Part shown: positions 1-64,000 of the stretch, in pieces | Position numbering within the stretch: position 1 is the stretch's first letter | Layout of the letters: each line of letters starts with the position of its first letter | From: Mycobacterium sp. | GTDB taxonomy: Bacteria > Actinomycetota > Actinomycetes > Mycobacteriales > Mycobacteriaceae | DNA: 64,000 nucleotides | NCBI RefSeq assembly: GCF_035623875.1 | Contig: NZ_DASPSP010000018.1 | Coordinates: 8,244-72,243, forward strand | Reading direction: 5' to 3' | Program-made: the position numbers and the translations under genes | Notes under the pieces: model-generated | Told to the model about the DNA's origin: nothing | What the model saw: the letters and a program-made list of their open reading frames with translations, nothing else | Databases searched by the model: none

Positions 1-510
1 CATAACCCGCTGCATCGCGCCGAACATCGCCGCGCCGGCCAGTTCGGGATCAATGGATGACGGTAGTTCGCCACGCTTCTGGCCGCGACGAATGTTGGCG
101 GCAGCGTGTTTAACGACGCTGTCGATGTGCCGGTTCTCGGTCAACGCGACCTCGGGCTCGCGAGATAGATGGGTGTAGACGATGACAGCGACCGGATCGG
201 TGTAGTGGAAGTGCACGCCCTTCTCGAGGCGGATGCGCTCGTGCTGCACCCAGGTGCCCAGATCGTCGAGATTGAGGTCAAGAACCTCGACGCGCAGACG
301 GTCGAAGAAATCGTCCAGCAGTGCGCTAACGAGTCCTGCTCGTGACCCGAAGTAGCGGTTGACCAGGCTCGGCACGACGCCTGCCGCCTCTGCGACCCAA
401 GCGATCTCGATGTGACCGTCGTTGGCGATTGCGATGTCGCGGGCACAAGCGAGTAGTCGTTCGCGTGTCGCACGTCCCTTTTGAGTCCTCGGTTCAGCGG
501 TCGTGATCAC
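1..510 (-). CDS. TetR-family transcriptional regulator (runs off the window start)
   Basis: Not in ORF track; manual translation from GTG at 510: MITTAEPRTQKGRATRERLLACARDIAIANDGHIEIAWVAEAAGVVPSLVNRYFGSRAGLVSALL..., a TetR HTH; C-terminal RRGQKRGELPSSIDPELAG; frame open to base 1. Confidence 0.85.
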   Translation of the reverse strand, partial: MITTAEPRTQKGRATRERLLACARDIAIANDGHIEIAWVAEAAGVVPSLVNRYFGSRAGLVSALLDDFFDRLRVEVLDLNLDDLGTWVQHERIRLEKGVHFHYTDPVAVIVYTHLSREPEVALTENRHIDSVVKHAAANIRRGQKRGELPSSIDPELAGAAMFGAMQRVM

Positions 511-532
511 GCGGAAAGCTTATCAAAAAACA

Positions 533-563
533 AATTGACGTCACTTCAGTTTTGCCATACTCT
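533..563 (+). promoter_or_regulatory. Palindrome AATTGACGTCACTT (putative TetR operator) overlapping a possible SigA promoter TTGACG-N17-TACTCT
   Basis: Perfect TGACGTCA core at 536-543 with AA/TT flanks, between the divergent tetR and Rieske oxygenase genes. Confidence 0.5.
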
Positions 564-601
564 TCCTGCTAAAGTGCAGACATCGAACCCCGTCAGGAGG
601 C

Positions 602-1858
602 TTGATTATGACTGCGGTTGAACGAGCGCACTCGGGGAGGCCCGCCGTGAGTCCCTTGACAAGGCCGCTGGTTGCCGACGACTTGGAGATTGTGCGCCGC
701 CTACTCGCTCATATCGATGCGGGGACGACCGATGAAGGCGAGGCGTGGCGCGAACCGGTGGAAAACTACCTCGACCCAGGACGATTCGCGGATGAACTGC
801 GGGTGCTGCGCTCGTTTCCCAGCGTGTTCATTCCGTCGGCAGCCATCCCGAACCCAGGGGACCATGTCGAACGCGTCTGCTTCGGTACGCCGCTGTTCGC
901 GGTCCGTGGCAGCGATGGGCGGGCACGGGTATTCCGTAACGCCTGCCGTCATCGCGGGATGGCTCTGGTCGAGGGCACCGGATGCTCTCACGCGCTAGTG
1001 TGCCGGTACCACGGCTGGACTTATCGTCTCGATGGCACGCTCGCCCATGTTCCGCACGCGGACGCCTTCCCGGATTTGAACATCTCGATGCGCGGCCTGG
1101 TCGAAGTCACCAGCAGTGAGGTCGATGGTCTCATCGTCATCGGTGCGCTGGACTCCGATGCGGCGCAGCCCTCGTTGCGGGCATTTGCTGACGACGCGAT
1201 GGCGGCGCTGACCGAAGGCAGTCCGTGGCGCGACAAACTCGTGCCGGCCCAGCGCCTCGTCGTCACGGAGTCCGCGGTGCGAAACATAAATTGGAAGGTG
1301 CTCATCGAGCAATTCGGGGAGGGCTATCACATTCGCTCAACGCACCGTGAGACGTTCTTCCCGCTACAGTACGACGATCTCAACGTGGTGGAAACATTCG
1401 GCCCGAATAGTCGAATCACATTCCCATACCGCAACATTGAAAGACTCCGTCACCGCCCAGAGTCGACGTGGACCACCAAGCAGCGCATGACGTTCGTCTA
1501 TCAGCTGTTCCCGAACGCGATGATCGCGACGTTTCCGGATCAGGTGACGGTGGTCGTGGTCGACCCGATCGATATCGACCACTCGATGATGACCACCTAT
1601 ACCGTCGTCACGCCCGAGTTTGCCGAAGTGGCTCTGATCGCGGCAGCGGAACAAGACGGCGCCGGCACTGTCCCCACCCTGCTCGAGCGGGGTGTGTTGG
1701 AGGACAACGAAATGTCGATGGGTGTGCAGCGCGGCTTGCGCTCCGGGGCGAATGCGTTTGTGGAGTTCGGACGACACGAAAGCGCGATCGGACACTTCCA
1801 CGCCAACCTGGACCAACGTCTGGCGCTATTGGCCGAACGGCGCCCAGCGTCACGCTAG
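602..1858 (+). CDS. Rieske non-heme iron oxygenase, alpha subunit
   Basis: Rieske motif CRHRG...CRYHGW; mononuclear iron ligands EGYHIRSTH and distal EDN. Confidence 0.9.
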   Translation: MIMTAVERAHSGRPAVSPLTRPLVADDLEIVRRLLAHIDAGTTDEGEAWREPVENYLDPGRFADELRVLRSFPSVFIPSAAIPNPGDHVERVCFGTPLFAVRGSDGRARVFRNACRHRGMALVEGTGCSHALVCRYHGWTYRLDGTLAHVPHADAFPDLNISMRGLVEVTSSEVDGLIVIGALDSDAAQPSLRAFADDAMAALTEGSPWRDKLVPAQRLVVTESAVRNINWKVLIEQFGEGYHIRSTHRETFFPLQYDDLNVVETFGPNSRITFPYRNIERLRHRPESTWTTKQRMTFVYQLFPNAMIATFPDQVTVVVVDPIDIDHSMMTTYTVVTPEFAEVALIAAAEQDGAGTVPTLLERGVLEDNEMSMGVQRGLRSGANAFVEFGRHESAIGHFHANLDQRLALLAERRPASR

Positions 1859-1876
1859 CGTGACGGTCGCCGGTCC

Positions 1877-3349
1877 TCAGCTCTCGATGGTGTAGCCCAT
1901 CGGCATCAACACGCTCTTCTGTTGGGTGAAGTGCTCGACGCCCTCCGGCCCGTTCTCCCGGCCGATGCCGGAGTTCTTGTAGCCGCCAAACGGACAACAC
2001 GGATCGAAGGCGTACCAGTTGATCGCGTATGTCCCGGTGCGGATCTTCTCCGAGATCTCGATACCTCGTGGCACATTGGTGGTCCACACGCTGCCGGCCA
2101 GGCCGTACACCGAATCGTTGGCGATCTTGATCGCATCTTCCTCGGTGTCGTAGGGGATGATGCTGAGCACCGGCCCGAAGATCTCCTCCTGGGCGATTGT
2201 CATCTTGTTGTCGACATCAGCGAACACGGTGGGCTGCACGAAGAAGCCGTTGTCCAGCCCTTCGGGACGGCCGCCGCCGCACACCAGCCGCGCGCCCTCC
2301 TCGACGCCCTTGGCGATGTAGCCCTCGACGCGGGCGCGCTGTTTCTCCGAAATCAGCGACCCGATCTGGGCGGCCGGGTCTGACGGCGTCCCGACTGGCA
2401 GCGCCTGCACGAAAGCGCTTACCGCGTCCACGATTTCGTCGTAGCGCGAGCGGGGTGCCAGTATTCGGGTCTGGGCCACGCAGGCCTGTCCGGTGTTCAT
2501 GATTCCGGAGAACACCAGCATGGGGATCGAGCCGGCCAGGTCGACGTCGTCGAGGAGGATGGCCGCCGATTTGCCGCCGAGTTCCAGGGTGCACGGCTTG
2601 AGTATCTCCGCCGCGCGGCGGCCGATCTCCTTGCCGACGCCCGAGCTGCCGGTGAAGGAGAAGACGTCGATGTCTCGATTGGACGTCAGCGCCTGGCCGG
2701 TCTCGACCCCGCCGGGTACTACCGACAGCACACCCTCTGGCAGGCCGGCCTCAGCGAACACCTCCGCCAAAGCATTTGTGCTCAACGGGGTTTCGGCGGC
2801 TGGCTTGAGCACCACCGTGCAGCCGGCCAGTAGCGCCGGACCCAGCTTGTTGATCGCGAGGAATAGCGGCACGTTCCACGCCACGATCGCGCTGACCACG
2901 CCGAGCGGCTCGCGACGGACGATGGTCTGCCCGTAGCCGCCGTTGCGGATCTCCTGCCACTTGACCTGGTCGACGGCGGGGCCGGCGAAAAAGTTCATCG
3001 CCCCGATCCCGCTCATCCACTGCATCGTCTCGACAGAGGTCGGTGGCTGGCCGGTCTCGAGGCCGAGCAGCTTGGTGAAGCCATCCTTGCGCTCCTCCAT
3101 CAGCTTGAGCGCGTTGGCGAGGACGGCCGCGCGGTCTTTCGGCGGCGTCGTGGGCCAGGGGCCGCTGTCGAATGCCGCGCGGGCCGCAGCGACTGCCGCG
3201 TCGACGTCGGCCGCGGCCGCCAGCGGTACCTTGCCGACGTACTCGCCGGTGGCCGGGCAGTGCACCTCGATGACTTCGGAGGTCGACGGCTCCGTCCACT
3301 TGCCGCCAATGAAAAGCTTGTCGTACTCCGTTTTAGCGCTGTCGCTCAT
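1877..3349 (-). CDS. Aldehyde dehydrogenase (Rv0223c-like)
   Basis: FTGSSGVG, LELGGKS, catalytic GQAC, EEIFGP motifs; start placed at MSDSAKTEY (3349). Confidence 0.92.
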   Translation of the reverse strand: MSDSAKTEYDKLFIGGKWTEPSTSEVIEVHCPATGEYVGKVPLAAAADVDAAVAAARAAFDSGPWPTTPPKDRAAVLANALKLMEERKDGFTKLLGLETGQPPTSVETMQWMSGIGAMNFFAGPAVDQVKWQEIRNGGYGQTIVRREPLGVVSAIVAWNVPLFLAINKLGPALLAGCTVVLKPAAETPLSTNALAEVFAEAGLPEGVLSVVPGGVETGQALTSNRDIDVFSFTGSSGVGKEIGRRAAEILKPCTLELGGKSAAILLDDVDLAGSIPMLVFSGIMNTGQACVAQTRILAPRSRYDEIVDAVSAFVQALPVGTPSDPAAQIGSLISEKQRARVEGYIAKGVEEGARLVCGGGRPEGLDNGFFVQPTVFADVDNKMTIAQEEIFGPVLSIIPYDTEEDAIKIANDSVYGLAGSVWTTNVPRGIEISEKIRTGTYAINWYAFDPCCPFGGYKNSGIGRENGPEGVEHFTQQKSVLMPMGYTIES

Positions 3350-3391
3350 ATCGGCCACCCTACCCAAGCCGAAGCAAAACGAGAACATGTT

Positions 3392-4162
3392 TCAGTATTG
3401 TGGCTGAAGGACCAGCACGAGATTGCTCACCAGGAACTCCCGTAGCACCGGCACCGACGTCAGCCACCATGCCCATCGAGGGTGGTAGCGGGGGAAAGCG
3501 GCGACCAAGGCGCCAGTGCTGGCCGCCCAATTCAGGCCGTCGGCCGCCGATATCGCGAACAACGACGATCCGTAATCGTTTTTCGGACGATGACCGTGTT
3601 TGCGGGTGTAGCGCGCCGCGGCGCGCGCCCCGCCGAGATAGTGCGTCAGGCCCATCTCGTGGCCGCCGAACGGGCCGAGCCAGACCGTGTAGGACAGCAC
3701 CGCGAGACCGCCTGGCTTGGTGACCCGCAGCATCTCGGCGCCGAGCCGCCAGGGCCGCGCTACGTGCTCGGCGACATTGGACGACAGGCAGATGTCCACC
3801 GAGTCATCGGCGAACGGCACCGCCATGCCCGAGGCGCGGACGAATGTGCCAGTTGCGGCTGCCAAAGACGGCCCGGCCGTGTGCATTTCGTTTGGATCGG
3901 GTTCCACGCCGATGTACCGAAGCCCGGCGTCGGTAAAGGCCGTCGCGAAGTATCCCGGCCCGCCACCGACGTCGAGCAGCGTGCGACCAGCCGGAGACTC
4001 GCCGTGGGCGGACCGCCAGAAGTCGCACACCATAACAGCGGTGTCGACCGCCAGCGCGTGGTAGAACCGGGCCGGATCAGGCTGCTCGTAGCGGAACTCT
4101 GACAGCAGTCGCACCGACCGGCGCAGGGTCGCTCGCTGGGCAAACACGTCGGTCACGGCCAC
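3392..4162 (-). CDS. Class I SAM-dependent methyltransferase (Rv0224c-like; MtrP in corynebacteria)
   Basis: LDVGGGPG motif I, LSSNVAEHV; position in the Rv0224c-Rv0228 cluster. Confidence 0.9.
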   Translation of the reverse strand: MAVTDVFAQRATLRRSVRLLSEFRYEQPDPARFYHALAVDTAVMVCDFWRSAHGESPAGRTLLDVGGGPGYFATAFTDAGLRYIGVEPDPNEMHTAGPSLAAATGTFVRASGMAVPFADDSVDICLSSNVAEHVARPWRLGAEMLRVTKPGGLAVLSYTVWLGPFGGHEMGLTHYLGGARAAARYTRKHGHRPKNDYGSSLFAISAADGLNWAASTGALVAAFPRYHPRWAWWLTSVPVLREFLVSNLVLVLQPQY

Positions 4163-4273
4163 CGGCCAACCCTACGGCCGAGCTGACTTCACGTTTGCGC
4201 CCGCCGGGCTGATTGCCGGACTCCTCAGCCCGCCGCTTTCGCGGCGCGCATCGTCGCCCGGCTAGGCTGACCC

Positions 4274-5431
4274 GTGATGTCTCGTCTGCGCTCGGTATTG
4301 CTGCTGTGCTGGCGCGATATCGGCCACCCGCAGGGCGGTGGCAGCGAAACCTATCTGCAGCGCATCGGCGCCCAGCTGGCCGCGTCCGGCGTCGCGGTCA
4401 CGTTGCGCACCGCCCGTTACCCCGGCGCGGCACGTCGGGAAGTCATCGACGGTGTGCGGATCAACCGTGCGGGCGGGCGGTACTCGGTATACGTCTGGGC
4501 GCTGTTGGCGATGGCGGCGTCCAGGCTCGGGCTGGGGCCGCTGGGGCGGGTCCGACCCGATGTGGTAATCGACACCCAGAACGGCTTGCCGTTTCTGGCG
4601 CGGCTGATCTATGGCCGGCGGGTCGCGGTGCTGGTGCACCACTGCCATCGCGAGCAGTGGCCGGTGGCCGGCTGGTTTTTCGGTCGGCTCGGCTGGTTTG
4701 TGGAGTCGCGGTTGTCGCCGAGGGCGCACCGCCGCAACCAGTACGTGACGGTGTCGTTGCCGTCGGCCCGCGACTTGGTCGGCCTGGGTGTTGCCAGTGA
4801 GCGAATCGCGTTGGTGCGCAACGGTCTCGACGAGGCACCCGAGGCGTCTCTGCGTGGACCACGGGCGGGTAACCCGCGCGCGTTGGTGTTGTCTCGGTTA
4901 GTGCCGCACAAGCAGATCGAGGACGCGTTGGCTGCGGTGGCGCTGCTGCGGCCATCGATACCGGGGCTGCATCTCGACATCGTCGGCGGCGGGTGGTGGT
5001 GGCGGCGCTTGGTCGACCACGCCGCACGCTTGGGGATCAGCGACGCGGTGACGTTTCACGGCCATGTCGATGACGTCACCAAACACCATGTCATGCAACG
5101 GTCTTGGGTGCACGTGTTGCCGTCGCGCAAAGAAGGCTGGGGTCTGGCGGTCATCGAGGCGGCCCAACACGCGGTGCCCACAATCGGCTACCGATCCTCC
5201 GGCGGGTTGGCCGACTCGATCATCGACGGGGTGACCGGGGTGCTGGTCGACAGCTGCGCCGAGTTGGTGAATCGGCTGCAGCAATTGCTGACTGATCCGG
5301 TGCTGCGTGATCAACTCGGCGTCAAGGCGCAGGCGCGCAGCGCCGAATTCTCTTGGCGGCAAAGCGCTGACGCGATGCGTACGGTGTTGGAGTCGGTGAT
5401 GGCCGGCGACCGTGTCAGCGGAGTAGTCTAA
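4274..5431 (+). CDS. GT4-family glycosyltransferase (Rv0225-like)
   Basis: HPQGGGSE N-terminal motif and PSRKEGWGLAVIEA (E-x7-E) motif. Confidence 0.92.
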   Translation: MMSRLRSVLLLCWRDIGHPQGGGSETYLQRIGAQLAASGVAVTLRTARYPGAARREVIDGVRINRAGGRYSVYVWALLAMAASRLGLGPLGRVRPDVVIDTQNGLPFLARLIYGRRVAVLVHHCHREQWPVAGWFFGRLGWFVESRLSPRAHRRNQYVTVSLPSARDLVGLGVASERIALVRNGLDEAPEASLRGPRAGNPRALVLSRLVPHKQIEDALAAVALLRPSIPGLHLDIVGGGWWWRRLVDHAARLGISDAVTFHGHVDDVTKHHVMQRSWVHVLPSRKEGWGLAVIEAAQHAVPTIGYRSSGGLADSIIDGVTGVLVDSCAELVNRLQQLLTDPVLRDQLGVKAQARSAEFSWRQSADAMRTVLESVMAGDRVSGVV

Positions 5432-5619
5432 CTTCGACCTTGTCTCAGTGCGCCCCGTTGTCGTGCTGCTCATCGCCGCCCTCGTCATCCCAGTGCGCCG
5501 ATTCTGGAAGCGGTGTGTTGGGCATAGCCCCTCGGGCAGATGCCTCGTAGCCGGGTTGCGCTTTGTGCTCATTCCGGCGTGGATCCAATCTGTTCGCTCG
5601 GATTACGGCTTCGGCGGCA

Positions 5620-7386
5620 TCAGGTATCTCTGTAGGGTCGCGGGCCCCGACGAACATGCTGCCGCCAGCCGGCTACCGCCGTCCCGATGGCCCCGCCGAT
5701 GAGCATCTCCAACCACGCCAAGTGCGCGATCGCCGCGAGCAGTCGACGGTCGGCGGGCACGCCTGCTGCCTTGCCGCCGACTCGATACAGCATTAGATCA
5801 CGCCCGCGATAGGTCACCGGTAGTCGCTCGAAAGTCCTTGCAGCCAAGCCCATATCGCCGGGGGTGCCCGTCTCGATCACCAGCCATCCCACGCCCGCCC
5901 GACGAAGTGCGACCGGATCGGCGCCCGCCAACAGCAGCCGCTGCACCCCGCGCGCCCGGTTTCCCTCACCGGGAACCGTCACACCCGAAATGATCAAGTC
6001 GCCGGTCATCAGCACGTCGGCGCGCACCCAGCGCGGCAGCGGATCCAGCACCGGCGCCGGCCCGGACCAGGCGAAGCGCCGCATGGTATCGGCCGGCAAC
6101 ACCGCGACCGCGTCGGGATCACGGTTGATCAAAGCCGCGACGGTTGCCCAGTCGGTCGGGTAATGCACCGGCTTAACCTTTCCCCCGACGCCCCACACTA
6201 AATCCGGAAGGGAGAGCAGCAGCGCGGCGCAGCACACGAGCGCGGGAACCACCGGCCCCAAACAACTTAGCCAGCGCCGCACCGTCAGGACTGTGCCTGC
6301 TCCCGCGAGTGCGTATCCGGGCAACGCCAGTGCCACCCACTTCTGCCCGTCGCGAAAGACGCCCAGGCCGGGCGCGGCTTCGACCATCGTGTGCAGCGTG
6401 GCCAGCCCCGGCCCGGTGGCCAGTGCGGCGGGTATCAGCACGGACACCGCTGCCAACACCACCAACGGCATCGCCGCCCGGCGGCGCACCACCGTCGGCA
6501 GCCCGGTGGCCACCACAACAAGCAGCACCGTTGCCGACACGACAGCGAAAAGTGTTGCCCGCGAGGCCGGTACGGCGTCGTCGTTCCAGATCCCGCCTAG
6601 GCTGGCCAAGCTGCCCAGCGTGCCCAGACCGGGCTCGGCACGGGCGGCGAACGCGGCAACGTCCGGGGTCTGCGTCCAGACGCCGTCCCCCGATGACAAG
6701 CCCAGTGCCGCGGCCGTCAACCACGGCAGTGCCGCCACCAGGGCCGCGCCCGACACGACGGCGGCACACATCCAGCGCGGCCTGGGCCCCCCCGGGCCCC
6801 CGACAGGCGCAGCGACGCAAACCAGTCCGACTACAGCCGCAAGGATCAACCCGGTCGGGGTCAGCCCGGCCAGCGCGATCCAGAACGCCAACCCGAAAAG
6901 CCGCGGCCAGACGGGCCGGTCCCGCGATCGTAGTGCCAACACATTCGTCGCCACCCAGGGCAGGCAACCGTAGCCGAGCAGCAGGCTCCAGTGCCCCTGG
7001 AGCAGCCGTTCACCGACATATGGATTCCAGATCGCCAGCGTGATCGCGACAAACTGGCCGCCGGCACCGGCTTCTGGCAACACCTGTATGGCCAACCGGG
7101 CGGCGCCCCAGCCCGCCAGCCACAGTCCCGCGACGAGCAACGTCTTGACCACGATGCCGCCATCGACGCAGTGCGACGCCAACGCGACGGCGAAATCCTG
7201 CGGCGTGGCCCGCGGGGCCGCGACCAGCCCGAGCGCGCTGTCGGATAGATACGACCGCGGCGTGGACACTGCATCGCGCAACAGCAAATACCCGGGGCTG
7301 ATCAGCGGCGCAACCACCAGCAGCGCCAACGCCAGCGCATACCCCGGACGAGACCACTGCAGAACCCAGTGGGGTACCGGCCTCAC
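5620..7386 (-). CDS. Polytopic membrane protein (Rv0226c-like; MmpA in corynebacteria)
   Basis: Multiple hydrophobic segments, LLLRDAVSTPR, WNPYVGERLLQGHWSLL, FRDGQKW; synteny. Confidence 0.88.
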   Translation of the reverse strand: MRPVPHWVLQWSRPGYALALALLVVAPLISPGYLLLRDAVSTPRSYLSDSALGLVAAPRATPQDFAVALASHCVDGGIVVKTLLVAGLWLAGWGAARLAIQVLPEAGAGGQFVAITLAIWNPYVGERLLQGHWSLLLGYGCLPWVATNVLALRSRDRPVWPRLFGLAFWIALAGLTPTGLILAAVVGLVCVAAPVGGPGGPRPRWMCAAVVSGAALVAALPWLTAAALGLSSGDGVWTQTPDVAAFAARAEPGLGTLGSLASLGGIWNDDAVPASRATLFAVVSATVLLVVVATGLPTVVRRRAAMPLVVLAAVSVLIPAALATGPGLATLHTMVEAAPGLGVFRDGQKWVALALPGYALAGAGTVLTVRRWLSCLGPVVPALVCCAALLLSLPDLVWGVGGKVKPVHYPTDWATVAALINRDPDAVAVLPADTMRRFAWSGPAPVLDPLPRWVRADVLMTGDLIISGVTVPGEGNRARGVQRLLLAGADPVALRRAGVGWLVIETGTPGDMGLAARTFERLPVTYRGRDLMLYRVGGKAAGVPADRRLLAAIAHLAWLEMLIGGAIGTAVAGWRQHVRRGPRPYRDT

Positions 7387-7392
7387 GCCGGG

Positions 7393-8655
7393 TTAGGACC
7401 TGTCAGGCGGACCGGAAGTCGGTGGGCTTCCCGAGCTCGCCGGGCCCGCGCCGGGTGGCCCGGAGTCTCGATGTAGGTCCTTGGGCGGTGTTGGCAGCTT
7501 CTCGGTTTCGGCCTCGGCGCCGGGCACTCGTGCGGCCGGCGGCTCGCCGCGGCCGAAGAAGCCGTGGTCGGCAGTGTCCAGTCCGGGGTCGAGCAACGCC
7601 GACTCGGTCCGCAAGCTAAACGAGCCGAGCACCAGCCCGCCGATCAGCGCGATCACGCCGGACGCGGTGAAGCTGATCGGCAGCACCCGGGACCACAACG
7701 CCAACCGGTCACGCTCGTTACGGGCCGTATTCACCTGAGACTCGACGGTCTCTTCGTTGGAGGTGACCTTGTATTCGACCATCGTCATCTCGGGCTTCAA
7801 CGGATCGCGGGCAAAGTAGTGATTGGCGTGGTCATCTTCTTTGACGATGGTCCCTGACTCCGGGTCTACCCAGAAGGTCCGCTGCGCCGCGTAGTAGCGG
7901 GTCATGGTGATCCTCTCGTCCGGATCGCCGGGCACGCCCCACATCGCCGCGGTCGCGGTCACCTTGCTGTCCTCGTCGTTGGGGTACAGCGACGGGTACT
8001 TGATCGGCTCGGCCAACTTGCCGTCGGCGTCGTAGCCGACGTCTTGGGTGAACTTGTAGGTGGTCAGGCCGTTGACGTCGTCTTCTCCGCTGTAGTTGGC
8101 ATCGAACGCCTTCTGCGCGATCGGGTCGAAATACGGATACGTCCTCTTCTCGGTATGGAACGGGAATCGGTAGGACAGTCCGTCGTGCGGCAACGCGATG
8201 TTGGTGGGCGGATTTTCGTCGTTGAAGCCGCGCGGCTTCTGGACGGCGCCGCCGGGATGGGTGTCATCGGAAACCGCCATCGCAGTTTTGCGGTCGAGGG
8301 TGACGGTGTCGACGAGTGCGAGCAGCAGGCCGGTGTCCTTTTGTTTGTCGCTGCGCCGAACCGAGTTACCGACTTGGAGCGTGACGACATCGGCGTTGGC
8401 CGGGGATTCGACGTCGATCTGCTGCTGGGATACCAGCGGCACGTTCTTGTTGACCGCCAGGTTCTGACTGTTCATCGACGCCGGGTCGATCGCGGTGCCA
8501 GTGCCGTCACTGATCAACGTGGCATTCAGATCGAGCGGGATCTTGGTGATCCTGCTGCTGGTGTACGTCCACAGCAGCAACGCGGCGATGAGCAAAGCGG
8601 CTCCGAGTCCCATGATCCCGCACGCGGCCACCCGCAGCATGACTGCTCGGTTCAC
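7393..8655 (-). CDS. pgfA: DUF3068 membrane-anchored envelope protein (Rv0227c / PgfA-like)
   Basis: N- and C-terminal TM helices around a periplasmic domain (YRFPFHTEK, TFWVDPESG); GAAGGAGG RBS before GTG at 8655; synteny. Confidence 0.85.
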   Translation of the reverse strand: MNRAVMLRVAACGIMGLGAALLIAALLLWTYTSSRITKIPLDLNATLISDGTGTAIDPASMNSQNLAVNKNVPLVSQQQIDVESPANADVVTLQVGNSVRRSDKQKDTGLLLALVDTVTLDRKTAMAVSDDTHPGGAVQKPRGFNDENPPTNIALPHDGLSYRFPFHTEKRTYPYFDPIAQKAFDANYSGEDDVNGLTTYKFTQDVGYDADGKLAEPIKYPSLYPNDEDSKVTATAAMWGVPGDPDERITMTRYYAAQRTFWVDPESGTIVKEDDHANHYFARDPLKPEMTMVEYKVTSNEETVESQVNTARNERDRLALWSRVLPISFTASGVIALIGGLVLGSFSLRTESALLDPGLDTADHGFFGRGEPPAARVPGAEAETEKLPTPPKDLHRDSGPPGAGPASSGSPPTSGPPDRS

Positions 8656-8853
8656 GTCGCCGTGACCTCCTTCTGGTCTCATTCGGTTCGGGACCACTAA
8701 ACCCGTCCGTCGCGACCGCCCCGACCCGGGGGCCAGCGAAGCAAAACTCGTTCGACCCTAACAGCAAAATTTAAGGTTGCGATTTAGGTCCCTAAGGTGG
8801 GCAAACGGGGTGTACCCGAATTGCCGGACAAGCATCACAGGCAGACTGTCGTC

Positions 8854-10032
8854 ATGACCGTCGCCCGGCAGGTTGGGGGAACTCGCAGCTTCCTGCCCGC
8901 CGTAGAAGGAATGCGGGCCTGCGCGGCTATCGGCGTCGTCATCACCCACGTTGCATTCCAGACCGGGCACTCGGCTGGGGTCGACGGCCGGTTGTTCGGT
9001 CGCTTCGATCTGGCGGTCGCGGTGTTCTTCGCGTTGTCGGGGTTCTTGTTGTGGCGCGGACATGCTGCGGCGGCGCGCGGCCTGGGCTCGCGACCGTCGA
9101 CCGGTCACTACCTGCGATCGCGGGTGGTCCGCATCATGCCGGCGTACCTGGTCGCCGTCGTCGTGATCCTGACCCTGCTGCCGGAGGCTGATCACCCGAA
9201 CCTGACGGTCTGGCTGGCGAACCTCTCGCTTACCCAGGTCTACGTGCCGTTGACATTGACACACGGGCTGACCCAGATGTGGAGCCTGTCGGTAGAGGTC
9301 ACCTTCTATCTGGCGTTGCCGATCCTTGCGTTGTTGGCGGCCCGGCTGCCGGTCCGTGCCCGGGTGCCGGCGATCGCCGGTCTCGGTGTCGTCAGCTGGT
9401 TTTGGGGCTGGATTCCCTTCGCCGCTCCGGCCGGGCTCAATCCGTTGAACTGGCCGCCGGCATTCTTCTCCTGGTTCGTCGCGGGGATGCTGCTCGCGGA
9501 GTGGGTGCACAGTCCGCTCGGGTGGCCGCATCGGCTGGCCCGACGTCGGGTGCTTATGGCCGTCGTCGCGGCGGTGGCTTATCTGGTGGCCGCCTCACCG
9601 CTGGCCGGGCCCGCGGGGCTGGTCCCGAGCACCGCCGCGCAGTTCACGGTGAAGACCGCGATGGGTGCGTTGGTGGCGGCGGGTCTGGTGGCGCCGCTGG
9701 TGCTGGACCGGCCCGACACCGGCCATCGGCTCTTGGGTACCAGGCCGATGGTGACGCTGGGGCGCTGGTCGTACGGAATCTTCATCTGGCATCTTGCGGC
9801 GCTGACCATGGTGTTCCCGGTGATCGGTGAATTTTCGTTTAGGGGGCGCATGCCCGAGGTGCTGGTGCTGACGCTGATCTTCGCGATTGCCATCGCCGCG
9901 GTGAGCTATGCGCTTGTCGAGTCACCGTGCCGAGAAGCATTGCGGCGCTGGGAATCTCGCAGAAGACAGCGGCCAGCGCCGGTGTCCGACAGCGCCGTCA
10001 GCCCGCGCCAAGAGGACGCAATCGCGCCATGA
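8854..10032 (+). CDS. tmaT: Acyltransferase-3 membrane protein, trehalose monomycolate acetyltransferase (Rv0228-like)
   Basis: VEGMRACAA, FFALSGFLL, WSLSVEVTFY, SYGIFIWH motifs; synteny. Confidence 0.88.
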   Translation: MTVARQVGGTRSFLPAVEGMRACAAIGVVITHVAFQTGHSAGVDGRLFGRFDLAVAVFFALSGFLLWRGHAAAARGLGSRPSTGHYLRSRVVRIMPAYLVAVVVILTLLPEADHPNLTVWLANLSLTQVYVPLTLTHGLTQMWSLSVEVTFYLALPILALLAARLPVRARVPAIAGLGVVSWFWGWIPFAAPAGLNPLNWPPAFFSWFVAGMLLAEWVHSPLGWPHRLARRRVLMAVVAAVAYLVAASPLAGPAGLVPSTAAQFTVKTAMGALVAAGLVAPLVLDRPDTGHRLLGTRPMVTLGRWSYGIFIWHLAALTMVFPVIGEFSFRGRMPEVLVLTLIFAIAIAAVSYALVESPCREALRRWESRRRQRPAPVSDSAVSPRQEDAIAP

Positions 10033-11470
10033 CCTCGGCGCGGACCGCCGAGCGCCGCGCCTTCCCGGCGTCGTCGCGCAACGGCCTGTCGACGAACTCG
10101 ATACTGGCCGGCACCTTGTAGCCGGCGATCCGGTCGCGCAGAAACGCCTGCACCGCCTGCTCGTCCAGCACCGATCCTGCCTCAACCAGGGCATAGGGCA
10201 CTTGGCCGAGATCGTCGTGAGGCACACCAACAACCAGGCAGGACAGCACATCCGGGTGCGCCGACAGTGCGTTCTCGATTTCAGCCGGGTAGACGTTGCG
10301 GCCGCCGACGGTGAACATGTCGACCCGGCGATCGGACAGGTACAAGAACCCGTCCTCGTCGAAATGGCCCAGGTCGCCCAACGAGTCCCAGCCGTCGCGG
10401 GATTTCGCCGTCGTGCCGATGTACCGGTACGACGGCACACTGCCCGGGCTGGGCCGCATGTAGATCTCGCCGACCACACCGGGCGGACACGGGTTACCGT
10501 CGTCGTCGAGCACCTTCATCTCGCCCATGACCACCACACCGACCGATCCGGGATGGGTCAGCCATTGGTCGCCGGAGATGAAGGTCATCGCCTGAAATTC
10601 GGTGCCGCCGTAAAGCTCCCAGACCCTTTCGGGACCCAGCAGATCGATCCACGCCTGCTTGATAGCCGGCGGACACGGCGCCGCGAGGTGCCAAAACCGC
10701 TGGATCGACGACAGGTCATAGGAATCCGGATCGGTGCGGTAGACCGGCAGCGCCCGCTGCATCATCGTCGGCACCGCGGTGACGAGCTGCGGGCGATGCT
10801 CGGTGATCACCCGCAGGAACCCGTGCGGGTCGAACCGGCCCATCAGCACGAGGTGGTTGCGCATGATCAACGCGATCGCCGCGGCGGTGAAGCCGGTGGT
10901 GTGCGTCAGCGGCACCGGCACCAGCGCGGTATCGCCCTGCTGGTTACCCACGGCGTACCCCAGTGCCGGCCCGAGCCGGCTGTCGCCGCCCGCCTCGATG
11001 AGCTTCGGCCGGCCGGTGCTGCCGCCGGAGGCGATCGACCTCCAGCACGGTGACACCGCTTCCGGCAACGGTCCATCCGACAACGCCTGGTCGGGAACGA
11101 AACCTTTAGGAACACTTGGTATTCCGGGGTGCGTTCGCCCCACGAGCAGCGCGCGTGGCCGCAGTTCCAGCAGGCCTTCGAACTCCGCGTCCGGCAGCCG
11201 AGCGGACAGCGGCTGCGGCACCGCGCCCAGCTTCCAGCACGCCACCATGGCCTGTACACACTCGACGGAGTTGGGCAGCACGATGGTCACGTAGTCGCCG
11301 ACGCCGACGCCGCGCTCCGCGTAGGCGCGGGCCAGCCGGTTGGTCGAGCGCTCCAGTTCGCCGCGGGTCAGCGTACGCCCGTCACAGGTAACTGCCGGCT
11401 CGTCGGGAGCGAGCGCGGCCAGCGCGGAAATCTGAGTACCGATCGGTGGGACCGGCGCACTCTGCGTCAT
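9998..11470 (-). CDS. AMP-dependent acyl-CoA synthetase (FadD/BaiB-like)
   Basis: SGGSTGRPK, YGGTE, GDLG, GGRNVYPAEIE, YKVP motifs; ATG overlaps the php stop (ATGA). Confidence 0.9.
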   Translation of the reverse strand: MTQSAPVPPIGTQISALAALAPDEPAVTCDGRTLTRGELERSTNRLARAYAERGVGVGDYVTIVLPNSVECVQAMVACWKLGAVPQPLSARLPDAEFEGLLELRPRALLVGRTHPGIPSVPKGFVPDQALSDGPLPEAVSPCWRSIASGGSTGRPKLIEAGGDSRLGPALGYAVGNQQGDTALVPVPLTHTTGFTAAAIALIMRNHLVLMGRFDPHGFLRVITEHRPQLVTAVPTMMQRALPVYRTDPDSYDLSSIQRFWHLAAPCPPAIKQAWIDLLGPERVWELYGGTEFQAMTFISGDQWLTHPGSVGVVVMGEMKVLDDDGNPCPPGVVGEIYMRPSPGSVPSYRYIGTTAKSRDGWDSLGDLGHFDEDGFLYLSDRRVDMFTVGGRNVYPAEIENALSAHPDVLSCLVVGVPHDDLGQVPYALVEAGSVLDEQAVQAFLRDRIAGYKVPASIEFVDRPLRDDAGKARRSAVRAEVMARLRPLGAG

Positions 11471-12447
11471 TGATAGCTGCCCTGTCGCTCGAAGATGCAC
11501 CGCGGGTTGTCGACGAGCATGGTGTTCAGCTGCTCGTCAGTGACCCCGCGCTCCTTCAATGCGGGGATCACGTCGTTGTGGATGTGCAGGTAATTCCAAT
11601 TGGGGGCGGCCACCGGCAGCAGGTCCTCGGGCAGTGCGTCGAAATAACAGTTGGCGTCGTGGGAGAGCACCATCTTGTCGGCGTGGCCGCGTTCGCACAT
11701 CCGCGCCACGATGTTCACCCGCTCCTCGAACGGCAGGATCACGTCGATGCCGAACCGGTCCATCCCGAGGTAGGAGCCGGGCGCGATGAGCTCTTCGAGG
11801 TAGCCGATGTCGGTGGAGTCGCCGGAGTGGCCGATGATCACCCGGCTCAGGTCGACACCCTCTTCTTCGAAGATGCGCTGTTGCTCGAGCCCGCGCCGCA
11901 GCCCGGCGTGGGTGTGCGTGGAGATCGGCACCCCGGTGCGCTTGTGCGCTTGGGCGACGGCGCGAAGCACCCGCTCGACGCCGGGGGTAATGCCGGGCTC
12001 GTCGGTGGCGCATTTGAGGATGCCCGCCTTGATGCCGGTGTCGGCGATGCCCTGCTCGATGTCGCGGACGAACATTTCGGTCATGATCTCGGGCCCGCCG
12101 AGTTGAGCGCCGGGACCCAGGTAGTGGAAACAGAATGGAACATCGTTGTAGGTGTACAGGCCGGTCGCGACGACGATGTTCAATTCGGTCTCCGCGGCGA
12201 CGCGGGCGATTCGCGGAATGTAGCGGCCCAGCCCGATCACGGTGAGGTCGACGATGGTGTCCACACCGCGCGACTTGAGCTCGTTAAGCCGGGTGATGGC
12301 GTCAGCCACCCGCGCGTCTTCATCGCCCCAGGCTTCCGGATAGTTCTGCGCGACCTCGGTTGTCATGATGAATACGTGCTCGTGCATGAGCGTGACGCCG
12401 AGATCAGCAGTATTGATTGGTCCCCGAGCGGTATTCAGTAGCGACAT
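11467..12447 (-). CDS. php: Phosphotriesterase-like lactonase (Rv0230c-like)
   Basis: HEH, K of KCATD, HTH, GHSG and SHD binuclear metal ligands. Confidence 0.93.
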   Translation of the reverse strand: MSLLNTARGPINTADLGVTLMHEHVFIMTTEVAQNYPEAWGDEDARVADAITRLNELKSRGVDTIVDLTVIGLGRYIPRIARVAAETELNIVVATGLYTYNDVPFCFHYLGPGAQLGGPEIMTEMFVRDIEQGIADTGIKAGILKCATDEPGITPGVERVLRAVAQAHKRTGVPISTHTHAGLRRGLEQQRIFEEEGVDLSRVIIGHSGDSTDIGYLEELIAPGSYLGMDRFGIDVILPFEERVNIVARMCERGHADKMVLSHDANCYFDALPEDLLPVAAPNWNYLHIHNDVIPALKERGVTDEQLNTMLVDNPRCIFERQGSYQ

Positions 12448-12513
12448 GGGGCCGATGTTAAGTCCTCTACTGCGCGCGCATGTTGGGCTTCGGCGGACCG
12501 GTGGGCTCGATCA

Positions 12514-13533
12514 TCATCCCGCCTGCTCGGGCCCGAGGTCACTAGCCGCAATCTGGTGCACGACCTGACCGCTGCGGGCACTCAAGGCGGCCAGTGCGGC
12601 GTCCGCGACGGCGTTGGTGGCGTACCCGTCGTAGGTCGACGGCCCGTCGATCGAGTGGTTGGCCACCGCTGTCAGCCAGGAGATGTTCTGGGCGCGATAG
12701 GCGTCCTCGAACCGTTCGAGCCAGCTGTGCGGCAGCCGCTGGGCTGCCATGCCGTCGCTGACGGCATGCGTCGTCACCGCCGGCGATCCAAGGGTCACGC
12801 TGCCGCGGCTGCCAACGAGGTCGAGCCCGATGTCGTATCGCATTCCCGGTCCGCGACCGAGTTCGACAACTCCGAGGATGCCGGATTCCGACGTCAGCGT
12901 GACAAGAACAGTCACCGTCGATCCGTCGTCGCTGCTTTTGGCGGCACAGGTGACCTCGCTGATCTCCTCACCGGTGAGCCAGCGGAACAGGTCGATATCG
13001 TGTGCAGCCGAACTGACAATGAGCATCTGGGCATCAAAGTTGATGATAGCCAACGGGTTGTGATGCCGTTGAGTGATCAGGATGGGCTGGCCGACTCGAC
13101 CGGACCGCGCTGTGTCATGGATATGCCGATAGTCGGCGTCGTATCGGCGCATGTAGCCGACTTGGACGAGCGGGTGGCCGCTGGCTCGTTCGGCTTGCAC
13201 CAGTTGCAAGGATTCTTCAGCCGAGCGGGTCAGCGGCTTTTCGCACAGCACGTAGAGGCGCCGCGCGATGCACGCGTCGACGATCCGGTGGCGGGTGTCG
13301 TCAGTGGTGGCCACGACGGCAGCGTCGATATCGACGTTGCTCAGGCAGTCCAGCGGGTCGTGAAAGACCTTGGCAGCCGGGACAAGTGCGGCGGCGCGTT
13401 CGGCAAACGGCGGGTGGCTATCCGCCACGGCGGCGATCTGCGCCCACGGAGCCAGGCTTTGAAAGATCCTCAGGTGATGCAGCCCCATGTTTCCCAGCCC
13501 GATCAGGGCCAGCCGAACCGGAGCGGCGCTCAC
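12514..13533 (-). CDS. Gfo/Idh/MocA oxidoreductase (inositol dehydrogenase-like)
   Basis: IGLGNMG Rossmann motif, CEKP, QVGYMRRYD, HDIDL. Confidence 0.88.
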   Translation of the reverse strand: MSAAPVRLALIGLGNMGLHHLRIFQSLAPWAQIAAVADSHPPFAERAAALVPAAKVFHDPLDCLSNVDIDAAVVATTDDTRHRIVDACIARRLYVLCEKPLTRSAEESLQLVQAERASGHPLVQVGYMRRYDADYRHIHDTARSGRVGQPILITQRHHNPLAIINFDAQMLIVSSAAHDIDLFRWLTGEEISEVTCAAKSSDDGSTVTVLVTLTSESGILGVVELGRGPGMRYDIGLDLVGSRGSVTLGSPAVTTHAVSDGMAAQRLPHSWLERFEDAYRAQNISWLTAVANHSIDGPSTYDGYATNAVADAALAALSARSGQVVHQIAASDLGPEQAG

Positions 13534-13619
13534 TCCCGACCTCCGAACACTACGGACGTTTCTTTTTTCGTGCCGCTATCAGCACTCGTGAGGTGCGGGT
13601 GACGACGGCACCCTCGGGT

Positions 13620-13718
13620 TCAATCTGCGCCATCGGGTGTCGGCGTCAGAACGCGTCGTCGTCTGGGCCCAAGCTCCAGCGCTTCGAAAAGGTTGAACTC
13701 GATGTCACGCAAGTCCAT
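13620..13718 (-). pseudogene. N-terminal relic of a FadE5-type acyl-CoA dehydrogenase
   Basis: GAGGAGG RBS then MDLRDIEFNLFEALELG (compare [13 protein letters not shown] of fadE5 in this window); stops after 32 codons. Confidence 0.5.
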
Positions 13719-13852
13719 GCATCCCTCCTCGGGGCAGTATGTAGTGTCGTGCCGTTTCCCGGGAGGAATTTCCAAGGTTCCGAACATCGCGAAACGCACG
13801 GGTTCAGGTGGGTGACCCGATCACGTCGGGCGCGAGGCCTAAGAACTGTGCC

Positions 13853-14482
13853 TCAGGCGGCCCGGAAAGCGCGGTAGACGGCGGATCCGATGAACTCGCC
13901 CAGCGTGCCGGGTGACCAGTCGTGGCCACTGTCGCGTAGCAGCGTCCGCACCGCTCCCTCGCAAGCGGACATGAACTGTTCCGCCAGGACGGGCAGCTTC
14001 CTCTCGAAATCGGTTGTGCCCCAGTGTTTTAATCTCGGGCGCAATAGCTTGGCGAATTGGTTGGCGATTGCCGCCCGGCCGTTCTGGAATTGCTCAGCGG
14101 TGGCGGGATCGGGGTCGGCGCTCATCATCAACCGCCATGAGTCCGGCCTTCGATCGACTGCCGCCAGCAGCGCCTGGAAGCCTGCGACGAACAACGCCTC
14201 GTCGCCTTCGGGGCGGTCGTGCGGCAAGGCCGACGTCGCCTCCCCGAGCAGGATGTCGTTTTCGCGGTCGAGCAGCGCATGGAGCAGCTCGACCCGGTCG
14301 GCGAAGCACGAGTAGACGACCGGGCGGGTGACGTCCAGCCGCTCGGCAACGGCGCCGATGGTCACCGCCGCCACGCCGCGCTCGATGGCTATCGCCAGCG
14401 CGGCGTCAAGCACCTGTGGGCGGCGTCGTTCGGGTCCCAGATGTGCGGCGCGGGATCTGCTCTGCACAGTTCCTGCAGCCAT
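13853..14482 (-). CDS. TetR-family transcriptional regulator
   Basis: HTH: VLDAALAIAIERGVAAVTIGAVAERLDVTRPVVYSCF. Confidence 0.9.
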   Translation of the reverse strand: MAAGTVQSRSRAAHLGPERRRPQVLDAALAIAIERGVAAVTIGAVAERLDVTRPVVYSCFADRVELLHALLDRENDILLGEATSALPHDRPEGDEALFVAGFQALLAAVDRRPDSWRLMMSADPDPATAEQFQNGRAAIANQFAKLLRPRLKHWGTTDFERKLPVLAEQFMSACEGAVRTLLRDSGHDWSPGTLGEFIGSAVYRAFRAA

Positions 14483-14556
14483 GGAGGAAAATGCTACACA
14501 GTTGGATATTCATCCGCGAGTGCCCGGTGTGCGGGCCGCCTGCCAAACCTTGAGGA

Positions 14557-14590
14557 GTGAGCTGGCTCACAGTAGAGTGACCAGTGGTCA
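14557..14590. promoter_or_regulatory. Two tandem palindromes (putative TetR operators)
   Basis: GTGAGCTGGCTCAC (14557-14570) and TGACCAGTGGTCA (14578-14590), just upstream of the AGGAGG RBS of the 14610 tetR. Confidence 0.6.
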
Positions 14591-14609
14591 TCAACGCTAG
14601 GAGGACCGA

Positions 14610-15293
14610 ATGCCGACGGTGACTTGGGCTCGCGTCGACCCGGCGCGCCGTGCGGCCATCGTCGACGCCGCAGAGGCGGAGTTCGGAGCGCACGGCTTCT
14701 CGAGGGGCAGCCTGAACGTGATCGCGCGGCGTGCCGGAGTCGCCAAGGGCAGCCTGTTCCAGTACTTCGCGGACAAGCGCGACCTGTATGCGTTCATCGC
14801 CGACATCGCCAGCCAGCGGGTGCGTGTCTACATGGAGGACCGCATCCGCGAGCTCGACCCCAGCCGGCCGTTCTTCGAGTTTCTGACCGACTGGCTCGAC
14901 GCGTGGGTGGCCTACTTCGCAGACCATCCGCATGAACGCGCGCTGCACGCCGCGGCGACTCTTGAAGTCGACACCGAAGCCCGCGTCAGCGTACAGAACG
15001 TCATTCACCGTCACTACCTGGAAGTGCTGCGGCCGCTCGTCCGCGACGCGCGCGCCCGCGGTGACCTGCGCGCGGATTCCGATACCGACGCGTTGCTGTC
15101 CCTGCTGCTGATGATCTTTCCGCACCTTGCGCTGGCTCCATACCTGCGCGGGCTGGATCCGATCCTCGGACTCGACGAGCCCACACCGGAGCAGCCGGCG
15201 CTGGCGGTGCGCCGGCTCGTCGCTGTACTGGCGGCGGCATTTGCCGCGCTGCCGCAAGCCCACCGGAATGAGATACAGGAGGTCACCAGATGA
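14610..15293 (+). CDS. TetR-family regulator (Rv0232-like)
   Basis: [26 protein letters not shown]; stop overlaps the R2lox start. Confidence 0.92.
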
Positions 15294-16228
15294 CACGGAC
15301 ACGTTCAGGCTCGCTCGTTGCGGGCGGACTCAATTGGAACAGCCTGCCGTTGAAGCTATTTGCCGGGGGCAATGCGAAGTTCTGGGATCCGGCCGACATC
15401 GATTTCTCTCGCGACCGGGCGGACTGGGAGAAGCTGTCGGATGTCGAACGCGACTTCGCCACCCGGCTGTGCGCAGAGTTCATTGCCGGCGAGGAAGCGG
15501 TCACCGAGGATATTCAGCCCTTCATGGCCGCGATGCGGGCCGAAGGGCGGCTCGGCGACGAAATGTATTTGACGCAGTTCGCGTTCGAGGAAGCCAAACA
15601 CGTCCAGGTGTTCCGCTTGTGGCTGGACGCTGTTGGGATCACCGACGACCTGCACAGCTACCTGGAACCTCTGACGGCATACCGGCAGATGTTCTACGAG
15701 GAGCTCCCGGATTGCCTCAACGCTTTATCGATCGATCCGTCGCCGGCTGCCCAGATCCGGGCGTCCGTGACATACAACCACATCGTCGAGGGCATGTTGG
15801 CGCTGACGGGTTACTACGCCTGGCACAAGATGTGCGTGGAGCATGGCATTCTTCCCGGCATGCAGGAGCTGATTCGGCGCATCGGTGACGACGAGCGACG
15901 CCACATGGCGTGGGGCACCTTCACCTGTCGTCGCCACGTCGCCGCCGAAGACGCCAACTGGACGGTGTTCGAAACGCGTATGAACGAGCTCCTCCCGTTG
16001 GCATTGGAAGCCACCGAGCAGGGCTTTGCCTTGTACGACCCGATGCCGTTCGGCATGCAACTGGACGAGTTCATGCAGTACAGCGCCGACAAAGGGATGC
16101 GGCGGTTCGGCACGATCAGCAGCGCCCGCGGGCGGCCGGTGGGTGAGATCGACCTCGACTACTCGCCGGTGCAGCTCGAAGACACGTTCGCCGACGAGGA
16201 CGAGAAAGCGCTGGCCGCTTCGGCCTAA
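15290..16228 (+). CDS. nrdB: R2-like ligand-binding oxidase (R2lox, Mn/Fe; Rv0233, annotated nrdB)
   Basis: Ferritin-like ligands GEEAV, EEAKH, VEG, DERRH; Val/Tyr of the R2lox crosslink present; no R1 subunit nearby. Confidence 0.9.
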
Positions 16229-16231
16229 CGG

Positions 16232-16292
16232 GCGAGCAGACACAAAAGCCCCAAATCCCCCGGGCGTGTCGGGCGCTTTTGCGTCTGCTCGC
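16232..16292. repeat. Mycobacterial REP-like palindrome / bidirectional terminator between convergent genes
   Basis: GCGAGCAGACACAAAAGC (16232-16249) pairs with GCTTTTGCGTCTGCTCGC (16275-16292), 17/18 matches. Confidence 0.75.
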
Positions 16293-16301
16293 GAGGGGAA
16301 C

Positions 16302-17675
16302 CTATCCGACCCAGACGGTCTTGGCGTTGCAGAACGCGCGGATGCCGAGGCCCGCGAGTTCACGGCCATAGCCGGATCGTTTGACGCCGCCGAACCCTAA
16401 TTCGGGGTACGACACCGTCATTCCGTTGATGAACACCTGCCCGGCCTCGATGTCATCGATGAACCGCTCCTGCTCGGCTTCGTCGTTGGTCCAGGCGTTG
16501 GATCCCAGACCGAACGTGGTCGCGTTGGCGATCTCGATGGCTTCGTCGATGCCCGAGGCGCGGTACATCGAGGCGACCGGTCCGAAGACCTCCTCGGTGT
16601 AAAGCGCCATGTCCCTGGTGATGTCGGTGACCACCGTCGGCGGGTAGAACCATCCTGGTTGGTCGGGCGTCTTGCCGCCGAGGCGGACCTTCGCACCCGC
16701 GGTGACGGCGTCGTCGACCTGCTTGGCGATCTCGTCGCGGCCCGACTCGGTGGCCAGCGGACCCACGTCGGTGTCCGGGTCAGTCGGGTCGCCGACCTTG
16801 AGCGCCTCCATCCGCTCGACGAACTTGTCGACGAACGCGTCGTAAATGTCGGTGTGCACGATGAACCGCTTGGCGGCGATACAGGATTGGCCGTTGTTCT
16901 GGACACGGGCGGTGACCGCGGTCTTGACGGCTTCGTCGAGGTCCACCGACGGCATCACGATGAACGGGTCGCTGCCGCCGAGCTCCATCACGGTGGGTTT
17001 GATCTCGTCACCGCAGATGGCGGCGACTGATTGGCCGGCCGGTTCGCTACCGGTGAGGGTGGCCGCCGCAACCCGGGGATCGCGCAGGATGGCCTCGACA
17101 GCGCTGGACGAAACGAGCAGCGTCTGGAAACAGCCTTCCGGAAATCCACCGCGGGTGATGACGTCGGAGAGATACATCGCCGACTGCGGGACATTGGAGG
17201 CGTGCTTGAGCAGACCGACGTTGCCCGCCATCAGCGCAGGTGCGGCGAACCGAACGGCCTGCCAGAGCGGAAAGTTCCACGGCATCACGGCCAGCACGAC
17301 CCCGAGCGGCTGCCACCGGGTGTAGGCCCTTTTCGCTCCGACCTTCGACGCTTCCGCCGGTTCGTCGGCCAACAGCTTCTCGGCGTTGTCGGCGTAGTAG
17401 CGAAAACCCTTGGCGCACTTCAGCGCTTCACCCTTGGCCGATTTCAGCGTCTTGCCCATCTCCAGGGTCATCATCGCTGCGGTTTCGTCGGCCTCCTTTT
17501 CCAGGAGGTCAGCCGTGGCATTCGCCCACTTGGCGCGCTGGGCGAAGCTGGTGTGGCGGTAGTCGACGAACCGCTCGTGGGCGCGGGCTATTACCGCCTC
17601 GACTTCGTCGTCGGTTGCCGGGGTGAAGGTCTGGACTGTCTCGCCGGTGGCCGGGTTGATCGTGGCGATGGGCAC
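16302..17675 (-). CDS. gabD1: NADP-dependent succinate-semialdehyde dehydrogenase (Rv0234c-like)
   Basis: MPIATINPATGE start, MPWNFPLWQ, TGSEPAG, ELGGSDPF, NNGQSCIAAKRF; synteny. Confidence 0.92.
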   Translation of the reverse strand: MPIATINPATGETVQTFTPATDDEVEAVIARAHERFVDYRHTSFAQRAKWANATADLLEKEADETAAMMTLEMGKTLKSAKGEALKCAKGFRYYADNAEKLLADEPAEASKVGAKRAYTRWQPLGVVLAVMPWNFPLWQAVRFAAPALMAGNVGLLKHASNVPQSAMYLSDVITRGGFPEGCFQTLLVSSSAVEAILRDPRVAAATLTGSEPAGQSVAAICGDEIKPTVMELGGSDPFIVMPSVDLDEAVKTAVTARVQNNGQSCIAAKRFIVHTDIYDAFVDKFVERMEALKVGDPTDPDTDVGPLATESGRDEIAKQVDDAVTAGAKVRLGGKTPDQPGWFYPPTVVTDITRDMALYTEEVFGPVASMYRASGIDEAIEIANATTFGLGSNAWTNDEAEQERFIDDIEAGQVFINGMTVSYPELGFGGVKRSGYGRELAGLGIRAFCNAKTVWVG

Positions 17676-17755
17676 GTTGACATCCTTCGGTTGCGATGGT
17701 TTGTGAAGCGTCCGGTATCCAGCCTGCCACTATCGTGGCCAAAGGGAGGTGCCGG

Positions 17756-19402
17756 ATGAGTAAAGCTGCTCAGCTGATGGTCAAGTGCCTGGAGAACGAG
17801 GGTGTTTCCGTGGTCTTCGGGCTACCCGGCGAGGAGAACATCCGCTTCGTGCAGGCGTTGGCCTTCTCGAACATCCGTTATGTGCTCACCCGCCATGAGC
17901 AAGCGGCTTCGTTTATGGCGGAGATGTATGGACGCGTCACCGGCCGCGCGGCGGTGGTATCGGCCACCTTGGGCCCCGGCGCGATCAACATGCAGCTCGG
18001 CGTCGCCGACGCCACCACCAACAGCACACCGATGGTTGCCATCTCCGCGCAGGTGGGTCAGGATCGCCAGTTCAAAGAGTCGCACCAGTACGTCGACCTT
18101 GTTTCGATGTTCGCCCCGATCACCCGTTGGGCCGCCGGGGTCCCGACCGCGCACGCCATACCGGAGATGTTCCGCAAAGCGTTCAAGCTCGCTGAGGCCG
18201 AACGCCCCGCCGCGGTCTACCTCGCCGTCCCGGAACACATAGATGCAGATGCCGCCGATTACGACTTGACGCCGTTGCCGCGCAACGTCGTCCGCGCCGA
18301 AGCGCCGGCCGCCCGCCAAGTGGCACGCGCGGTCGACATTCTGCGCGAGGCCAAGCGGCCGGTGGTGCTGGCCGGGCACGGCGCGGCCCGTGCCGACGCG
18401 ACCGCGGCCCTAGTGCGGTTCTCCGAGGAATTCGGCCTCCCGGTGGCTAACACCTTCCACGGTAAGGGCGTCATGCCCGACGACCACCCGAACAGCATCG
18501 GGACCATCGGGTTCATGCGCCACGACTACGTCAACTTCGGGTTCGACAACGCCGACGTCGTCGTCGCCGTTGGCTACGAGTTGCAGGAATTCGATCCGGT
18601 CCGAATCAACCCCAAGGCCGACAAGAAGATCATCCACATCCATCGCTTTCCGGCCGAGGTCGACATGCACTATTCCGTCGACGTCGGGATCATCGGCGAT
18701 ATCAGTGCCTCACTCGACGCGGTCACCGAGGCGCTCGCCGGGCATACCTTCGACGCCGATCCAGAGATACCCGGCTCCGGTCTGCTCGACGAGGAAATTG
18801 CTCGGGGGCAACAGGATTCGCGATACCCGCTGGCTCCTGCCCGGGTAGTCGCCGACACCCGCGCCGCACTGGACCGCCGCGACATCGTCCTGGTCGACAC
18901 GGGTGCCACCAAGATGTGGATGGCCCGGCTCTACCCTACCTACGAACACAACACCTGCTTGATATCAAATGGCTTGTCCACCATGAGTTTTGCGCTGCCC
19001 GGAGCCCTTGGTGTCAAGTTGGCGATGCCAAAGTCGAAGGTGCTGGCCGTGGTCGGGGACGGCGCGTTCTTGATGAACTCCCAGGAGATCGAAACCGCCG
19101 TCCGGGAGCGGATACCACTCGTTGTATTGATTTGGGAGGATGGCGGTTACGGACTCATCGAGTGGAAAATGGACCTCGAACTGGGTGACCACTACTATGT
19201 TAAGTTCGGCAACCCCGACATCGTTGCCTATGCAGAGAGCTTCGGCGCCAAGGGTTATCGAATAAACAGCGCCGAGGAACTGTTGCCCACGTTGAAGGCT
19301 GCGCTCCACGATGATGGCGTTTCGCTGATCTGCTGTCCCGTCGATTACTCCGAAAATCTGCGGTTGACCGACCGGCTCGGTGAGCTCGACGAGACGCTTT
19401 AG
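17756..19402 (+). CDS. ThDP-dependent enzyme, acetolactate-synthase-like; candidate 2-oxoglutarate decarboxylase
   Basis: FGLPGEEN, RHEQ, TLGPGA, ESHQYVDLV, GDGAFLMN...EDGGYGLIEW; GGGAGG RBS before ATG 17756. Family certain, substrate inferred. Confidence 0.85.
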   Translation: MSKAAQLMVKCLENEGVSVVFGLPGEENIRFVQALAFSNIRYVLTRHEQAASFMAEMYGRVTGRAAVVSATLGPGAINMQLGVADATTNSTPMVAISAQVGQDRQFKESHQYVDLVSMFAPITRWAAGVPTAHAIPEMFRKAFKLAEAERPAAVYLAVPEHIDADAADYDLTPLPRNVVRAEAPAARQVARAVDILREAKRPVVLAGHGAARADATAALVRFSEEFGLPVANTFHGKGVMPDDHPNSIGTIGFMRHDYVNFGFDNADVVVAVGYELQEFDPVRINPKADKKIIHIHRFPAEVDMHYSVDVGIIGDISASLDAVTEALAGHTFDADPEIPGSGLLDEEIARGQQDSRYPLAPARVVADTRAALDRRDIVLVDTGATKMWMARLYPTYEHNTCLISNGLSTMSFALPGALGVKLAMPKSKVLAVVGDGAFLMNSQEIETAVRERIPLVVLIWEDGGYGLIEWKMDLELGDHYYVKFGNPDIVAYAESFGAKGYRINSAEELLPTLKAALHDDGVSLICCPVDYSENLRLTDRLGELDETL

Positions 19403-19412
19403 TCGGCCGACA

Positions 19413-20852
19413 TTAATCGGTCGCCGCTTTCGCCAGTGAAGTGGGCCGCAGGTAGTTGCCTTCCAGCGTGCGATGCCACCACGCGTGATCATGTCGCAAT
19501 TCGGCCGCAGTGGTGAAGCGGTATCGGTAGAGCTGAGCGCGTACGTATCGTGGCGGGGACCCCGGGAAGGGATTGTGGCGGAGCAAGCGCAGCGTCGCCA
19601 CATCATTCTGCAAGAGCCGCAACACAAATGGTCGAAGCCAGGGGTAGGCGTAGTGCGGCGAGATGGCGGCAAACCACATCAGCCAGTCCAGTCGCAGGTG
19701 ATACGGCGCCCATTGCGCCGGCACGCGGCGCACCGCCCCGGGCTTGCCTTTGAACTCGTATTCCTTCCACACCGTCTGATTGGTGACCTCCGGCTCGTCG
19801 GTGCCTTCGATCACTACCTCCCGGCGGGTTCGGCCTATGGTGCCGAACGCGCCATACGTGTTGATCAGGTGGTACGCGTTGAACGACATGTTCATCCGCT
19901 GCCGCCGGGAGATCATGTTGCGCACCGGATACCAGGTCAGCATCACGGTCAGCACCGTGAACCCGATCACCAGGCCGGCGAACCACGGTGGAGCTGCGAC
20001 CAGCGCCGGCTGTTTGGGAATGGGCAGCACTGCCGCCGCCGATGACGCGTCGATCACGCTGCAGCCCAGGAGAATCGTCAACCAGTTCAACCAGGCGAAG
20101 TTACCCGAGATCACCAGCCACAGCTGGGTGATGACGACGATCGCTCCGGCGATGCTGGCCACCGGCTGCGGGGCGAACAATCCAAACGGGACAATCAGCT
20201 GCGCGAAATGGTTCCCAACGACTTCTACCCGATGCAGGGGCTTGGGTAGGTGATGGAAGAACCAGCTCAGCGGCCCTGGCATCGGTTGAGTTTCGTGGTG
20301 GTAGTAAAGGCAGGTCAGATCGCGCCAGCACGAGTCACCGCGGAGCTTGATCAGTCCCGCACCGAACTCGAGCCGGAATAGCAGCAAGCGCGCCAGCCAC
20401 ATGGCCAGCAGCGGCGGCGCGACCCGGTCATTGCCGAGGAAGATCGCCAGGAAACCGGTCTCGAGCAGTAGCGACTCCCAGCCGAACGAGTACCACGTCT
20501 GGCCGACATTGACGATCGACAGGTAAAGCAACCAAAGCAGCAGCCACACCAATACCGCAGCCCACAGCGGCAATGCGCCGGCCAAGCCCAACGCCATAGC
20601 TGCCGATAGCAGCGCACCCAACCAGGCGACAGCCGCAAAGAACCGATCGGAATAGTGGACGTGGAAGATGCTCGGCGTTTGGCGGAAGGATTGTCGGGCC
20701 AGATAGCGCGGCACCGGCAGCAGCCCGTGTTCCCCGATCAGCGCCCGAAACTGTCGCGCGGCCGCAACGAACGCGAAGACATAAACGACCGCGATGCCAC
20801 GCTCCAGTATCAGCCGGCCCAACCAATACTCGGGTGCGCTAAACCATCCCAT
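19413..20852 (-). CDS. Lipase maturation factor family membrane protein (Rv0235c-like)
   Basis: FGWESLLLETGFL, HHETQPMP, YEFKGKPG, RLDWLMWFA motifs. Confidence 0.92.
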   Translation of the reverse strand: MGWFSAPEYWLGRLILERGIAVVYVFAFVAAARQFRALIGEHGLLPVPRYLARQSFRQTPSIFHVHYSDRFFAAVAWLGALLSAAMALGLAGALPLWAAVLVWLLLWLLYLSIVNVGQTWYSFGWESLLLETGFLAIFLGNDRVAPPLLAMWLARLLLFRLEFGAGLIKLRGDSCWRDLTCLYYHHETQPMPGPLSWFFHHLPKPLHRVEVVGNHFAQLIVPFGLFAPQPVASIAGAIVVITQLWLVISGNFAWLNWLTILLGCSVIDASSAAAVLPIPKQPALVAAPPWFAGLVIGFTVLTVMLTWYPVRNMISRRQRMNMSFNAYHLINTYGAFGTIGRTRREVVIEGTDEPEVTNQTVWKEYEFKGKPGAVRRVPAQWAPYHLRLDWLMWFAAISPHYAYPWLRPFVLRLLQNDVATLRLLRHNPFPGSPPRYVRAQLYRYRFTTAAELRHDHAWWHRTLEGNYLRPTSLAKAATD

Positions 20853-20928
20853 GTCCGTAACTCCTCGGACGGTGGACGTCGGTACTCATCCTCCCGCGTG
20901 CACAGCCGGCCCGGGTGAAAACCGCGCT

Positions 20929-21561
20929 TCAGGAGTCGGCTTTGAGGATCACCGGAACTTCGATGTCGTTTCGGACAAGCTCACCTGGAAAGCACGGGGA
21001 CACGCCGGTAATCGTCGGTGGATATCCGTTGTGGTTAGCCGCGACGATTTGGAGACTGTACCCATCCGGCGCATAACCGAATCGGTTCGGTTTCCGGAAC
21101 CCGTCGCGTTCACGCACGTACCAGCCCCAGCCCTGCCAGATATCACCGGCCTTGGCGATCATCGCGTCCAGATCGGTTTCGGGAGGAAAGACCGCGTCAC
21201 GGATGTCGGAGAATTCGTTCGGCGGGACACCGGTCGGCTCGTCATTGCACGGTGTATTTCCCGAGCCCGCGTAGCGGGAGCGATCGAAGACCGTTCCCGT
21301 CGGTAAGGCTTGGAGGGTCTTCTTCAGATACCCGATCACGGTGTCTTGGGCTTGTTGCTGGCTGGTTGGGACGACGGGTTGCACCTTCCAACCCGGCGGC
21401 GGTGGCGGGCCAGATGCCATGGGAAGTTCTCCAATGGTCGTTGCTCCCGACGGTGTCGGAGGTCCCGGCGGGTTGCGTTGGCCGCAAGCGACGAGCGCGA
21501 TGACCAGGATGGTGCCGGTCAAAACAGTTCGCGCTAGGGCTTGGGAGGTGGTGGCATTCAT
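20929..21561 (-). CDS. Lipoprotein (LppA/LppJ-like), putative immunity protein
   Basis: GAGG RBS, ATG at 21561, signal peptide ending in lipobox LVAC (Cys26), Pro-rich linker, two further Cys including C-terminal SPC. Confidence 0.8.
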   Translation of the reverse strand: MNATTSQALARTVLTGTILVIALVACGQRNPPGPPTPSGATTIGELPMASGPPPPPGWKVQPVVPTSQQQAQDTVIGYLKKTLQALPTGTVFDRSRYAGSGNTPCNDEPTGVPPNEFSDIRDAVFPPETDLDAMIAKAGDIWQGWGWYVRERDGFRKPNRFGYAPDGYSLQIVAANHNGYPPTITGVSPCFPGELVRNDIEVPVILKADS

Positions 21562-21572
21562 CTGGTCCTCGC

Positions 21573-23216
21573 TCAGCTCGGCCCGACGATCTGCGGAGGC
21601 GCAACCCCGGCGATGACGGCGCCCATGTTGGCCAGCGCGATGTTGTGTTGATCCCAGTAGCTGCTGTGGGCGTCGACGCTCGGCAGTCCCACCGGGCCGG
21701 TGGGTATCGGGCCGGCCGCCAAGCCACGGGCGCCGAACTTCGGTGCTGTCGGATCGGGTCCCAGTGTCCATTCGGCGACCACGCCGCTGATGCCGATGAT
21801 GTCGTCAGCCGCCCGCATCGCATACACATCGGCGCCCGGCTCCAGGCTGAGCCCGTCGACGCGGTCCACCAACATTCCGGGGCTGCCAACCGCGATGACG
21901 TTGTCAGCATCGAGGTGATGCCCACCTGAAGCGGCCGCGCCGACCAGTGTCGAGCCGTAGCTGTGGCCGATTACGGTGTCGATCGACGGTGGCCCGACAT
22001 GTGAGGCGCGCAGCCCGCTCTCGAATGCGTCCAACCCGTCGGCGCCCGCGCGAGCGGGATCAGGGAAGGCCGCGCGGCTCAAGTTCATTGGACGGTCATA
22101 ACCCATCCACGTCGTAATCGACACATCCTTGGGGCCAAGAGTCTTGTCTGCGGCACGCGCCGTGTTGTACATCGCCACTGCTCTTGCGTCGCTGAACGAC
22201 AGACGGGCCAGGTCCTGACCGGTGCCGGGAACGAAAATGCCATTGCGTTTGGCGAAGTCCGGGTTCCCGATAGCCACGGCGCCATGGCCCGTGTCATCGA
22301 GGTAGCCCAAGTAGCGATCCACCCCATCCGCGCGGTTCAAGTCGGCTCGTACCGCCTGATAGCCCGCCAATTTGCGTCGGGCCGCCGCCAGCTGTGATTG
22401 CAACGCATACAGCGCGCCGTCGTCGACGTTGTGGCCGGCCGCCATCTCGTCAATGCTGTGCTGCATCCGGTCGACGGCGGCTTCGGTCTGCCCCTCGAGC
22501 TCGTGTAGGTGCAGCCGGTTGTAGTGGTCCTTCCCCAGGTGATCCGTTGGGTCCCACGGCATTCCGGCGTGGTTGCCGACGTTGTGGTTTTGACCGTATA
22601 GCCAGTCCTTTTCCTCCGGGGTGAGCTGATTCCACAACTCGTTGAACTTCTTCGGGTCATCGGGCAGCGGCTCGGACAGCGCGTCCTGGATGTGTGGCCG
22701 ATTGTCATGCGGTTCCGTCGGAATGGGCACGTCTCCGTCGGCCATATCGATCGCTGTCGCCAGCTCCGCGTCGACGGCGTTGGCCTCGGCCAGAATCGCG
22801 TCTAGCCATGGCTGCAGCTGCATTTCGGCGATGAGGGCTGCTGACGGCGGACCGTTGAACGTCGCACTCGGCACCACCTTGTCGGTCAGCGGATCGATCG
22901 TCATGTGCAGCTCGGCGGCATCGTGCCGCAGCGAGCGCAATTCGGACTGCACGTGCTCGATGCCGTCGGCGGCTTTGCCGGCCGCGCGGGCGACCGCCAG
23001 TGACTCGTTACCGTGCGCGTCGAGGTCTTCGCGGATCGCGGCATTGGTGTGCCATCTGGCCTCGGCAGTTGCGCCCTCCCAGGTGTCGAACACCGCCAAC
23101 GAGCTCAGCTGACGCGACGCTTCCAAGGTGGCCTGCCCGCGCGCCCCGGCCGCGTGGAACACCTCGCGCACCGCCTCGGCGCTCCATCGATCAATATCGA
23201 CCACCGGCAGCGTCAC
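21573..23216 (-). CDS. WXG100-like N-terminus fused to an alpha/beta hydrolase (DUF1023/Abhydrolase_8)
   Basis: Helical N-terminus with WEG at residues 46-48; VPGTG, GHSYG nucleophile elbow, DDII, AHSSYW triad motifs; no signal peptide. Confidence 0.85.
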   Translation of the reverse strand: MTLPVVDIDRWSAEAVREVFHAAGARGQATLEASRQLSSLAVFDTWEGATAEARWHTNAAIREDLDAHGNESLAVARAAGKAADGIEHVQSELRSLRHDAAELHMTIDPLTDKVVPSATFNGPPSAALIAEMQLQPWLDAILAEANAVDAELATAIDMADGDVPIPTEPHDNRPHIQDALSEPLPDDPKKFNELWNQLTPEEKDWLYGQNHNVGNHAGMPWDPTDHLGKDHYNRLHLHELEGQTEAAVDRMQHSIDEMAAGHNVDDGALYALQSQLAAARRKLAGYQAVRADLNRADGVDRYLGYLDDTGHGAVAIGNPDFAKRNGIFVPGTGQDLARLSFSDARAVAMYNTARAADKTLGPKDVSITTWMGYDRPMNLSRAAFPDPARAGADGLDAFESGLRASHVGPPSIDTVIGHSYGSTLVGAAASGGHHLDADNVIAVGSPGMLVDRVDGLSLEPGADVYAMRAADDIIGISGVVAEWTLGPDPTAPKFGARGLAAGPIPTGPVGLPSVDAHSSYWDQHNIALANMGAVIAGVAPPQIVGPS

Positions 23217-23273
23217 AAGTTATGCCGTAACAGCATTGAAGATTGGCCACAAGTCACCGGTTGTCCGAGTTGC

Positions 23274-26200
23274 TTATCGGACGGATTTGTGCCACGACGT
23301 CGCCGAGGCCACCAGCGCCGCAAGTGAAATCAGCGCCAACAGTTGCAGGCCGGCGGAATGCCCGGCGTAGCCGTCGACCGATCGCCACGGATGCCGGGAC
23401 AGTGCCGCGCCGGCCAGAATCAGTCCGCCGGCGCTGCACCCCACGGTGATCACGTCCCGCCGTCGGAGACGGTTAGGCAAAGCCCATTGCAGGCCGAGCG
23501 CGGCGCCGAACACCAGAACGCCTACCACTCCGGCGATCACCGCCCCGGCCGTCAGCACAGCGACAGCCGCCCACGGTCCAGGTGCCCACGGGCGCGCCGC
23601 CGGGCCATCGCGGGGCGGACGTCGCTGCGGCCACCACGCCATCAGTGCCAACAGCGGCAGCAGCGCCAGCCCGCCGGCCAGGCCGGCGCGATAAAGCGAG
23701 TTGGGCGCAAAGGTGAGCGTGACGGTGCCCGAGGTTCCCGCCGGCACCACCCAGCCCTGCTGCCAGCCGTTGACGGCAACCGGTGTGAGCCGAGTCCCGG
23801 CTCTGGTGTGTGCGACCCAACCAGGGTTGATGCTCTCCGGAACGACCAACACCCGCGACACCGCCGCCTGCGGTATGCGGACCTCGCGGCGGGCCGGACC
23901 CCATGCCCCAGTGGGAGCGGACATCGCGGATGTGGCTGTGGCAGTGGGCGATTCAGCTGCCAGCGGCCCGGACAACTGCGCGCCGTCGACGATGAATTGT
24001 GGCCCGGGACTTATCAATAGCTCCTGCTGACCGGTCGGCAACTCGATCGGCTGACGGTCGCATGCTCGGGCGGTCACCGGCGCGCCGTCCAGCAGCGCAC
24101 CGACCGTGGTCTGGATCGCGGTGTGCACAAACCGGCCGGCGATGGCGATTACCGGCCCGTGAGCGCAGTCGACGCTGACCTCGCGAGCCCGGTTGCGCGC
24201 GGCATCGGCGGGGGCAACCGGTTTGCCGTCGGCGCCGAGCACCGCGATCTCGGCCAGTCCCGGCGGTTTCAGCTGATCGAAGCCCAGCGCGGTGCGGTCG
24301 ATAACGTCATCCCAGTCCAGCAGGCTGACCGTGACAGTATCGGTGACTCGGGGTTGCAGCTGCAGGCTTTGTGGGCCGTTCAATCGGCGGACCTGCGGAC
24401 CGTCCCCGAGGTCGATGGCGGCCATGGTCGGGTGTGCGGGCACTGACGACCGGGCGGGAACCAGCCGTAGCCCGGTCACCTCGGTCGGCTGAGGCAGGGT
24501 GAGGGTCAGCGTCGGGGGCGTCTTGTGCTGCACCACCCGTTGTGGTGCTGTCCACGCGGTGGCCGGGTCACCATCGGTGGCGGCATAAGCGGAGGCGAGG
24601 ACGTCAACCAGATCGGAGTCACCGCGGGCCCGGGTGGTGTCCGGTTCGGCAATCAGATCGGCCAGTTTGGGTCCCGGCCGCGCACGCACCCACACCGTTG
24701 GTAGCACCGAAACCGGTTGGGGCACAGTCAGTGTCCGGCTGAACGTCGCCGGTGTTTCCGGTGTCAGCGCCATCGAGGCCGCACACTGCATGGTCGCCGG
24801 GCCCCCTGGCCCCTCAGCGCAGCCCGGCCTGCCGAGCAATTCCGAGCCGAGGTCCCACCGCGCGACGGCCTCAGTCGGCGGGGGACCGGGAACCAGCACG
24901 GTGTGCCGCAGTTCGACCGGGTGCGCAAACCCGGACGCGTCGTACTGGGTGATCGCCAAGTCGGTGATCGCAAACTGCACCCCGGCCGAACCGTCGTCGG
25001 TGCCGACCGCGGTGATCCGCACCCACGGGGTTTCGCCGTACGGCAGTGCCGCGGTAACCGGTTTGCCCGCCTCGTCGAACCTCAGCGTCGTGGTGCCGGT
25101 GGCGGTGGCCACCTCGATCCTGCGGACCTGGGCGCCGACGGCGGTCGCGCTCGGTGTGATCGTGATGACGCTGTTGGTCACCGGACGGTCGAAGTCCACC
25201 TGAAGCCATTGACCGACGGCGGACTGCAGCGCGTTGGACACCCACGCGGTCGCCGAGTCGCCGTCAATCGCGGCGGCGGGCGAGGTCGCCGGGGCGACGT
25301 CGGGCAGCGCAGTGGCGTCCGACGACGAACTGGACACCGCGAGCCGGCCGCCGGTCCAGGCGCCGTACACGGTGTCGGCCCCCGGGGTCGGGTAGTCGGG
25401 CACCCGGTTGAAGGTGCGTCGGGCGTCGCCGACCGCCCGGATCGCCGACGAGTGGTCATCAACCCGGCCGTAATCGGTTTCCCGGGCCAGCGGGGTATCG
25501 GTGACGGTGACCCCTGCCCCAGCGGGCACCGGCAGACCGGCGCGTCGGGCGTCGGCGGTCATCAGCACCGGACCCAGCGGAGGCTGACCCGCCAGGCGAC
25601 GGCGTTCGTCGAGGCGCAACAGCACTTCCGGCCCGCCGTCGACGCGGGCCAGTCGGTCGGTGTCGGTCAGGTAGGGGGCGCCGTGTTCGCCGTTGGCGGT
25701 GGCGTCTGTGGCGACGCGGTAGATCTCCACGGCGGGGTATCGGGGTCGCAATCCGCTGTCGGTGACGAACCCCGACACCGGGCCGGGCCCGACCGGCGCG
25801 CCAAACTGGGCGATTTTCGCCAGGCGCGGCGACCCCGCGATCGCCCGGTGCACGAGAATCGGGCGCGCCGAACGCGACGTGTCGGGGTCCAGGTCATTGC
25901 GCACGACGAGATACGAAATACCTTGGCGGGCAAGCGTATCAGCCAAGCCCCCGGAAGGTCTGCCGGCGGCGAAGAGGCGTTGCACCGAATCCAGCGCTCG
26001 GATGGTTTGCGGCGGGGTCAAGGGGATCGAGTCGCGCACACCCCACGGGCTGTCGCCGAGAACCTGTAGCGGTTCGTCGTGGCTGGTCCCCCACTGCTGG
26101 GTGGCAAACGGCGCGCCGGGAACCACCAGCACTCGGCCGCCAGTCGGTGAACCGGTGTTGTGTTCGGAGAGCCAGTCCGCGGTCTCATGCCAATACCGGG

Positions 26201-27506
26201 GTATCGCGCTGAACGTGCCGGGCGGGGCGATCCGACCGGTCCACGCCAGCGAAGTGGCGGCCAACAGGGCGGTCAAGATCACGATCGCGGCCGCGACCCG
26301 CTTGTCGCGCTCAGGATGAGCAAACGCGTGGATCCAGTCCGCTTTCGGCGCGGTCCCCGGTAGCGGGATCCGGCCCAGCACCTGAGCCAGGCCCAGGACT
26401 ATCGGGATCCGGATCACCGACTCCAGCTTGTGCACGTTGCGCAGCGGCGCTCCGCCGGCGTCCAGGAAAGCCTGCGCGTGATGCGCCAGCGGCGAGCCGA
26501 GCCCGCCGCTGTAGCCGGCGGCCAGCAGTACCACCCCGACGAGCAGCATCGTCACCAGCCGACCGCGCGCCGGCGAATCCCGCATGCTCAAACCGGCCAA
26601 CCCGGCCGCCGCCACCAGGCAGGTGGCCAGGATAGCGACCGATCCGGTGACCAAAGGGGCACCCGCGGTCGCGTCGGGCGCCACGAACGGGGTCCAGCTG
26701 TCGGTGCCGCGCAGCACTTCGACCAGCGACGACCATTGCGTGGTCACGCCGGACGACTCGATGAAGTCCAGAAACGGCGGGCTGATCCGGGCCATCAAGA
26801 TCAGCGCCGCCAGCCACCACGTCATCGCCAATGCCAGGGCCAGCAACCACCACCCGGTGTAACGCCACCACCGGCGGTTGGGTCGGTGGCAGGCCCACCA
26901 GATCACGGCGGGCAGGCAGCCGGCCAACGTCGCGATCGCGTTGACCGCTCCCATCAGCGCCACGGCCACCCCGGCCTGCCCGGCGAGCCGGCGCAGCGAC
27001 CGCTCGGCGTCGCCGCGCAGCGCCACAATGGTGGGCAGCAGCACCCACGGCGCGAGCATGATCGGCAAGGTTTCCGACGAGATCGACCCCAAGGTGGTCA
27101 ATACCCGAGGCGAAAGCGCGAACGCCGCCGCCGCGACCACCCGCGATGTCGGGCTGCCGATACGCAGCGCCTCAGCGACCCGCAGCAACCCCCAGAAGCC
27201 GACGGTCAGCAGCAGTGCCCACCACAGCCGCTGGGTCACCCAGCCGGGTAGTCCCAACAGGTGACCGGCCAGGAAGAACGCCCCGTGCGGAAACAAGTAG
27301 CCGTAGGCCTGGTTCTGGGCTTGCCCGAAGGGCAGTTCGCTGTTCCACAAATTGGTCGCCCGGGCCAGGAAACGCAGCGGGTTGGCGGTGAGGTCGAGCT
27401 TGGTGTCGGGGGAGATCTGCCCGGGCGACGCAGCGAAGCTCAACATCAGCGCGACCGTCGCGACCAACCACAACCAGCGTCGCGACAGTGGCGCTACGGC
27501 AGACAT
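23274..27506 (-). CDS. aftD: Arabinofuranosyltransferase AftD (Rv0236c)
   Basis: 1410 aa; PDTKLDL, QNQAYGYLFP GT-C motifs, large periplasmic carbohydrate-binding region, C-terminal TMs. Confidence 0.95.
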   Translation of the reverse strand: MSAVAPLSRRWLWLVATVALMLSFAASPGQISPDTKLDLTANPLRFLARATNLWNSELPFGQAQNQAYGYLFPHGAFFLAGHLLGLPGWVTQRLWWALLLTVGFWGLLRVAEALRIGSPTSRVVAAAAFALSPRVLTTLGSISSETLPIMLAPWVLLPTIVALRGDAERSLRRLAGQAGVAVALMGAVNAIATLAGCLPAVIWWACHRPNRRWWRYTGWWLLALALAMTWWLAALILMARISPPFLDFIESSGVTTQWSSLVEVLRGTDSWTPFVAPDATAGAPLVTGSVAILATCLVAAAGLAGLSMRDSPARGRLVTMLLVGVVLLAAGYSGGLGSPLAHHAQAFLDAGGAPLRNVHKLESVIRIPIVLGLAQVLGRIPLPGTAPKADWIHAFAHPERDKRVAAAIVILTALLAATSLAWTGRIAPPGTFSAIPRYWHETADWLSEHNTGSPTGGRVLVVPGAPFATQQWGTSHDEPLQVLGDSPWGVRDSIPLTPPQTIRALDSVQRLFAAGRPSGGLADTLARQGISYLVVRNDLDPDTSRSARPILVHRAIAGSPRLAKIAQFGAPVGPGPVSGFVTDSGLRPRYPAVEIYRVATDATANGEHGAPYLTDTDRLARVDGGPEVLLRLDERRRLAGQPPLGPVLMTADARRAGLPVPAGAGVTVTDTPLARETDYGRVDDHSSAIRAVGDARRTFNRVPDYPTPGADTVYGAWTGGRLAVSSSSSDATALPDVAPATSPAAAIDGDSATAWVSNALQSAVGQWLQVDFDRPVTNSVITITPSATAVGAQVRRIEVATATGTTTLRFDEAGKPVTAALPYGETPWVRITAVGTDDGSAGVQFAITDLAITQYDASGFAHPVELRHTVLVPGPPPTEAVARWDLGSELLGRPGCAEGPGGPATMQCAASMALTPETPATFSRTLTVPQPVSVLPTVWVRARPGPKLADLIAEPDTTRARGDSDLVDVLASAYAATDGDPATAWTAPQRVVQHKTPPTLTLTLPQPTEVTGLRLVPARSSVPAHPTMAAIDLGDGPQVRRLNGPQSLQLQPRVTDTVTVSLLDWDDVIDRTALGFDQLKPPGLAEIAVLGADGKPVAPADAARNRAREVSVDCAHGPVIAIAGRFVHTAIQTTVGALLDGAPVTARACDRQPIELPTGQQELLISPGPQFIVDGAQLSGPLAAESPTATATSAMSAPTGAWGPARREVRIPQAAVSRVLVVPESINPGWVAHTRAGTRLTPVAVNGWQQGWVVPAGTSGTVTLTFAPNSLYRAGLAGGLALLPLLALMAWWPQRRPPRDGPAARPWAPGPWAAVAVLTAGAVIAGVVGVLVFGAALGLQWALPNRLRRRDVITVGCSAGGLILAGAALSRHPWRSVDGYAGHSAGLQLLALISLAALVASATSWHKSVR

Positions 27507-27540
27507 GGCCTTCGCGCCGGCGACCGTAGTCGCCGCGCGG

Positions 27541-27714
27541 CTAACTGCGGTTGCCGTACTCGACCCGGTTGAGCACCGACGACTGCGGGTCGCCGCCGGG
27601 AAGCGGTGGCTTGGTGTCCTGCTGGATCATCAACGTGATCCCGAAGATCGCGGCTGCGCCCAGCAACAGACCGACCACGACGCTGGCGGCGGCGGGCGCA
27701 ACGAAGCGGTTCAT
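27541..27714 (-). CDS. Small secreted/membrane protein DUF2613 (Rv0236A-like), 57 aa
   Basis: Manual translation: MNRFVAPAAASVVVGLLLGAAAIFGITLMIQQDTKPPLPGGDPQSSVLNRVEYGNRS. Confidence 0.88.
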   Translation of the reverse strand: MNRFVAPAAASVVVGLLLGAAAIFGITLMIQQDTKPPLPGGDPQSSVLNRVEYGNRS

Positions 27715-27850
27715 CGGGCAGCTCCTAGGAAGTGCGGGCGTGCTTAGGGGCCAAACCTAGCAGAAGACGCAGAAGACAAGGTCGCAGCCGGTCGGCGCGG
27801 ACAAGGTGGGGTGCGGGCGCGGCGAATCGACCCCGTGACAGCATGGGCGC

Positions 27851-29005
27851 ATGGCTTTCCCGCGTGTTTTCGCTGTGCTTGCCGCGGTTATGGCTCTGGT
27901 GGTGGGGTGCGGCCACAGCTCCGAACGACCTAAGTCGGCACCGGCCACGTCCGCGGCCCAGCCGATCCCCCCAGCCCGACCTGCGTGCGGGGATCCGGCA
28001 GCGATGGTGGCGGCAATGTCCACCCGCGACAAGCTGGCCCAGCTGCTGATGGTCGGAGTGCGCGACGGCGACGACGCCAAAGCCGTCGTGGCGGACCACC
28101 ACGTCGGCGGCATCTTTATCGGCAGCTGGACCGACCTGTCGATGCTGACAAACGGCTCGGTGAAGAACCTCGCCGCAAGCACAGCGCTGCCGGTGGCGAT
28201 CAGCGTCGACGAGGAGGGCGGCCGGGTAGCGCGGCTGTCGTCGCTGATCGGGCCGGCGCCGTCGCCCCGCGTGCTGGCCCAGACTCACACCGCCGACGAG
28301 GTTTACGGCATCGCGCTGGATCGGGGCCACCGGATGCGTGGCCTGGGCATCACCATCGATTTCGCTCCGGTGGTCGATGTCACCAACGCTCCCGACAACA
28401 CCGTGATCGGCGACCGGTCGTTCAGCTCGGATCCCGCCGTGGTCACCGCGTACGCCGGCGCATATGCGCGAGGTCTGCGTGACGCGGGGCTGCTGCCGGT
28501 GCTCAAGCATTTTCCCGGCCACGGGCACGGGTCCGGCGACTCGCACACCGGTGGGGTCACCACGCCGCCGCTGGACCAGTTGCAGAACGACGATTTGGTG
28601 CCATACCGGTCGCTGGTGTCCGCCGCGCCGGTCGGCGTCATGGTGGGCCACCTGCAGGTACCCGGCCTGACGGGTGACCAACCGGCCAGCCTCAGCAAGG
28701 CCGCTGTGCAGTTGTTACGCACCGGCACCGGGTACAAAGGCCCGGCCTTCGACGGCCCGGTGTTCAGCGACGACCTATCCAGTATGGCCGCGATCAACCA
28801 GCACTACAGCGTGCCTGAAGCGGTCTTGCGTACCCTGCAGGCCGGCACCGACATCGCGCTGTGGGTTACCACCGACGAGGTGCCCGCTGTGCTGGATCGC
28901 ATGGAGAAGGCGTTGGCCGCAGGGGAGTTGACGATGTCTGCGGTCGATGCCTCGGTACTGCGGGTGGCGAAGGTCAAGGGCCCGAAGCCGGACTGCGGGC
29001 CGTAA
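27851..29005 (+). CDS. lpqI: GH3 beta-N-acetylglucosaminidase lipoprotein (Rv0237)
   Basis: Lipobox LVVGC, SVDEEGG, KHFPGHG, FSDDL. Confidence 0.92.
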   Translation: MAFPRVFAVLAAVMALVVGCGHSSERPKSAPATSAAQPIPPARPACGDPAAMVAAMSTRDKLAQLLMVGVRDGDDAKAVVADHHVGGIFIGSWTDLSMLTNGSVKNLAASTALPVAISVDEEGGRVARLSSLIGPAPSPRVLAQTHTADEVYGIALDRGHRMRGLGITIDFAPVVDVTNAPDNTVIGDRSFSSDPAVVTAYAGAYARGLRDAGLLPVLKHFPGHGHGSGDSHTGGVTTPPLDQLQNDDLVPYRSLVSAAPVGVMVGHLQVPGLTGDQPASLSKAAVQLLRTGTGYKGPAFDGPVFSDDLSSMAAINQHYSVPEAVLRTLQAGTDIALWVTTDEVPAVLDRMEKALAAGELTMSAVDASVLRVAKVKGPKPDCGP

Positions 29006-29081
29006 ACGCGGCGGCCCGCATATGCATTGCTTACCCTGAAGTCAGGCAATCTCGATGGTGCCGTGGCTAGAAGGGGAAAGC

Positions 29082-29711
29082 ATGGCAGGTGGTACCAAGC
29101 GGCTACCCCGTGCTGTGCGCGAACAGCAGATGCTGGATGCCGCTGTGCAGATGTTCTCCGTCAACGGCTACCACGAGACGTCGATGGACGCGATCGCGGC
29201 CAAGGCCGAGATCTCCAAGCCGATGCTGTACCTGTATTACGGCTCTAAGGAAGAACTGTTCGGCGCTTGCCTGGACCGCGAGTTGGCGCGATTCATCGAC
29301 GGTGTGCGTGACGACATCGATCTCGAGCAGAGCCCAAAGGACCTGTTGCGCAACGCCATCCTGTCGTTCATGCGTTACATCGACGCCAACCGCGCGTCGT
29401 GGATCGTCATGTATACCCAGGCCACTAGCTCGCAGGCATTCGCCCACACCGTGCGCGAGGGCCGCGAGCGCATCATCGCGCTGGTCGCCCGGCTGCTGGA
29501 AACCGGTACCCGCAATCCCGAACCCGATACCGACTTCGAGATGGTGGCGGTGGCGTTGGTGGGCGCCGGCGAGGCCATCGCCACCCGGCTCAGTACCGGT
29601 GACACCGACGTCGACGAGGCGGCGGAACTGATGATCAACTTGTTCTGGCGCGGCCTCAAAGGCGTGCCGTCCGATCGAGACGCGGCCGAAGCCGCCGCCG
29701 GGTCCGGTTAG
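29082..29711 (+). CDS. fdmR: TetR regulator of fatty-acid catabolism (Rv0238 / FdmR-like)
   Basis: MAGGTKRLPRAVREQQMLDAAV, HTH, synteny with htdX-fabG4-fadA2-fadE5. Confidence 0.85.
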   Translation: MAGGTKRLPRAVREQQMLDAAVQMFSVNGYHETSMDAIAAKAEISKPMLYLYYGSKEELFGACLDRELARFIDGVRDDIDLEQSPKDLLRNAILSFMRYIDANRASWIVMYTQATSSQAFAHTVREGRERIIALVARLLETGTRNPEPDTDFEMVAVALVGAGEAIATRLSTGDTDVDEAAELMINLFWRGLKGVPSDRDAAEAAAGSG

Positions 29712-29734
29712 CCGCGGATACGCCGACCCACGCC

Positions 29735-30973
29735 GTGAGCCGCCGCAACGTCGACTTCCTGTGCGGGGTTGTGATCGTCGGGCTGCTCGCCGGGGTTGCC
29801 GGATTGTCGACAACATTGGTGTTGCGTTTCGTTGAGCATCTCACCTATCACTACACTTTCGGATCGCTGCTGCAGGGGGTCACCGGAAGCAGTCCGGTCC
29901 GTCGGGCTCTGGGGCCGATGGTTGGCGGGGCGCTGGCGGGGGTGGGCTGGTGGCTGCTGCGATCCAGAACCGAGATCCCGCCACTATCGGACGCCATCGC
30001 CCGGCGTGAGCGAATACGCCTGCTGCCCTTCGGTGTTGACGCGGCGCTGCAGGTACTACTGGTCGGTTCAGGTGCATCGTTGGGTCGGGAAGGTGCCCCC
30101 CGCCAGTTCGCTGCGGCCTTAGGCGATTTCGGTATGCGGTGGCTGAAACGGCTGTCGCCACAGGACCGTGAGATCCTGCTGGGCTGTGCGGCCGGCGCCG
30201 GCCTCGGCGCGGTGTACGCCGTGCCCCTCGGTGGTGCGTTGTTCGCGCTGCGCATCATGTTGAAAACCTGGCATCCCCGAGCGGTGGGTGCCGCGTTGAT
30301 CACCTCGAGCCTGGCCGTCGCCGTCGCTTCGTTGGTCACACACAATCAGCCGATCCTGAACTGGCCCCACCCGCACCTGTCTTACCTGCTGATCGTCTAT
30401 GCACTGCTATTGGCCCCGCTGACCCTCGTGGTGGGACTTGCGTTCAATCGCCTCGTGGCAGCGGCAGATCGGGCCGCGCTGACGCGATCCTGGTTGCTGA
30501 TCCCGGCGATCGCCGGCGCGGGATTGCTGATCGGTGTCTGCTCGCACTGGTGGCCCGAACTGCCCGGCAACGGCAAATCGATCCTGACCGCGACCATCGC
30601 CGGCGGGATGACCCTGACGACGGCGACGGCAGTTCTTGTTCTGAAACCCCTTCTGACGGCGGTGTTTCTGCGCGCCGGCGCGACGGGCGGGATGCTGACC
30701 CCGGCGCTGGCCACCGGCGCGGCGGCCGGGACGCTGTTCGTGCTGATCATCAACGCGGCGGCAGGAACCCACTTTCATGTTCAGGCAATCTCTTTGGCTG
30801 GTGCCGCCGGCGTGCTCGCAGTCACTCAACGCACACCGGTGTGGGCCGCGATCTTCGTCTGGGAACTCGCCCGGCCGCCGCTTTGGTTGTTCCTGGTTTT
30901 CCTAATTGCCGCCAGCGGCGCGTACGGACTCCAGTCGCTCTCTGAGCGCGGGTCGCGGCTAGTGCGCCCGTAG
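29735..30973 (+). CDS. CLC-family chloride channel/transporter
   Basis: LGREGAP, GLGAVYAVPLGGALF, ELPGNGK, GGMLTP; many TM segments; no CBS domains. Confidence 0.85.
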   Translation: MSRRNVDFLCGVVIVGLLAGVAGLSTTLVLRFVEHLTYHYTFGSLLQGVTGSSPVRRALGPMVGGALAGVGWWLLRSRTEIPPLSDAIARRERIRLLPFGVDAALQVLLVGSGASLGREGAPRQFAAALGDFGMRWLKRLSPQDREILLGCAAGAGLGAVYAVPLGGALFALRIMLKTWHPRAVGAALITSSLAVAVASLVTHNQPILNWPHPHLSYLLIVYALLLAPLTLVVGLAFNRLVAAADRAALTRSWLLIPAIAGAGLLIGVCSHWWPELPGNGKSILTATIAGGMTLTTATAVLVLKPLLTAVFLRAGATGGMLTPALATGAAAGTLFVLIINAAAGTHFHVQAISLAGAAGVLAVTQRTPVWAAIFVWELARPPLWLFLVFLIAASGAYGLQSLSERGSRLVRP

Positions 30974-31801
30974 CGTCCCGGTCAGATGCGGGTATCCCTT
31001 GGCGATGTTGCGCAAGCTGATATCCCAGCCGTCCTGGACCTGATCGACGTAGAGTCCCACCCTGGCGGGCAGCACCATCGGTTTGCCGAACCGCACCGAA
31101 TATGTCACAGCGTCGGGGAGTCCAGCCTCCAGATTCGCCAATACTGCTGCGGCGCTGAACATTCCGTGCGCGATGACGGTGGGAAAGCCGAACAACTTGG
31201 CCCCGATGGGATTGGTGTGGATCGGGTTGTGATCACCGCCGATCGCGGCGTAGCGGCGAATCTGGCCCGGCGTTATCCGTAGGATTGCTTTTGGCGCGGG
31301 CAGCTTGGGCTGCTTCTGCGGCGGTGGCTTGGGTTCGTCGGACAAGCTGGTGCGTTGCTGATGCAGGAAGGTCGTCACCTGGTGCCACGCCACGTCGTTG
31401 CCGACGCTGACATCGGTCACCAGGTCGACCAGCAGGCCCTTGCGGTGTTCACGCAAGTTTTCGGCGTGTACGGCGATATTGACAGCATCGGTCACCTTGA
31501 TCGGCCGGTATCGGGTGATGTGGTTTTCGGTATGGACGGATCCCATTGCGGGGAAGGGGAAGTCGAATCCGGTTACCAGCGACATCATGGTCGGGAAGGT
31601 CAACGCGAACGGATAGGTCAAGGGCACGGTGTCGCCGTAGCGGAGTCCGGTGACCGCAGCGTAGTCGGCCACGTTACCCCGGTCGATGGGCACGTCGTTG
31701 ACTGTCAGCGTCCTGCTGGGCAGGTGGTCACTGCGTGGCACAAACGGCAACGCGCCAGCCGCCGCGCGCAGCAGGTTTTTCAAGCCGCTTGGTTGCGTCA
31801 C
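30959..31801 (-). CDS. htdX: Double-hotdog 3-hydroxyacyl-thioester dehydratase (Rv0241c)
   Basis: GGDHNPIH...IAHGMF hydratase-2 motif; synteny. Confidence 0.92.
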   Translation of the reverse strand: MTQPSGLKNLLRAAAGALPFVPRSDHLPSRTLTVNDVPIDRGNVADYAAVTGLRYGDTVPLTYPFALTFPTMMSLVTGFDFPFPAMGSVHTENHITRYRPIKVTDAVNIAVHAENLREHRKGLLVDLVTDVSVGNDVAWHQVTTFLHQQRTSLSDEPKPPPQKQPKLPAPKAILRITPGQIRRYAAIGGDHNPIHTNPIGAKLFGFPTVIAHGMFSAAAVLANLEAGLPDAVTYSVRFGKPMVLPARVGLYVDQVQDGWDISLRNIAKGYPHLTGTLRAH

Positions 31802-31816
31802 TGCGATCCCTCTCAG

Positions 31817-33181
31817 CTAGGCGCCCAGCATAGCCTGGCCGCAGACCCGAATAACGTTGCCCGTCACAGCGTTTGATGCAGGGCTGGCGAAGTAGGCAAT
31901 GGTCTCGGCGACGTCCACCGGTTGCCCGCCTTGAAACAGCGAGTTCATCCGGCGGCCCACCTCGCGGGTGGCCAGCGGGATAGCCGCGGTCATCTGAGTT
32001 TCGATGAAGCCCGGCGCGACGGCGTTGATCGTGATGCCCTTGTCGGCGAGCTCCGGTGCCAGCGCCTGGGTCAACCCGATCATGCCCGCCTTGGTGGTGG
32101 CGTAGTTGGTCTGCCCGCGGTTGCCCGCGATGCCGGCCATTGACGACAGCCCGATTACCCGACCACCGTCCCCGATGGTGCCGTTGCCGACCAATCCTTC
32201 GGTAAGTCGTTGCGGCGCAAGCAGGTTGACTGCAAGAACGGCGTTCCAGCGGGCATCGTCCATGTTAGCCAACAGCTTGTCGCGAGTGATGCCGGCGTTG
32301 TTCACCAGAATGTCGGCCCGGCCGTTGTAATGCTCACGCAGATGTTCGGTGATCCGGTCGACGGCATCGCCTGCGGTGACGTCGAGAGTCAGCGCCGTCC
32401 CGCCGATGCGGGCGGCGGTGTCGGCGAGGGCCTCGGCGGCCGCCTCCACGTCGACCGCGATGACTCGGGCCCCGTCACGGGCGAATACGTCTGCGATCGT
32501 TGCGCCGATACCCCGTGCGGCACCGGTCACGATGCCCACCTTGCCGTCCAGCGGCCGGTCCCAGTCGGCCGGCGGAGTGGAGTCGGCCGCGCCGACGTAG
32601 AACACCTGCCCGTCCACGTAGGCCGATTTGGCCGACAGGATGAAGCGCAGGGTCGATTCTGCGCCGGTAGCGGCTGGTTTGGCGTCGGGCGACAGGTAGA
32701 CCAGCGCGACGGTGGCGCCCCGGAGCAGTTCCTTGCCCAGCGAGCGGGTGAAGCCCTCCAGCGCCCGCTGCGCGATCCGCTCGTCGGTGCTCCCGGCTTG
32801 GTCCGGGGTGGTTCCGACGACGACGATGCGGCCGGAGGGCCCGACGTTGCGCAGCAGCGGAGTGAAGAACTCATGCAGCCCCTTCAACCGGGCCGGCGTA
32901 GTGATACCGGTGGCGTCGAAAACCAGCCCACCGAACGAATCGGCCCACCGACCGCCGAGATTGGCGCCCACCACGTCGTAATCCTTGTCCAGCGCTGCTC
33001 GCAGCGGCTCGACAACCCGGCCCTCACCGCCGATCAGCAGGGATCCGGCCAGCGGCGGATCACCGGCCCGATAACGCCGCAGTTTCTCGGGCCGCGGAAC
33101 GCCGAGTTGCTTGGCAAGGAACGAGCCGGGCCCGGAGTTGACGACTTGGGACAATAGATCGGGTGAAACCTTCGGGGCCAC
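31817..33181 (-). CDS. fabG4: 3-oxoacyl-thioester reductase FabG4 (Rv0242c)
   Basis: N-terminal flavodoxin-like domain plus [21 protein letters not shown]. Confidence 0.95.
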
Positions 33182-33237
33182 TGAGTTGCCTTCCATATCG
33201 CGCGTGTTATCTGTCGACTACCGTATCGAAGAGCGAA

Positions 33238-33253
33238 CTTACTCCAGAGTAAG
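33238..33253. promoter_or_regulatory. Palindrome CTTACTCCAGAGTAAG, putative FdmR operator
   Basis: TTAC-n6-GTAA between divergent fabG4 and fadA2; the same spacing recurs upstream of fadE5. Confidence 0.65.
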
Positions 33254-33308
33254 AACAGTAGGTAGTATGACCCCCAGCCGTGGATAACCCCAACCGACGG
33301 AGATAACC

Positions 33309-34631
33309 GTGACTTCTGAAAGTTCCATGCGCCGCGTCGCGGTGCTCGGTGGCAATCGAATCCCGTTCGCGCGCTCGGACCGCGCCTACGCCGAGGCGTC
33401 CAACCAGGACATGTTCACTGCCACCCTGGGTGGGCTGGTCGACCGGTTCGGTCTTGCCGGCGAGCGTTTGGGCGCGGTGATCGGTGGCGCGGTGCTCAAG
33501 CACAGCCGTGACTTCAACCTCATGCGCGAATGCGTGCTCGGCTCAGCGCTGTCGTCCTACACGCCGGCGTTCGACCTGCAGCAGGCCTGTGGCACCGGGT
33601 TGCAGGCGGCGATCGCCGCGGCCGACGGCATCGCCTCCGGCCGCTACGAGGTCGCCGTCGCCGGCGGGGTGGACACCACCTCGGATGCGCCGATTGGCTT
33701 GGGCGACAACCTGCGTCGCACCCTGCTGGGACTACGCCGGTCAAAGTCGAACGTCGAGCGGCTGAAGCTGGTCGGCAAGCTTCCGGCCAGTCTCGGGGTG
33801 GAGATTCCGGTGAACAGCGAGCCACGCACCGGACTGTCGATGGGCGAGCACCAGGCCATCACCGCCAAGCAGATGGGCATCAAGCGGGTCGACCAGGATG
33901 AGTTGGCCGTCGCCAGCCACCGCAACATGGCGGCCGCTTACGACCGCGGCTTCTTCGACGACCTGGTCACTCCGTTCTTGGGCTTGTACCGCGACGACAA
34001 CCTGCGGCCTGACGCGTCTCTGGACAAGTTGGCCAATCTCAAGCCGGTATTCGGGGTGAAGTCCGGCGACGCCACCATGACGGCCGGCAACTCGACACCG
34101 CTGACTGACGGCGCTTCGGTGGCGTTACTGGCAAGCGAAGACTGGGCCGCCGAGCACTCGCTGACGCCGCTGGCCTACTTCGTCGACGCCGAGACGGCAT
34201 CGGTGGATTACGTCACCGGCGCCGATGGCCTGTTGATGGCGCCGACGTACGCGGTGCCACGACTGCTGGCGCGCAACGGACTCAGCCTGCAGGACTTCGA
34301 CTTCTATGAAATCCACGAGGCGTTCGCCTCGGTGGTGCTGGCGCACTTGCAGGCCTGGGAGTCCGAGGAGTACTGCAAGGAGCGGCTGGGCTTAGACGCC
34401 GCGCTGGGGCCCATCGACCGGTCCAAGCTCAACGTCAACGGGTCCTCGCTGGCCGCCGGTCACCCGTTTGCCGCCACCGGCGGGCGCATCCTGGCGCAGC
34501 TGGCGAAGCAACTTACCGAGGCCGCAAAAGCCAGGGCCAAGCAGACGGGGGCGGTAGGCAAGCCGGTGCGCGGGCTGATCTCCATTTGCGCCGCCGGTGG
34601 CCAAGGCGTCGCCGCCATCCTGGAGGCCTGA
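33309..34631 (+). CDS. fadA2: Acetyl-CoA acyltransferase (thiolase) FadA2 (Rv0243)
   Basis: QQACGTG, HEAFA, GHPFAATG, ICAAGGQG. Confidence 0.95.
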   Translation: MTSESSMRRVAVLGGNRIPFARSDRAYAEASNQDMFTATLGGLVDRFGLAGERLGAVIGGAVLKHSRDFNLMRECVLGSALSSYTPAFDLQQACGTGLQAAIAAADGIASGRYEVAVAGGVDTTSDAPIGLGDNLRRTLLGLRRSKSNVERLKLVGKLPASLGVEIPVNSEPRTGLSMGEHQAITAKQMGIKRVDQDELAVASHRNMAAAYDRGFFDDLVTPFLGLYRDDNLRPDASLDKLANLKPVFGVKSGDATMTAGNSTPLTDGASVALLASEDWAAEHSLTPLAYFVDAETASVDYVTGADGLLMAPTYAVPRLLARNGLSLQDFDFYEIHEAFASVVLAHLQAWESEEYCKERLGLDAALGPIDRSKLNVNGSSLAAGHPFAATGGRILAQLAKQLTEAAKARAKQTGAVGKPVRGLISICAAGGQGVAAILEA

Positions 34632-34830
34632 CCGGCGTCATCGCGCTGTTTAGCGTCGGCGCCTTCCGGGTACCCCACCATCGGATAGCTCCGTGTTGTC
34701 GTCAGACCCCCGACCCGATGGCAGCGCGGGGCGTCCTTGAATCGGCCGTAGGCCTGTTCACAGGCGTCGGCCGAGGGGGGCCGCCGACGGAATGAGGGGA
34801 TCCCGCGGCGGCCCCTTCCCTAGCCTCAAG

Positions 34831-34869
34831 GCAAAATCCCCCGTCTTCGACGAGAACGGGGGATTTTGC
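34831..34869. terminator. Intrinsic terminator hairpin between convergent fadA2 and fadE5
   Basis: Perfect 14-bp stem GCAAAATCCCCCGT / ACGGGGGATTTTGC with 11-nt loop. Confidence 0.75.
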
Positions 34870-34964
34870 TATTCAGTTTGGCGTCAGAAGGCCGATTAGC
34901 CGACTCACCCCTCGCTAGCGGGACGTGCCCCCCTCAGCCGCTGTTGCGGCTGCATCGTCTTCGC

Positions 34965-36800
34965 CTAGAAGGCGGCTTCGTCGAGCTCCATGACGTCATT
35001 GTCGATCGTGTCCAACACCTGGCGGGTGCTGGTCAACAGCGGCAGGAAGTTCTTCGCGAAGAACGACGCGACCGCGATCTTGCCCTCGTAGAAGGCCCGG
35101 TCAGCGTCGCTGACACCGGCGTCGAGCGCCTCCAGGGCCACCACGGCCTGACGCTGCAGCAGCCAGCCGATGACCAGGTCGCCGACGCTCATCAGGAAGC
35201 GCACCGAACCCAGCCCCACCTTGTAGATGCTGGAAATGTCGTCCTGCGCGGCCATCAGGTAGCCGGTCAGCGTCGCAGCCATCGCCTGCACGTCGGCCAG
35301 GGCGGTGGCCAGCAGCGCACGCTCGGCCTTCAGCCGGCCGTTGCCGGACTCGTTCTTGACGAACTCCTCGATCTGCCCCGACACGTGGGCCAGCGCCACA
35401 CCCTTGTCGCGGACGATCTTCCGGAAGAAGAAGTCCTGCGCCTGGATGGCCGTGGTGCCCTCGTAGAGCGAGTCGATCTTGGCGTCGCGGATGTACTGCT
35501 CGATGGGGTAATCCTGCAGGAAGCCGGACCCACCGAAGGTCTGCAGGCTCTCGGTGAGCTTGGCGTAGGCCTGCTCGGAGCCGACACCCTTGACGACCGG
35601 CAGCATCAAGTCGTTGACCTTGACCGCCAAATCGGCGTCCACACCGTGCACTGCCTTGGCCACCGCCGCGTCCTGGTAGGTCGCGGTGTAGGTGTACAGC
35701 GCACGCAGACCCTCGGCGTAGGCCTTCTGGGTCATCAGGCTGCGACGCACGTCCGGGTGGTGGGTGATGGTCACCCGCGGAGCGCTCTTGTCGGTCATCT
35801 GGGTCAGGTCGGCGCCCTGCACACGCTCCTTGGCATACGCCAGGGCGTTGAGGTAGCCGGTGGACAGCGTCGCGATGGCCTTGGTGCCGACCATCATGCG
35901 GGCCTGCTCGATGACCTCGAACATCTGCGCGATGCCGTTGTGCACCTCGCCGACCAGCCAGCCCTTGGCCGGGACGCCGTGCTGACCGAAGGTCAGTTCA
36001 CAGGTCGCGGAGACCTTCAGGCCCATCTTGTGCTCGACGTTGGTCACGAAGACGCCGTTGCGCTCGCCCAGCTCGCCGGTCTCGAAGTCGAACAGCACCT
36101 TGGGCACGAAGAACAGGGACAGGCCCTTGGTACCGGGCCCGGCGCCCTCGGGGCGAGCGAGCACCAGGTGGAAGATGTTCTCGAACAGGTCATCGGAGTC
36201 GGCGGACGTGATGAAGCGCTTCACGCCGTCGATGTGCCACGAGCCGTCGGCCTGCGGGATCGCCTTGGTCCGGCCGGCGCCGACGTCCGAACCAGCGTCC
36301 GGCTCGGTGAGCACCATGGTCGAACCCCAACCGCGCTCGGCGGCCAGCACGGCCCATTTCTTCTGCTCTTCGGTGCCCAGGTGGTGCAAGATCTGGGCGA
36401 ATCCGGCGCCGCCGGCGTACATCCAAACTGCCGGGTTGGCGCCGAGCAGGTGTTCGTGCAGCGCCCACAACAGCGCCTTGGGCATCGGCATGCCGCCCAG
36501 CGCCTCGTCGAGGCCGACCTTGTCCCAACCGGCCTCGATGACTGCGCGCACCGACTCCTTGAAGCTCTCGGGCAGCGTCACGGAATGAGTTTCTGGGTCA
36601 AAGACCGGGGGATTGCGGTCACCCTCGACAAAGGACTCGGCGACCGGACCTTCGGCCAGCCGGCTGATTTCCATCAGCATTTCGCGGGCAGTGTTGGCGT
36701 CCAGATCGCTGAACGCACCGTCGCCGAATGACTTGTCAACGCCGAGGACCTCAAAGAGGTTGAATACCTGGTCGCGGACGTTGCTCTTGTAGTGGCTCAC
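34965..36800 (-). CDS. fadE5: Acyl-CoA dehydrogenase FadE5 (Rv0244c)
   Basis: [47 protein letters not shown]. Confidence 0.95.
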
Positions 36801-36850
36801 TGGTTCCTCCTCGATGAGAACGCCACTCTTGGTTGAGTACCCAAAGCTAA

Positions 36851-36892
36851 GTTACCCACCAGTAACACCGTTAAAGTATACCCATCAGTAAC
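36851..36892. promoter_or_regulatory. Two TTAC-n6-GTAA-type sites upstream of fadE5 (putative FdmR operators)
   Basis: GTTACCCACCAGTAAC (36851-36866) and degenerate ATACCCATCAGTAAC (36878-36892). Confidence 0.6.
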
Positions 36893-37001
36893 CGGATGCA
36901 ACCGACTGTGAGCTAAATTTCATTGTCTAATTAACCAACCAGTTGGGTTCGCGCTGATCGAGATCGTGGCATACCGCTTCACCTGCGGCGATGATGGATA
37001 G

Positions 37002-38530
<1,529 letters not shown>

Positions 38531-38538
38531 CTCTTCGG

Positions 38539-38700
38539 TCAGGGGCGCTTGCCGAGTTCGTCTCGGTAGCCCTGGATGCGACGCTCGAGTTCCGCCACGT
38601 CCTGCTCACGTCTCTCCTTGTGCGCCAGTGCGGCGCGCACCGAAAGTTCGCGGATCGCCGTTCGAATGTCGTTGATGCTGGCGGGTTGTCGGATAGCCAT
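38539..38700 (-). CDS. Small hypothetical helical protein, 53 aa
   Basis: Not in ORF track; GGAAAGG RBS, MAIRQPASINDIRTAIRELSVRAALAHKERREQDVAELERRIQGYRDELGKRP. Confidence 0.6.
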   Translation of the reverse strand: MAIRQPASINDIRTAIRELSVRAALAHKERREQDVAELERRIQGYRDELGKRP

Positions 38701-38721
38701 GCCGACCGCCTTTCCGGTTGC

Positions 38722-38741
38722 AGCGGGGCAGCCGCCCCGCT
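38722..38741 (-). terminator. GC-rich hairpin downstream of sdhB
   Basis: AGCGGGGC-AGCC-GCCCCGCT, 8-bp stem, no U-tract. Confidence 0.5.
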
Positions 38742-38786
38742 CGCGTCGAATACCCGGATCAGCGGTGGCCTAACACCTACTGCTCG

Positions 38787-39533
38787 TCAGCGGCGGAACA
38801 GCTTGTTACCCAGCCACACAACCGGATCGTATCTGCGGTCAGCGACTCGTTCCTTCATCGGAATCAGGGCGTTGTCGGTGATCTTGATGCTCTCGGGGCA
38901 GACCTCCGTGCAGCACTTGGTGATGTTGCAGTATCCGAGGCCGTGCTCCTCCTGCGCCTGGTTTCGCCGGTCCAGTGTGTCCAGCGGATGCATCTCCAAC
39001 TCCGCGATCCGCATCAAAAAGCGCGGGCCGGCAAACGCCTTCTTGTTCTCGTCGTGGTCGCGGATCACGTGGCAGACGTTGTTGCACAGGAAGCATTCGA
39101 TGCACTTGCGGAACTCCTGAGAACGCTGCACATCCTCCTGCGCCATCCGGTACTCGCCAGGCTGAAGATCCTTCGGTGGCGCGAATGACGGGATTTCCCT
39201 GGCCTTTTCGTAGTTGAACGAGACGTCGGTGACCAGATCGCGGATCACCGGGAACGTCCGGATCGGCGTCACGGTAACGACTTCGTCTTCGGCGAAGGTC
39301 GACATCCGCGTCATACACATCAATCGGGGCTTGCCGTTGACCTCCGCTGAGCACGACCCACACTTGCCGGCCTTGCAATTCCACCGCACCGCCAGGTCCG
39401 GCGTCTGGGTCTGCTGCAGGCGGTGGATGATGTCGAGCACCACCTCGCCCTCGTTGACCTCCACGGTGAAGTCCTGCAATCCACCACCGGACTCGTCGCC
39501 GCGCCATACCCGCATGGTTGCGTTGTAGCTCAT
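38787..39533 (-). CDS. sdhB: Succinate dehydrogenase 1 iron-sulfur subunit (Rv0247c)
   Basis: CKAGKCGSC, CIECFLC, CNITKCCTEVCP; start MSYNATMRVWRG overlaps the sdhA stop. Confidence 0.95.
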   Translation of the reverse strand: MSYNATMRVWRGDESGGGLQDFTVEVNEGEVVLDIIHRLQQTQTPDLAVRWNCKAGKCGSCSAEVNGKPRLMCMTRMSTFAEDEVVTVTPIRTFPVIRDLVTDVSFNYEKAREIPSFAPPKDLQPGEYRMAQEDVQRSQEFRKCIECFLCNNVCHVIRDHDENKKAFAGPRFLMRIAELEMHPLDTLDRRNQAQEEHGLGYCNITKCCTEVCPESIKITDNALIPMKERVADRRYDPVVWLGNKLFRR

Positions 39534-41449
39534 CAGCCTCTCCGTCCTGGGTGGTCGGCCAGCTCTTCGGCGGTGTAGTACTTCTCCAATTCGGAGATCT
39601 CGAACACCTCCAGCAGATCGGGTCGCATCGGCACCTGGTCTTTGTGAGTGACCGAGATGTCCGGGATGACGTCGTCGCCGCCTGCCGCCCTGCAGACCAG
39701 CAATACCTTGCGCCACGACGAGTCCATCGACGGATGGTCGTCGCGGGTGTGGCCGCCGCGGCTTTCGGTGCGCTCCAACGCAGCCTTGGCGACGCATTCG
39801 CTGACCAGCAGCAGGTTTCGCAGGTCGATGGCCAGGTTCCAGCCGGGGTTGTATTGCCGGTGGCCCTCGACGTGGATGTTCTTGAACCGTTCGCGAAGCT
39901 GGTCGAGCCGGCTGAGGGCCTCGGTGATCTCGTCCGCCTTGCGGATGATGCCCACCAGATCGTTCATCGACTGCTGCAGCTCCAACTGCAACGTGTAGGG
40001 GTTCTCCGCGGTGGCGCCGTTGGTCGGGGTCTCGAAGGGGGCCAGCGCCCGTTTGGCCGCCGCGTCGATGTCGTCGTCGGAGACTTTCGGACGGCTGCTG
40101 AGCGCCCGCACATAGTCGGCGGCGCCCAGGCCGGCCCGACGGCCGAAGACCAGCAGGTCGGACAGCGAGTTGCCGCCTAGCCGGTTGGACCCGTGCATGC
40201 CGCCGGAGCACTCGCCGGCGGCGAACAACCCGGGGACCGTGGCGGCACCGGTGTCGGCGTCCACCTCGATACCGCCCATCACGTAATGGCAGGTCGGCCC
40301 GACTTCCATGGCCTCTTCGGTGATGTCGACCCCGGCCAGCTCCTTGAACTGGTGATACATCGACGGCAGTCGCCGCTTGATCTCCTCGGGTGTCAGCCGC
40401 GACGCGATGTCGAGGTAGACGCCGCCGTGCGGGGTGCCGCGACCGGCCTTGACTTCGGAGTTGATCGCGCGTGCGACCTCGTCGCGGGGTAGCAGGTCCG
40501 GAGTGCGACGGGCCGAGTCATTGTCTTTGAGCCACTGGTCGGCCTCTTGCTCGGTCTCGGCGTATTGACCTTTGAACACCGGCGGGATGTAGTCGAACAT
40601 GAACCGGGTTTGGTCGGAGTTCTTGAGCACCCCGCCGTCGCCGCGCACGCCCTCGGTGACCAGGATGCCCTTCACGCTGGGCGGCCACACCATGCCGGTC
40701 GGGTGGAACTGGACGAACTCCATGTTGATCAATGTCGCGCCGGCGCGCAGCGCCAGAGCGTGGCCGTCACCGGTGTACTCCCAGGAGTTCGAGGTGACCT
40801 TGAACGACTTGCCGATTCCGCCGGTGGCCATGACCACCGCCGGGGCCTCGAACAAGACGAAGCGGCCGCTTTCGCGCCAATAGCCGAATGCACCGGAGAT
40901 CCGCCCCCCGTCTTTGACGAGTTCGGTGATCGTGCACTCGGCGAAGACCTTGATCCGGGCCTCGTAGTCACCGACTTCGGCAAAATCCTCCTGCTGAAGC
41001 GAGACGATCTTCTGCTGCAACGTGCGGATCAACTCCAGGCCGGTGCGGTCACCGACGTGCGCCAGTCGCGGGTAGGTGTGCCCGCCGAAGTTGCGCTGAC
41101 TGATTTTTCCGTCTTTGGTGCGGTCGAACAGCGCGCCGTAAGTCTCCAGTTCCCAAACCCGGTCGGGTGCCTCCTGGGCGTGCAGCTCGGCCATCCGCCA
41201 GTTGTTCAGGAACTTCCCGCCGCGCATGGTGTCGCCGAAGTGGACCCGCCAGTTGTCCTTCGGGTTGGCGTTCCCCATCGCGGCCGCGGCGCCGCCCTCG
41301 GCCATCACCGTGTGGGCCTTGCCGAACAGCGACTTACACACCACCGCAACCTTGAGGCCGCGTTCCCGCGCCTCGATGACTGCGCGCAAACCTGCGCCGC
41401 CGGCACCGATCACGACCACGTCGTAGGAGTGCCGTTCGACCTCAGTCAT
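39533..41449 (-). CDS. sdhA: Succinate dehydrogenase 1 flavoprotein (Rv0248c)
   Basis: GAGGAG, AHTVMAEGG, QFHPTG, HYVMGG, HGSNRLGGNSL, RTESRGGH. Confidence 0.95.
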   Translation of the reverse strand: MTEVERHSYDVVVIGAGGAGLRAVIEARERGLKVAVVCKSLFGKAHTVMAEGGAAAAMGNANPKDNWRVHFGDTMRGGKFLNNWRMAELHAQEAPDRVWELETYGALFDRTKDGKISQRNFGGHTYPRLAHVGDRTGLELIRTLQQKIVSLQQEDFAEVGDYEARIKVFAECTITELVKDGGRISGAFGYWRESGRFVLFEAPAVVMATGGIGKSFKVTSNSWEYTGDGHALALRAGATLINMEFVQFHPTGMVWPPSVKGILVTEGVRGDGGVLKNSDQTRFMFDYIPPVFKGQYAETEQEADQWLKDNDSARRTPDLLPRDEVARAINSEVKAGRGTPHGGVYLDIASRLTPEEIKRRLPSMYHQFKELAGVDITEEAMEVGPTCHYVMGGIEVDADTGAATVPGLFAAGECSGGMHGSNRLGGNSLSDLLVFGRRAGLGAADYVRALSSRPKVSDDDIDAAAKRALAPFETPTNGATAENPYTLQLELQQSMNDLVGIIRKADEITEALSRLDQLRERFKNIHVEGHRQYNPGWNLAIDLRNLLLVSECVAKAALERTESRGGHTRDDHPSMDSSWRKVLLVCRAAGGDDVIPDISVTHKDQVPMRPDLLEVFEISELEKYYTAEELADHPGRRG

Positions 41450-41488
41450 GGAACCTCACTCAACTTTCTGATATCCGTAAACGGCTTC

Positions 41489-42316
41489 TCAGCCAACAAA
41501 TCTCAGGTCCGGAATGGCGCCGCCGGCCACCAGCGCGAGGTAGAAGTCGGTGAGCATCAGCGTGCCGAGTGTGATCCACGCGTACAACTTGTGCCGAGTG
41601 TTGAGTTTGCTGACCTGGGTCCAGATCCAGTACCGCACAGGGTGTTTGGAGAAGTGCTTGAGCCGTCCACCGGTGATGTGCCGGCATGAATGGCAGGACA
41701 GCGTGTACACCCACAGCATGATGACGTTGCCGACCATGATCACGTTGCCCAGGCCGAAGCCGAATCCACCCGGTCCGTCCTCGGAATGGAACGCGACGAT
41801 CGCGTCGTAGCTGTTGATCACCGAGATGATGCCGGCGACATAGAAGAAGTACCGGTGGGTGTTCTGGACGATCAACGGGAATTTGGTCTCGCCGGTGTAG
41901 TGCACGCGGGGCTCGGCCACCGCGCAGGCGGTGGGCGACTGCCACACCGTGCGGTAGTAGGCGCCGCGGTAGTAGTAGCAGGTCAGCCGGAACAGCAGCA
42001 GGAACGGCAGCGACAGCGCTGCAAACGGCAGCCACCACACGTTCGGCAGGATCTGCGGCCAGAAGTCGCCGGCCTCACCGCAAGCCTTGCTGAGGCACGG
42101 CGAATAGAACGGCGTCAGGTAGTGATACTTCGGGACGAAGAAGTAGTCCCGCTGGAACGCGCGCGCCGTCGCGTAGATGACAAATGCGGCGAAGCCCAGG
42201 TCGATCCACAGCGGCGATACCCACCACCGGTCGGTGCGTAGCGTCGGTTGCTGGATGTGGGCGCGGGTGGGTGAAAAGACACCGGACGCAGGACGGTCCG
42301 CTGTGGGTGCGCTCAT
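41489..42316 (-). CDS. Sdh1 membrane anchor (Rv0249c)
   Basis: TM helices with YSPC, TCYYYR and SCHSCRH motifs; synteny. Confidence 0.92.
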   Translation of the reverse strand: MSAPTADRPASGVFSPTRAHIQQPTLRTDRWWVSPLWIDLGFAAFVIYATARAFQRDYFFVPKYHYLTPFYSPCLSKACGEAGDFWPQILPNVWWLPFAALSLPFLLLFRLTCYYYRGAYYRTVWQSPTACAVAEPRVHYTGETKFPLIVQNTHRYFFYVAGIISVINSYDAIVAFHSEDGPGGFGFGLGNVIMVGNVIMLWVYTLSCHSCRHITGGRLKHFSKHPVRYWIWTQVSKLNTRHKLYAWITLGTLMLTDFYLALVAGGAIPDLRFVG

Positions 42317-42391
42317 CTATTGTGATCCTCTTCGCGTGGCCTCGTCGGAGAGTACCCACAGCGAAGAGCGCCCGGTCTGGCGGGGGGTGCA

Positions 42392-42688
42392 TCAATAACG
42401 ACTGTGGCCGCCGACACCTTCGTCGTCGACATCGCGCCAGAACTCGCTGTCATATTGAGTGTCGGGAATGGCGATTTTTTCAGCCGGCTGCTCCAGCGCA
42501 TGGCGGGCCAGATCCAGCTCGCCGGCGTCGATGTCGAGCAACTCGACGTCATTGAGGATCCGCTGGACGTCGTTGACCACCCGACGCATCGCCGGAGTGT
42601 CGCGGTATCGCGACCTCAACGACGTCACGCACCGCCGCAGGCCGCCGATGAGCTCGTGAAGTTCGGCGAGTTCAGTAGTGCTGGACAA
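42392..42688 (-). CDS. Conserved small protein (Rv0250c-like), first gene of the Sdh1 operon
   Basis: MSSTTELAELHELIGGLRRCV...FWRDVDDEGVGG; synteny. Confidence 0.88.
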   Translation of the reverse strand: MSSTTELAELHELIGGLRRCVTSLRSRYRDTPAMRRVVNDVQRILNDVELLDIDAGELDLARHALEQPAEKIAIPDTQYDSEFWRDVDDEGVGGHSRY

Positions 42689-42797
42689 CGGATCTCCCTA
42701 CCGATAATGGTGTCATGGATCACATTACGGCACCCGATACTATCCAGCACACAGCGATGGCGTGAGTCAGGTCACGCCCGCCAAGCGGGAGGCAGCC

Positions 42798-43559
42798 ATG
42801 CCGGCACCCAGCGGATTGCCCGACCGGGCAACGACACTGCTGACGCTGCATCAGCCGGGCAATCCGGTGATCCTGCCGACGGTGTGGGACGCCTGGTCGG
42901 CGCGGCTGGCCACTGACGCCGGTTTCGCCGCACTGACCGTCGGCAGTCATCCCGTCGCCGACTCGATCGGCAAACCCGACAACGAGGGCATGTCATTCGA
43001 CGACCTGCTGAACCGGGTCGCGCAGATCACCGCCGCGGTGGACGTCCCGGTCTCGGTCGACGTCGAATCCGGTTACGGACTGCCGGCATCGCGGCTGATC
43101 GACGGGCTGCTCGAGGCAGGCGCGGTGGGGCTGAATATCGAAGACACCGTGCACAGCGAGGGCAAGCGACTGCGTTCAGCCGATGAACATGCCGAACTGG
43201 TCGGTGCGTTGCGCGCCGCTGCCGACCAGGCGGGAGTCCATCTCGTGATCAACGCCCGCACCGACCTTTTCCTGCGCCAGGACGGTGACGATTCGGACCG
43301 CGTCGAGCGGGCGGTGGCTCGGTTGAAGAAGGCCGCGGCCGCGGGTGCCGACGTCCTCTATCCTGTCGGCCGCCATGATCCGGAGACGTTGCGGCGCTTG
43401 ACAACTGAGTTACCGCTGCCGGTCAACGCGATCGCCTTACCCGATCAGGACGATCCCGCTTCATTCGGTCTACTGGGTGTCGGGCGGATCAGCTTCGGGC
43501 CGTTCCTGCAGGCGGCCTTGGGGATCCGGGCCAAAGAGATCCTGGCCCGCTGGGGCTAG
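42798..43559 (+). CDS. Isocitrate lyase / PEP mutase superfamily protein
   Basis: PTVWDAWSA, PVSVDVESGYG, GLNIED, INARTD, AGAD; GGGAGG RBS before ATG 42798. Confidence 0.88.
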   Translation: MPAPSGLPDRATTLLTLHQPGNPVILPTVWDAWSARLATDAGFAALTVGSHPVADSIGKPDNEGMSFDDLLNRVAQITAAVDVPVSVDVESGYGLPASRLIDGLLEAGAVGLNIEDTVHSEGKRLRSADEHAELVGALRAAADQAGVHLVINARTDLFLRQDGDDSDRVERAVARLKKAAAAGADVLYPVGRHDPETLRRLTTELPLPVNAIALPDQDDPASFGLLGVGRISFGPFLQAALGIRAKEILARWG

Positions 43560-43601
43560 CCGGCCGGAATGAATTGGCTTCCGCAGCCGTTGCGTTGAGC
43601 C

Positions 43602-44120
43602 ATGACCGGCTTTCACCATGAGCAGCACGCCATGACCCGCGTCGACATCGTCACCGGCGTCGCGTATGACGAGTTCACTGCCGCGTTCGAAAAGGCCGCA
43701 CCGCCGTTTGACCGGGCGACGGCGCAGCGGATCGTCGCTGCCGGCGGCACCTGGGATGACGTTCGCGCCGCGGTGGCGAAAAACGCGCCTAACGAGTTGA
43801 TGATGTACAGCAAGATCGACGCGAGCGAGCTGCTGGGTGTGGCCGGACATCGCACTCAGGCGATCGAGTACCTGGTCGGCAACCATGTCATTGCCGAGAC
43901 CATGTTTCGCCATGACCCGAAGGCGCTGTTGTATGCGCCGCTCCGGATGTTGGTCTACAGCGATTCCGACGGCAACGCGATCTTCACGATGGACCGTCCC
44001 AGCGCCGCCTTCGGCAGTTTCGGCATCGCCGAAGTGACCGAAGTCGGTGAGGGCCTTGACCGCAAGGTGGCGAACCTGCTCCGAGTCATCGGGGTAGACG
44101 CCGAGCAGGCGTTCGCTTGA
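43602..44120 (+). CDS. DUF302 domain protein
   Basis: YLVGNHVIA, ALLYAPLRMLVY, DRPSAAF pattern typical of DUF302. Confidence 0.75.
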   Translation: MTGFHHEQHAMTRVDIVTGVAYDEFTAAFEKAAPPFDRATAQRIVAAGGTWDDVRAAVAKNAPNELMMYSKIDASELLGVAGHRTQAIEYLVGNHVIAETMFRHDPKALLYAPLRMLVYSDSDGNAIFTMDRPSAAFGSFGIAEVTEVGEGLDRKVANLLRVIGVDAEQAFA

Positions 44121-44187
44121 TACGCCGCGAATCCGGTGGAGCCGTTGGGCCCCACCGGATTCGAGCTGGTTGCGGAAGCTCCGCGGG

Positions 44188-44628
44188 TTACTTGGTGATC
44201 TCGATGCGCTGGGCCTGAGTCCCGGCGTAGGCACCGGTGACCCGCACGGTCAGCACACCGGCGTCGTAGGACGCCGAGATGGCGTCGCCGGTGATGTGCG
44301 CCGGCAGCCGGAACGACCGACGGAACGAGCCGTACCGGACCTCGCGGAGCGTGCGCCCGTCCTTTTCCTCAGCGTGCTGGTCGCGGCGCTCACCGTGGAT
44401 GACCAGGCGGCCATGCTCAACCTCGACGTTGACGTCCTTCTCGACGTCCACGCCCGGCAGTTCCAGGCGGACGACCGCGTCCTCGCCGTCCTTGACGATC
44501 TCGGCGGCGGGGCTGAACCCGTCGGCTACTGGCTTCAACCAGTCGGTCGCGGGGGCCGGTCCAAAGAAATCGCGCATCCAGCGGTCGACATCCCACGTGG
44601 GTCGTGACCACAAGGTCAGGTTGCTCAT
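44188..44628 (-). CDS. hsp: Hsp20 small heat-shock protein (Rv0251c / Acr2)
   Basis: ELPGVD, EVRYGSFRRSF, ASYDAGVL alpha-crystallin motifs; GAGGAG RBS. Confidence 0.93.
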   Translation of the reverse strand: MSNLTLWSRPTWDVDRWMRDFFGPAPATDWLKPVADGFSPAAEIVKDGEDAVVRLELPGVDVEKDVNVEVEHGRLVIHGERRDQHAEEKDGRTLREVRYGSFRRSFRLPAHITGDAISASYDAGVLTVRVTGAYAGTQAQRIEITK

Positions 44629-44680
44629 TCGTATCTCCTCGTGCTTGGTGGTTGCCGACGCTTGCCGGCCTACAGGTACA

Positions 44681-44707
44681 AACATGAGTCGACCACGCTT
44701 AAGTTCC
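44681..44707 (-). promoter_or_regulatory. SigE/SigH-type promoter with overlapping HspR operator (HAIR)
   Basis: Minus strand GGAAC-N19-GTT (44707 to 44681); CATGAGT-N7-GCTTAAG at 44683-44703 matches CTTGAGT-N7-ACTCAAG at 11/14. Confidence 0.75.
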
Positions 44708-44755
44708 ACCTGGGCGTTCGCCCTGAGCGAACGCTTGTCGCGTCCGCTACCAGGA

Positions 44756-45907
44756 TCAGATCAGTGCCGCGTCGAGGGTTTCATCGATCGCCAACCGATA
44801 ACCGCGTTTGACGACAGTCGCAACAATCTTCCTGTCGCCCAGTGCTCTTCGCAGCCGCAGCACGGCGGTGTCCACGGCGTGCGGATCGTTGGCGCTGCCC
44901 GGCAAAGTCCGCAGCAGTTCCCTGCGGGCGACCACGACGCCCGGACGATGCGCCAATGCACGCAGGATCGCCATCGCCGCCGGTGACACCGACTGGACGG
45001 TGCCGTCAACCAGCACTGCGGAACCGCGGATATCGATTCGATGGCCGGCCGCCTGCACCGTACGCGAGCGGAGCGTGGGCAGCTCCTTGGCGATATGTCT
45101 GGCCAGCTCGGCCAAGCGCATGCGATGTGGTAACGACGTCGGAACGCCCAAGCGTGCCAGCGGGTGTGCGGTCACCGGGCCCACACACATTGCTCGCACA
45201 TCGGCGCGCAGCGCGTCGAGCAGCTGGTCGTGGATGCCGAGATCGCCGGCCCGCATCAGCGTCGCTGCCACCGCCGGTGCCGAGGTGAAGCTCACCGCGT
45301 CGAATTGTCGGTGGGCGACCTGTGTGATCAGCTGGTCGAACTCGCCGCCCGCCGGTACCGGTTTCCACCGGTATACCCGGATCGGGACCACCTCGGCGCC
45401 CGCGCTGCGCAGCTCGTCGAGAAACTCCGGAAACGGATCCCACTGCTCGGTAGCACCGTGCAGCTGCACTGCGATGCGACAGCCGGTGATGCCGGATTGC
45501 CGCAGATATTGCACGAGCTCGCGCGACGATTCGGTTTTCGGGGACCACTCCTCCGACAGGCCCGCAGCGCGTAATGCGCCGGTGGCCTTCGCCCCACGCG
45601 CCACTATCCGGGCGCAGGACAACGCCGCGGTGAGCTGACTGCGCAGCCGCCATCCCTGGGCGGCGGCGATCCAGCCGCGAAATCCGATGCCGGTCGTCGC
45701 GATCAGAATATCCGGCGGCCTGGTTATCAAAGCTTCTGTGTTGCAGCGCAATTTGTCGTCATCAGGCAATGCGACCATGGTGATCGCCGCCGCACTGCCA
45801 ACGGTGGCGCCGTGGCGGCGCAGCAGCGCGCAGAGCTCGTCGGAGCGCCGTGCAGAGGTGACCGCCACCCGGTAGCCGGCGAGCGACGGCGCGGCTGGGT
45901 GACCCAT
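44756..45907 (-). CDS. nnaR: Uroporphyrinogen-III synthase-like domain fused to winged-helix; nitrate/nitrite assimilation regulator (Rv0260c / NnaR)
   Basis: LAGYRVAVTSARR, ARGAKATGA, FTSAPA plus C-terminal HAVDTAVLRLRRAL...TVVKRGYRL. Confidence 0.88.
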   Translation of the reverse strand: MGHPAAPSLAGYRVAVTSARRSDELCALLRRHGATVGSAAAITMVALPDDDKLRCNTEALITRPPDILIATTGIGFRGWIAAAQGWRLRSQLTAALSCARIVARGAKATGALRAAGLSEEWSPKTESSRELVQYLRQSGITGCRIAVQLHGATEQWDPFPEFLDELRSAGAEVVPIRVYRWKPVPAGGEFDQLITQVAHRQFDAVSFTSAPAVAATLMRAGDLGIHDQLLDALRADVRAMCVGPVTAHPLARLGVPTSLPHRMRLAELARHIAKELPTLRSRTVQAAGHRIDIRGSAVLVDGTVQSVSPAAMAILRALAHRPGVVVARRELLRTLPGSANDPHAVDTAVLRLRRALGDRKIVATVVKRGYRLAIDETLDAALI

Positions 45908-45929
45908 ATGAATTATGTATGCCCGACAG

Positions 45930-45967
45930 ATTTCGGCTGCATTACCGAGCAATTGCTGACGCGTTGC
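45930..45967 (-). promoter_or_regulatory. Array of four GlnR-box-like half sites upstream of nnaR
   Basis: Minus strand GCAAC-n6-GCAAT-n6-GTAAT-n6-GAAAT, exact 11-bp period, resembling gTnAc-n6-GaAAc. Confidence 0.7.
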
Positions 45968-46002
45968 CCCTGTACCGCCCGCGCGGATGCTAGCCGGAAC
46001 TG

Positions 46003-46557
<555 letters not shown>

Positions 46558-46569
46558 TTACCAGGTGGA

Positions 46570-47475
46570 TTAACTCGCCGCCATCGAACTTGAAGCAGAA
46601 GCCGGCGCAGCCCTGGATCGCGACCAGTGCAGCCGCACATACTGCCCGGGCCGCACCTGGGCGACCTTGTCGATGTCTTGGTCGGCGATCACGCCGACCA
46701 CCGGGTAGCCGCCGGTGACGGGGTGATCCGGACCAAGGATCACCGGTAAGCCGTTGGGCGGCACCTGGATCGCACCGCGGGTGGCTCCCTCACTGGGCAA
46801 GACCCGATCGGGCGAGCGGTACTGCAGTGGGCGTCCCTCCAGCCGCATACCCACCCGGTCGCTGCGGTCGGAGGCCATCCAGATGGTGTGCACGAGAGCG
46901 TCCGGATCGACGAGCCAATCGTCGCGCGGGCCGGGCACCACCAGTAACTCCACCAGATGCTCGGAGATCGGCGCTACCGGAGCCTGGTCGAGTTCGGGAT
47001 ACTCGTCGGTGTGTTCGCCGACCGGCAGCACATCACCGGGCTGTAGCGGCAACGGCCCGATCGCCGACATGACGTCGTAGCTGCGGGAACCCAGCACCGG
47101 TGTCACGTCGATACCGCCACGCACCGCTAGATAGCTTCGCAACCCGAAGTATGGGACGCCCAACGAGATCACCTCGCCGTCGCGGACGTGCTGAATGCTG
47201 TTGGTGCCGAACATGATCCCGTCGACGCGCGGGTCCGTGTCAGCGCCGGTCACTGCGATGTCTACCTCGCCGCCGCGGACTCGTGCCCAGAACCCGCCGA
47301 AAGTCACCTCGATCGTCGCGCGGTCGTCGGGGTTGGCCACCAGCCGGTTGGCCAGCCTGTGCGATCGCCGGTCGGCTGCTCCTGATCGGGTGACGCCGAG
47401 ATGGGCCAGCCCCACCCGGCCCAAGTCCTGGACGAGGGCCAGCGGTCCGGTGCGCAAGATCTCCAGGGTTGTCAT
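46570..47475 (-). CDS. pxpC: 5-oxoprolinase subunit C / allophanate hydrolase subunit 2-like (Rv0263c)
   Basis: [39 protein letters not shown]; start MTTLEIL at 47475. Confidence 0.85.
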
Positions 47476-47510
47476 GGACCTCTCCTTTCGGGCTCCTCGC
47501 GCGCCTCCCG

Positions 47511-48158
47511 CTATGCGGCTCGGAACTGGACCCACATGCCCGGCATCAGCAGCGCCGGATTCGGCCGGTCGATATCCCACAAGACCGCGTCGGTGTGGCC
47601 GATCAGCTGCCACCCACCCGGAAATCGACGCGGGTTGATCACGCTGAATTCGCCGGCCAACCCTACGGCACCGGCCGGCACGGACGGCCGCGACTCCGGT
47701 CGCCGTGGTACGGCCAGCCGCGGATCGCCGACCAGATACGCGAAACCGGGTGTGAAGCCGCTGAATCCGACTCGCCAGGGGGCAGCGGTGTGGGCGTTGA
47801 TGACCTGCGCGGTGGTCAGCCCGGTTCGGTCGGCGACCTCGGCGAGGTCGGCGCCGTCGTAGACGACGTCGATCACCACATCGACGCGACCGTCTGGCGA
47901 AGTGGCCTGCACTGCGTCGGGGGCAACCTGCAACGTGCGCAGTCGATGGCGGATGACGCTCTGGTAGCGGGGGCCGTCGAGTTTCACCAGCACGGTGCGG
48001 GAGGCCGGGACGATGTCGAGCACACCGGGCAGCGCGGCCTCGCGCAGCGCGGCCGTCCACGCCAATACCTCAGCGGTGCTGTCGAACTGCAGTAGCAGCG
48101 CCTGATCGCCGTAGTCGAGAACGGTGTAGGCCACACCGAGATCCATTGCCACGCTCAT
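47511..48158 (-). CDS. pxpB: 5-oxoprolinase subunit B / allophanate hydrolase subunit 1-like (Rv0264c)
   Basis: [41 protein letters not shown]. Confidence 0.85.
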
Positions 48159-48198
48159 TACTCGACAGTAACCCCGCAGCGGGGCCGGCGGCGAGGAA

Positions 48199-48362
48199 TT
48201 TTCGAGCACTGCCAGAGGTGCCTTAGCAAATGTTCAAACGATCACCACGACTGCGGTGACCGGTGGGTTCTAGCGCAGGATATCGGCGATCAGCGGGGGC
48301 AACTGATCGGCCACCATCGGGTAGCTGAGCGGCGAGGCGGACGCGATCGCCTCGGCCTGGTC
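48199..48362. repeat. Direct repeat copy A (3' end of Rv0265c-like gene plus downstream flank)
   Basis: Aligns with 52825-52999, e.g. TTTTCGAGCACTGCCAGAGG and GGCAACTGATCGGCCAC are identical in both copies. Confidence 0.85.
48270..48362 (-). pseudogene. 3'-terminal remnant of an Rv0265c-like substrate-binding protein gene
   Basis: Encodes DQAEAIASASPLSYPMVADQLPPLIADILR*, versus DQAGAIAFASPLSYPLVADQLPALIANILH* in the intact gene at 52907-53887. Confidence 0.85.
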
Positions 48363-48402
48363 AGCCGCCTGCATGAAGCGATTCTGTTCTGTCGCATGCG
48401 CT

Positions 48403-48420
48403 GTCGGGCGTAAGCCCGAC
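48403..48420 (-). terminator. Hairpin just downstream of oplA
   Basis: GTCGGGC-GTAA-GCCCGAC, perfect 7-bp stem. Confidence 0.5.
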
Positions 48421-48445
48421 GGACCTGAAGGAATTCGCGGTGAGT

Positions 48446-51400
48446 TCAGGGGCGCCCGTATCCGCCGCCGCCGGGAGTGTGGATCTCCAGGATGTCGCCG
48501 GCGTTCAGCTCGACCGAGTCGCAGCCAGCGAGTTCGACGACGCTGCCGTCCACGCGGCGGACCAGGTTGCGACCGAGCGCACCTGGCGCTCCCCCGGCCA
48601 TCCCGTACGGGGGGACGCGTCGGTGCTGCGACAGCATGCTGACCGTCATGAGTTCCCGAAATCGGAGCCGCCGCACCGCGCCGTCCCCGCCGCGCCACCG
48701 CCCGTCCCCGCCGCTGCCGCGGCGGATCGCGAAGCTGTCGACCAACACCGGGAACCGCCACTCCAACACCTCGGGGTCGGTCAACCGGGAGTTGGTCATG
48801 TGGGTCTGGACCACCGAAGCCCCGTTATAACCCGGCCCCGCACCGGATCCGGAGGCGACGGTCTCGTAGTACTGGTGCCTGGCATTGCCGAACGTCACGT
48901 TGTTCATCGTCCCCGAGCCCTCGGCCTGTACCCCGAGCGCCGCGTAGAGGGCACCGGTGATGGACTGCGAGGTCTCCACGTTGCCGGCGACGACTGCGGC
49001 CGGATAAACCGGTGCGAGCATGCAGCCCGGCGGGATAACCACCTGCAGCGGCTTGAGGCAACCGTCGTTGAGCGGGATGTCGTCGTCGACCAGGGTCCGG
49101 AACGCGTACAGCACCGCGGCCATCACCACCGAAGTCGGTGCGTTGAAGTTGGTGTTCAGCTGTGGGGAGGTCCCGGTGAAATCGATTGTGGCCGTCCGAT
49201 TTTCCGCGTCGACTGAGACTCGGACCTTGATGACCGCCCCGCCGTCCATCTCATAGGTGTACTCGCCGTCGCCCAAAGCGGCGATCACGCGCCGCACCGC
49301 CTCCTCGGCGTTGTCCTGGACGTGACGCATGTAGGCCTGCACCACCTCCAGGCCGAAGTCGTCGATCATTTTGCGGACTTCCTCCACGCCTTTTTCGGTA
49401 GCGGCGATCTGGGCGCGTAGGTCCGCCAGGTTGGTCTCCGGGTTGCGTGAGGGGTACGACGCCCTGGTGAGCAGGTCGCGTGTCTCGGTCTCCCGGAGGG
49501 CGCCATGCTCCACCAGCAGCCAATTGTCGAACAGCACACCCTCCTCGTGCACGTCGCGGCTGCCCGCCGGCATCGAGCCGGGACTCACTCCGCCGATCTC
49601 AGCATGGTGGCCCCGGGCGGCGACGAAGAACAACAGCCGCTCGCCGTCTCCGAAAACCGGTGTGACGACGGTGACATCGGGCAGGTGGGTGCCGCCGTGG
49701 TAAGGGTCGTTGATCGCATACGCATCACCGATTTTCATCGCCCCGGCGTTACGGGCGATGATCTCCTTGACGGCCGCTCCCATCGAACCCAGGTGGACCG
49801 GGATATGCGGTGCGTTGGCGACGAGGTTGCCCTCGGGGTCGAACAACGCGCAGGAGAAGTCGAGCCGCTCTTTGATGTTCACCGACTGGGCCGTGGACTC
49901 CAGCCGCACCCCCATCTGCTCGGCGATCGACATGAACAGGTTGTTGAAGATCTCAAGCAGTACCGGGTCGGCGTCGGTGCTCACCTCGCCGGCGCCGGTG
50001 TGGGCGCGCACCCGCGTCAGCACAAGATGCCCGAGCTCTACTAACTCGGCGCGCCAGCCATCCTCGACCACCGTGGTCGCGTTGGTCTCGGCAATGATGG
50101 CCGGGCCGGTGACCGTCTCGCCGAGGACGAGCCGGTCCCGCCGGAACAGCGACACCTCGCGCCAGCCCCCCTGGTTGTACATGGGAACGGTGTCCACGGG
50201 CCCCGCAGGCGGGCCGTCCGGATGGGACGCCTCCGCCAAGGCGCGCAGGTCAGGCTGCTCGGTGAGTCCAACGGCCTCCACGGAGACGGCTTCGACTACC
50301 AGGGGACGGTCCATTAGGAACGAGTAGTTGCGTTTGTAGCTTGCCTCGAACTCGGCGGCCATCGTCTCCGGGTCGGCCAGGCCCACCTGGACCGCGATGT
50401 CGGTGCCGTCGTAGCGGAGGTGTGCCCGGCGGGTCACGCGGAGCCGCTCGTCGGGCACGTCCTCGTCTTGCAGGCGCGCGCGCGTGGCTGATTCCAGTGC
50501 ATCGGCGACCTCGCCCACCCGCTCCATCGCTTCCGGCTCAAGCTGGCACTCCACCGACTGTTCGCGCATGGCGGTCGCGTCCGCGAGCCCGATGCCCAAC
50601 GCGGACAGCACACCCGCCATGGGCGGAATCAAGACGGTGCCGATGCCCAAAGAATCGGCCACCGCGCAGGCGTGCTGGCCGCCGGCGCCCCCGAACGTGG
50701 TCAGCACGTACTCGGTGACGTCGCGCCCTTTTTGCACCGTGATTCGCTTGACCGCGTTGGCCATGTTGGCCACCGCGATCCGCAGGTAGCCCTCGGCGAC
50801 CTGCTCGGGGGTGCGGTCGTCGCCGGTCTGTGCGGCGATCTCGCGTGCCAGCTCACCGAACCGCCGCCCGACGATCTCGGCGTCCAGCGGCTGGTCGCCG
50901 TCGGGGCCGAAGACGGCGGGGAAATGGTTCGGCTGGACGCGGCCGAGCATAACGTTGGCGTCGGTGACAGTCAGCGGGCCGCCGCCTCGGTAGCAGGCCG
51001 GACCGGGATCGGCGCCCGCCGAGTCCGGGCCCACTCGGTACCGGGTGCCGTCGAAGTGCAGGACCGACCCGCCGCCGGCGGCAATGGTCTGGATGTCCAG
51101 CATCGGCGCGCGCAGCCGGACTCCCGCGACCAGGGTGTTGAAGACGCGCTCGTATTCCCCGGCGTAGTGCGACACATCCGTGGACGTGCCGCCCATATCA
51201 AAACCAATGACCTTGTCGAATCCAGCCAGCTCCGACATGCGAACCATCCCGACGATGCCGCCGGCCGGGCCGGACAGGATCGCGTCTTTGCCGCGGAAGT
51301 GTCCGGCCTCGGCCAGGCCCCCGTTGGACTGCATGAACATCAGTCGCACGCCCGGCAGCTCGGCGGCCACCTGCTGGATGTAGCGATGCAAGATCGGTGA

Positions 51401-52045
51401 CAGATATGCGTCGACGACGGTGGTGTCACCGCGCGAGACGAGCTTCATCAGCGGACTGACTTCCGCCGACAGCGAGATCTGCGGGAAGCCGATTTGTTTG
51501 GCGGCCTCGCCGATCGCCTGCTCATGGGCCGGGTACAGGTGGCTGTGCAGAGACGCAATGGCCACTGCGTGGATTCCGTCGCCGTAGGCCGCCCGCAGGT
51601 CGGTCGCCAGCCGGTCTAGATCCGGAGCCCGCAGCACCGTGCCGTCGGCCGTGACCCGTTCGTCGACCTCGATGACCCGTTCGTGGAGCAGTTCCGGCAG
51701 GACAATGTTGCGGGTGAAGATGCGCGGCCGGTTCTGGTAGCCGATCCGCAGCGCGTCCCCGAAACCCCGGGTGATGACGAGCGCCGTGCGCGCGCCCTTG
51801 CGCTCCAGCAGCGCATTGGTCGCTACCGTGGTGCCCATCCGCACCGCCTCGATCCGCTCGGCCGGAATCGGATCATCCGCCGCGAGTCCAAGCAGTGCGC
51901 GGATCCCCGCCACCGCGGCGTCGGCGTAGCGCGAGGGGTTGTCCGAAAGCAGCTTGTGCGTCACCAGACGCCCGTTCGGCTGACGGGCGACGATATCGGT
52001 GAACGTTCCACCGCGGTCGATCCAAAACTGCCACTTCCCGGCCAC
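48446..52045 (-). CDS. oplA: Single-chain 5-oxoprolinase / hydantoinase A+B fusion (Rv0266c)
   Basis: [63 protein letters not shown]; GAGGAG RBS before GTG 52045. Confidence 0.93.
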
Positions 52046-52204
52046 CCGATGCTCCTCATCGTTTAGTAGGGACGAGTTGCCGGTCACGGTGACTGCTGTT
52101 ACTGCCGGGGTGTACCAGCATGGGACGCGTGGCCTGTCGGTTGTCCCGATGCTCGGTGTCTTAGGAGACCACGGGCGCCTGGCGGCAGATCGCGTGAGCC
52201 GGAC

Positions 52205-52670
52205 TCATCCGGGCGCTGGGTAGTCAGTCAGCAACGCGCCGTGTTCGATCACCGCGGCGGCGTGCGCGACACCGAGCTCGGAGTAACGCGCGGCCAGCGA
52301 GGCCTCGCTTGCACTCGCAACCGACACCTCAGTCGGGAACGCTGGTCGCGAATACCAGTCGACTGCGATTTCGCCCAGCTGCCGCGAGCGTGCCCAGCGC
52401 TTCGGCGTTGACATGCACCGCCACGAGCACCATCGGCAGTTGGTCAGTCCCGAGGCGGCCGCGAGCCGCCAAAACCGTTGCCGCATGGTCCTCTAATGCG
52501 TGGTCCAGCGTGTGCAGCGCGCGACCGCACGCCGCCATGCTCTCCTGCGGCGGCGGATCCTGCTGCAGCAGGGCAGCCGCCGCGTGCTCCAATGCAACTC
52601 CAGCGAGTCGGACCATCTCGCCGACTCCGCTAGTACATGCGTCCAGTTCCGGTTGAGGGACAACACTCAC
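52205..52670 (-). pseudogene. Degenerate PhoU-family (PhoY-like) gene, frameshifted and internally shortened
   Basis: AGGAG RBS then GTG; frame 1 ELDACTSGVGEMVRLAGVALEHAAAALLQQD resembles PhoY helix 1-2; second frame QLGEIAV...AFPTEV and AARYSELGVAHAAAV resembles PhoY segments. Confidence 0.6.
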
Positions 52671-52824
52671 GACGGAACTCCTATTCTGACAACCTGCACG
52701 CCAAGACTGGTGCACTGACCAGGTCGTGTCAACGGGTAGGCCCTGGCGGGCGTCACCATCGCTCAAGGTGGTCATCCGTGGCGCTTGTCGTCGGTAACCG
52801 CGCGATCGGGCGGCGGTCGAGAGC

Positions 52825-52999
52825 TTTTCGAGCACTGCCAGAGGCGCCTTGGCCAATGCTCAGACGGCCGGCGGTTGGCCACGAAAACTACGGTGGCCGC
52901 CCGGGTCTAATGCAGGATATTGGCGATCAGTGCCGGCAACTGATCGGCCACTAGCGGATAGCTCAGCGGCGACGCGAAGGCGATCGCTCCGGCCTGGTC
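52825..52999. repeat. Direct repeat copy B
   Basis: Homologous to 48199-48362; covers the last ~30 codons of the intact gene and ~80 bp downstream. Confidence 0.85.
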
Positions 53000-53887
53000 C
53001 TTGGTGGTGAACACGCTGCGCGTCTGCAGAGCCGCCACGTCGGGATTGGCCAACAGCGCCGCGTGATCGTCCTCGCTTTCAGTCGTCCAGATCAGTAGAT
53101 CGGCGGCGTCGAGGACCGGCCTGATCTTGTCGCGCGGAATGAACGCGCGCTGCTGATCGACTGCGAAGGGGCTGATGTTGTCGGCGATGGCCAGACCCAT
53201 CTGCGTCAGAAACTCGGTGTGCCAACCGGTTATTGCCACCACATCGTCTTGGTGGAGCTTGCCTTGCAGCAGGAGCACTTTCTTGGTTTTGAACTGCGGA
53301 TATTTATCCGCAACGGCCGCGAAACTTCGATCGATGCCGTTGATCAGTGATTTCATCTGGTCGGGCTGAAAAACCGCCCGGCCGATCGCCGTCGCTTGGT
53401 CCTTCCACGGCTCGAAGAATGCGTCGCCGTCGGACTGTGGAATCGTTGGGGCGATCGCGGTGAGCTTCTGGTAGGTGTCCTCGTCGACGCCTGCGTCGGT
53501 GGCGACGATCAAGTCGGGTTTCAGACTGGCGATCCGCTGAACCTGAATTCCGTTGTCCAGATTCAACACAACGGGTTTGGCGTTGCCGAGTTTGGGCCGA
53601 GCCCACGGCCACACCGCGAACGGCTGGTCGCCGAACCAGTTGGTCACCGCTATCGGCACGACGCCGAGCGCGAGCAGGTCGTCCTGCCCGGTGTAACCGG
53701 CGCTGACCACTCGCTTGGGCGGTTCGGGGACGGTCGTCTCACCGAAAACATGCGTGATGGTCACGGGTCGGCCGCCGGGGCCGGCGGGCGCCGCCTTATG
53801 CGACGAGCAGGCGGGAGCCGCCACCGCGAGCAGCCCCGCGGCCGCGCCGACGCGCAGAAATCCGCGCCGACTCCATTGCTCTGGCAT
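52907..53887 (-). CDS. Iron-siderophore-type ABC substrate-binding lipoprotein, Tat-exported (Rv0265c-like)
   Basis: SRRGFL twin-arginine motif, lipobox APAC, HVFGETTVPEPPKRVV, IASLKPDLIV. Confidence 0.9.
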   Translation of the reverse strand: MPEQWSRRGFLRVGAAAGLLAVAAPACSSHKAAPAGPGGRPVTITHVFGETTVPEPPKRVVSAGYTGQDDLLALGVVPIAVTNWFGDQPFAVWPWARPKLGNAKPVVLNLDNGIQVQRIASLKPDLIVATDAGVDEDTYQKLTAIAPTIPQSDGDAFFEPWKDQATAIGRAVFQPDQMKSLINGIDRSFAAVADKYPQFKTKKVLLLQGKLHQDDVVAITGWHTEFLTQMGLAIADNISPFAVDQQRAFIPRDKIRPVLDAADLLIWTTESEDDHAALLANPDVAALQTRSVFTTKDQAGAIAFASPLSYPLVADQLPALIANILH

Positions 53888-53909
53888 CGCGTGAGCCTAC
53901 AGCGTTCGC

Positions 53910-54494
53910 TCAGGTCAACGGCATGCCGGCGTCGACGAAGTCCAGGGCACGGTAGACGGTGTCGGCCGCGCGCGGACCAGGCTCGTAGACTGCCATCATC
54001 GCGCCGGTGAGGGCTCCGGCGAATGCCCGAAGCTCGAAATCGTTTGCATCACGGCCGATTCGGCGGCCGATTGCCTCGGCGAACGTGGTGATGGTGCGGT
54101 AATACTCGTCGTACATGGCCGCCTTGAGTTCGGGTATCGAGAACATCAGCCGTTGCCGGGTGTTCTCGAACTCCCGTTGGTCCTCCGACAGATTGGCCAT
54201 GGCGGCCTGGTAGGCGCGCCGGACCGCCTGACTCGGCGAAAGGTCGGGCGGCTGTTCGTCCAAGGCATTCAGGATCACCGGGTCCATGTCGTCGGCGAGC
54301 AACACCGACTCCTTGGTCGGGAAATACCGGAAAAACGTGCTCGGCGATACCTCGGCGGCCTCAGCGATCTGCTCGACCGTGGTGGCGGCGTAACCGTTTT
54401 CTTCGATCAGCCGAAACGCCTCCCGCCTGATGGTCTGGCGGGTCCTGATCTTCTTGCGTTCCCGCAGACCGGGGGTTTGGTCAGTCACCTGCAT
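53910..54494 (-). CDS. TetR-family regulator
   Basis: GLRERKKIRTR...ATTVEQIAEAAEVSPSTFFRYFPTKE. Confidence 0.92.
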   Translation of the reverse strand: MQVTDQTPGLRERKKIRTRQTIRREAFRLIEENGYAATTVEQIAEAAEVSPSTFFRYFPTKESVLLADDMDPVILNALDEQPPDLSPSQAVRRAYQAAMANLSEDQREFENTRQRLMFSIPELKAAMYDEYYRTITTFAEAIGRRIGRDANDFELRAFAGALTGAMMAVYEPGPRAADTVYRALDFVDAGMPLT

Positions 54495-54606
54495 GAGGTA
54501 ATTCTCCCGCACGCCGCGCGGAGGGGTGATGCGTAGTGCAGTGAACATGCTCTTCCAACCGTATGTTTGCCGGAAACATGCTGCAATTCAGATGATTTGG
54601 CGCTTA

Positions 54607-56487
54607 TCACGCCGACAGCTTCACCGCCCTGTCGTTGCCCCGGTCGGCGACGTAGATATTCCCGGCGTTGTCCACGGCCACCCCCAACGGGGTGTTGAGC
54701 CCGGTCAGCGGCAGCGCGGTCGGGGTGTTCGATCCGGCCGGCAACTTCAACACTTGGTTGCCGTCGTGTTCAGTGACGAAAACGTCGCCGACGTTGTCCA
54801 CCGCGATACCCCACGGGACGGCGACGCCGATGAACGGGAGCGCGGTCTGAGTTGTCGAGCCGGCCGCCAGCATCGACACCCGGTTGTTGTCGGTGTCGGT
54901 GACGTAGACGTTGCCGGCGGGGTCGACCGCCACGCCATCGGGGTTCTTGAGCCCGGTGAACGGCAGCACGGTCTGAGTTGTCGAGCCGGCCGCCAACTTC
55001 AACACCCGGTCGTTGCCCCGGTCGGCGACATAGACGCTGCCCTGGCCATCCACCGCTACACCTTCGGGATAGTTCAGGCCGGTAAACGGCAGCACGGTCT
55101 GGCCGGTCGACCCGGCCGTCAACTTGACCACCCTGTTGTTGAAATCGGCGACGTACACGGCCCCGGCGCTGTCTACCGCGAGCCCCTGGGGCTGGTAAAG
55201 GCCGCTGAACGGCAGCACCGTCGGGGTGCTTGATCCGGGCGCCAACTCAACCACGCGTCCGTACATGCCCTCGCTGGTGACGTACACATCGCCGGCTTTG
55301 TCCACCGCCACCCCGCCGGGCGATAGGCGGAAGTCGATACCGGTGAACGGCAGCTCAGTTTGTGCGGAGGTCGGATGCTTCGATGCCGCCGACGGGTGCG
55401 CCCCCAAATAGCCGGTGGTAGCGATAGCCGCGACTGCCAGCAGTGCGGCTGCGCCGATAAGGATCCACCGCTTGCGGTTTCGGCTGGGCGGGGGCGCATT
55501 GCGGGTGAAGTCCGGTGGGGGCGTGGGGGACTGGTGATTGGGCGGCGGTGTGCTTACCCAGGGCGTGGGCCGAGCCGTGGTCTCGACGGCGTCGGCCATC
55601 CGCGTCGCATCCTGGCTGTGCCGCAGAATCGTCGCCTCTTGGTATTGCTCGGGCGCGGTAAGCGCCTCATGAGCGGCCACGGCCAGATCTCCGGCGGAGC
55701 AGTAGCGGTCTGCCGGGTTCTTGGCCATGCCTTTGCCGATAACCGGATCGAGGGCCGGCGGAACCCGCCCGGGACGGAGCTCGCTGGGCCGCGGCGCGGG
55801 TTCGAGCAGATGGGCGGCGATCAGCCGTTCGACGCTGGTGGCCCGATACGGCGGTGCGCCGGTCAAACACTCACCCAACACGCAGGCCAGCGCATAGATG
55901 TCGGAGCGGTAGGTGACCTCGTCGCCGGTGAAGCGCTCCGGCGCCATGTAGTTGTAGGTCCCCACCGCAAATCCGCTTTGGGTCAGCCCAGGGTCGGTGG
56001 CGGCGCGGGCAATTCCGAAATCAACCAAATAGGCGAAGTCGTCATTGGTTAACAGAATGTTTTCCGGTTTGACATCTCGATGTGTGACGCCGTTAGCGTG
56101 CGCCGCGTCGAGCGCGGCGGCGATCTGGCGCACGATGGCAACGCTTCGCGCCGGGCTCAGCGGACCGTAGTTCGTCAACAGCGCGCGCAGCGAGACGCCG
56201 TCGATCATGCGCATTTCTACGTAGAACTGACCGTCGATATCGCCATAGTCATGGATGGGAACGATGTGCGGTTCGGTCAGCCGTCCCGCGGTGTCGGCTT
56301 CCCGTCGCATCCGCATGTAAAACGTTGCGTCGGTGGAGAATTGCGGCGAGATCAGCTTCAGCGCGACCACCCGGTGCTTGCGGGTGTCCTCGGCCTCATA
56401 GACCTCGCCCATGCCGCCGCGGCCTAACAGCCGCCTCAACTGATACGGGCCAAACCGTAAGCCAACCCGCGAAACGGTACTGTTCAC
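54607..56487 (-). CDS. pknD: Ser/Thr protein kinase PknD with extracellular NHL beta-propeller
   Basis: GRGGMGEV, HRDVKPEN, DFG, YMAPE; one TM; six LPFTGL-x-P-x-G-VAVD blades; AAGGAG RBS. Confidence 0.93.
   Translation of the reverse strand: MNSTVSRVGLRFGPYQLRRLLGRGGMGEVYEAEDTRKHRVVALKLISPQFSTDATFYMRMRREADTAGRLTEPHIVPIHDYGDIDGQFYVEMRMIDGVSLRALLTNYGPLSPARSVAIVRQIAAALDAAHANGVTHRDVKPENILLTNDDFAYLVDFGIARAATDPGLTQSGFAVGTYNYMAPERFTGDEVTYRSDIYALACVLGECLTGAPPYRATSVERLIAAHLLEPAPRPSELRPGRVPPALDPVIGKGMAKNPADRYCSAGDLAVAAHEALTAPEQYQEATILRHSQDATRMADAVETTARPTPWVSTPPPNHQSPTPPPDFTRNAPPPSRNRKRWILIGAAALLAVAAIATTGYLGAHPSAASKHPTSAQTELPFTGIDFRLSPGGVAVDKAGDVYVTSEGMYGRVVELAPGSSTPTVLPFSGLYQPQGLAVDSAGAVYVADFNNRVVKLTAGSTGQTVLPFTGLNYPEGVAVDGQGSVYVADRGNDRVLKLAAGSTTQTVLPFTGLKNPDGVAVDPAGNVYVTDTDNNRVSMLAAGSTTQTALPFIGVAVPWGIAVDNVGDVFVTEHDGNQVLKLPAGSNTPTALPLTGLNTPLGVAVDNAGNIYVADRGNDRAVKLSA
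54610..55362 (-). repeat. Six tandem NHL repeats (about 126 bp each) in pknD
   Basis: Recurring QTVLPFTGL..P.GVAVD..G.VYV.D..N.RV.KL units. Confidence 0.85.
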
Positions 56488-56526
56488 CGGCCACGCTCCT
56501 TTCAAAAATTCGTCAAATTCCGCTGT

Positions 56527-57633
56527 CTACGAAATTGCATTCACAGCTGCTGCGATTTTCGATTGGAATGCGCTCGGCAGCGGAATCGATCCGTACTGAT
56601 CCAAACCGTCTTGACCCGGACCAATTGCGGCCTGCATAAACGCTTTTACCGCCGCGCCAGTAGCAGAATCTGGATATTTCGAGCAAACGATTTCATAGGT
56701 CGGCTCCACGATCGGATACGCACCAGGTTGCGTTGGCCGGTAAAACGACGAGGTGTCCACCACCAGGTCATTGCCCTGTCCCTTGAACGTGGCCCCGGCA
56801 ATGGTCTTGCTCACCGAGTCGGTGGTGATCTCCACCGGATCCGGACCGGCTGAGGTAATGATCTGGGCCATGCTCAATTGCCGGCCCACCCCGAACGACC
56901 ATTCGTTATAGGTGATCGACCCTTCGGTGCTCTGCACTTCCGCCGAGGTGCCGTTGTCCCCGACGCCGCCGTCGCCGACACCCCCGAGGAATGTCTGGCT
57001 GGCACCTTTGCCCCACGCGCCGTTGGATGCGGCGACCAGGTATCGCTCAAAGTTCGACGTGTCAGCGGATTGGTCGCTGCGGAAAAAGACGTGGATGGGC
57101 TCCGACGGCAAGGTGGTGCCCGGATTGAGCGCGCCGATCACCGGGTCATCCCAGCTGGTAATCGCTCCGTTGAAGATCTTTGCGAGCGTGGCTGCATCAA
57201 GTTTCAGCGAGTTCACGCCGTTGACGTTGTAGGTGACCGCGATTGGTTCGAACACCGCCGGCAAGTCCCACGCCGGCGAACCGCATCGCTGCGCCGCCCG
57301 ATCGACCTGCCCTTTCGACGGATCCAACGGATCGCCGGAACCCGCCAGATCGCTGACGTTGTTGACGAAGTCCGTCACCCCGGCACCGGAGCCGTTGGCG
57401 TTGTAGTCCAGCGTGTAGCCCGGGCACGCATGGACGTAGGCGAAGACGAATTGTTCGATCGCATTCTCTTGCGCGGTCGCGCCGCTGCCCTTGAGCTGCT
57501 TCTTTCCACCGCATTGCACCTGAGCCGAGCTGGCTCCAGCCGACGATGCGTGGGTGGAGCTGCCACACCCCGTCAACACCAGTGCGCTGGCGGCCAACAG
57601 ACTCAGCACGGCGCCGTATCGGTTGAACTTCAC
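56527..57633 (-). CDS. pstS2: PstS2-like substrate-binding lipoprotein with atypical binding-site motifs
   Basis: GGAGGAG RBS, VKFNRYG start, lipobox [24 protein letters not shown]; motifs read [15 protein letters not shown]. Confidence 0.88.
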
Positions 57634-57828
57634 CGGAAACTCCTCCGAATCGTCAGGGAGGCGGACACACTCACTCCGCCACCGGGGAGCCCCCTTCGGA
57701 TCACGTTGTGCCCCGGCGGACCAGCCCGTGAACCTGTGAATATCGAAGCCTCGGAACATGGGTGCAGGATTAGCGACCGCTTTAAAAAGGATTAGCAAAC
57801 GACAAGAGAATCGGGAAGAGCCTGAAGG

Positions 57829-57866
57829 TAAGCACGATTTAAGCACAGAATGAGCGGCACCTGAGC
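57829..57866. promoter_or_regulatory. Four T(A/G)AGC direct repeats at 11-bp period in the pstS2/pstB divergent intergenic region
   Basis: TAAGC 57829, TAAGC 57840, TGAGC 57851, TGAGC 57862. Confidence 0.55.
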
Positions 57867-57964
57867 CAGATGAGTAGCAGGTTAGTGCCACCTTTGAAAA
57901 TAAATAGAGCATTGCGCCGCCGAATCATCAGTGGGGCATGACGACGTAACTTTGTGGAGTGTTG

Positions 57965-58828
57965 ATGACCCGTGACCAGCTCAACGCCGAGACCGGTGCT
58001 GAAGCTGGTGTCGATGCTCCGGCCATGCGTGCGGTGAACCTCACCCTGGGTTTCGGCGCCACAACCGTCCTCCACGAGGTGAGCCTGGACTTTCCCCCGC
58101 AGTCGATCACGTCCTTGCTGGGGCCGACCGGCTCCGGTAAGACGACCTTCCTGCGCACCCTGAATCGTATGAACGACAACGTTTTTGGATACCGCTATAG
58201 CGGTGATGTCCTGTTGGGCGGACGCAGCATCTTCAAAAGCCAAGACCTGATGGAGTTTCGCCGCAGGGTCGGCATGCTGTTCCAGCGTCCCAATCCATTC
58301 CCGATGTCGATCTTGGACAACGTAGTTGCGGGTCTGGGCGCACATAAGCTGGTGTCCCGCAAGCACTTTAAGAGTGTTGCGCAGGCTCGCCTGGCCGAGG
58401 TCGGCCTCTGGGATGCGGTTAAGGATCGGCTCGGTGATTCGCCATTCCGGCTCTCCGGAGGTCAACAACAATTGTTGTGCCTGGCTCGTGCGCTTGCAGT
58501 GAACCCGGAGGTCCTGCTGCTCGACGAGCCCACCTCATCGCTGGACCCGGCCACGACCGAGAAAATCGAAGAGCTCATTCGATCGCTGGCCAACCGGCTC
58601 ACCGTGATCATGGTGACGCACGACCTTGCCCAGGCCGCCCGCATAGGCGACCGGACCGCCTTGTTCTTTGACGGCAGGTTGGTGGAGGACGGACCCACCG
58701 AACAGCTGTTCCTCTCGCCAAAGCATGCGGAGACCGTCCGTTATGTCTCTGGACTGTTTGGCGACCGCCACCTTCTGGGTGTGGTCGTCGGGGCCACAGA
58801 CGCCAACGAGGGAAAGAAAGGTGAGTGA
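57965..58828 (+). CDS. pstB: Phosphate-type ABC transporter ATPase (Rv0933-like)
   Basis: GPTGSGKT, FQRPNPFPMSI, LSGGQQQ, LLLDEPT, VTH. Confidence 0.93.
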   Translation: MTRDQLNAETGAEAGVDAPAMRAVNLTLGFGATTVLHEVSLDFPPQSITSLLGPTGSGKTTFLRTLNRMNDNVFGYRYSGDVLLGGRSIFKSQDLMEFRRRVGMLFQRPNPFPMSILDNVVAGLGAHKLVSRKHFKSVAQARLAEVGLWDAVKDRLGDSPFRLSGGQQQLLCLARALAVNPEVLLLDEPTSSLDPATTEKIEELIRSLANRLTVIMVTHDLAQAARIGDRTALFFDGRLVEDGPTEQLFLSPKHAETVRYVSGLFGDRHLLGVVVGATDANEGKKGE

Positions 58829-58833
58829 GGGCC

Positions 58834-59949
58834 GTGAAAATCTCGCTGCGTACGCTGCTGGTTGCGGTGCCATTGATCCTGGTCGCCGCTGGTTGCGGTT
58901 CGAACTCAACAGGCGGGTCGTCCAACCCCGGGGCTAGCACCGGTAGCGTCGCGACTACGCCCGCGACGTCGAAGGTCGCATTGTCGGAGACCGGGGCCAC
59001 AGAGCTGTACCCGCTGATGAATTCATGGGTTCCGGCTTATCAGGCGAAATACCCGAACGTCACGATCACGACTGCGGCCACCGGGTCGGGCGCCGGGATC
59101 TCCCAGGCAATTGCCAGGGCGGTCGATATCGGCGCCTCCGGCGCCTACCTGTCGCAGGGTCAGATTTCCGCGCACAAGGGGCTGATGAATATCGCCTTGG
59201 CCATTGCCGCCGAGGAGGTCCACTACAACGTGCCCGGTGTCAGCGAGCACCTCAAGCTGAACGGCAAGGTGCTGGCGGCCATGTATGAAGGCACCATCAA
59301 GGCTTGGAATGACCCGCAGATCGCCGCGCTCAACCCCGGAGTGAATTTGCCGGCCATCCCGGTGGTTCCGCTACACCGTTCCGACGGGGCCGGCGATACT
59401 TTCGTGTTCACCCAGTACCTGTCGAAACAAGACCCCGACGGCTGGGGTAAGTCGCCCGGCTTTGGCACCACCGTCGACTTCCCCGCGGTGCCGGGCGCGC
59501 TCGGTGAGAACGGCGCCGGTGGCATGGTGACCGGCTGCGTTCAGACTCCCGGTTGCGTCGCCTACATCGGCATCAGCTACCTCGACCAGGCCAGCCAGAA
59601 GGGACTGGGCGAGGCCGAACTGGAAAATGCCTCCGGCAAGTACCTGCTGCCGGATGCCCAAAGCATTCCGGCTGAGGCCGCCGGTTTCGCCTCGCAGACC
59701 CCGGCAAACCAGGTGATCTCACTGATCAACGGACCAGCCGCCAACGGGTACCCGATCGTCAACTATGAGTACGCCGTTGTCTACGGCAGCCAGAAGGATG
59801 CCGCTACCGCACAGACGCTGCAGGCATTTCTGCACTGGGTGGTGACCGAAGGTAGCGGCCCCTCGTTCCTGGATAAGGTTCACTTTCAACCGCTGCCGTC
59901 CTCGGTGGAGAAGCAGTCCGACGCTCAAATCGCCAGCATCACAAGTTAG
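58834..59949 (+). CDS. pstS1: PstS1-like (38 kDa antigen family) substrate-binding lipoprotein with atypical binding-site motifs
   Basis: Lipobox AAGC, YPNVTIT, TGSGAGI, HLKLNGKVLAAMY; motifs read GATEL, GASGAY, RSDGAGDT. Confidence 0.92.
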   Translation: MKISLRTLLVAVPLILVAAGCGSNSTGGSSNPGASTGSVATTPATSKVALSETGATELYPLMNSWVPAYQAKYPNVTITTAATGSGAGISQAIARAVDIGASGAYLSQGQISAHKGLMNIALAIAAEEVHYNVPGVSEHLKLNGKVLAAMYEGTIKAWNDPQIAALNPGVNLPAIPVVPLHRSDGAGDTFVFTQYLSKQDPDGWGKSPGFGTTVDFPAVPGALGENGAGGMVTGCVQTPGCVAYIGISYLDQASQKGLGEAELENASGKYLLPDAQSIPAEAAGFASQTPANQVISLINGPAANGYPIVNYEYAVVYGSQKDAATAQTLQAFLHWVVTEGSGPSFLDKVHFQPLPSSVEKQSDAQIASITS

Positions 59950-59958
59950 CTCGATGCG

Positions 59959-61029
59959 TTGACGCTTCCCACGCGACAGCGGGCGCTGGCCGACCCGCTA
60001 GTGGTATCGCGCTTGCTGGGCCGCATGCGTGGCGTGAGCCGCGGGGGCATTGCCGTCCGGTGGGCTGGCGGGGCGGGTGCGGTGATCCCGTTGCTCGCGC
60101 TCGTGTTCGTGCTGGGCACGCTGATCATCGAGGCGCTTCCGGCGATCAGGCTCAACGGGCTGCACTTCTTCACCGCCACCGAATGGAATCCGGGAAACCT
60201 TTACGGCAGCACCGAAGTCAGCAACGGTGTTCCACATCCGGTCGGTGCGTACTACGGGGCATTGCCGATGATCGTCGGCACGTTGGCGAGTTCCGCGATC
60301 GCCCTGATGATCGCGGTACCGGTGTCTGTCGGGGCGGCGTTGGCGATCGTGGAACGGCTACCAAAACGTGCTGCCTCGGCCGTCGGCATGGTGCTCGAAT
60401 TGCTCGCCGGGATCCCCAGTGTCGTCGTCGGCCTCTGGGGGGCAATGACTTTCGGGCCGTTCATCGCCCACCACGTCGCTCCCGTGATCGCGCGTAATGC
60501 GCCGAATGTGCCGGTGCTCAATTATTTCCGCGGGGACACCGGCAACGGGGAAGGCATGTTGGTGTCCGGCCTGGTGCTGGCGGTGATGATCATTCCGATC
60601 ATTGCCAGCACCTGCCGCGATCTGATCCGGCAGGTGCCGTCGCTACCACGCGAGGGTGCGATCGCGCTCGGCATGTCCGACTGGGAGTGTGCGCGCAAGG
60701 TCACCCTGCCATGGGTGTCTAGCGGCATTGTCGGCGCCATCGTGCTGGGATTGGGACGTGCGCTGGGCGAGACGATGGCCGTTGCCATGGTGTCCGGTGC
60801 GGAGTTGGGTGCCATGCCCGGCAACATCTACTCGACCATGACCACCATCGCCGCAACCGTTGTGTCGCAGTTGGATTCAGCGTTAACCGACTCCACCAAC
60901 TTCGCAGTGAAGACCCTTGCCGAGGCAAGTCTTGTGCTGATGGTGATCACGTTGCTGACGAATATGTTGGCTCGTGCGCTGGTGCGCCGCGCGTCGGGTA
61001 CCGCGCTACCAGTCGGGCGGGGTATCTGA
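59959..61029 (+). CDS. pstC1: Phosphate-type ABC permease PstC (Rv0935-like)
   Basis: [28 protein letters not shown] (EAA loop), [10 protein letters not shown]. Confidence 0.93.
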
Positions 61030-61030
61030 A

Positions 61031-61885
61031 ATGTGGTCGGTAACCTCTCGGCGCAAAACTGTCAACGCGATGTGGTGGACCGCATGTTTCTGTTGTCTGG
61101 CGATGGTGATCGTACCGACGTTGTGGATGCTGATCGGGGTCGTCGGCCGTGCGTTGCCGGTGTTCCACTGGAGCGTGCTGGTCGAAGACTCGCATGGCGG
61201 CGGTGGCGGTCTTCGCAACGCCATTGTCGGTACCCTGGTCCTGGGCCTGGGGGTCGTGCTGGTGGGTGGCACCGTCAGTGTGTTGGCCGGGATCTACCTG
61301 TCCGAATTCGCCACCGGCAGAACGCGTTCGATTCTGCGCGGCGCTTATGAGGTACTGTCGGGCATCCCATCAATCGTGCTCGGATACGTCGGCTATCTGG
61401 CGCTCGTGGTCTACTTCGACTGGGGGTTCTCGCTGGCGGCTGGAGTCTTGACGCTGTCGGTATTGAGTATCCCGTACATCGCTAAGGCCACCGAATCGGC
61501 GCTCGGTCAAGTGCCGACGGCATACCGAGAAGGGGCAACGGCGCTGGGGCTGCCGGTCGTTTGGACGCTGCGCAGGATCGTGCTGAAGACGGCACTACCC
61601 GGAATCGTCACCGGCATGCTGGTGGCGCTCGCGCTGACGATCGGTGAGACGGCGCCGATGCTTTATACGGCCGGCTGGTCGGATTCCCTTCCGACCGGCA
61701 AACTTACCGACTCACCGCTCGGTTACCTGACGTATCCGATCTGGACGTTCTACAACCTGCCGTCGAAAACCGCCCTGGACCTGTCCTATGACGCGGCCTT
61801 TTTGCTGATCGTGTTCTTGCTGCTGCTGATCATCCTGGGACGGCTGATCACCTGGTTCGCGCGGCGGCATTCAGAATCGGCGTGA
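61031..61885 (+). CDS. pstA2: Phosphate-type ABC permease PstA (Rv0936-like)
   Basis: [33 protein letters not shown]. Confidence 0.93.
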
Positions 61886-61901
61886 GATTTGCCGACGGCT
61901 C

Positions 61902-63155
61902 TCAGCGCGTTGGCCATGGACTGTAGTCGGCGATCAGCTCCTCCTGCGGCGGTCGCTGATCGTCGGGCACATGCTGCAGGTTGATCCGAATCCGGTACCA
62001 GATCGAACTCGGTCCGCGCATCCCGTCGACCAGCACGTCGGAGGGCTGCAGTCGATCCGCCGCCGCGGGATAGCGGTCGCGCCAGGTGTCCAGGGCGGCC
62101 ATCGCCTCATCCTTGGTCTTGGTGCGGGCGATCTCGATGAGCGGCATCACGGACTGGCGGCGGCCAGTGCCCGCACTGGCCTCACTGCGGCGTGCACCTT
62201 TGGGCGCCTTCTCGGCGGGGCCGAGTTCCTCGGCCAGCGCGAGCAGTCCGTCCAGGCCGGCGGCGGCTCCCCCCTCATCCGAGTCCATTCCTTCCCACGG
62301 GTCGCCGATGTCGGCGAACCGCTCCGGCACCGTCGTGAGGGTGAACGCTGCCGGGTCGCAGTCGGCGACCTCACCCCAGTGCAGCGGCGTCGACACCCGC
62401 GCATCCGGCGTGGCCCGCACCGAATACGCCGATGCGACCGTGCGGTCCTTGGCGTTCTGGTTGAAGTCCACGAACACGCCCTGGCGTTCTTCCTTCCACC
62501 AGCGGCTGGTCGCCAGGTCGGGGGCGCGTCGCTCTACTTCCCGCGCCACCGTCTGGGCGGCCAGCCGCACCTGTCGAAACGACCAGCCCGGCACGATGCG
62601 CGCATATATATGGAAGCCACGCGACCCGGACGTCTTCGGCCACGCAGTCAGCCCGTGATCCTCCAGCACGTCGCGGGCCACCAGTGCGACGTCGAGAATC
62701 TGCCGCCATCCGACCCCGGGCATCGGATCCAAATCGACGCGTAGCTCGTCCGGGTGCTCGAGATCGTCGGCGAGCACCGGATGCGGATTGAGGTCAATGC
62801 AGCCCAGATTGATCGCCCAGACCAGCCCGGCGGCGTCATGGATGACGGCCTCCTTGGCCGAGGTCCCGGATGCGTAGCGCAACTCGGCGACGTCCACCCA
62901 GGCCGGCCGTTTGGCGGGCGCACGCTTCTGGAAGATCGCCTCCTGCTCGATGCCTTTGACGAAGCGTTTCAGGATCATCGGCCGTCCGGCCACCCCTCGC
63001 AGGGCGCCATCAGCGACGGCCAGGTAATAGCGGACCAGGTCAAGTTTGGTAAGGCCGCCGTGCCCGCTGTGAGCACCGCGACCGGGAAAGATCACCTTGT
63101 CCGGGTGGGTGACCTCGACCTGGCGTCCGCCCACGTCCAGCGACACCGGCCCCAT
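61902..63155 (-). CDS. Stand-alone LigD-polymerase-like primase-polymerase (Rv0269c; Prim-PolD/PolD2)
   Basis: THPDKVIFP, FQKRAP, DELRVDLDP, KTSGSRGFH, FVDFNQN, YSVR. Confidence 0.9.
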   Translation of the reverse strand: MGPVSLDVGGRQVEVTHPDKVIFPGRGAHSGHGGLTKLDLVRYYLAVADGALRGVAGRPMILKRFVKGIEQEAIFQKRAPAKRPAWVDVAELRYASGTSAKEAVIHDAAGLVWAINLGCIDLNPHPVLADDLEHPDELRVDLDPMPGVGWRQILDVALVARDVLEDHGLTAWPKTSGSRGFHIYARIVPGWSFRQVRLAAQTVAREVERRAPDLATSRWWKEERQGVFVDFNQNAKDRTVASAYSVRATPDARVSTPLHWGEVADCDPAAFTLTTVPERFADIGDPWEGMDSDEGGAAAGLDGLLALAEELGPAEKAPKGARRSEASAGTGRRQSVMPLIEIARTKTKDEAMAALDTWRDRYPAAADRLQPSDVLVDGMRGPSSIWYRIRINLQHVPDDQRPPQEELIADYSPWPTR

Positions 63156-63220
63156 GGGCTGATAGTAATTCCGGACTATTTTCCAGCTGCGGTGCGACGT
63201 CCGTCACATAGGGTGAAGCT

Positions 63221-64000
63221 ATGCCTAATCTCTTTGATATTTCTGGGCAGGCAGCAGCCAAGCTTCAGCAGTATGCCGAGCGCGGGGCGGCCGAACTGCA
63301 CTACCTCCGCAAGATCATCGAGTCGGGTGCGTTCCGGTTGGAGCCGCCGCTGAACTACGCGGCAATGGCAGCCGACATTGGGAAATGGGGCGAGTTCGGC
63401 ATGCTGCCGTCGGTCAACGCCCGGCGCACTCCGAACCGGGCGGCGCTCGTCGACGAAGAGGGCGCGCTGACCTACAAGGAGCTCGACGAGGCCGCCCACG
63501 CGGTGGCGCACGGGCTGCTGGCCAAAGGCGTGCGCGGTGGCGACGGGGTGGCGATCCTGGCGCGCAACCATCGCTGGTTTGTCATCGCGAATTATGGGTG
63601 TGCGCGGGTGGGCGCCCGCATCATCTTGCTCAACAGCGAGTTCTCCGGTCCACAAATCAAGGAGGTGGCCGAGCGCGAGGGTGCCAAGCTGATCATCTAC
63701 GACGACGAGTACACCCAGGCGGTCAGCCAGGCCGATCCGCCGCTGGGGAAGCTGCGGGCGCTGGGCACCAACCCCGATAGCGACGAGCCGTCGGGCAGCA
63801 CCGACGAGACACTGGCCGACCTGGTCGCCCGGAACAGCAAATCGCCCGCACCCAGGGCCACCAAGCATGCGTCAATCATCATCCTCACCAGCGGCACTAC
63901 CGGCACCCCGAAGGGCGCGAACCGGAGTACCCCGCCGACACTGGCGCCGATCGGCGGGATCCTGTCGCACGTCCCGTTCAAGGCCGGTGAGGTGACCTCG
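63221..64000 (+). CDS. fadD2: Long-chain acyl-CoA synthetase FadD2 (Rv0270), truncated by the window end
   Basis: Manual translation MPNLFDISGQAAAKLQQYAERGAAELHYLRKIIESG...LTSGTTGTPKGA. Confidence 0.9.
   Translation, partial: MPNLFDISGQAAAKLQQYAERGAAELHYLRKIIESGAFRLEPPLNYAAMAADIGKWGEFGMLPSVNARRTPNRAALVDEEGALTYKELDEAAHAVAHGLLAKGVRGGDGVAILARNHRWFVIANYGCARVGARIILLNSEFSGPQIKEVAEREGAKLIIYDDEYTQAVSQADPPLGKLRALGTNPDSDEPSGSTDETLADLVARNSKSPAPRATKHASIIILTSGTTGTPKGANRSTPPTLAPIGGILSHVPFKAGEVTS

Follow-up and report, generated by a model that had tools for sequence, protein, structure and literature searches.

Organization and conservation of the locus

The 64-kb stretch of DNA analyzed here (the window) contains two genes whose start codons diverge. 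A gabD1-type NADP-dependent succinic semialdehyde dehydrogenase (SSADH) of 457 aa with a GTG start is encoded on the minus strand at 16302-17675 and is recognized by NF006915 and Pfam Aldedh. A 548-aa ThDP enzyme of the PRK08322/NF006187 family, predicted to be a 2-oxoglutarate decarboxylase (OgdA/KGD-like), is encoded on the plus strand at 17756-19402. The spacer between them (17676-17755) is exactly 80 bp given ATG 17756, confirming the original prediction of a divergent ThDP gene at this distance from gabD1. The open reading frame of the ThDP gene spans 17696-19402 (+), and ATG 17756 is most likely its start codon because a Shine-Dalgarno sequence, AAGGGAGG (17742-17749), lies 6 nt upstream and the homologues are 548 aa long and alignable from residue 1 when this start is used; a start at the in-frame ATG 17696 is less probable.

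The Shine-Dalgarno sequence of gabD1, AAGGA, is the complement of 17683-17687. Besides the two ribosome-binding sites, the spacer holds a conserved block, AGCCTGCCACTATCGT (17721-17736), that includes a TANNNT-type -10-like hexamer, TATCGT (17731-17736). When 74 orthologous spacers were aligned, this block was nearly invariant and the remainder was variable. The block may serve as a promoter or operator, and the two genes, which are divergent and hence do not form an operon, could be co-regulated from the shared 80 bp. A scan with the sigma-70 consensus found no promoter in 16100-19600, and an Rfam scan of 15000-21000 found no riboswitch or other RNA, the sole match being a chance-level CRISPR-DR (E 0.89). 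The same type of scan over 12 cyanobacterial loci returned just one tmRNA and one tRNA. The neighboring genes encode TetR, R2lox (Rv0233-like), an LMF1-family membrane protein, Abhydrolase_8 and AftD, an order that we take to be that around Rv0232-Rv0236c, with the ThDP gene presumably absent at the corresponding position of H37Rv. The host is a peat-soil Mycobacterium, and the DNA sequencing runs that contain the window are peat metagenomes; no RNA sequencing run containing the ThDP gene was found.

Conservation was assessed in the 78 closest Mycobacterium species-representative genomes with enough flanking sequence. The head-to-head pair was present in 72 of them, with spacers of 71-99 bp. 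The junction between gabD1 and the ThDP gene was at most 110 bp in 72/78 genomes, whereas the junction downstream of the ThDP gene was that tight in only 15/71. As these genomes come from a single genus, the conservation of the pair is partly inherited synteny. All 80 ThDP orthologues matched over at least 546 of the 548 residues. The dN/dS ratio was 0.06-0.10 in 12 of 13 orthologues, the outlier (L079, 0.29) probably reflecting a register shift, and the ThDP gene is under strong purifying selection.

Family membership and active site of the ThDP enzyme

Pfam assigned residues 3-525 of the ThDP enzyme to TPP_enzyme_N, M and C (PF02776, PF00205, PF02775), and all of the motifs on which the original prediction was built were found in the translation (KCLENEGVSVVFGLPGEEN, ESHQYVDLVSMFAP, NTCLISNG, DGGYGLIEWK and CPVDYSEN). 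When the NF006187/PRK08322 model was compared with the AlsS and IlvB models, it was the only one passed (779 bits, cut-off 509). Both AlsS models (NF006378, 456 bits vs. a cut-off of 510; TIGR02418, 432 vs. 551) and the IlvB model (TIGR00118, 365 vs. 538) scored below cut-off. Cyanobacterial KGD-type proteins are 545-550 aa long, reach 872-876 bits against NF006187, and are 44-48% identical to the ThDP enzyme over the full length with no large gaps; identity is 34-35% to AlsS and 29-32% to IlvB/IlvI. These results place the protein in the NF006187 family and exclude it from the AlsS and acetohydroxyacid synthase (AHAS) families. The resemblance to the cyanobacterial 2-oxoglutarate decarboxylase claimed in the original prediction thus stands, and makes the protein a well-founded candidate for that activity. 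Public records and NCBIfam label the protein "acetolactate synthase large subunit"; the failed cut-offs set it apart from ordinary acetolactate synthases. The M. tuberculosis proteins IlvB2, IlvG and IlvX presumably belong to ThDP families other than that of the window protein.

The cyanobacterial reference proteins, whose 90%-identity clusters are named Aphanizomenon, Stenomitos, Microcoleus, Argonema and Drouetiella, carry, at matching numbers, 16 of 17 published marker residues of MaKGD, the characterized Microcystis 2-oxoglutarate decarboxylase. A protein search with concatenated MaKGD peptides, back-translated from published primers, yielded 11 candidates, none of them useful. One representative considered cyanobacterial by its motifs (P0264) was rejected, since its relatives were Lachnospiraceae, Clostridium and Pectinatus, and was kept as another clade. 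In a bootstrapped neighbor-joining tree with E. coli IlvB and IlvI as the outgroup, the AlsS, cyanobacterial and actinobacterial clades each had 100% support, and the window protein fell outside the AlsS clade. In the same tree, bootstrap support was only 45% for monophyly of the whole NF006187 family and only 25% for a union of the actinobacterial and cyanobacterial clades. The tree is therefore firm on the separation from AlsS but does not reliably place the actinobacterial proteins with the cyanobacterial ones.

In the published MaKGD study (PMC10418658), mutagenesis revealed catalytic or cofactor roles for E50, M410, D435, D462, Y465 and L467. When aligned with MaKGD-type proteins, the window protein has the same amino acid at each of these positions (E48, M410, D435, D462, Y465 and L467), and it also keeps G434-D435-G, K386 and K471. 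The MaKGD study further proposes 2-oxoglutarate contacts at Q254, V382, K386, A408, L467 and K471, with a hydrogen bond from K386 and a salt bridge from K471, on the basis of a docked AlphaFold model without mutational support. Three of these six contacts (K386, L467 and K471) are kept in the window protein and three are changed (Q254M, V382T and A408S), and the ThDP contact H385 of MaKGD is replaced by T. K386 and K471 are kept across most of the NF006187 family, including a Vibrio member located beside an unrelated aldehyde dehydrogenase, and a Leisingera member has His at 471. The two lysines set the family apart from AlsS, without proving specificity for 2-oxoglutarate. In an alignment with Z. 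mobilis pyruvate decarboxylase (PDC), E26 of the window protein falls opposite the catalytic Asp27; all family members aligned have Glu in this column, AlsS has Ala, and IlvB/IlvI have Gly. An acidic residue at this position favors protonation and aldehyde release, and the window enzyme may likewise release a free aldehyde.

The SSADH partner and the proposed reaction

GabD1 matched NF006915, "NADP-dependent succinic semialdehyde dehydrogenase," over its entire profile (1-457 of 457) with 897 bits against a cut-off of 730. Its best solved relative was the Synechococcus sp. PCC 7002 SSADH A2771 (3VZ1/4IT9, 567 bits), which is the operon partner of OgdA in that organism, followed by E. coli Sad (384 bits). 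The NADP determinants of the cyanobacterial SSADH were placed at K154/S157 in a published study; GabD1 aligns there and keeps the LKHAS segment containing the Lys and Ser, as well as the catalytic Cys and the catalytic Glu. SSADHs directly upstream of the KGD gene at 24 cyanobacterial loci were 51-59% identical to GabD1, which agrees with the original prediction that both partners come from the same SSADH subfamily. An SSADH of this subfamily also adjoins a ThDP family member in haloarchaea (on a Haloarcula plasmid, 51% identical to GabD1 and with a 4-bp overlap with the ThDP gene) and in one further lineage (locus L123, directly downstream of the ThDP family gene, 48% identical). Close relatives carried by plasmids of Proteobacteria and Streptomyces showed no linkage to an SSADH. 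Linkage to gabD was found throughout most of the Mycobacterium genomes sampled but did not extend to the nearest non-mycobacterial relatives.

We propose, with a probability of roughly 60%, that the ThDP gene and gabD1 constitute a bypass of the OgdA/SsaD type from 2-oxoglutarate to succinate and that the ThDP gene is misannotated. The product of 17756-19402 would catalyze the ThDP- and Mg2+-dependent, non-oxidative decarboxylation of 2-oxoglutarate to succinic semialdehyde and CO2, and the divergently transcribed GabD1 would oxidize the semialdehyde to succinate with formation of NADPH. In this way the pair would circumvent both 2-oxoglutarate dehydrogenase and succinyl-CoA synthetase and would need neither CoA nor lipoamide. 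Four cyanobacterial members of the family have been characterized in vitro as 2-oxoglutarate decarboxylases; MaKGD and ScKGD reportedly formed no aldehyde from pyruvate or 2-oxopentanoate, and MaKGD formed none from three further 2-oxoacids (PMC10418658).

Identity to these characterized enzymes is about 46%, and ThDP enzymes this far apart can differ in substrate. The window protein might instead be a family member that non-oxidatively decarboxylates another anionic 2-oxoacid, for example 2-oxoadipate or oxaloacetate, with GabD1 either oxidizing the corresponding aldehyde or being a mere synteny neighbor. The actinobacterial clade does have a pocket signature of its own (M254, T382, T/L/I385, STM at 408-410 and WKMD after 470), and its closest members outside Mycobacterium (57-71% identical) adjoin genes for an AEC-family transporter, a glutamate-synthase-like protein or cyanase, with no SSADH. 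In Vibrio and Leisingera, moreover, the aldehyde dehydrogenase paired with the family member shares just 26-30% identity with GabD1, which makes a range of substrates within the family plausible. We nevertheless consider a different substrate unlikely, given that GabD1 matches the SSADH subfamily over its full length and with a high score and has A2771 as its closest solved relative, that an SSADH is paired with a family member in four separate lineages, that both active-site lysines are kept, and that the gabD1 junction is far better kept than the opposite one.

Still less probable is a carboligase unrelated to GabD1, either a catabolic acetolactate synthase like AlsS or one of another kind, that would join two pyruvates or a ThDP-bound intermediate and an acceptor. 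Apart from the database name, this reading draws on the closest solved structures, which are AlsS proteins (E 1e-107 to 1e-93), a fold match evident at the sequence level, and on C. beijerinckii and other Clostridia, whose family members have no adjoining aldehyde dehydrogenase. Against it, the protein scores under both AlsS cut-offs and lies outside the AlsS clade, and its signature residues are replaced: the AlsS signatures PGAK, QTM/QTL and Y-D/N-M-V-x-F/I-Q read PGEE, STM and YGLIEWK, with E/E at AlsS A39/K40, S408 at the AlsS Gln (Q424-position), K386 at an AlsS Ala/His and K471 at B. subtilis AlsS Q487. The acidic residue at the PDC Asp27 position also speaks against a carboligase, as do the lack of aldehyde formation from pyruvate by the only family members assayed, all 2-oxoglutarate decarboxylases (PMC10418658), and the finding that over-expression of sll1981 lowered rather than raised isobutanol flux (PMC6158846). 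No acetolactate decarboxylase or butanediol-pathway gene was found among the domain-checked neighbors (about 10-27.5 kb). That the protein is an extra catalytic subunit of a biosynthetic AHAS for branched-chain amino acids is very improbable despite its general homology to IlvB/IlvI, since it falls far short of TIGR00118, is much closer to KGD-type and AlsS proteins than to the outgroup, and differs in signature residues (PGG vs. PGEE, GTM vs. STM), and since tblastn of the 64-kb window with E. coli IlvN, IlvH, IlvC and IlvA gave zero matches, as the original prediction had anticipated for ilvN and ilvC, while E. coli IlvB and IlvI matched the ThDP gene only.

The source of succinic semialdehyde for mycobacterial GabD1/GabD2 has been disputed since a decarboxylase activity was proposed for Kgd and then reinterpreted. 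A candidate OgdA-type decarboxylase beside gabD1 offers a concrete hypothesis, namely a CoA- and lipoamide-free, NADPH-yielding route from 2-oxoglutarate to succinate. The cyanobacterial OgdA/SsaD pair is known; literature searches linking OgdA/A2770, gabD1 or acetolactate synthase with Mycobacterium or Actinobacteria found no earlier description of the mycobacterial pair, and a search for Rv0234c together with Rv0235c found nothing. As the only assayed members are 2-oxoglutarate decarboxylases, the "equivalog" name of NF006187 would amount to a systematic misannotation, an error that reconstructions of mycobacterial, cyanobacterial, haloarchaeal and clostridial metabolism inherit. If the gene is truly absent from M. 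tuberculosis, it also distinguishes the metabolism of environmental mycobacteria from that of host-restricted ones. We tentatively raise a broader scenario, which is itself rather doubtful: most non-tuberculous mycobacteria may run a CoA-independent, NADPH-making OgdA-GabD1 bypass of the TCA cycle with an enzyme unrelated to Kgd, and gabD1 of M. tuberculosis may be the orphaned half of a pair that lost its decarboxylase. On that view the "variant TCA cycle" proposed in 2005 would hold for environmental mycobacteria, by way of a different enzyme, and would be relevant when 2-oxoglutarate dehydrogenase is shut down.

Relation to known systems

The window protein shares its fold and cofactor motifs with AlsS/BudB (B. 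subtilis 4RJJ, K. pneumoniae 1OZF) at 34-35% identity, but it scores below the models for these enzymes, belongs to a separate clade, and has K for Bs Q487, S for the Gln of QTL/QTM and PGEE for PGAK. Pyruvate decarboxylase (Z. mobilis 1ZPD) is a distant homologue that has the cofactor-activating Glu in common with the window protein and its catalytic Asp27 opposite E26, but its His113/His114 pair is missing from the window protein.

Mycobacterial Kgd/SucA (Rv1248c) was once proposed to be a 2-oxoglutarate decarboxylase feeding GabD1/GabD2 and was later shown to form 2-hydroxy-3-oxoadipate. The proposed substrate is the same as for the window protein, and the literature connects Kgd with GabD1 as its downstream enzyme. 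However, the two belong to unrelated ThDP families: Kgd, about 1,200 aa long, has the E1o architecture (2-oxoglutarate dehydrogenase N-terminal, E1 and transketolase-like domains), whereas the 548-aa window protein has POX/AHAS-type TPP_enzyme domains only. A 1,213-aa open reading frame of the window was considered as a possible Kgd and rejected, as it encodes 5-oxoprolinase.

The closest parallel is with the cyanobacterial OgdA/KGD enzymes (SynPCC7002_A2770, sll1981, MAE_06010 and cce_4227) and their SSADH partner SsaD (A2771, cce_4228). The decarboxylases match the same NF006187 model, length and three-domain layout as the window protein, which keeps the equivalents of E50, GDG, D462, Y465, L467, M410, K386 and K471, and SsaD shares its SSADH subfamily with GabD1. 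The systems differ in that the window protein has M, T, T and S in place of Q254, V382, H385 and A408 and sits in a separate, 100%-supported actinobacterial clade whose link to the cyanobacterial one has a bootstrap of only 25%, and in that the cyanobacterial genes are co-directional whereas the Mycobacterium pair diverges from an 80-bp spacer. Because the Mycobacterium host possesses a 2-oxoglutarate dehydrogenase system as well, the route proposed here would add to the TCA cycle rather than be the sole means of closing it.

The divergent gene pair and its surroundings

The window has a G+C content of about 65%. Its nearest named relatives are M. heidelbergense and Ca. M. methanotrophicum (92% protein identity), and the public reads that match it come from peat metagenomes; the search turned up no RNA-sequencing run that contains the ThDP gene. 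The SSADH gene, gabD1 (16302-17675, minus strand), opens with GTG and encodes 457 aa. From end to end they match NCBIfam NF006915, "NADP-dependent succinic semialdehyde dehydrogenase" (897 bits, cut-off 730). On the plus strand, the ORF at 17696-19402 contains all three ThDP-enzyme domains, and every motif quoted in the original prediction was found in it. The ATG at 17756 is almost certainly the true start of this gene, since AAGGGAGG lies 6 nt upstream and the homologues are 548 aa long and align from residue 1; given this start, the predicted divergent spacer of 80 bp is borne out. A block within the spacer, AGCCTGCCACTATCGT (17721-17736), is almost invariant across 74 orthologous spacers, while the rest is variable. 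The block includes a -10-like TATCGT and is a candidate promoter or operator of the divergent pair.

The pair is flanked by genes for a phosphotriesterase, two TetR regulators, an R2-like ligand-binding oxidase, an LMF1-family membrane protein, an Abhydrolase_8 protein and AftD, in what we take to be the M. tuberculosis gene order around Rv0230c-Rv0236c, to which the ThDP gene would be an addition. Between the LMF1-family and Abhydrolase_8 genes, and overlapping the latter, lies a 280-aa ORF (20929-21771, minus strand) that had no Pfam match and was detectable in just 3 of 80 related loci. Because of its size, a 1,213-aa ORF (48446-52087, minus strand) was tested as a possible Kgd; its Hydantoinase A/B domains identify it as a 5-oxoprolinase, presumably Rv0266c-like.

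Scanning one genome per species, we found at least 585 relatives of the ThDP protein. The best 80 are all from Mycobacterium (87-95% identity) and include M. colombiense, M. interjectum, M. gordonae, M. szulgai, M. angelicum, M. paraense and M. montefiorense; nearly all of them show the order TetR-R2lox-gabD1 followed by the ThDP gene. The gabD1-ThDP junction is at most 110 bp in 72 of 78 genomes, compared with only 15 of 71 for the ThDP-LMF1 junction, where insertions are common. Compared with 12 orthologues, the ThDP gene has a dN/dS of 0.06-0.10. In a few Mycobacterium genomes the pair is split, by an IS605 OrfB-like transposase (L009, 4507-5904), by a weakly lectin-like ORF of about 420 aa (L013, 4675-5970, with similar ORFs at L048, 4745-6001, and L001, 4693-5970) or by an F420H2-dependent quinone reductase gene (L041, 5433-5954). 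In the metagenome-assembled locus L001, gabD1 matches occur in several frames (3118-4600), which points to a pseudogene or else to faulty assembly, and the ThDP gene is intact (95% identity).

Kinship with the cyanobacterial bypass

Cyanobacterial references were built from four peptides of MaKGD, the Microcystis 2-oxoglutarate decarboxylase, read off mutagenesis primers, together with published residue numbers (PMC10418658), and metagenome contigs were scanned with them. About 30 metagenome loci encode proteins of 545-550 aa that match 48-53 of the 57 MaKGD peptide residues, and in the 550-aa versions 16 of 17 published marker residues fall at precisely the published positions. Exact-sequence look-up of the reference proteins led to Aphanizomenon flos-aquae, Stenomitos, Microcoleus, Argonema, Drouetiella and Vacuolonema, and all of the named proteins carry the database label "acetolactate synthase large subunit". 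Since they score 872-876 bits on NF006187 (PRK08322), this "equivalog" is in fact, judging from these matches, the KGD family. The model bears the same "acetolactate synthase large subunit" name, although its sole assayed members are cyanobacterial 2-oxoglutarate decarboxylases, four in number; this applies to the window gene (17756-19402) and to homologues at L082, L096, L097, L104 and L110. Among the 2-oxoacids tested, MaKGD and its cyanobacterial counterpart ScKGD formed aldehyde from 2-oxoglutarate only (PMC10418658). Expression of another cyanobacterial member, sll1981, required chaperones, and in cyanobacteria the enzyme's presence has been suggested to anticorrelate with a complete GABA shunt. 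The window protein shares the NF006187 match and is 44-48% identical to the cyanobacterial references, collinear across 545 columns, in agreement with the resemblance first proposed. Six residues that matter in MaKGD by mutagenesis, E50, M410, D435, D462, Y465 and L467, are identical in it, and a salt bridge between K471 of MaKGD and 2-oxoglutarate has been proposed (PMC10418658). In the alignment, K471 of the window protein stands opposite Gln487 of B. subtilis AlsS, K386 opposite Ala or His of AlsS, and a Ser where AlsS has the Gln of QTM/QTL.

The partner gene leads to the same organisms. Each of the 24 cyanobacterial loci whose upstream flank is long enough has, immediately before the KGD gene and in the same orientation, an SSADH gene whose product shares 51-59% identity with window GabD1, and the two SSADHs have the same best NCBIfam model. 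The solved structure nearest to GabD1 is 3VZ1/4IT9 (567 bits), with E. coli Sad second (384 bits). One paper identifies 3VZ3, the Cys262Ala form of the enzyme whose structure is given in 3VZ1 and 4IT9, as Synechococcus sp. PCC 7002 A2771, the operon partner of OgdA (A2770), in line with the placing of GabD1 in the SSADH subfamily of the cyanobacterial partner. GabD1 keeps both NADP-determining residues, Lys and Ser, as well as the catalytic Cys and Glu. Because GabD1 is nearest to A2771 and the ThDP protein falls in the KGD family, the cyanobacterial bypass supplies, on sequence comparison, the nearest characterised relative of each gene of the pair.

Much of the conservation of the pair is inheritance within one genus, and independent support comes from cross-phylum recurrences of the SSADH pairing. 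On a Haloarcula plasmid, the ThDP gene shares a 4-bp overlap with the gene of an SSADH 51% identical to GabD1, annotation suggests a like arrangement in Halorarius and another Haloarcula, and in a metagenomic locus (L123) a 48% identical SSADH lies directly downstream of the ThDP gene. On a Haladaptatus caseinilyticus plasmid (L140, 2443-5078), a family member is divergent from an adjacent succinate dehydrogenase/fumarate reductase iron-sulfur subunit (sdhB-like) gene, a further link of the family to the TCA cycle.

Probable substrate and reaction

We therefore favor, with a probability of roughly 0.6, an OgdA/KGD-type enzyme that would decarboxylate 2-oxoglutarate to succinic semialdehyde and pass the aldehyde to GabD1. 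An unlikely alternative is the same chemistry on a different anionic 2-oxoacid. Several features of the family weaken the 2-oxoglutarate reading. In a neighbor-joining tree with 100 bootstraps, the window protein groups at 100% support with Streptomyces plasmid genes (70% identical) and the representative proteins P0121 (57%) and P0124 (50%); judged solely by pairwise identity, plasmid genes of Roseomonas (61%) and Pectobacterium (59%) also seem closely related. Members of the clade carry a distinct signature (M254, T382, T/L/I385, STM and WKMD), and the tree does not reliably join the clade to the cyanobacterial-plus-Clostridia one (25% bootstrap). Genes for an AEC-family transporter, a glutamate-synthase-like FMN protein or cyanase, and no SSADH, neighbor these non-mycobacterial relatives. 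The C. beijerinckii family member has no adjoining aldehyde dehydrogenase, and those of Vibrio and Leisingera are paired with unrelated aldehyde dehydrogenases. Given such varied neighbors, the PRK08322 family probably acts on several substrates, and K386 and K471 alone are no proof of 2-oxoglutarate specificity.

Some of these neighborhoods are of interest in themselves. On a Streptomyces goshikiensis plasmid (L125, 3959-7313), the gene after the 70%-identical homologue is annotated as an "FMN-binding glutamate synthase family protein", a possible tie to 2-oxoglutarate and glutamate metabolism; Streptomyces sp. NBC_00080 has cyanase, carbonic anhydrase and CynR as neighbors instead. A two-gene module, in which the gene of an AEC-family (Mem_trans) transporter immediately precedes that of a PRK08322-type enzyme (57-61% identity to the window protein), recurs on plasmids of Roseomonas mucosa (L137, 3989-6638) and Pectobacterium carotovorum (L138, 3885-6641) and at L130 and L132. 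The module sits on mobilisable or conjugative plasmids with transposase flanks, and on unassigned contigs, and from its gene content could be a transport-coupled decarboxylation unit.

That the window protein is an AlsS-like carboligase seems improbable. Catabolic AlsS enzymes are its nearest solved structures, yet at 34-35% identity. The only model that it passes is NF006187/PRK08322 (779 bits, cut-off 509), both AlsS models falling short (456 against 510 and 432 against 551). When its grouping with bona fide acetolactate synthases was checked in the tree, which included AlsS of B. subtilis and K. pneumoniae (from PDB alignments) and E. coli IlvB and IlvI, the protein fell outside the 100%-supported AlsS clade. 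The column of catalytic Asp27 of pyruvate decarboxylase (PDC), aligned through a Z. mobilis N-terminal sequence identical to 1ZPD, holds Glu in all aligned PRK08322 members (E26 in the window protein), whereas AlsS has Ala there and IlvB/IlvI have Gly. In PDC, an acidic residue at this position promotes protonation of the enamine and aldehyde release, and E26 would for that reason fit a decarboxylase rather than a carboligase. An extra AHAS is highly improbable: TIGR00118 gave 365 bits against 538, the protein shares 29-32% identity with IlvB and IlvI of E. coli, and tblastn with E. coli IlvN, IlvH, IlvC and IlvA found no match in the 64-kb window, upholding the remark that ilvN and ilvC are not nearby. 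By these measures the window protein is not a typical acetolactate synthase.

Our literature search found no published description of the OgdA/KGD enzyme type in mycobacteria, where a misleading family name, "acetolactate synthase large subunit", would conceal it. The enzyme type itself is already known from cyanobacteria; what is new is the putative mycobacterial member.

Follow-up and report, generated by a model that had tools for sequence, protein, structure and literature searches.

A hydrolase–lipoprotein gene pair at the aftD site of a peat-soil Mycobacterium as a probable relative of type VII-associated polymorphic toxins

Introduction

What is the role of a two-gene unit, encoding a hydrolase with a helical N-terminus and a lipoprotein, that lies between an LMF1-family gene and aftD on the minus strand of a peat-soil Mycobacterium? 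An initial annotation, made from the letters of the DNA, read it as a type VII-secreted effector with its immunity protein, and the comparative sequence evidence assembled here largely supports that interpretation. We consider it probable that gene 1 belongs, as a chromosomal member, to the ESX (type VII)-associated polymorphic toxins of mycobacteria and that gene 2 encodes its lipoprotein immunity. The locus belongs to a kind of system that has already been published, as PEST cassettes in 2023 (PMC10654092) and as Eat loci with lipoprotein immunity in 2026 (PMC13444075), and the idea is therefore no longer new. What is unusual here is the missing WXG100 partner, together with relatives at the aftD site that are mostly devoid of the partner, the lipoprotein or both, with the hydrolase intact. 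Experimental proof of mycobacterial type VII interbacterial toxins dates from 2026 and concerns one payload, an arabinanase (PMC13444075); no alpha/beta-hydrolase payload is known to have been characterized.

The locus and its genes

The following arrangement was found in the window, by which we mean the whole 64-kb stretch of DNA analyzed.

19413..20852, minus strand: LMF1-family (Rv0235c-like) membrane protein (PF06762, E 1e-64; PF25179, E 2e-52)
20929..21561, minus strand: gene 2 (LPP), open reading frame with ATG start, 210 aa; predicted lipoprotein and candidate cognate inhibitor
21562..21572, minus strand: spacer between gene 1 and gene 2, 11 bp, gcGAGGAccag; GAGGA is Shine-Dalgarno-like and the putative ribosome-binding site of gene 2
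21573..23216, minus strand: gene 1 (HYD), open reading frame with GTG start, 547 aa; three-part protein
23217..23273, minus strand: intergenic region between aftD and HYD, 57 bp; relatives encode a WXG100 partner of ~100 aa here, which is absent
23274..27506, minus strand: arabinofuranosyltransferase AftD (PF11847, E 2e-278)

Both open reading frames of the annotated unit were recovered at their places, 11 bp apart; relatives mostly show a 4-bp overlap between the two genes. The flanking genes Rv0235c and aftD are presumably adjacent in H37Rv. Sequence searches returned 718 homologues of gene 1 at E<=1e-3 and 208 homologues of gene 2, and given these hundreds of homologues and a pairwise dN/dS of 0.10-0.39 over both genes, neither is a chance open reading frame. 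For gene 2, whose frame stays open to 21771, chance occurrence and a start farther upstream were both rejected, the latter because the extension would overlap gene 1 and because homologues begin at the lipoprotein signal peptide. Scans of the locus for promoters and terminators were uninformative. The DNA runs containing the region are peat and soil metagenomes; no RNA runs containing it, and no expression data, were found.

The N-terminal carrier domain

The first of the three parts of gene 1 contains the following features.

22707..23216, minus strand: N-terminal trafficking domain (predicted), aa 1-~170; helix, WxG loop, long helix, beta-hairpin and helix in the AF2 model
23073..23081, minus strand: W46-E47-G48 (WxG) in the loop of the helical hairpin; W46 nearly invariant, G48 invariant

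In the AF2 model, with pLDDT mostly 70-93 over this domain, the WxG loop sits between a helix at 13-39 and a helix at 49-102, and a further helix spans 124-159. The N-terminus had been called WXG100-like, and this holds for its shape, a conserved helical hairpin with WxG, but not for family membership: the N-terminal 298 aa gave no match to Pfam WXG100 (PF06013), PE or PPE even at E <= 10, and nothing meaningful in Pfam and NCBIfam as a whole. Among its homologues, 5 of 70 match the WXG100 HMM (best E 3.7e-6) and weak EspB/PPE signals also occur. Between the N-domain profile and that of the WXG100 partner family, hhalign gave no significant alignment (probability 0.3%), and a marginal EspB match among PDB sequences (E 0.018), mixed with haemoglobin noise, is consistent with such a relationship only and is not evidence for it. 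Judging from the model, the N-terminus may well work like a WXG/PPE-type carrier, although it is not a demonstrable member of the WXG100 family.

A library-wide search found 373 proteins that share aa 1-296. Beyond the hydrolase, the N-domain is fused to TNT, RNAse_A_bac, Endonuclea_NS_2, Gln_amidase, Tox-REase-5, GH-E, Ntox44, CdiA_C_tRNase and Cutinase, with 35-77% identity to the N-domain of the window and up to 72-77% among the fusions to TNT, RNAse_A_bac, Endonuclea_NS_2, Tox-REase-5, GH-E and Gln_amidase. The converse swap, in which the hydrolase stands on other N-domains such as Hydro_N_hd, is also seen. The domain further matches a 'polymorphic toxin protein with WXG100 motif' of M. 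abscessus prophages in tblastn (E 4e-6 to 3e-4) and has a BFVD Foldseek match over 172 columns (E 2.4e-5). Residues 1-~170 form an exchangeable module, a helical hairpin that resembles PPE and EspB and has WxG in its loop, and the comparisons support its assignment as a putative T7SS-type trafficking module that is common to bona fide polymorphic-toxin domains. With a dN/dS of 0.15-0.30 the N-domain is not decaying, which implies continued interaction with something.

The hydrolase payload

The remainder of gene 1 contains the following features.

22317..22694, minus strand: helical 'linker' subdomain, aa ~175-300; highly conserved, travels with the hydrolase and not with the N-domain
21795..22292, minus strand: Abhydrolase_8 match (PF06259, formerly DUF1023), aa 309-474; E 7.8e-26, 91.3 bits against a cut-off of 20.5
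21960..21962, minus strand: Ser419, predicted nucleophile (GHSYG); never substituted in orthologues or in any complete copy of the 80 loci
21801..21803, minus strand: Asp472, predicted triad acid; nearly invariant
21666..21668, minus strand: His517, predicted triad base (AHSSYW); nearly invariant

We predict that the payload comprises aa ~185-547, that is the conserved helical subdomain together with an Abhydrolase_8 Ser-Asp-His hydrolase. Hydrolases that have a different N-terminal domain (Hydro_N_hd type), and those of Streptomyces, still contain the linker, whose divergence tracks that of the hydrolase (r 0.77) more than that of the N-domain (r 0.55). All three regions of gene 1 (N-domain, linker and hydrolase) show a dN/dS of 0.14-0.36. 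The annotated Ser-Asp-His hydrolase was confirmed by the Pfam match above the gathering score and by an intact triad: across 25 orthologues, and across all complete hydrolase copies of the 80 related loci, G417-H-S419-Y-G421, D472 and H517 show no or almost no variation. Its lack of a Sec or Tat signal was likewise borne out, as the N-terminus, read directly, has neither a hydrophobic nor a twin-arginine signal.

The term 'lipase' for gene 1 is an assumption, as all that appears is a generic alpha/beta-hydrolase fold. In the AF2 model the hydrolase core has a pLDDT below 50 for aa 375-520, and a core so poorly modelled from a shallow alignment of close relatives cannot decide the substrate class. 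Foldseek of the full-length model against the PDB gave weak matches to HSL-family and generic esterases (E >= 0.02, TM <= 0.16), and some homologues match Pfam Cutinase. A PDB sequence search with the full hydrolase returned a lone 17-bit match to a transcription elongation factor-like protein, which was rejected as spurious. No functional study was found in full text for DUF1023, Abhydrolase_8, Rv2079, Rv2542, Rv2797c, Rv2078 or Rv2798c; the mentions that were found are tables of SNPs and a single list of esterase predictions.

The locus and its approximately 80 relatives define the anatomy of a class, with a carrier at aa 1-170, a payload at aa ~185-547, the predicted catalytic residues Ser419/Asp472/His517, and candidate inhibitors from two alternative lipoprotein families. 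Two large groups of 'conserved hypothetical' mycobacterial proteins, Abhydrolase_8/DUF1023 and the LppA-like lipoproteins, thereby receive a testable function, and knowing the envelope substrate of the hydrolase could point to a weak spot among the bonds of the mycobacterial cell wall.

WXG100 partners and cassette layout in relatives

A gene of ~100 aa lies directly upstream of the hydrolase in 23 related loci. Of these partners, 16 were compared with Pfam WXG100, and each matched at E <= 1 (3.8e-12 at best); one that was scored individually clears the curated cut-off with 29.1 against 27.3 bits. After helix 2, the majority have YxxxD/E or FxxxE; reading the F-for-Y exchange of some partners as decay was rejected in general, since FxxxE is a subfamily trait that is also present in complete cassettes. 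The window differs in this respect, as had been annotated: the 57 bp upstream of gene 1 leave no room for a partner, and tblastn found no WXG100-partner homologue in the 64 kb. A reading of the first residues only of its 54 called genes brought no ESX gene to notice.

Most relatives of the hydrolase outside the aftD site are ordered as WXG100, hydrolase and then a lipoprotein in the slot of an immunity gene, and the hydrolase–lipoprotein unit is also found on plasmids and in Streptomyces. Sister cassettes with the same N-domain follow the same order, namely WXG100, N-domain-RNaseA and CdiI_2; WXG100, N-domain-TNT and a 211-aa gene; and WXG100, N-domain-Tox-REase-5 and Imm52. The partner is upstream in three of four sister-toxin loci, and a clear toxin, the Gln_amidase of L081, is encoded in a partner-less sister cassette.

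These layouts bear on whether gene 1 is exported at all. An ordinary intracellular esterase with a relic N-terminus, beside a functionally unrelated lipoprotein gene, would fit the lack of both a partner gene and a Sec/Tat signal, and NCBI labels the homologues as plain 'alpha/beta hydrolase'. We regard this as very unlikely, given that the N-domain shows no decay, that a clear toxin can likewise be without a partner, and that hydrolase and lipoprotein are tightly linked, with translational coupling, in about 45 loci including those of Streptomyces.

The lipoprotein

Gene 2 contains the following features.

21484..21495, minus strand: lipobox L23-V24-A25-C26; C26 nearly invariant in 30 homologues
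20932..21378, minus strand: folded mature domain of LPP, aa ~62-210; AF2 pLDDT about 90; conserved C105 and C190

The N-terminus of gene 2, MNATTSQALARTVLTGTILVIALVA-C26, fits the lipobox pattern [LVI][ASTVI][GAS]C, and its annotation as a lipoprotein stands on a signal peptide that ends in LVAC and is conserved in 30 homologues. A Pro-rich tether precedes the folded domain, and the gene shows a dN/dS of 0.10-0.39. LPP falls into no family of Pfam (none at E <= 10) or NCBIfam, and Foldseek of the confident model against the PDB gave no significant neighbour. Alignment with LppA-family (PF16708) sequences by hhalign was not significant (probability 7%, E 0.005), and LPP is, as far as profile comparison can tell, not detectably an LppA-family member.

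In about 45 loci, whose contexts are unrelated, the gene directly downstream of the hydrolase encodes a lipoprotein, and it belongs either to the LPP family or to Pfam LppA (E 1e-41 to 1e-46). The LppA alternative occurs in L039, L063 and L066, and in L064/L065 by clustering; according to the Pfam text, the LppA family is confined to pathogenic Mycobacterium. Two tandem lipoprotein copies were found by tblastn in L060. The divergence of the lipoprotein tracks that of the hydrolase domain (r 0.73; partial 0.70 given the N-domain) and not that of the N-domain (r 0.39; partial 0.24), a co-divergence that could partly reflect physical linkage. In L063 and L066 there is also an orphan cassette, consisting of a C-terminal fragment of the hydrolase and a second, co-diverged lipoprotein.

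The annotated immunity-type position of the lipoprotein is corroborated by these linked loci and by CdiI_2 and Imm52, which fill the same slot in sister cassettes. A role of LPP in export, maturation or targeting, for example as a receptor in the envelope or a chaperone, placing the enzyme and not inhibiting it, is in our estimation most unlikely. Such a role would agree with the co-divergence with hydrolase and linker, with a novel fold unlike known immunity proteins, and with the loss of the lipoprotein in many lineages that keep the enzyme; it is at odds with the recognized immunity families in that slot, with the orphan pairs of fragment and lipoprotein, which are typical of toxin–immunity systems, and with the characterized analogues EatI and TilA, both of which are inhibitory lipoproteins.

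Comparison with known systems

Eat loci consist of TapA1/A2, EatA and the lipoprotein EatI and depend on ESX-4 (Benedict et al., 2026, Nat Commun, PMC13444075). In a survey of such loci, alpha/beta hydrolases are among the commonest predicted payloads, and envelope-targeting toxins are accompanied by lipoprotein immunities (PMC13444075). The present family resembles them in the helical partner gene(s) upstream in relatives, a helical N-terminal carrier of ~180 aa, an enzymatic payload predicted to act on the envelope, and a lipoprotein encoded directly downstream, which is inhibitory in EatI and a candidate inhibitor in LPP. It differs in having an Abhydrolase_8 hydrolase with a helical subdomain where EatA has a GH183 arabinanase, and one partner gene in relatives, none in the window, where Eat loci have two (TapA1/A2); LPP is likened to EatI, and gene 1 to EatA, by layout and not by demonstrated homology.

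PEST cassettes of M. abscessus prophages (PEST1/2 type) are toxic without their immunity gene (mSystems, 2023, PMC10654092) and are composed of a WXG100 gene, a polymorphic toxin built from a ~173-aa WXG domain, a linker and TOX, and an immunity gene (PMC10654092). The three-gene layout in relatives, the swapping of domains by recombination, and the weak tblastn and BFVD matches to prophage toxins are points of likeness. Identity to these toxins is only 25-32%. In contrast to the prophage-borne PEST, the window copy is chromosomal, at a conserved core-genome site of environmental (peat) mycobacteria, has a hydrolase payload with a lipoprotein in the immunity slot, and is missing the WXG100 gene.

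Lipase–immunity pairs are also known from the T6SS as Tle–Tli. PE/PPE-fused lipases such as LipY are exported by ESX-5 and are not known to be antibacterial; LipY acts on host lipid and is not known to have an immunity gene, and CpnT combines EsxE/F with TNT on a double-WXG N-domain of ~300 aa (PEST3-like) with two Esx genes. Like LipY and CpnT, gene 1 joins an N-terminal helical T7SS carrier, in its case a putative one, to a C-terminal enzyme, and TNT also occurs on N-domains of the window type; unlike LipY, it adjoins a lipoprotein gene, and its N-domain has no PE or PPE match in Pfam.

The initial annotation also pointed to pairs in M. tuberculosis, which we take to be Rv2542-lppA/lppB, Rv2079-lppJ and Rv2797c-lppV. 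The parallel holds only at the level of families, in that an Abhydrolase_8 gene followed by a Pfam LppA lipoprotein does exist: the hydrolase family is the same (PF06259), L063-L066 have this order with PF16708, and the tandem lipoproteins of L060 resemble lppA/lppB. It does not extend to the window LPP, a different family that has no Pfam entry and a low LppA probability.

In Staphylococcus aureus, the T7SSb phospholipase toxin TslA is paired with the inhibitory lipoprotein TilA (Garrett et al., 2023, PMC10730906). The outline is alike, with an alpha/beta-hydrolase, a lipoprotein partner and small helical partners for type VII export, functions that are inferred for the present family; the lipase of TslA is N-terminal whereas the hydrolase here is C-terminal, and phospholipase activity is established for TslA alone.

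Proposed mode of action

In complete cassettes, the carrier module would pair with the small WXG100 protein encoded upstream, which bears the YxxxD/E export motif, and the two may form a composite signal that is recognized by an ESX system. The payload would then act outside the cytoplasm, possibly on an ester-linked component of the cell envelope, and membrane-anchored LPP would bind and block the hydrolase in the envelope of the producer, in parallel to EatI–EatA and TilA–TslA. The window copy is incomplete, as it has no WXG100 partner gene. For it to be exported, a gene elsewhere in the genome would have to supply the partner; another possibility is that it no longer serves as a weapon.

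The aftD/LMF1 site across relatives

The gene at the aftD site is a syntenic, vertically inherited orthologue across the clade, with 67-98% identity. Among 31 related aftD-site loci, neither partner nor lipoprotein is present in 20, the partner alone in four and the lipoprotein alone in seven, to which the window copy is added; the lipoprotein is thus absent at 24 of the 31, and both accessory genes occur together at none. All complete hydrolases at this site keep GHSYG, Asp and His, with a dN/dS of 0.14-0.36. A toxin that is retained while its immunity is lost is atypical, and the frequent absence of the lipoprotein beside an intact hydrolase speaks against an immunity gene that is strictly required in cis.

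This pattern raises the possibility that the aftD/LMF1-site copy, derived from a T7SS toxin cassette, now serves its producer as a domesticated envelope enzyme, for example in remodelling or scavenging ester-linked lipid of the envelope or the environment, with the lipoprotein as a dispensable regulator or anchor in place of an immunity protein. PE/PPE-fused lipases of the LipY kind offer a parallel for ESX export that does not serve antibacterial attack. The single core-genome site beside cell-wall genes, the vertical inheritance, the intact active site, the purifying selection on all three regions where lipoprotein and partner are lost, and the failure of any aftD-site locus to keep both accessory genes all favour it. 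We nevertheless think domestication rather unlikely, as the same unit behaves like a conflict system elsewhere, being accompanied by a WXG100 partner at numerous unrelated sites, carried on plasmids and found in orphan cassettes, and the constraint on the N-domain implies an interaction. A second hydrolase–lipoprotein pair is moreover present elsewhere in at least four genomes whose aftD-site copy is without a lipoprotein, so that immunity in trans is possible.

A still more doubtful proposal, which we put forward as speculation, gives the domesticated toxin a new housekeeping role in the envelope and carries a corollary for the lipoproteins. A clade of mycobacteria from soil and peat would have fixed an ancestral WXG100–hydrolase–lipoprotein cassette in its core genome, after which the partner, the immunity gene or both would have been lost lineage by lineage, with hydrolase and carrier kept under purifying selection; the new role might be tied to the adjacent homologue of the LMF1-family 'lipase maturation factor'. 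If this were true, Abhydrolase_8 enzymes throughout Actinomycetota, Streptomyces among them, would have LppA-type and LPP-type lipoproteins as their immunity or regulator proteins. The retention pattern at the aftD site offers a natural setting in which to ask if toxins of this kind can be repurposed or if partner and immunity functions can be supplied in trans.

Organization of the hydrolase–lipoprotein locus

The initial annotation had placed a two-gene unit with an 11-bp spacer beside aftD, and this arrangement was confirmed within the following four consecutive genes.

23274-27506, - strand, aftD, first of the four genes
21573-23216, - strand, gene 1 (hydrolase, HYD), GTG start, 547 aa
20929-21561, - strand, gene 2 (lipoprotein, LPP), 210 aa
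19413-20852, - strand, LMF1-family membrane protein (PF06762 and PF25179), last of the four genes

Gene 1 is separated from aftD by 57 bp and gene 2 from the LMF1-family gene by 76 bp, and GAGGA is present within the 11-bp spacer between genes 1 and 2. Among named organisms, gene 1 is most similar to relatives in Ca. M. methanotrophicum (82%) and M. fragae (74%). The source of the window is an uncultured peat Mycobacterium, and the sequencing runs that contain it are peat and soil metagenomes.

The predicted Ser-Asp-His hydrolase was borne out by a Pfam Abhydrolase_8 match (PF06259, formerly DUF1023; aa 309-474, E 7.8e-26) and by the catalytic residues Ser419 (within GHSYG), Asp472 and His517. 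This triad is kept in 25 orthologues and in all complete copies among 80 related hydrolase loci, which were obtained by scanning one genome per species, with genes called by a GC3-based caller and clustered by BLAST (individual loci on other contigs are designated L0xx). The helical WxG N-terminus was likewise recovered: W46-x-G48 is conserved, and neither Sec nor Tat features are present in the gene 1 N-terminus. In the AlphaFold2 model (mean pLDDT 66; good for aa 1-370, poor for aa 375-520) the WxG occupies the loop of a helix-loop-helix, joining helix 13-39 to a long helix 49-102, which is followed by a beta-hairpin, helix 124-159, a confident helical subdomain (aa 174-293) and then the hydrolase. 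A structural search with this model, in which the hydrolase core is poorly modelled, returned only weak esterase matches.

Gene 2 encodes a lipoprotein, as had been proposed; its signal peptide terminates in the lipobox LVA-C26 and is followed by a proline-rich tether. Its folded domain is modelled with a pLDDT of about 90 by AlphaFold2 and carries two cysteines conserved among homologues; a structural search gave no PDB neighbour for this fold. The family is without a Pfam entry and is not demonstrably LppA. The GC3 of the lipoprotein gene is 0.68, against 0.80 for the hydrolase and 0.79-0.84 for the flanking genes, and lipoprotein genes are consistently lower in GC3 than their hydrolase neighbours in L063, L066, L060 and L039 as well, a difference that might stem from exchange at a higher rate or from poorer codon adaptation. 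A small ORF of high GC3 (27541-27714, - strand, 57 aa) with a hydrophobic N-terminus, located between aftD and an LpqI-like gene, is kept in most related loci.

An exchangeable carrier domain

When aa 1-296 of gene 1 were searched against 1.8 billion representative proteins, 373 relatives were recovered, many of which match only aa 1 to about 170, with up to 72-77% identity, and diverge completely beyond. Behind this N-domain, Pfam identifies TNT, bacterial RNase A (CdiA-CT), Endonuclea_NS_2, Tox-REase-5, GH-E, Ntox44, CdiA_C_tRNase, glutamine deamidase, cutinase and Abhydrolase_8 C-termini. We inspected the contig context of four non-hydrolase toxins carrying the N-domain. In three of these sister cassettes a WXG100 gene precedes the toxin, and the RNase A, TNT and Tox-REase-5 fusions are followed by CdiI_2, a 211-aa gene and Imm52, respectively. 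The fourth (L081, 4001-6012), a glutamine deamidase (Gln_amidase) fusion followed by a 96-aa gene, has no WXG100 gene upstream, so that partner-less cassettes are not unique to the window. This layout, in which the carrier is constant, the toxin varies and a matching immunity gene lies downstream, is that of a standard polymorphic toxin system.

Conversely, the linker and hydrolase payload is also found behind other N-terminal helical domains, such as Pfam Hydro_N_hd, and occurs too in Streptomyces, Amycolatopsis and Kitasatospora. The N-terminus of gene 1 belongs to a polymorphic-toxin family, in which it forms an exchangeable module with a predicted trafficking role. The Hydro_N_hd fusions (PF22905; E 1e-84 in L059) comprise L059, L060, L070-L077 and related loci, and in these copies W-x-H replaces W-x-G at the aligned position; L060 carries two lipoprotein copies in tandem (tblastn). 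One further N-domain relative (P0442, 357 aa), 75% identical over the N-terminus, is named a hypothetical protein at NCBI and assigned there to M. tuberculosis variant microti OV254; this attribution may be doubtful, as the longest of the contigs given for its cluster measures 5.79 Mb.

WXG100 partners in related loci

A gene of about 100 aa lies directly upstream of the hydrolase in 23 of the 80 related loci. Sixteen of these genes were scanned and all gave a Pfam WXG100 match at E <= 1, the best being 3.8e-12; the single one shown individually exceeds the curated cut-off (29.1 against 27.3 bits). The YxxxD/E motif is a general ESX export signal of T7SS substrates; it is found just after the second helix in most partners, with FxxxE instead in one subfamily. 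As the WxG is supplied by the N-domain of the hydrolase, partner and hydrolase together resemble PE/PPE or EsxB/EsxA, a pairing that has also been proposed for the PEST1/2 systems (PMC10654092).

On a plasmid of Ca. Mycobacterium methanotrophicum (L086, NZ_CP097321, 3662-4399), a 111-aa WXG100 partner (GWVG ... FSAMD) precedes a carrier domain cut down to its first ~133 aa, which share 74% identity with the window. This remnant lies beside IS630 and another transposase and therefore looks like a decayed cassette.

Linkage and co-divergence of the lipoprotein

A homologue of gene 2 is found directly downstream of the hydrolase in about 45 loci of unrelated contexts, including one Mycolicibacterium plasmid, and the two genes mostly overlap by 4 bp. 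In L063-L066 the downstream lipoprotein belongs to another family, Pfam LppA, an assignment based on scans of three copies (L039, L063 and L066; E 1e-41 to 1e-46). In L039 (Mycolicibacterium psychrotolerans plasmid, 3079-6277) the WXG100 and hydrolase genes are followed by an LPP-type and then, in tandem, an LppA-type lipoprotein, which places both candidate immunity families behind one toxin.

Two of the LppA-type loci, L063 (8435-9309) and L066 (8338-9566), additionally contain a displaced piece of the hydrolase C-terminus, behind which lies a further, diverged LppA-family lipoprotein. In L063 this fragment has 101 aa and shares 89% identity with the full-length hydrolase, and the two lipoproteins share 75%; in L066 it has 215 aa, retains GHSYGS and shares 63% identity with its full-length counterpart, and the lipoproteins share 45%. 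Orphan cassettes of this sort are a hallmark of toxin-immunity loci. When 40 pairs were compared, the divergence of the lipoprotein tracked that of the hydrolase domain (r 0.73; partial correlation 0.70 after allowing for the N-domain) and much more weakly that of the carrier domain (r 0.39; partial 0.24). Physical linkage may contribute to this co-divergence.

The three-gene layout extends beyond mycobacteria. A plasmid of Streptomyces sp. NBC_00060 (L085, NZ_CP108254, 2404-5317) encodes a 146-aa protein, a 607-aa GHSYG hydrolase with helical N-terminus and linker, and a 185-aa lipoprotein with LLLTGC and two cysteines.

Comparison with published systems

The PEST cassettes of M. abscessus prophages, described by Hatfull's group, combine a WXG100 gene, a polymorphic toxin and an immunity gene, and toxicity was demonstrated when the immunity gene was left out (PMC10654092). 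The N-domain of the window gives weak tblastn matches to PEST prophage genes annotated as "polymorphic toxin protein with WXG100 motif" and one significant BFVD structural match over 172 columns. Benedict et al. (2026, PMC13444075) showed that EatA, which combines a helical N-terminus with a GH183 payload and has Tap partners encoded alongside, is a toxin that acts between mycobacteria, depends on ESX-4 and is blocked by the lipoprotein EatI. According to the same study, alpha/beta hydrolases belong to the most frequently predicted payloads, and lipoprotein immunities co-occur with envelope-targeting toxins (PMC13444075). TslA/TilA of S. aureus is a T7SSb functional analogue of the window pair. 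The pair is an uncharacterised addition to this already published kind of system, from which it differs in that the adjacent partner gene, a defining feature, is absent.

In the mechanism proposed here, carrier and WXG100 protein would together form an ESX signal, the payload would act as an esterase in the envelope, and the lipoprotein, held at the membrane by its proline-rich linker, would bind and inhibit the payload within the producer. The domain architecture, modularity, triad conservation, lipoprotein signal and cassette synteny in relatives are directly established; toxicity, inhibition, ESX dependence and substrate are hypotheses. The initial annotation is confirmed in its observation, in all details open to checking, and its reading as a T7SS hydrolase-lipoprotein pair is supported, with qualifications. 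For the hydrolase of the window, "lipase" is an assumption.

The aftD/LMF1 site

As had been noted, no WXG100 partner is encoded in the 57 bp upstream of gene 1, nor was one found elsewhere in the 64-kb window. No ESX gene was recognised from the first residues of its called genes, the part of each that was inspected. What remains most interesting is the evolutionary pattern at this site, which also provides a functional hypothesis for Abhydrolase_8 and LppA-like proteins. Among the 31 related loci with an aftD and/or LMF1 flank, the lipoprotein is present in seven (plus the window) and the partner in four; no locus carries the two together, and 20 carry neither. The catalytic residues are nevertheless kept in all complete hydrolase copies (L026 is cut by a contig end, and L033 and L034 are split matches), and pairwise dN/dS values of 0.14-0.36 are alike for carrier, linker and hydrolase, including the lineages devoid of accessory genes. 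This pattern is opposite to the usual decay, in which immunity outlives the toxin.

Two readings can be offered. Partner and immunity may be supplied in trans, and at least four genomes whose copy at this site lacks the lipoprotein contain another hydrolase-lipoprotein pair, the C-domains of which are 34-68% identical. Alternatively, the hydrolase at this site may be a domesticated enzyme.

The LMF1-family gene (19413-20852, - strand), which directly follows the pair, is a bacterial homologue of the eukaryotic lipase maturation factor LMF1. Hydrolase cassettes at other sites have no LMF1 neighbour; in many related loci the hydrolase directly abuts the LMF1-family gene.

Follow-up and report, generated by a model that had tools for sequence, protein, structure and literature searches.

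In the window, by which we mean the whole stretch of 64,000 nt of Mycobacterium DNA that was analysed, an oplA gene lies between fecB2 and pxpB and is flanked by sequences related to each other. Most probably (we put it at roughly 0.7), one recombination event placed a foreign module of a PhoU-like gene and oplA at the fecB2-pxpB junction, thereby creating a duplication of approximately 2 kb, and the predicted OplA activity would have rendered PxpA dispensable. Direct repeats, relatives with an empty site and foreign cargo, the marks of an insertion scar with flanking duplication, are all present. The scar is of an ordinary kind but is unusually well documented by relatives. The features concerned are the following.

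46570..47475, minus strand: pxpC, Rv0263c orthologue (CT_A_B; Pfam)
47511..48158, minus strand: pxpB, Rv0264c orthologue (CT_C_D; Pfam)
47990..52855, no strand: tract exchanged recently, 96-100% identical to genome G278, with flanks at 85-93%
48159..48269, minus strand: copy A of the intergenic region, of beta type, 111 nt long and lying directly upstream of pxpB (alignment)
48270..48362, minus strand: fecB2', a 3' fragment (31 final codons, stop included) that makes up the coding portion of repeat copy A
48363..48400 (boundaries approximate), minus strand: small tetR' remnant, the 5' part of a second tetR copy (alignment with the remnants of G276, G412 and G104)
48446..52087, minus strand: oplA, predicted fused hydantoinase A/B-type ATP-dependent 5-oxoprolinase of 1213 aa, intact, judged to be foreign cargo (Pfam)
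52205..52670, minus strand: PhoU-like cargo gene, a pseudogene here (45% over aa 38-128 in a tblastn comparison with the PhoU protein of L030)
52788..52999, no strand: repeat copy B, made up of the 3'-terminal 31 fecB2 codons and 119 nt of the intergenic sequence behind them
52907..53887, minus strand: fecB2, Rv0265c-like periplasmic binding lipoprotein, full-length native upstream copy (Pfam PF01497, Peripla_BP_2)
53910..54548, minus strand: native tetR-family regulator with TetR_N and an MftR-type C domain (Pfam)

Local alignment of 48162-48362 with 52788-52999 yielded 163 identical positions out of 214 (76%) with four small indels. The pair scored an E value of 2e-36 in blastn and was also picked up by a separate repeat search. 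A preliminary description of this DNA, made from the letters alone, had reported homology between 48199-48362 and 52825-52999, covering about 30 codons and sequence downstream, which holds over the longer alignment and 31 codons. It had also reported weaker similarity continuing toward the start of pxpB. In the window this similarity stops at GGTTAC, immediately short of the pxpB ATG, owing to the loss of approximately 118 bp at that place in the window lineage; in the related genomes G276 and G412 it reaches pxpB codon 10. On its other side, the fecB2' fragment is joined to the tetR' remnant through a deletion. According to tblastn the fecB2 fragment would reach 48410; this was rejected as spurious, the stretch at approximately 48363-48400 being the tetR' remnant instead. 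A distant donor for copy A, hinted at by the likeness of an 'ATEQNRF' stretch to the FecB2 C-terminus of G003, G008 and G010, was likewise rejected, since this stretch belongs to the tetR' remnant and since the remnants fall within the peat clade in trees.

Both repeats contain a conserved intergenic motif of about 40 nt (48198-48240 in copy A, 52824-52866 in copy B), which is present in all mycobacteria examined. A scan of 47900-53100 gave no Rfam match for it, and promoter and terminator scans found nothing. The PxpR operator of C. glutamicum (PMC13274462) was considered as its counterpart and rejected, as the two do not resemble each other. The intergenic region upstream of pxpB is kept in every cassette-bearing genome, though the neighbouring DNA is heavily deleted.

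The source organism of the window is a peat-soil Mycobacterium, and its layout recurs in G278, G276, G412 and G104 and in the peat metagenome contigs L118-L120. G276 and G412 retain tetR' and both fecB2' ends between oplA and pxpB, as three pieces (71-78% identity, ~640 nt) colinear with the tetR-fecB2-intergenic unit that lies upstream in the same genome. In these two genomes copy B continues through codon 10 of pxpB (nt 1-31) and then gives way to foreign DNA. Judged from these alignments, the repeats are left over from a duplication that spanned at least 1.9 kb (~2 kb), took in tetR, fecB2, the sequence between fecB2 and pxpB, and codons 1-10 of pxpB, and brackets the PhoU-like gene and oplA. 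Its first gene, tetR, adjoins fecB2 in T0 and T3 relatives. The second copy still measures about 0.7 kb in G276 and G412, has shrunk to 0.3 kb both in the window and in G278, and is shorter again in G104; the parts deleted differ between the window, G278 and G104. The comparison demonstrates the trimming of a redundant downstream duplicate by independent deletions, with the intergenic motif before pxpB alone kept everywhere. The arrangement of intact gene, cargo and 3' fragment had been described as what the single-crossover integration of a circle, or a tandem duplication with later deletion, would leave. The scar does set oplA between a full and a fragmentary copy, but the layout is not the direct product of the event, since the second copy of the relatives was once a whole tetR-fecB2-intergenic unit that was cut later.

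In trees, the remnants of all five genomes formed one group (support 100/100) inside the clade, where they sat in a polytomy and on a long branch. Sites diagnostic for the clade showed 10 outgroup states in the remnant compared to about 3 expected (p = 0.001). The downstream remnants accordingly have a single origin and appear to branch from the stem of the peat clade. The divergence of the repeats had been taken to mean an old event or a donor of another species. The event is old, but a distant donor is unneeded; most of the divergence is neutral decay, to which an origin on the clade stem or in a sister lineage adds.

Strains with an empty site, which the preliminary description had named as a check, were indeed detected: in eleven clade genomes, representing at least ten related species, fecB2 lies directly beside pxpB (G019, G098, G386, G268, G200, G239, G162, G194, G045, G212 and G046). 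All empty-site genomes and the upstream copies of G276 and G412 carry the alpha type of intergenic region, and all downstream copies carry the beta type. In the window itself the upstream copy is beta-like too; this speaks against the reading preferred below, which then requires an extra gene conversion or crossover. An origin of the empty sites as pop-outs by recombination between the repeats was judged unlikely, because all of them carry the alpha type. The upstream tetR-fecB2 of the window is syntenic and orthologous with that of the empty-site relatives; its fecB2 is the sole full copy in the genome and is 82-88% identical, at the aa level, to those of clade relatives. In the flank trees, species that carry the cassette are intermingled with empty-site species.

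The oplA product contains Hydant_A_N, Hydantoinase_A, Hydant_A_C and Hydantoinase_B in a single ORF (Pfam E values of 1e-58 to 1e-201), matching the fused HyuA/HyuB architecture of OplA-type polypeptides of ~1200 aa, and is 76% identical to the M. tuberculosis-type protein. Cassette-type oplA forms a clade of its own (support 100) outside the clade (93) of all other sampled actinobacterial and mycobacterial oplA, and is for this reason judged foreign. The cargo as a whole is counted as foreign by this tree and by the restriction of the PhoU-like gene to the peat clade; no anomaly was seen in its base composition. A phoU relic had been reported next to oplA, and positions 52205-52670 do show homology to a PhoU-like gene, of which intact copies (212 aa) occur in G278 and L120. 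The window copy starts with GTG at 52670, preceded by AGGAG, and compared to G278 it has suffered a 6-nt deletion, a 2-nt frameshift near 52384 and a 165-bp deletion. For this gene 13 relatives only were found, the nearest named one being from Pseudonocardia (37% identical). The intact G278 orthologue scored 19.5 bits against PF01895, for which the cut-off is 23.5, and a homologue from other mycobacteria, 41-45% identical to the PhoU-like protein, scored 57 bits with two PhoU repeats.

These two genes are the entire cargo, which has space for no more, in agreement with the earlier statement that integrase and transposase are absent. No tRNA gene was detected within 40000-62000 by a tRNA scan, and no terminal inverted repeats around the cargo by a repeat search. 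A blastn search for a plasmid carrier with 48100-53000 gave only generic oplA matches of at most 75% and no phage-type match. The recombinase, the tRNA or att target and the terminal inverted repeats of an integrase- or transposase-borne island, an ICE or a transposon are thus missing.

The cassette has also moved recently. The window and G278 are nearly identical from 47990 to 52855 and diverged outside it, and both in this pair and in a second species pair, G276 and G412, the cassette is 98-100% identical and the flanks 85-92%. According to a mismatch map, the first ~170 nt of pxpB in the window are part of the exchanged tract, and both recent tracts run past copy A to end at pxpB +130 to +170. 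As a near-identical cassette lies inside diverged flanks in two pairs, the alignments demonstrate that ordinary homologous recombination in the flanking DNA has carried the cassette and its downstream remnant from one species to another. Genomes of M. smegmatis and M. canettii are reportedly mosaics from distributive conjugal transfer or inter-strain recombination, with which the tracts share kilobase lengths of near identity within diverged flanks between species. In contrast to such mosaics, the tract here coincides with an accessory cassette, and in two independent pairs its ends lie within ~70-170 bp of the cassette edges.

In the reading that we prefer, the original event would have occurred in or near the stem of the peat-soil mycobacteria clade. 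The incoming DNA would have derived from a sister lineage and carried PhoU-oplA followed by its own tetR-fecB2-intergenic-pxpB. It would have recombined homologously on the pxpB side and formed an illegitimate joint in pxpB codon ~10 on the other, a process of homology-facilitated illegitimate recombination. In G276 and G412 both an anchor within pxpB and a joint at nt 31 of that gene can be seen, and the beta intergenic type and the stem-branching remnant fit a donor origin. A donor arrangement of PhoU-oplA followed by intact tetR-fecB2-pxpB was found neither in the genome contigs nor in the sample of 401 genomes, and among the metagenome matches listed, the search for intact oplA-tetR-fecB2 returned only an already known contig of cassette type. 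Homology-facilitated illegitimate recombination is said to take place in natural transformation of Acinetobacter and Streptococcus pneumoniae. As in that process, one end is homologous (pxpB) and the other is joined in pxpB nt 31 without homology beyond, and the donor's neighbouring genes would have been carried in, giving duplicated orthologues.

A Campbell-type single crossover of a circle with the same homology would yield an identical product; the sole difference from the preferred reading is that the incoming DNA was a closed circle. The circle, carrying PhoU-oplA and ~2 kb of tetR-fecB2-intergenic-pxpB(1-31), would have integrated and thereby duplicated the homology; a plasmid might have served, as might a circle released through repeat recombination in another strain, and the present repeats could regenerate such circles. 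As in suicide-plasmid merodiploids, direct repeats of the homology, here of native type, flank the insert, and one unit is truncated at its 5' or 3' side and decaying. The two ends of the unit lie inside or beside genes, and the remnants are native-like and not distant. Against this, the window holds no vector, plasmid or integrative-element genes and gave no plasmid match, the recent tracts have no common crossover point inside both repeats and resemble linear double crossovers, and the upstream copies of G276 and G412 are of recipient type up to the joint, so that we consider a circle possible but rather unlikely. Simple tandem duplication of tetR-fecB2-intergenic-pxpB' in situ in the clade ancestor, with foreign DNA caught at the novel joint (e.g. 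by end joining), vertical descent and repeated cassette losses, is improbable and the least favoured route. The single origin of the remnants from the clade stem would suit it, the polytomy on a long branch is compatible with a stem duplication and several losses, and multiple losses would likewise interleave the species in the flank trees. However, it calls for no fewer than three independent precise losses, pop-outs should usually leave beta next to pxpB where all empty sites have alpha, transfer of the cassette between species is directly observed, and the surplus of outgroup states in the remnant points to a source beyond the crown group.

The preliminary description would have yielded to relatives with two full-length ancient fecB2 paralogues flanking oplA, copy A then being an ordinary pseudogene. 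Copy A does amount to ordinary decay of a pseudogene, which comes near that scenario; no genome or contig with two intact copies was found among the genome contigs, the 401-genome sample and the metagenome matches listed. A variant of the M. tuberculosis order, in which copy A is the decayed original and the upstream tetR-fecB2 arrived later, draws on the fact that M. tuberculosis, M. shimoidei, Mycolicibacter and others have oplA immediately upstream of fecB2-pxpB, like oplA-fecB2'-pxpB here. It is nevertheless very improbable and largely refuted by the oplA tree, as cassette oplA is not orthologous to the M. tuberculosis-type loci; these loci moreover lack the PhoU-like companion and the tetR' contained in the remnant, and the upstream tetR-fecB2 has its orthologue in synteny at the empty sites. 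Finally, the motif common to all mycobacteria examined would alone make a short repeat. That the likeness arose by chance or through a conserved regulatory motif alone, and not from a common duplication, is refuted to the point of being negligible by 31 in-frame codons plus stop within 214 nt of such significance, and by the colinear tetR and fecB2 sequence of the relatives.

OplA and PxpABC are reportedly alternative prokaryotic 5-oxoprolinases. In C. glutamicum, pxpTABC constitutes a 5-oxoprolinase system (PMC13274462). In line with such alternatives, the window genome has an OplA-type enzyme together with PxpB and PxpC homologues, and pxpA and oplA are anticorrelated in the genus: pxpA is missing in 30 of 49 oplA carriers versus 9 of 352 non-carriers (401 genomes), counts that ignore phylogeny. 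Within the clade, pxpA is a deletion pseudogene in the window genome, absent in G104, and frameshifted in G278 and in G412, an assembly that has many frameshifts and may be of low quality; it is intact in 10 of the 11 empty-site members. Since cassette genomes tend to lose pxpA, with independent lesions within the clade, these patterns suggest that OplA replaced the PxpA-dependent 5-oxoprolinase. By its predicted activity, OplA would supply the conversion of 5-oxoproline to glutamate, PxpA would become dispensable and pxpA would decay in carriers. Unlike in the alternative systems, pxpB and pxpC are kept here without pxpA, and a second pxpBC pair next to pxpA was not found. The orthologues of PxpB and PxpC in M. 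smegmatis bind long-chain acyl-CoA carboxylase and sequester biotin (PMC13012033); by analogy, PxpB and PxpC here may serve no 5-oxoprolinase at all, and the findings suggest that the Rv0264c and Rv0263c homologues are retained for some other role.

In M. tuberculosis H37Rv, the locus Rv0266c (oplA)-Rv0265c (fecB2)-Rv0264c/Rv0263c-Rv0262c-Rv0260c has the same native gene order and orientation downstream, with fecB2, pxpB, pxpC, the GNAT gene and the HemD-type regulator in common with the window and with oplA linked. The order oplA-Rv0265c-Rv0264c given earlier for H37Rv was recovered in genome G265 (L108). In H37Rv oplA lies upstream of fecB2, whereas in the window it lies between fecB2 and pxpB, is of another lineage, and comes with a PhoU-like gene and then second tetR-fecB2 remnants.

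The locus represents a clean natural case of a mycobacterial chromosome gaining an accessory metabolic gene without mobile-element machinery, in which the by-products, a redundant neighbour copy and an unneeded PhoU-like gene, were erased stepwise and differently by species. It also provides direct evidence of recent homologous exchange between species of environmental mycobacteria and bears on the annotation of Rv0264c and Rv0263c of M. tuberculosis. More speculatively, and with the odds somewhat against it, PhoU-oplA and its trailing remnant might be a recombinase-free mobile islet that arose by one-sided homologous import from a sister lineage and spreads between species of peat mycobacteria via nothing but the motif and the pxpB 5' end, each arrival leading to independent loss of pxpA while PxpB and PxpC are kept by their acyl-CoA carboxylase task. 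If true, this would explain why M. tuberculosis possesses oplA, Rv0263c and Rv0264c but no pxpA.

The preliminary description had noticed two homologous segments bracketing oplA, and these are real: local alignment of positions 48162-48362 with 52788-52999 gave 163 identical positions out of 214 with four small indels (blastn E value 2e-36), and the pair was also recovered as families D2/D3 in a repeat search of the window. Each copy comprises the last 31 codons of fecB2, the stop codon and ~110-120 nt downstream; no further fecB2 copy is present elsewhere in the genome. Every gene between 44.7 and 57.9 kb of the window is carried on the minus strand, in the following order:

56527-57912, minus strand, pstS
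54607-56505, minus strand, gene for a PknD-like kinase
53910-54548, minus strand, gene for a TetR regulator (tetR)
52907-53887, minus strand, full-length gene for a Peripla_BP_2 lipoprotein, orthologue of Rv0265c/fecB2
between fecB2 and oplA, unannotated stretch of 0.8 kb
52205-52670, minus strand, degraded PhoU-like gene within this 0.8 kb upstream of oplA
48446-52087, minus strand, oplA (1213 aa, all four hydantoinase/oxoprolinase domains)
between oplA and pxpB, spacer of 287 nt
47511-48158, minus strand, pxpB
46570-47475, minus strand, pxpC
46003-46548, minus strand, GNAT gene
44756-46027, minus strand, gene for a HemD-type regulator

The phoU relic reported between the repeats proved to be a degraded PhoU-like gene that matches residues 38-128 of a 245-aa PhoU-domain protein preceding oplA in other mycobacteria (45% identity), with its C-terminal 40 residues persisting in a different frame. 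An intact orthologue (212 aa) is found in genome G278 and in the peat metagenome contig L120; compared with G278, the window carries a 6-nt deletion, a 2-nt frameshift and a 165-bp deletion. In the near-identical contigs L118 and L119 the gene is damaged by other lesions, so its loss is repeated and ongoing. The PhoU-like gene and oplA are the only cargo between the copies and, in agreement with the reported lack of an integrase or transposase, no recombinase gene is among them. A tRNA scan found no tRNA gene at the locus, no terminal inverted repeats surround the cargo, its base composition shows no anomaly, and plasmid matches were to generic oplA only.

Four arrangements of the locus were found in the genus:

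T0: tetR-fecB2-pxpB-pxpC-GNAT, without oplA
T1: oplA-fecB2-pxpB-pxpC-GNAT, in M. shimoidei, Mycolicibacter and the M. tuberculosis-type genome G265 (4,411,532 bp)
T2: PhoU-like gene and oplA convergent with a pxpB-pxpC pair
T3: the window arrangement, in genomes G278, G276, G412 and G104 and the peat metagenome contigs L118-L120

The order oplA-Rv0265c-Rv0264c, earlier given for H37Rv, is correct and corresponds to the T1 layout of G265. Flank trees placed the window in a clade of ~17 sampled species of peat-soil mycobacteria, and strains with the empty site (T0, pxpB directly after fecB2) were looked for and found in eleven of these species. Among other mycobacteria, loci L027, L030, L107 and L112-L114 carry a different PhoU-like-oplA pair convergent with pxpB-pxpC and a GNAT fragment, and in several Streptomyces (loci L095-L102) oplA is convergent with pxpC-pxpB. 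The pknD-pstS/pst block (window 54526-61901) is missing at the corresponding position in G278, where sequence matching window 61901-64000 adjoins tetR directly; as pstS-pknD is present here in G412, G104 and the T0 genome G200, the 7.4-kb block is a further insertion/deletion polymorphism of this clade.

Between oplA and pxpB, G276 and G412 have 715 nt that are colinear with the genome's own upstream region in three pieces with 71-78% identity (tetR nt 66-179; the 3' end of tetR with fecB2 nt 1-102; and the final 97 nt of fecB2 with the intergenic region and pxpB nt 1-30), and the upstream copy runs on through pxpB nt 1-31, after which the foreign DNA begins. From this extent, the duplicated unit measured at least 1.9 kb and included tetR, fecB2, the intergenic region and ten pxpB codons. 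Most of the downstream copy has been lost in the window and G278, leaving a ~35-nt tetR remnant (roughly 48363-48400) joined to the last 31 codons of the fecB2 remnant, and G104 shows a third deletion distinct from those of both pairs. At the left joint, where native pxpB 5' sequence meets the foreign DNA, the window lineage has additionally lost ~118 bp, so that its repeat ends just short of the pxpB ATG position. The proposed insertion or duplication scar, its old age and the existence of empty sites were upheld, but the event did not leave the small 3' fragment directly: a complete second copy came first and was reduced to it by subsequent pseudogene decay.

In its right half, the intergenic region has either of two forms, alpha or beta. 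All T0 genomes have the alpha form (CTGGTTTCACCAG...), as do G276 and G412 in their upstream copy; every downstream copy has the beta form. Upstream copies of the window (52788-52823 compared with 48162-48197), G278 and L120 are beta-like, which requires later gene conversion or crossover between the repeat copies. Since the alpha form lies next to pxpB in all T0 genomes, these are unlikely to be pop-outs of T3. Upstream of the pxpB/Rv0264c orthologues, all mycobacteria examined share a conserved ~40-nt intergenic motif (GTYTGAGCRTTTGCTAAGGCASCTCTGGCAGTGCTCGAAAA) that hardly varies across the genus. It was located at 48198-48240 and 52824-52866 of the window and in loci L003-L131, including the M. 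tuberculosis-type and Mycolicibacter loci, and is kept in both copies though neighbouring duplicate DNA has been deleted. For this motif neither an Rfam match nor a sigma-70 consensus was found. We infer that it would be the control region of pxpB, the upstream copy now serving the PhoU-like gene and oplA. A role of the motif as promoter or operator is possible, perhaps for the TetR encoded next to it.

Phylogenies of the copies and of oplA, suggested in the preliminary description, separated the cargo from the remnants. A tree of 44 OplA proteins grouped the seven T3 sequences in one clade (support 100). It lay outside a second clade (support 93), which took in, except for five outgroup-type Streptomyces sequences, all other sampled Actinomycetota, among them the mycobacterial T1 and T2 proteins. 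For the T3 PhoU-like protein, a large protein collection contained only 13 relatives. Eleven come from metagenomes, and their genes show the same layout in all cases with available context; the closest named relative is from Pseudonocardia (37% identity). Judged from these sequence comparisons, the cargo is foreign to mycobacteria. All five downstream remnants are mycobacterial. They form a single group (100/100) that sits on a long branch with the peat clade, not with the next outgroup (100/100). At 44 diagnostic sites, where clade consensus and outgroup differ, the G276 remnant shows the clade state at 27, the outgroup state at 10 and another state at 7. From its 22% decay at invariant sites ~3 outgroup states were expected (p = 0.001), and this excess indicates that the remnant lineage branched off on the clade stem. 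The second copy is native-like but not crown-group.

The second copy was made by one event, in which the right end of the inserted DNA lay in homology (pxpB) and the left end formed a joint inside pxpB codon ~10. We tentatively favour, with a probability of roughly 0.4, a one-sided import from a sister lineage, in which a segment PhoU-oplA-tetR-fecB2-intergenic region-pxpB would have entered through a homologous anchor at one end and an illegitimate joint at the other. It is plausible that the donor had oplA upstream of the fecB2 block, since this order is common in T1. The postulated arrangement was not found in the genome contigs, the 401 genus genomes or the metagenome matches listed, which holds the rating of the import down. 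Single-crossover integration of a circle with the same homology, as originally envisaged, would give an identical product; for the same missing donor we regard it as rather doubtful.

The other proposal, tandem duplication in situ, would have to be combined with capture of the cargo and multiple losses, and appears improbable. Ordinary pseudogene decay of copy A had been named as the consequence of two full-length ancient paralogues flanking oplA; the second copy was indeed once complete and then decayed. Ancient paralogy itself is hardly credible.

More recent movement of the cassette followed the founding event. The window and G278 share 85-93% identity in tetR, fecB2, pxpC, GNAT and the HemD-type regulator gene, but 96-100% from about 52855 to about 47990, a tract which starts inside the copy B intergenic motif, spans the PhoU-like gene, oplA, the remnant and copy A, and ends ~170 nt into pxpB. 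Likewise, G276 and G412 are 85-92% identical in the flanks and 98-100% across the cassette, between the left joint and pxpB +170. The flank trees intermix T3 and T0 species, with G104 (T3) sister to G200 (T0) in both. The simplest reading of these identities would be that double homologous crossover within the conserved flanks carried the cassette and downstream remnant into related genomes. Donor flanks that eroded afterwards could account for tract ends lying so close to the cassette edges. Within oplA, a ~450-bp patch (49150-49600) is only ~93% identical to G278, with 2-6 mismatches per 50 bp in surroundings of 98-100%, which suggests that another short segment of the cassette has recombined.

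OplA is the fused ATP-dependent type of 5-oxoprolinase. The other prokaryotic 5-oxoprolinase consists of PxpA with PxpB/PxpC, as described for an actinobacterial case (PMC13274462). In clade genomes pxpA (PF03746, LamB/YcsF) is unlinked to the oplA locus, and it is intact in 10 of 11 T0 members. The only pxpA of the window genome is a pseudogene with two internal deletions (contig C318:10504-10849; locus L132 2504-2849); its site is syntenic with that of the intact gene in genome G019 and lies in the middle of a 36.7-kb contig. Among T3 genomes, pxpA is frameshifted in G278 and G412, absent in G104 and intact in G276. The G412 genome is 74% complete and also has frameshifts in fecB2, tetR, pxpB and pxpC (locus L104); these may be assembly errors rather than biology, and pseudogene calls in G412 need caution. 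In more distant relatives (loci L011-L021) an extra gene of ~240 aa lies between fecB2 and pxpB; it encodes a polytopic membrane protein and is not pxpA.

Across 401 genus genomes, pxpA is lacking in 30 of 49 oplA carriers compared to 9 of 352 non-carriers (Fisher's test ignoring phylogeny, p = 1.6e-24; within the clade, p = 0.013). This absence among carriers points to displacement of PxpA by OplA. The pxpB and pxpC genes remain intact. oplA became linked with pxpBC in three or more layouts independently of each other, a recurrence that may reflect a functional tie. The locus is a new case, well resolved, of a kind of event already known, to which recent exchange between species and the loss of pxpA are added.

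Follow-up and report, generated by a model that had tools for sequence, protein, structure and literature searches.

The pst module in a 64,000-nt stretch of DNA from a peat-bog Mycobacterium sp., referred to here as the window, encodes two lipoproteins, PstS1 and PstS2, which both carry Gly in place of Asp56 of the phosphate pocket (pocket positions are numbered as in E. coli PstS). This G-type pair is old and widespread in many non-tuberculous mycobacteria. We favour, with moderate confidence, the reading that its proton acceptor has been relocated and that its ligand is still phosphate, bound with altered affinity, selectivity or pH behaviour. The first-pass annotation of this locus, which proposed an importer and kinase sensor repurposed for a new ligand, was partly supported.

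The module is arranged as two divergent units. On the reverse strand, pstS2 (56527-57633) codes for a lipoprotein of 368 aa with the lipobox LTGC. Its start is probably the GTG at 57633, preceded by the Shine-Dalgarno sequence GGAGGAG, and not the ATG at 57912. Downstream of pstS2, after 21 nt, lies the ORF pknD (54607-56505), also on the reverse strand. It encodes a Ser/Thr kinase with an extracytoplasmic NHL beta-propeller and Pfam matches to the Pkinase and NHL domains, which is the domain content and gene position of a PknD-type kinase. The divergent intergenic region between pstS2 and pstB (57634-57958), delimited by the gene coordinates, presumably holds the promoters. On the forward strand follow the ATPase gene pstB (57959-58828), pstS1 (58825-59949), coding for a lipoprotein of 374 aa with the lipobox VAAGC, and the permease genes pstC (59959-61029) and pstA (61031-61885), the latter of the PstA2 type. 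PstB scored 484.5 bits with NF010864 and 336.4 bits with TIGR00972, slightly short of the cut-off of 343.2. PstC reached 317 bits with TIGR02138 and PstA 198.9 bits with TIGR00974 (cut-off 193.45). With the PstS equivalog TIGR00975 (cut-off 205), both lipoproteins were well above the threshold (PstS1 370.7 bits, PstS2 300 bits), and both matched PF12849. Their genes are encoded together with pstC, pstA and pstB, as expected of PstS proteins. As first annotated, the lipoboxes (LVAAGC in PstS1, LVLTGC in PstS2) are intact and PknD, PstB, PstC and PstA are free of lesions. Neither a third PstS nor a pstS3-pstC2-pstA1 set upstream of pknD was present within the 64-kb window.

Asp56 is the proton acceptor and selectivity determinant of the phosphate pocket and forms a low-barrier hydrogen bond. 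In the alignment to E. coli PstS, the Gly of both window proteins is located at this position. The codon is GGC in both genes, at 59140-59142 on the forward strand in pstS1 (Gly106) and at 57334-57336 on the reverse strand in pstS2, where the next codon (57331-57333) encodes Asp. The first-pass annotation had described the loss of this Asp and of a Ser in both proteins, and the alignment agreed. The missing Ser lies at position 9, which is Ala in both window proteins and natively Ala in E. coli PstS. The annotated motifs were all found in place, namely GATEL (58993-59007), GASGAY, RSDGAGDT (R185, D187, A189, D191) and GENGAGG (A231) in PstS1 and GATAQ, AGSGDP, RSDQSADTS and GDNG in PstS2. The H37Rv PstS1 motifs given for comparison, GSTLL, GASDAY, RSDGSGDT and GENGNGG, were borne out by alignment to PDB 1PC3/7DM1.

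The full pocket of PstS1 reads A9, T10, E11, M16, S38, G56, E79, R135, D137, A139, G140, D141 and A180. Its codons for A58-T59-E60 (GCC, ACA, GAG; 58996-59004, forward strand) correspond to positions 9 to 11, and Asp191 (59395-59397, forward strand) to position 141, a second pocket carboxylate that is also present in M. tuberculosis PstS1. The pocket of PstS2 reads A9, T10, A11, S38, G56, D57, R135, D137, S139, A140, D141, D177 and E254. The canonical ligands T10, S38, R135 and D137 are thus kept in both proteins, which are paralogues of about 30% identity sharing the same A9/G56 state. Exceptions in the 139-141 loop are S139 to Ala in PstS1 and G140 to Ala in PstS2. Both are polymorphic within the clade, and the backbone amides at positions 139/140 also bind phosphate. 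The gain of carboxylates noted at first was found in both proteins; in the QQ>EE change, the clade as a rule shows the first Q>E, whereas the second E (AAEEV) occurred in only 4/120 sequences.

Gly was present at position 56 in 119 of the 120 closest PstS1 homologues and in all 120 of the closest PstS2 homologues. These counts ruled out a change peculiar to the window genome, and the initial view of a genome-specific rewiring relative to orthologues was not sustained. Across the family, Gly56 was found in 2 and Asp56 in 126 of 132 representatives. Mycobacterial pockets fell into two discrete types, the M. tuberculosis-like D-type and the G-type. Fixed differences between D-type and G-type PstS1 were restricted to the four positions S9A, L11E, D56G and F16M. 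Positions 9 and 11 of PstS1 were invariably A and E in the G-type (47/47) and S and L in the D-type (19/19). Among 74 PstS1-like sequences, Gly56 always occurred with an acidic residue 11 (48 Glu, 3 Asp) and Asp56 with Leu or Asn. Five G-type PstS1 have Ala at 141, leaving Glu11 alone. In PstS2, all of the G-type proteins (47/47) had Asp or Asn in place of Thr141, and Asp57 was usual. The D-type PstS2 of M. attenuatum, M. alsense, M. palustre, M. kyorinense and others showed the motifs GSTAQ, AGSDVP, RSDKSGT[ST][DA] and GNNG, in agreement with those that the first-pass annotation gave for H37Rv PstS2. Pairing was strict, with G-type PstS2 always next to G-type PstS1 and D next to D. The pknD-pstS2 unit was conserved and co-duplicated in several genomes. 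Relatives about 94% identical were found in soil metatranscriptome assemblies. In the literature searched, no paper describing a Gly-type mycobacterial PstS was found, a result that applies to that collection.

The module shares gene order and strands, the two lipoproteins and the PstC1 and PstA2-type permeases with the M. tuberculosis locus of PstS1 (Rv0934) and PstS2 (Rv0932c). A LigD-type gene follows pstA in the window, and presumably does so in M. tuberculosis as well. M. tuberculosis PstS1 is about 75-80% identical to the window PstS1 and also has Asp141, but its triad is S9/L11/D56 and that of the window protein A9/E11/G56. Likewise, D-type, M. tuberculosis-like PstS2 has S9/D56/T141/N177/L254, whereas the window PstS2 has A9/G56/D141/D177/E254. 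Despite the shared synteny, both kinds of pair are present together in M. colombiense, M. vulneris, M. kyorinense and Ca. M. methanotrophicum, and in four loci (L023, L033, L038 and L049) they flank a single pstB-pstC-pstA set. Because the two pairs coexist in some genomes, the window genes appear to be a distinct pocket type and not simple orthologues of the M. tuberculosis genes.

The pocket state is selected and not decaying. This is supported by a dN/dS of 0.09-0.20 together with locus L023, where conversion-like homogenisation leaves the pocket segments untouched. A9, G56 and E11 were also invariant among G-type PstS1. The original proposal that the changes lie in the pocket, are parallel in two paralogues and reflect selection was upheld in these respects. 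When the pocket columns were masked, a neighbour-joining tree had internal branches of 0.001-0.02, and the D and G types interleaved, probably due to gene conversion. The separation of the types despite this apparent conversion argues for a real functional difference, possibly another ligand.

The most likely explanation is that relocated carboxylates take the proton of phosphate and that the ligand remains phosphate. The window holds the G-type version of the pknD-pstS2 / pstB-pstS1-pstC-pstA module, in which Gly stands for Asp56 and Ala for the neighbouring Ser9 in both lipoproteins, and the acceptor role has most likely passed to other carboxylates around the anion. In PstS1, the proposed acceptor is Glu11 (E60), with Asp141 retained. 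In PstS2, it would be Asp or Asn at 141, usually with Asp57, in addition to Asp177 and Glu254. Glu11 and Asp57 are predicted to reach into the anion site. Phosphate captured by G-type proteins would be passed to the PstC/PstA/PstB importer with which the D-type proteins also work. With the short Asp56 hydrogen bond gone, affinity, the preference for pH or protonation state and anion selectivity would be expected to differ. The first-pass annotation had described the acceptor as lost; Asp56 is indeed gone, but its role has probably been taken over within the same pocket. Some features count against the reading. Positions 9, 11 and 56 of G-type PstS2 all lack an acidic or hydroxyl side chain, as many as five acidic residues have been gained around the site, and the Thr10 hydroxyl was lost in 9/47 locus-derived and 23/120 database G-type PstS2 proteins. 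This combination would be odd for a site that binds a dianion. The Ala141 of five G-type PstS1 proteins and the separation of the D and G states also weigh against it.

Natural proteins lacking Asp56 provide a precedent for the relocated acceptor. In PBP-1 of C. perfringens (PDB 4Q8R), the side chains at positions 9, 11 and 56 all touch one phosphate oxygen, whose proton is proposed to be accepted by residue 11 (PMC5381212). In SphX of Synechocystis, Thr17 is likewise the proposed position-11 acceptor, and the gene sits beside a D-type PstS in one cluster (PMC13614923). Both proteins lack the low-barrier hydrogen bond of Asp56, as the window proteins do, and the acceptor proposed for them is equivalent to that of the window PstS1. 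The positions 9, 11 and 56, which switch between the PstS1 types, are those around the single phosphate oxygen in the solved Asp-less proteins. Such proteins bind phosphate, with lower affinity and weaker arsenate discrimination (PMC13614923, PMC5381212). M. tuberculosis PstS1 has two pocket aspartates (PMC4996455). The S-type proteins as defined previously (PMC13614923, PMC5381212) have Ser56 and Ser or Thr at 9 and 11, in contrast to G56, A9 and E11 (PstS1) or A11 (PstS2) in the window. They belong to the short, TIGR02136-like branch, and the window proteins are placed outside it, scoring 69.9 and 51.4 bits where the cut-off is 206.6. E. coli PstS (PDB 1IXH) has the same fold and the ligands T10, S38, R135, D137 and S139/G140/141, and shares Ala9 with the window proteins; these differ from it by a natural Gly56, a natural Asp141 and, in PstS1, Glu11. 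The PDB matches of the window proteins include 1IXG/1OIB/1PBP and 1IXI, which we take to be the T141D and D56N mutant structures of E. coli PstS. The D56N protein reportedly has near-normal affinity and T141D is said to favour monobasic phosphate.

A changed ligand, as proposed in the first-pass annotation, is possible but was not the best reading. Removal of Asp56 and Ser9 would open a cavity by the normally protonated oxygen, and the new carboxylates would line it. The ligand could then be a phosphomonoester, an aminoalkyl-phosph(on)ate such as phosphoethanolamine or 2-aminoethylphosphonate, phosphite, a metal-phosphate complex or another oxyanion. The two lost side chains belong to the sub-site where the protonated oxygen is bound, both proteins have acquired acidic residues, PstS2 a large number of them, and coexisting D and G states are kept distinct by selection, all of which is consistent with this reading, as is the rarity of Gly56 in the family. 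There are also related examples, since a SAR11 PstS has an enlarged substrate cavity and was tested for binding of organic phosphorus compounds (PMC12421899), and SphX showed some response to beta-glycerophosphate (PMC13614923). However, the remaining phosphate ligands are all conserved, and the tight coupling of Gly56 to an acidic residue 11 fits acceptor replacement better than the opening of a cavity. The transporter also argues against new cargo. A single permease set stands beside both pairs, and PstC, PstA and PstB showed no fixed difference between D-linked and G-linked transporters, although the D-linked numbers (n = 6, 6 and 3) are small. Arg237 and Glu241 of PstC are conserved and kept in the window protein. 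The window PstA has Leu at Arg220, a residue said to set phosphate specificity, and the PstA2-type permeases without this Arg could point to a different ligand. Arg220 was, however, absent from every PstA2-type protein, D-only loci included. Its loss is common to the D-type, M. tuberculosis-like modules and not tied to the G state, and it was rejected as a G-specific sign of new cargo. Finally, no organophosphate or phosphonate catabolic genes flank the module within the window.

A more speculative and rather doubtful extension is that the G-type module forms a second input channel of the alternative Pst system of mycobacteria. This channel would be tuned away from HPO4(2-), towards fully monobasic phosphate in acid peat, a metal-phosphate complex or an organophosphate or phosphonate that bears a cation. 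It would be kept distinct from the D-type channel by selection acting against gene conversion, and the PknD copies duplicated with it would read the matching PstS2.

It is unlikely that anion binding was weakened or lost and that the proteins were kept as an adhesin, an antigen or a ligand-presenting sensor partner of PknD. The conservation and duplication of pknD-pstS2 as a unit and the disappearance of several hydrogen-bonding side chains from PstS2 would fit such a role, and an adhesin role of M. tuberculosis PstS1 has been reported (cited in PMC4996455). On the other hand, the other pocket residues are invariant, dN/dS is low and PstS1 is still embedded in pstB-pstS1-pstC-pstA. The suggestion that PknD reads the same signal had no direct support, as the adjacency to pstS2 is the same in M. 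tuberculosis (PMC3322341), although pknD is duplicated along with pstS2 in several genomes. With identical adjacency for a D-type PstS2, the G state would be left unexplained.

Sequencing or assembly error and incipient pseudogenes have a negligible probability even though the window derives from a metagenome assembly, and both error, which had been named as grounds for refutation, and decay were ruled out by four independent peat metagenome runs, whose contigs cover both Gly codons and agree without variant, by the homologue counts, by the intact reading frames and lipoboxes and by the dN/dS.

Asp56 is regarded as the residue that makes high-affinity phosphate-binding proteins selective, favouring phosphate over both arsenate and sulfate. 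The G-type proteins represent a large, conserved, natural class with Gly56 that falls within the long branch of the E. coli / M. tuberculosis type. With the same pocket state in two distant paralogues and carboxylates placed elsewhere, they offer a natural experiment on the rebuilding of proton recognition. In M. colombiense, M. vulneris and M. kyorinense, where D and G pairs surround one transporter, the question of why several PstS proteins are kept becomes testable. The ligand and pH behaviour of M. tuberculosis PstS1 and PstS2 should be transferred with caution, and not by name alone, to non-tuberculous orthologues.

The pst genes of the window lay at 54.6-63.2 kb in an arrangement like that of M. 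tuberculosis: pknD (54607-56505, - strand), pstS2 (56527-57633, -), pstB (57959-58828, +), pstS1 (58825-59949, +), pstC (59959-61029, +) and pstA (61031-61885, +), followed by a gene encoding a LigD primase-polymerase domain. PstB scored slightly under the curated PstB equivalog cut-offs (TIGR00972, 336.4 vs 343.2; NF010864, 484.5 vs 561). Upstream of pknD, where M. tuberculosis and four related loci of other mycobacterial genomes (L005, L009, L017 and L069) carry pstS3-pstC2-pstA1, the window held a regulator resembling TetR/MftR (53910-54548), a binding protein of the Peripla_BP_2 type (52907-53887) and an ORF of 1213 aa (48446-52087), which by eye may be oxoprolinase-like. No third PstS was present within the 64-kb window. 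The G+C content was ~65%. The nearest genomes were soil and peat Mycobacterium MAGs (95% PstS1 identity). One peat metagenome run contained 98% of the words sampled from the window and three more contained part of them. Contigs ~94% identical to the window in soil metatranscriptome assemblies spanned the whole of pstS1.

All PstS1 and PstS2 pocket motifs quoted in the first-pass annotation were found at their coordinates. The H37Rv motifs given there agreed with PDB entries 1PC3/7DM1 for PstS1, and for PstS2 they were borne out in M. tuberculosis-like proteins of several named species, used as stand-ins for H37Rv PstS2. Alignment to E. coli PstS, whose numbering is used for the pocket, placed Gly at Asp56 in both window proteins. 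Position 9 was Ala in both, vs Ser in M. tuberculosis; E. coli PstS also has Ala here. Sequencing error was excluded as the source of the Gly codons, as both were covered by contigs of four independent peat runs with zero variants. Within pstS1, peat metagenome contigs branched or stopped at short conserved stretches (59247-59277, 59547-59581 and 59580-59745) and one contig omitted 164 nt, likely owing to assembly-graph branching among co-occurring pstS paralogues or strains without a real deletion.

Of the 120 nearest PstS1 homologues (79-96% identity), 119 had GASGAY, 118 GENGAGG and 117 GATEL, while RSDGAGDT occurred in 66 and RSDGSGDT in 53. All 120 closest PstS2 homologues (76-91% identity) had Gly56, 111 of them as Gly-Asp. 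Family-wide, representatives at 50% identity supplied 132 PstS domains; 126 of them had Asp at position 56 and two had Gly, one of the two being a fragment from the window's own clade. Gly56 is therefore rare across the PstS family yet general inside a large mycobacterial group. No description of Gly-type mycobacterial PstS was found in the literature searched.

The PstS1-like and PstS2-like proteins of 72 related loci from species-representative genomes split into two types, one with the pocket of M. tuberculosis (D-type) and one with Gly56 (G-type). With fixation defined as at least 90% consensus within each type, the D-to-G differences were S9A, L11E, F16M and D56G in PstS1 and S9A, D56G, N177D and L254E in PstS2. 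Q79E and N180A accompanied these in ~90% of the PstS1 sequences. In G-type PstS2, Thr141 was replaced by Asp or Asn in 47/47 sequences, accompanied by V57D (38/47), Glu or Gln for Gly77 (35/47) and G140A (27/47). The remaining phosphate ligands were identical between the types. Pairing was strict in the loci examined, with G-type PstS2 always adjoining G-type PstS1 and D-type adjoining D-type. Both pairs occurred in tandem around a single pstB-pstC-pstA set in four genomes, Ca. M. methanotrophicum (L023), M. vulneris (L033), M. colombiense (L038) and M. kyorinense (L049), and L010 and L030 had an additional D-type PstS1 downstream of pstA. This pairing and coexistence indicates that the window genes represent an old, distinct pocket type and not modified orthologues of Rv0934 and Rv0932c. 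PstS2 of L063 (7803-9021, -) was intermediate, with A9, N141, D177 and E254 but D56 kept. A further PstS1-like class with a strongly altered pocket (S9, K10, D11, A38, G56, T139, S140) was found at ~9.5-11.1 kb of L054, L059 and L060 (M. ahvazicum), with no pstB, pstC or pstA detected within 10 kb; its sister class in L061, L062 and L064 had S9, N10, N11, D56 and S140.

The tandem pstS1 copies of Ca. M. methanotrophicum, one of each type (L023:9850-11128 and L023:13347-14481), encoded proteins 91% identical, exceeding same-type identity across genomes. The copies were mosaic, with zero synonymous or non-synonymous changes at codons 1-40, 141-180 and 201-220 and changes of both kinds concentrated around the pocket motifs. 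Such a mosaic would be expected where tandem copies are evened out by gene conversion and selection keeps their pocket segments distinct; types kept apart by selection must differ in something. Window PstS1 was 94-95% identical to that of L001-L004, of which L001 lacked pstS2 and the others had PstS2 of only 77-78% identity. Window PstS2 was 88-90% identical to that of L010, L014, L020, L026 and L028, where PstS1 reached ~80%. Nearest relatives in different genomes suggest recombination inside the module.

D-type proteins hold the protonated oxygen of phosphate through Asp56 and the main-chain amides at positions 10 and 11 (PMC13614923). In the Asp-less PBP-1 of C. perfringens, the side chains of Ser11, Ser13 and Ser59 (positions 9, 11 and 56) lie near one phosphate oxygen and Ser13 is the proposed proton acceptor (PMC5381212), a role held by Thr17 in Synechocystis SphX (PMC13614923). 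These three PBP-1 positions are among the four switching jointly in G-type PstS1, the fourth being F16M. Across 74 PstS1-like sequences, Gly56 always occurred with an acidic position 11, which was Glu in 48 sequences and Asp in three proteins of a further divergent class, and Asp56 was paired with Leu or Asn. By analogy with published structures of other proteins, the carboxylate of PstS1 has probably shifted from position 56 to position 11. Asp141, the second pocket aspartate of M. tuberculosis PstS1 (PMC4996455), was kept in 42/47 G-type PstS1. In G-type PstS2, position 11 was still Ala; the new Asp/Asn141 would be the likely acceptor, perhaps alongside Asp57, an assignment less secure than that for PstS1.

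A 2026 cryo-EM paper describes E. coli PstA Arg220 as a phosphate-specificity determinant. Window PstA (61031-61885) had Leu at the equivalent position of an 11-residue motif. All PstA2-type permeases in the loci examined had Leu, Val or Ala here, D- or G-linked alike, and PstA1-type proteins, which adjoin PstS3, retained Arg (SIARVMGETA). Loss of Arg220 as a sign tied to the G state was rejected, since PstA2-type proteins of D-only loci also lacked it.

PknD had been suggested to read the same signal as PstS2. Adjacency of pknD and pstS2, as a 'predicted operon', is known from M. tuberculosis (PMC3322341). What is new here is their co-duplication: in L015, L018, L033 and L038, full-length pknD was duplicated jointly with pstS2, forming serial <pknD <pstS2 units with as many as three copies of pknD in a locus. 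PknD of M. colombiense was 78% identical to window PknD for the copy beside G-type PstS2 and 62% for that beside D-type PstS2. Co-duplication points to a general functional connection of pknD with pstS2; ligand reading by PknD is conjectural.

The parallel, selected pocket change claimed by the first-pass annotation is real and stronger than the sequence alone had shown, but another reading has better support than its 'repurposed importer'. Somewhat probably, the proton acceptor was relocated and phosphate kept, with affinity, selectivity or pH behaviour altered. Phosphate is favoured by the conserved ligand set, by PstS1 and PstS2 scores well over the PstS equivalog cut-off and by the single permease set adjoining both pocket types. 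It is also favoured by conserved PstC Arg237/Glu241 (for their role, see PMC12976172) and by zero fixed residue differences between G-linked and D-linked PstC, PstA and PstB, with only 6, 6 and 3 D-linked sequences, respectively. By analogy, precedent points the same way: phosphate is bound by Asp-less PstS proteins, whose Kd is micromolar instead of nanomolar and whose discrimination against arsenate is ~150-fold instead of >500-fold (PMC5381212, PMC13614923). Against phosphate stand the selection holding D and G apart, the acidic residues piling up in G-type PstS2 and the loss of its Thr10 hydroxyl in 9/47 locus-derived sequences and 23/120 database homologues. A changed ligand is conceivable but rather unlikely, and a non-transport role is improbable. 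Artefact or decay can be dismissed, as the four peat runs agree at the Gly codons and pstS1 and pstS2 of the window both had dN/dS of 0.09-0.20 against their other G-type counterparts. With phosphate retained, the G-type proteins would be Asp-less phosphate-binding proteins, an already known kind.
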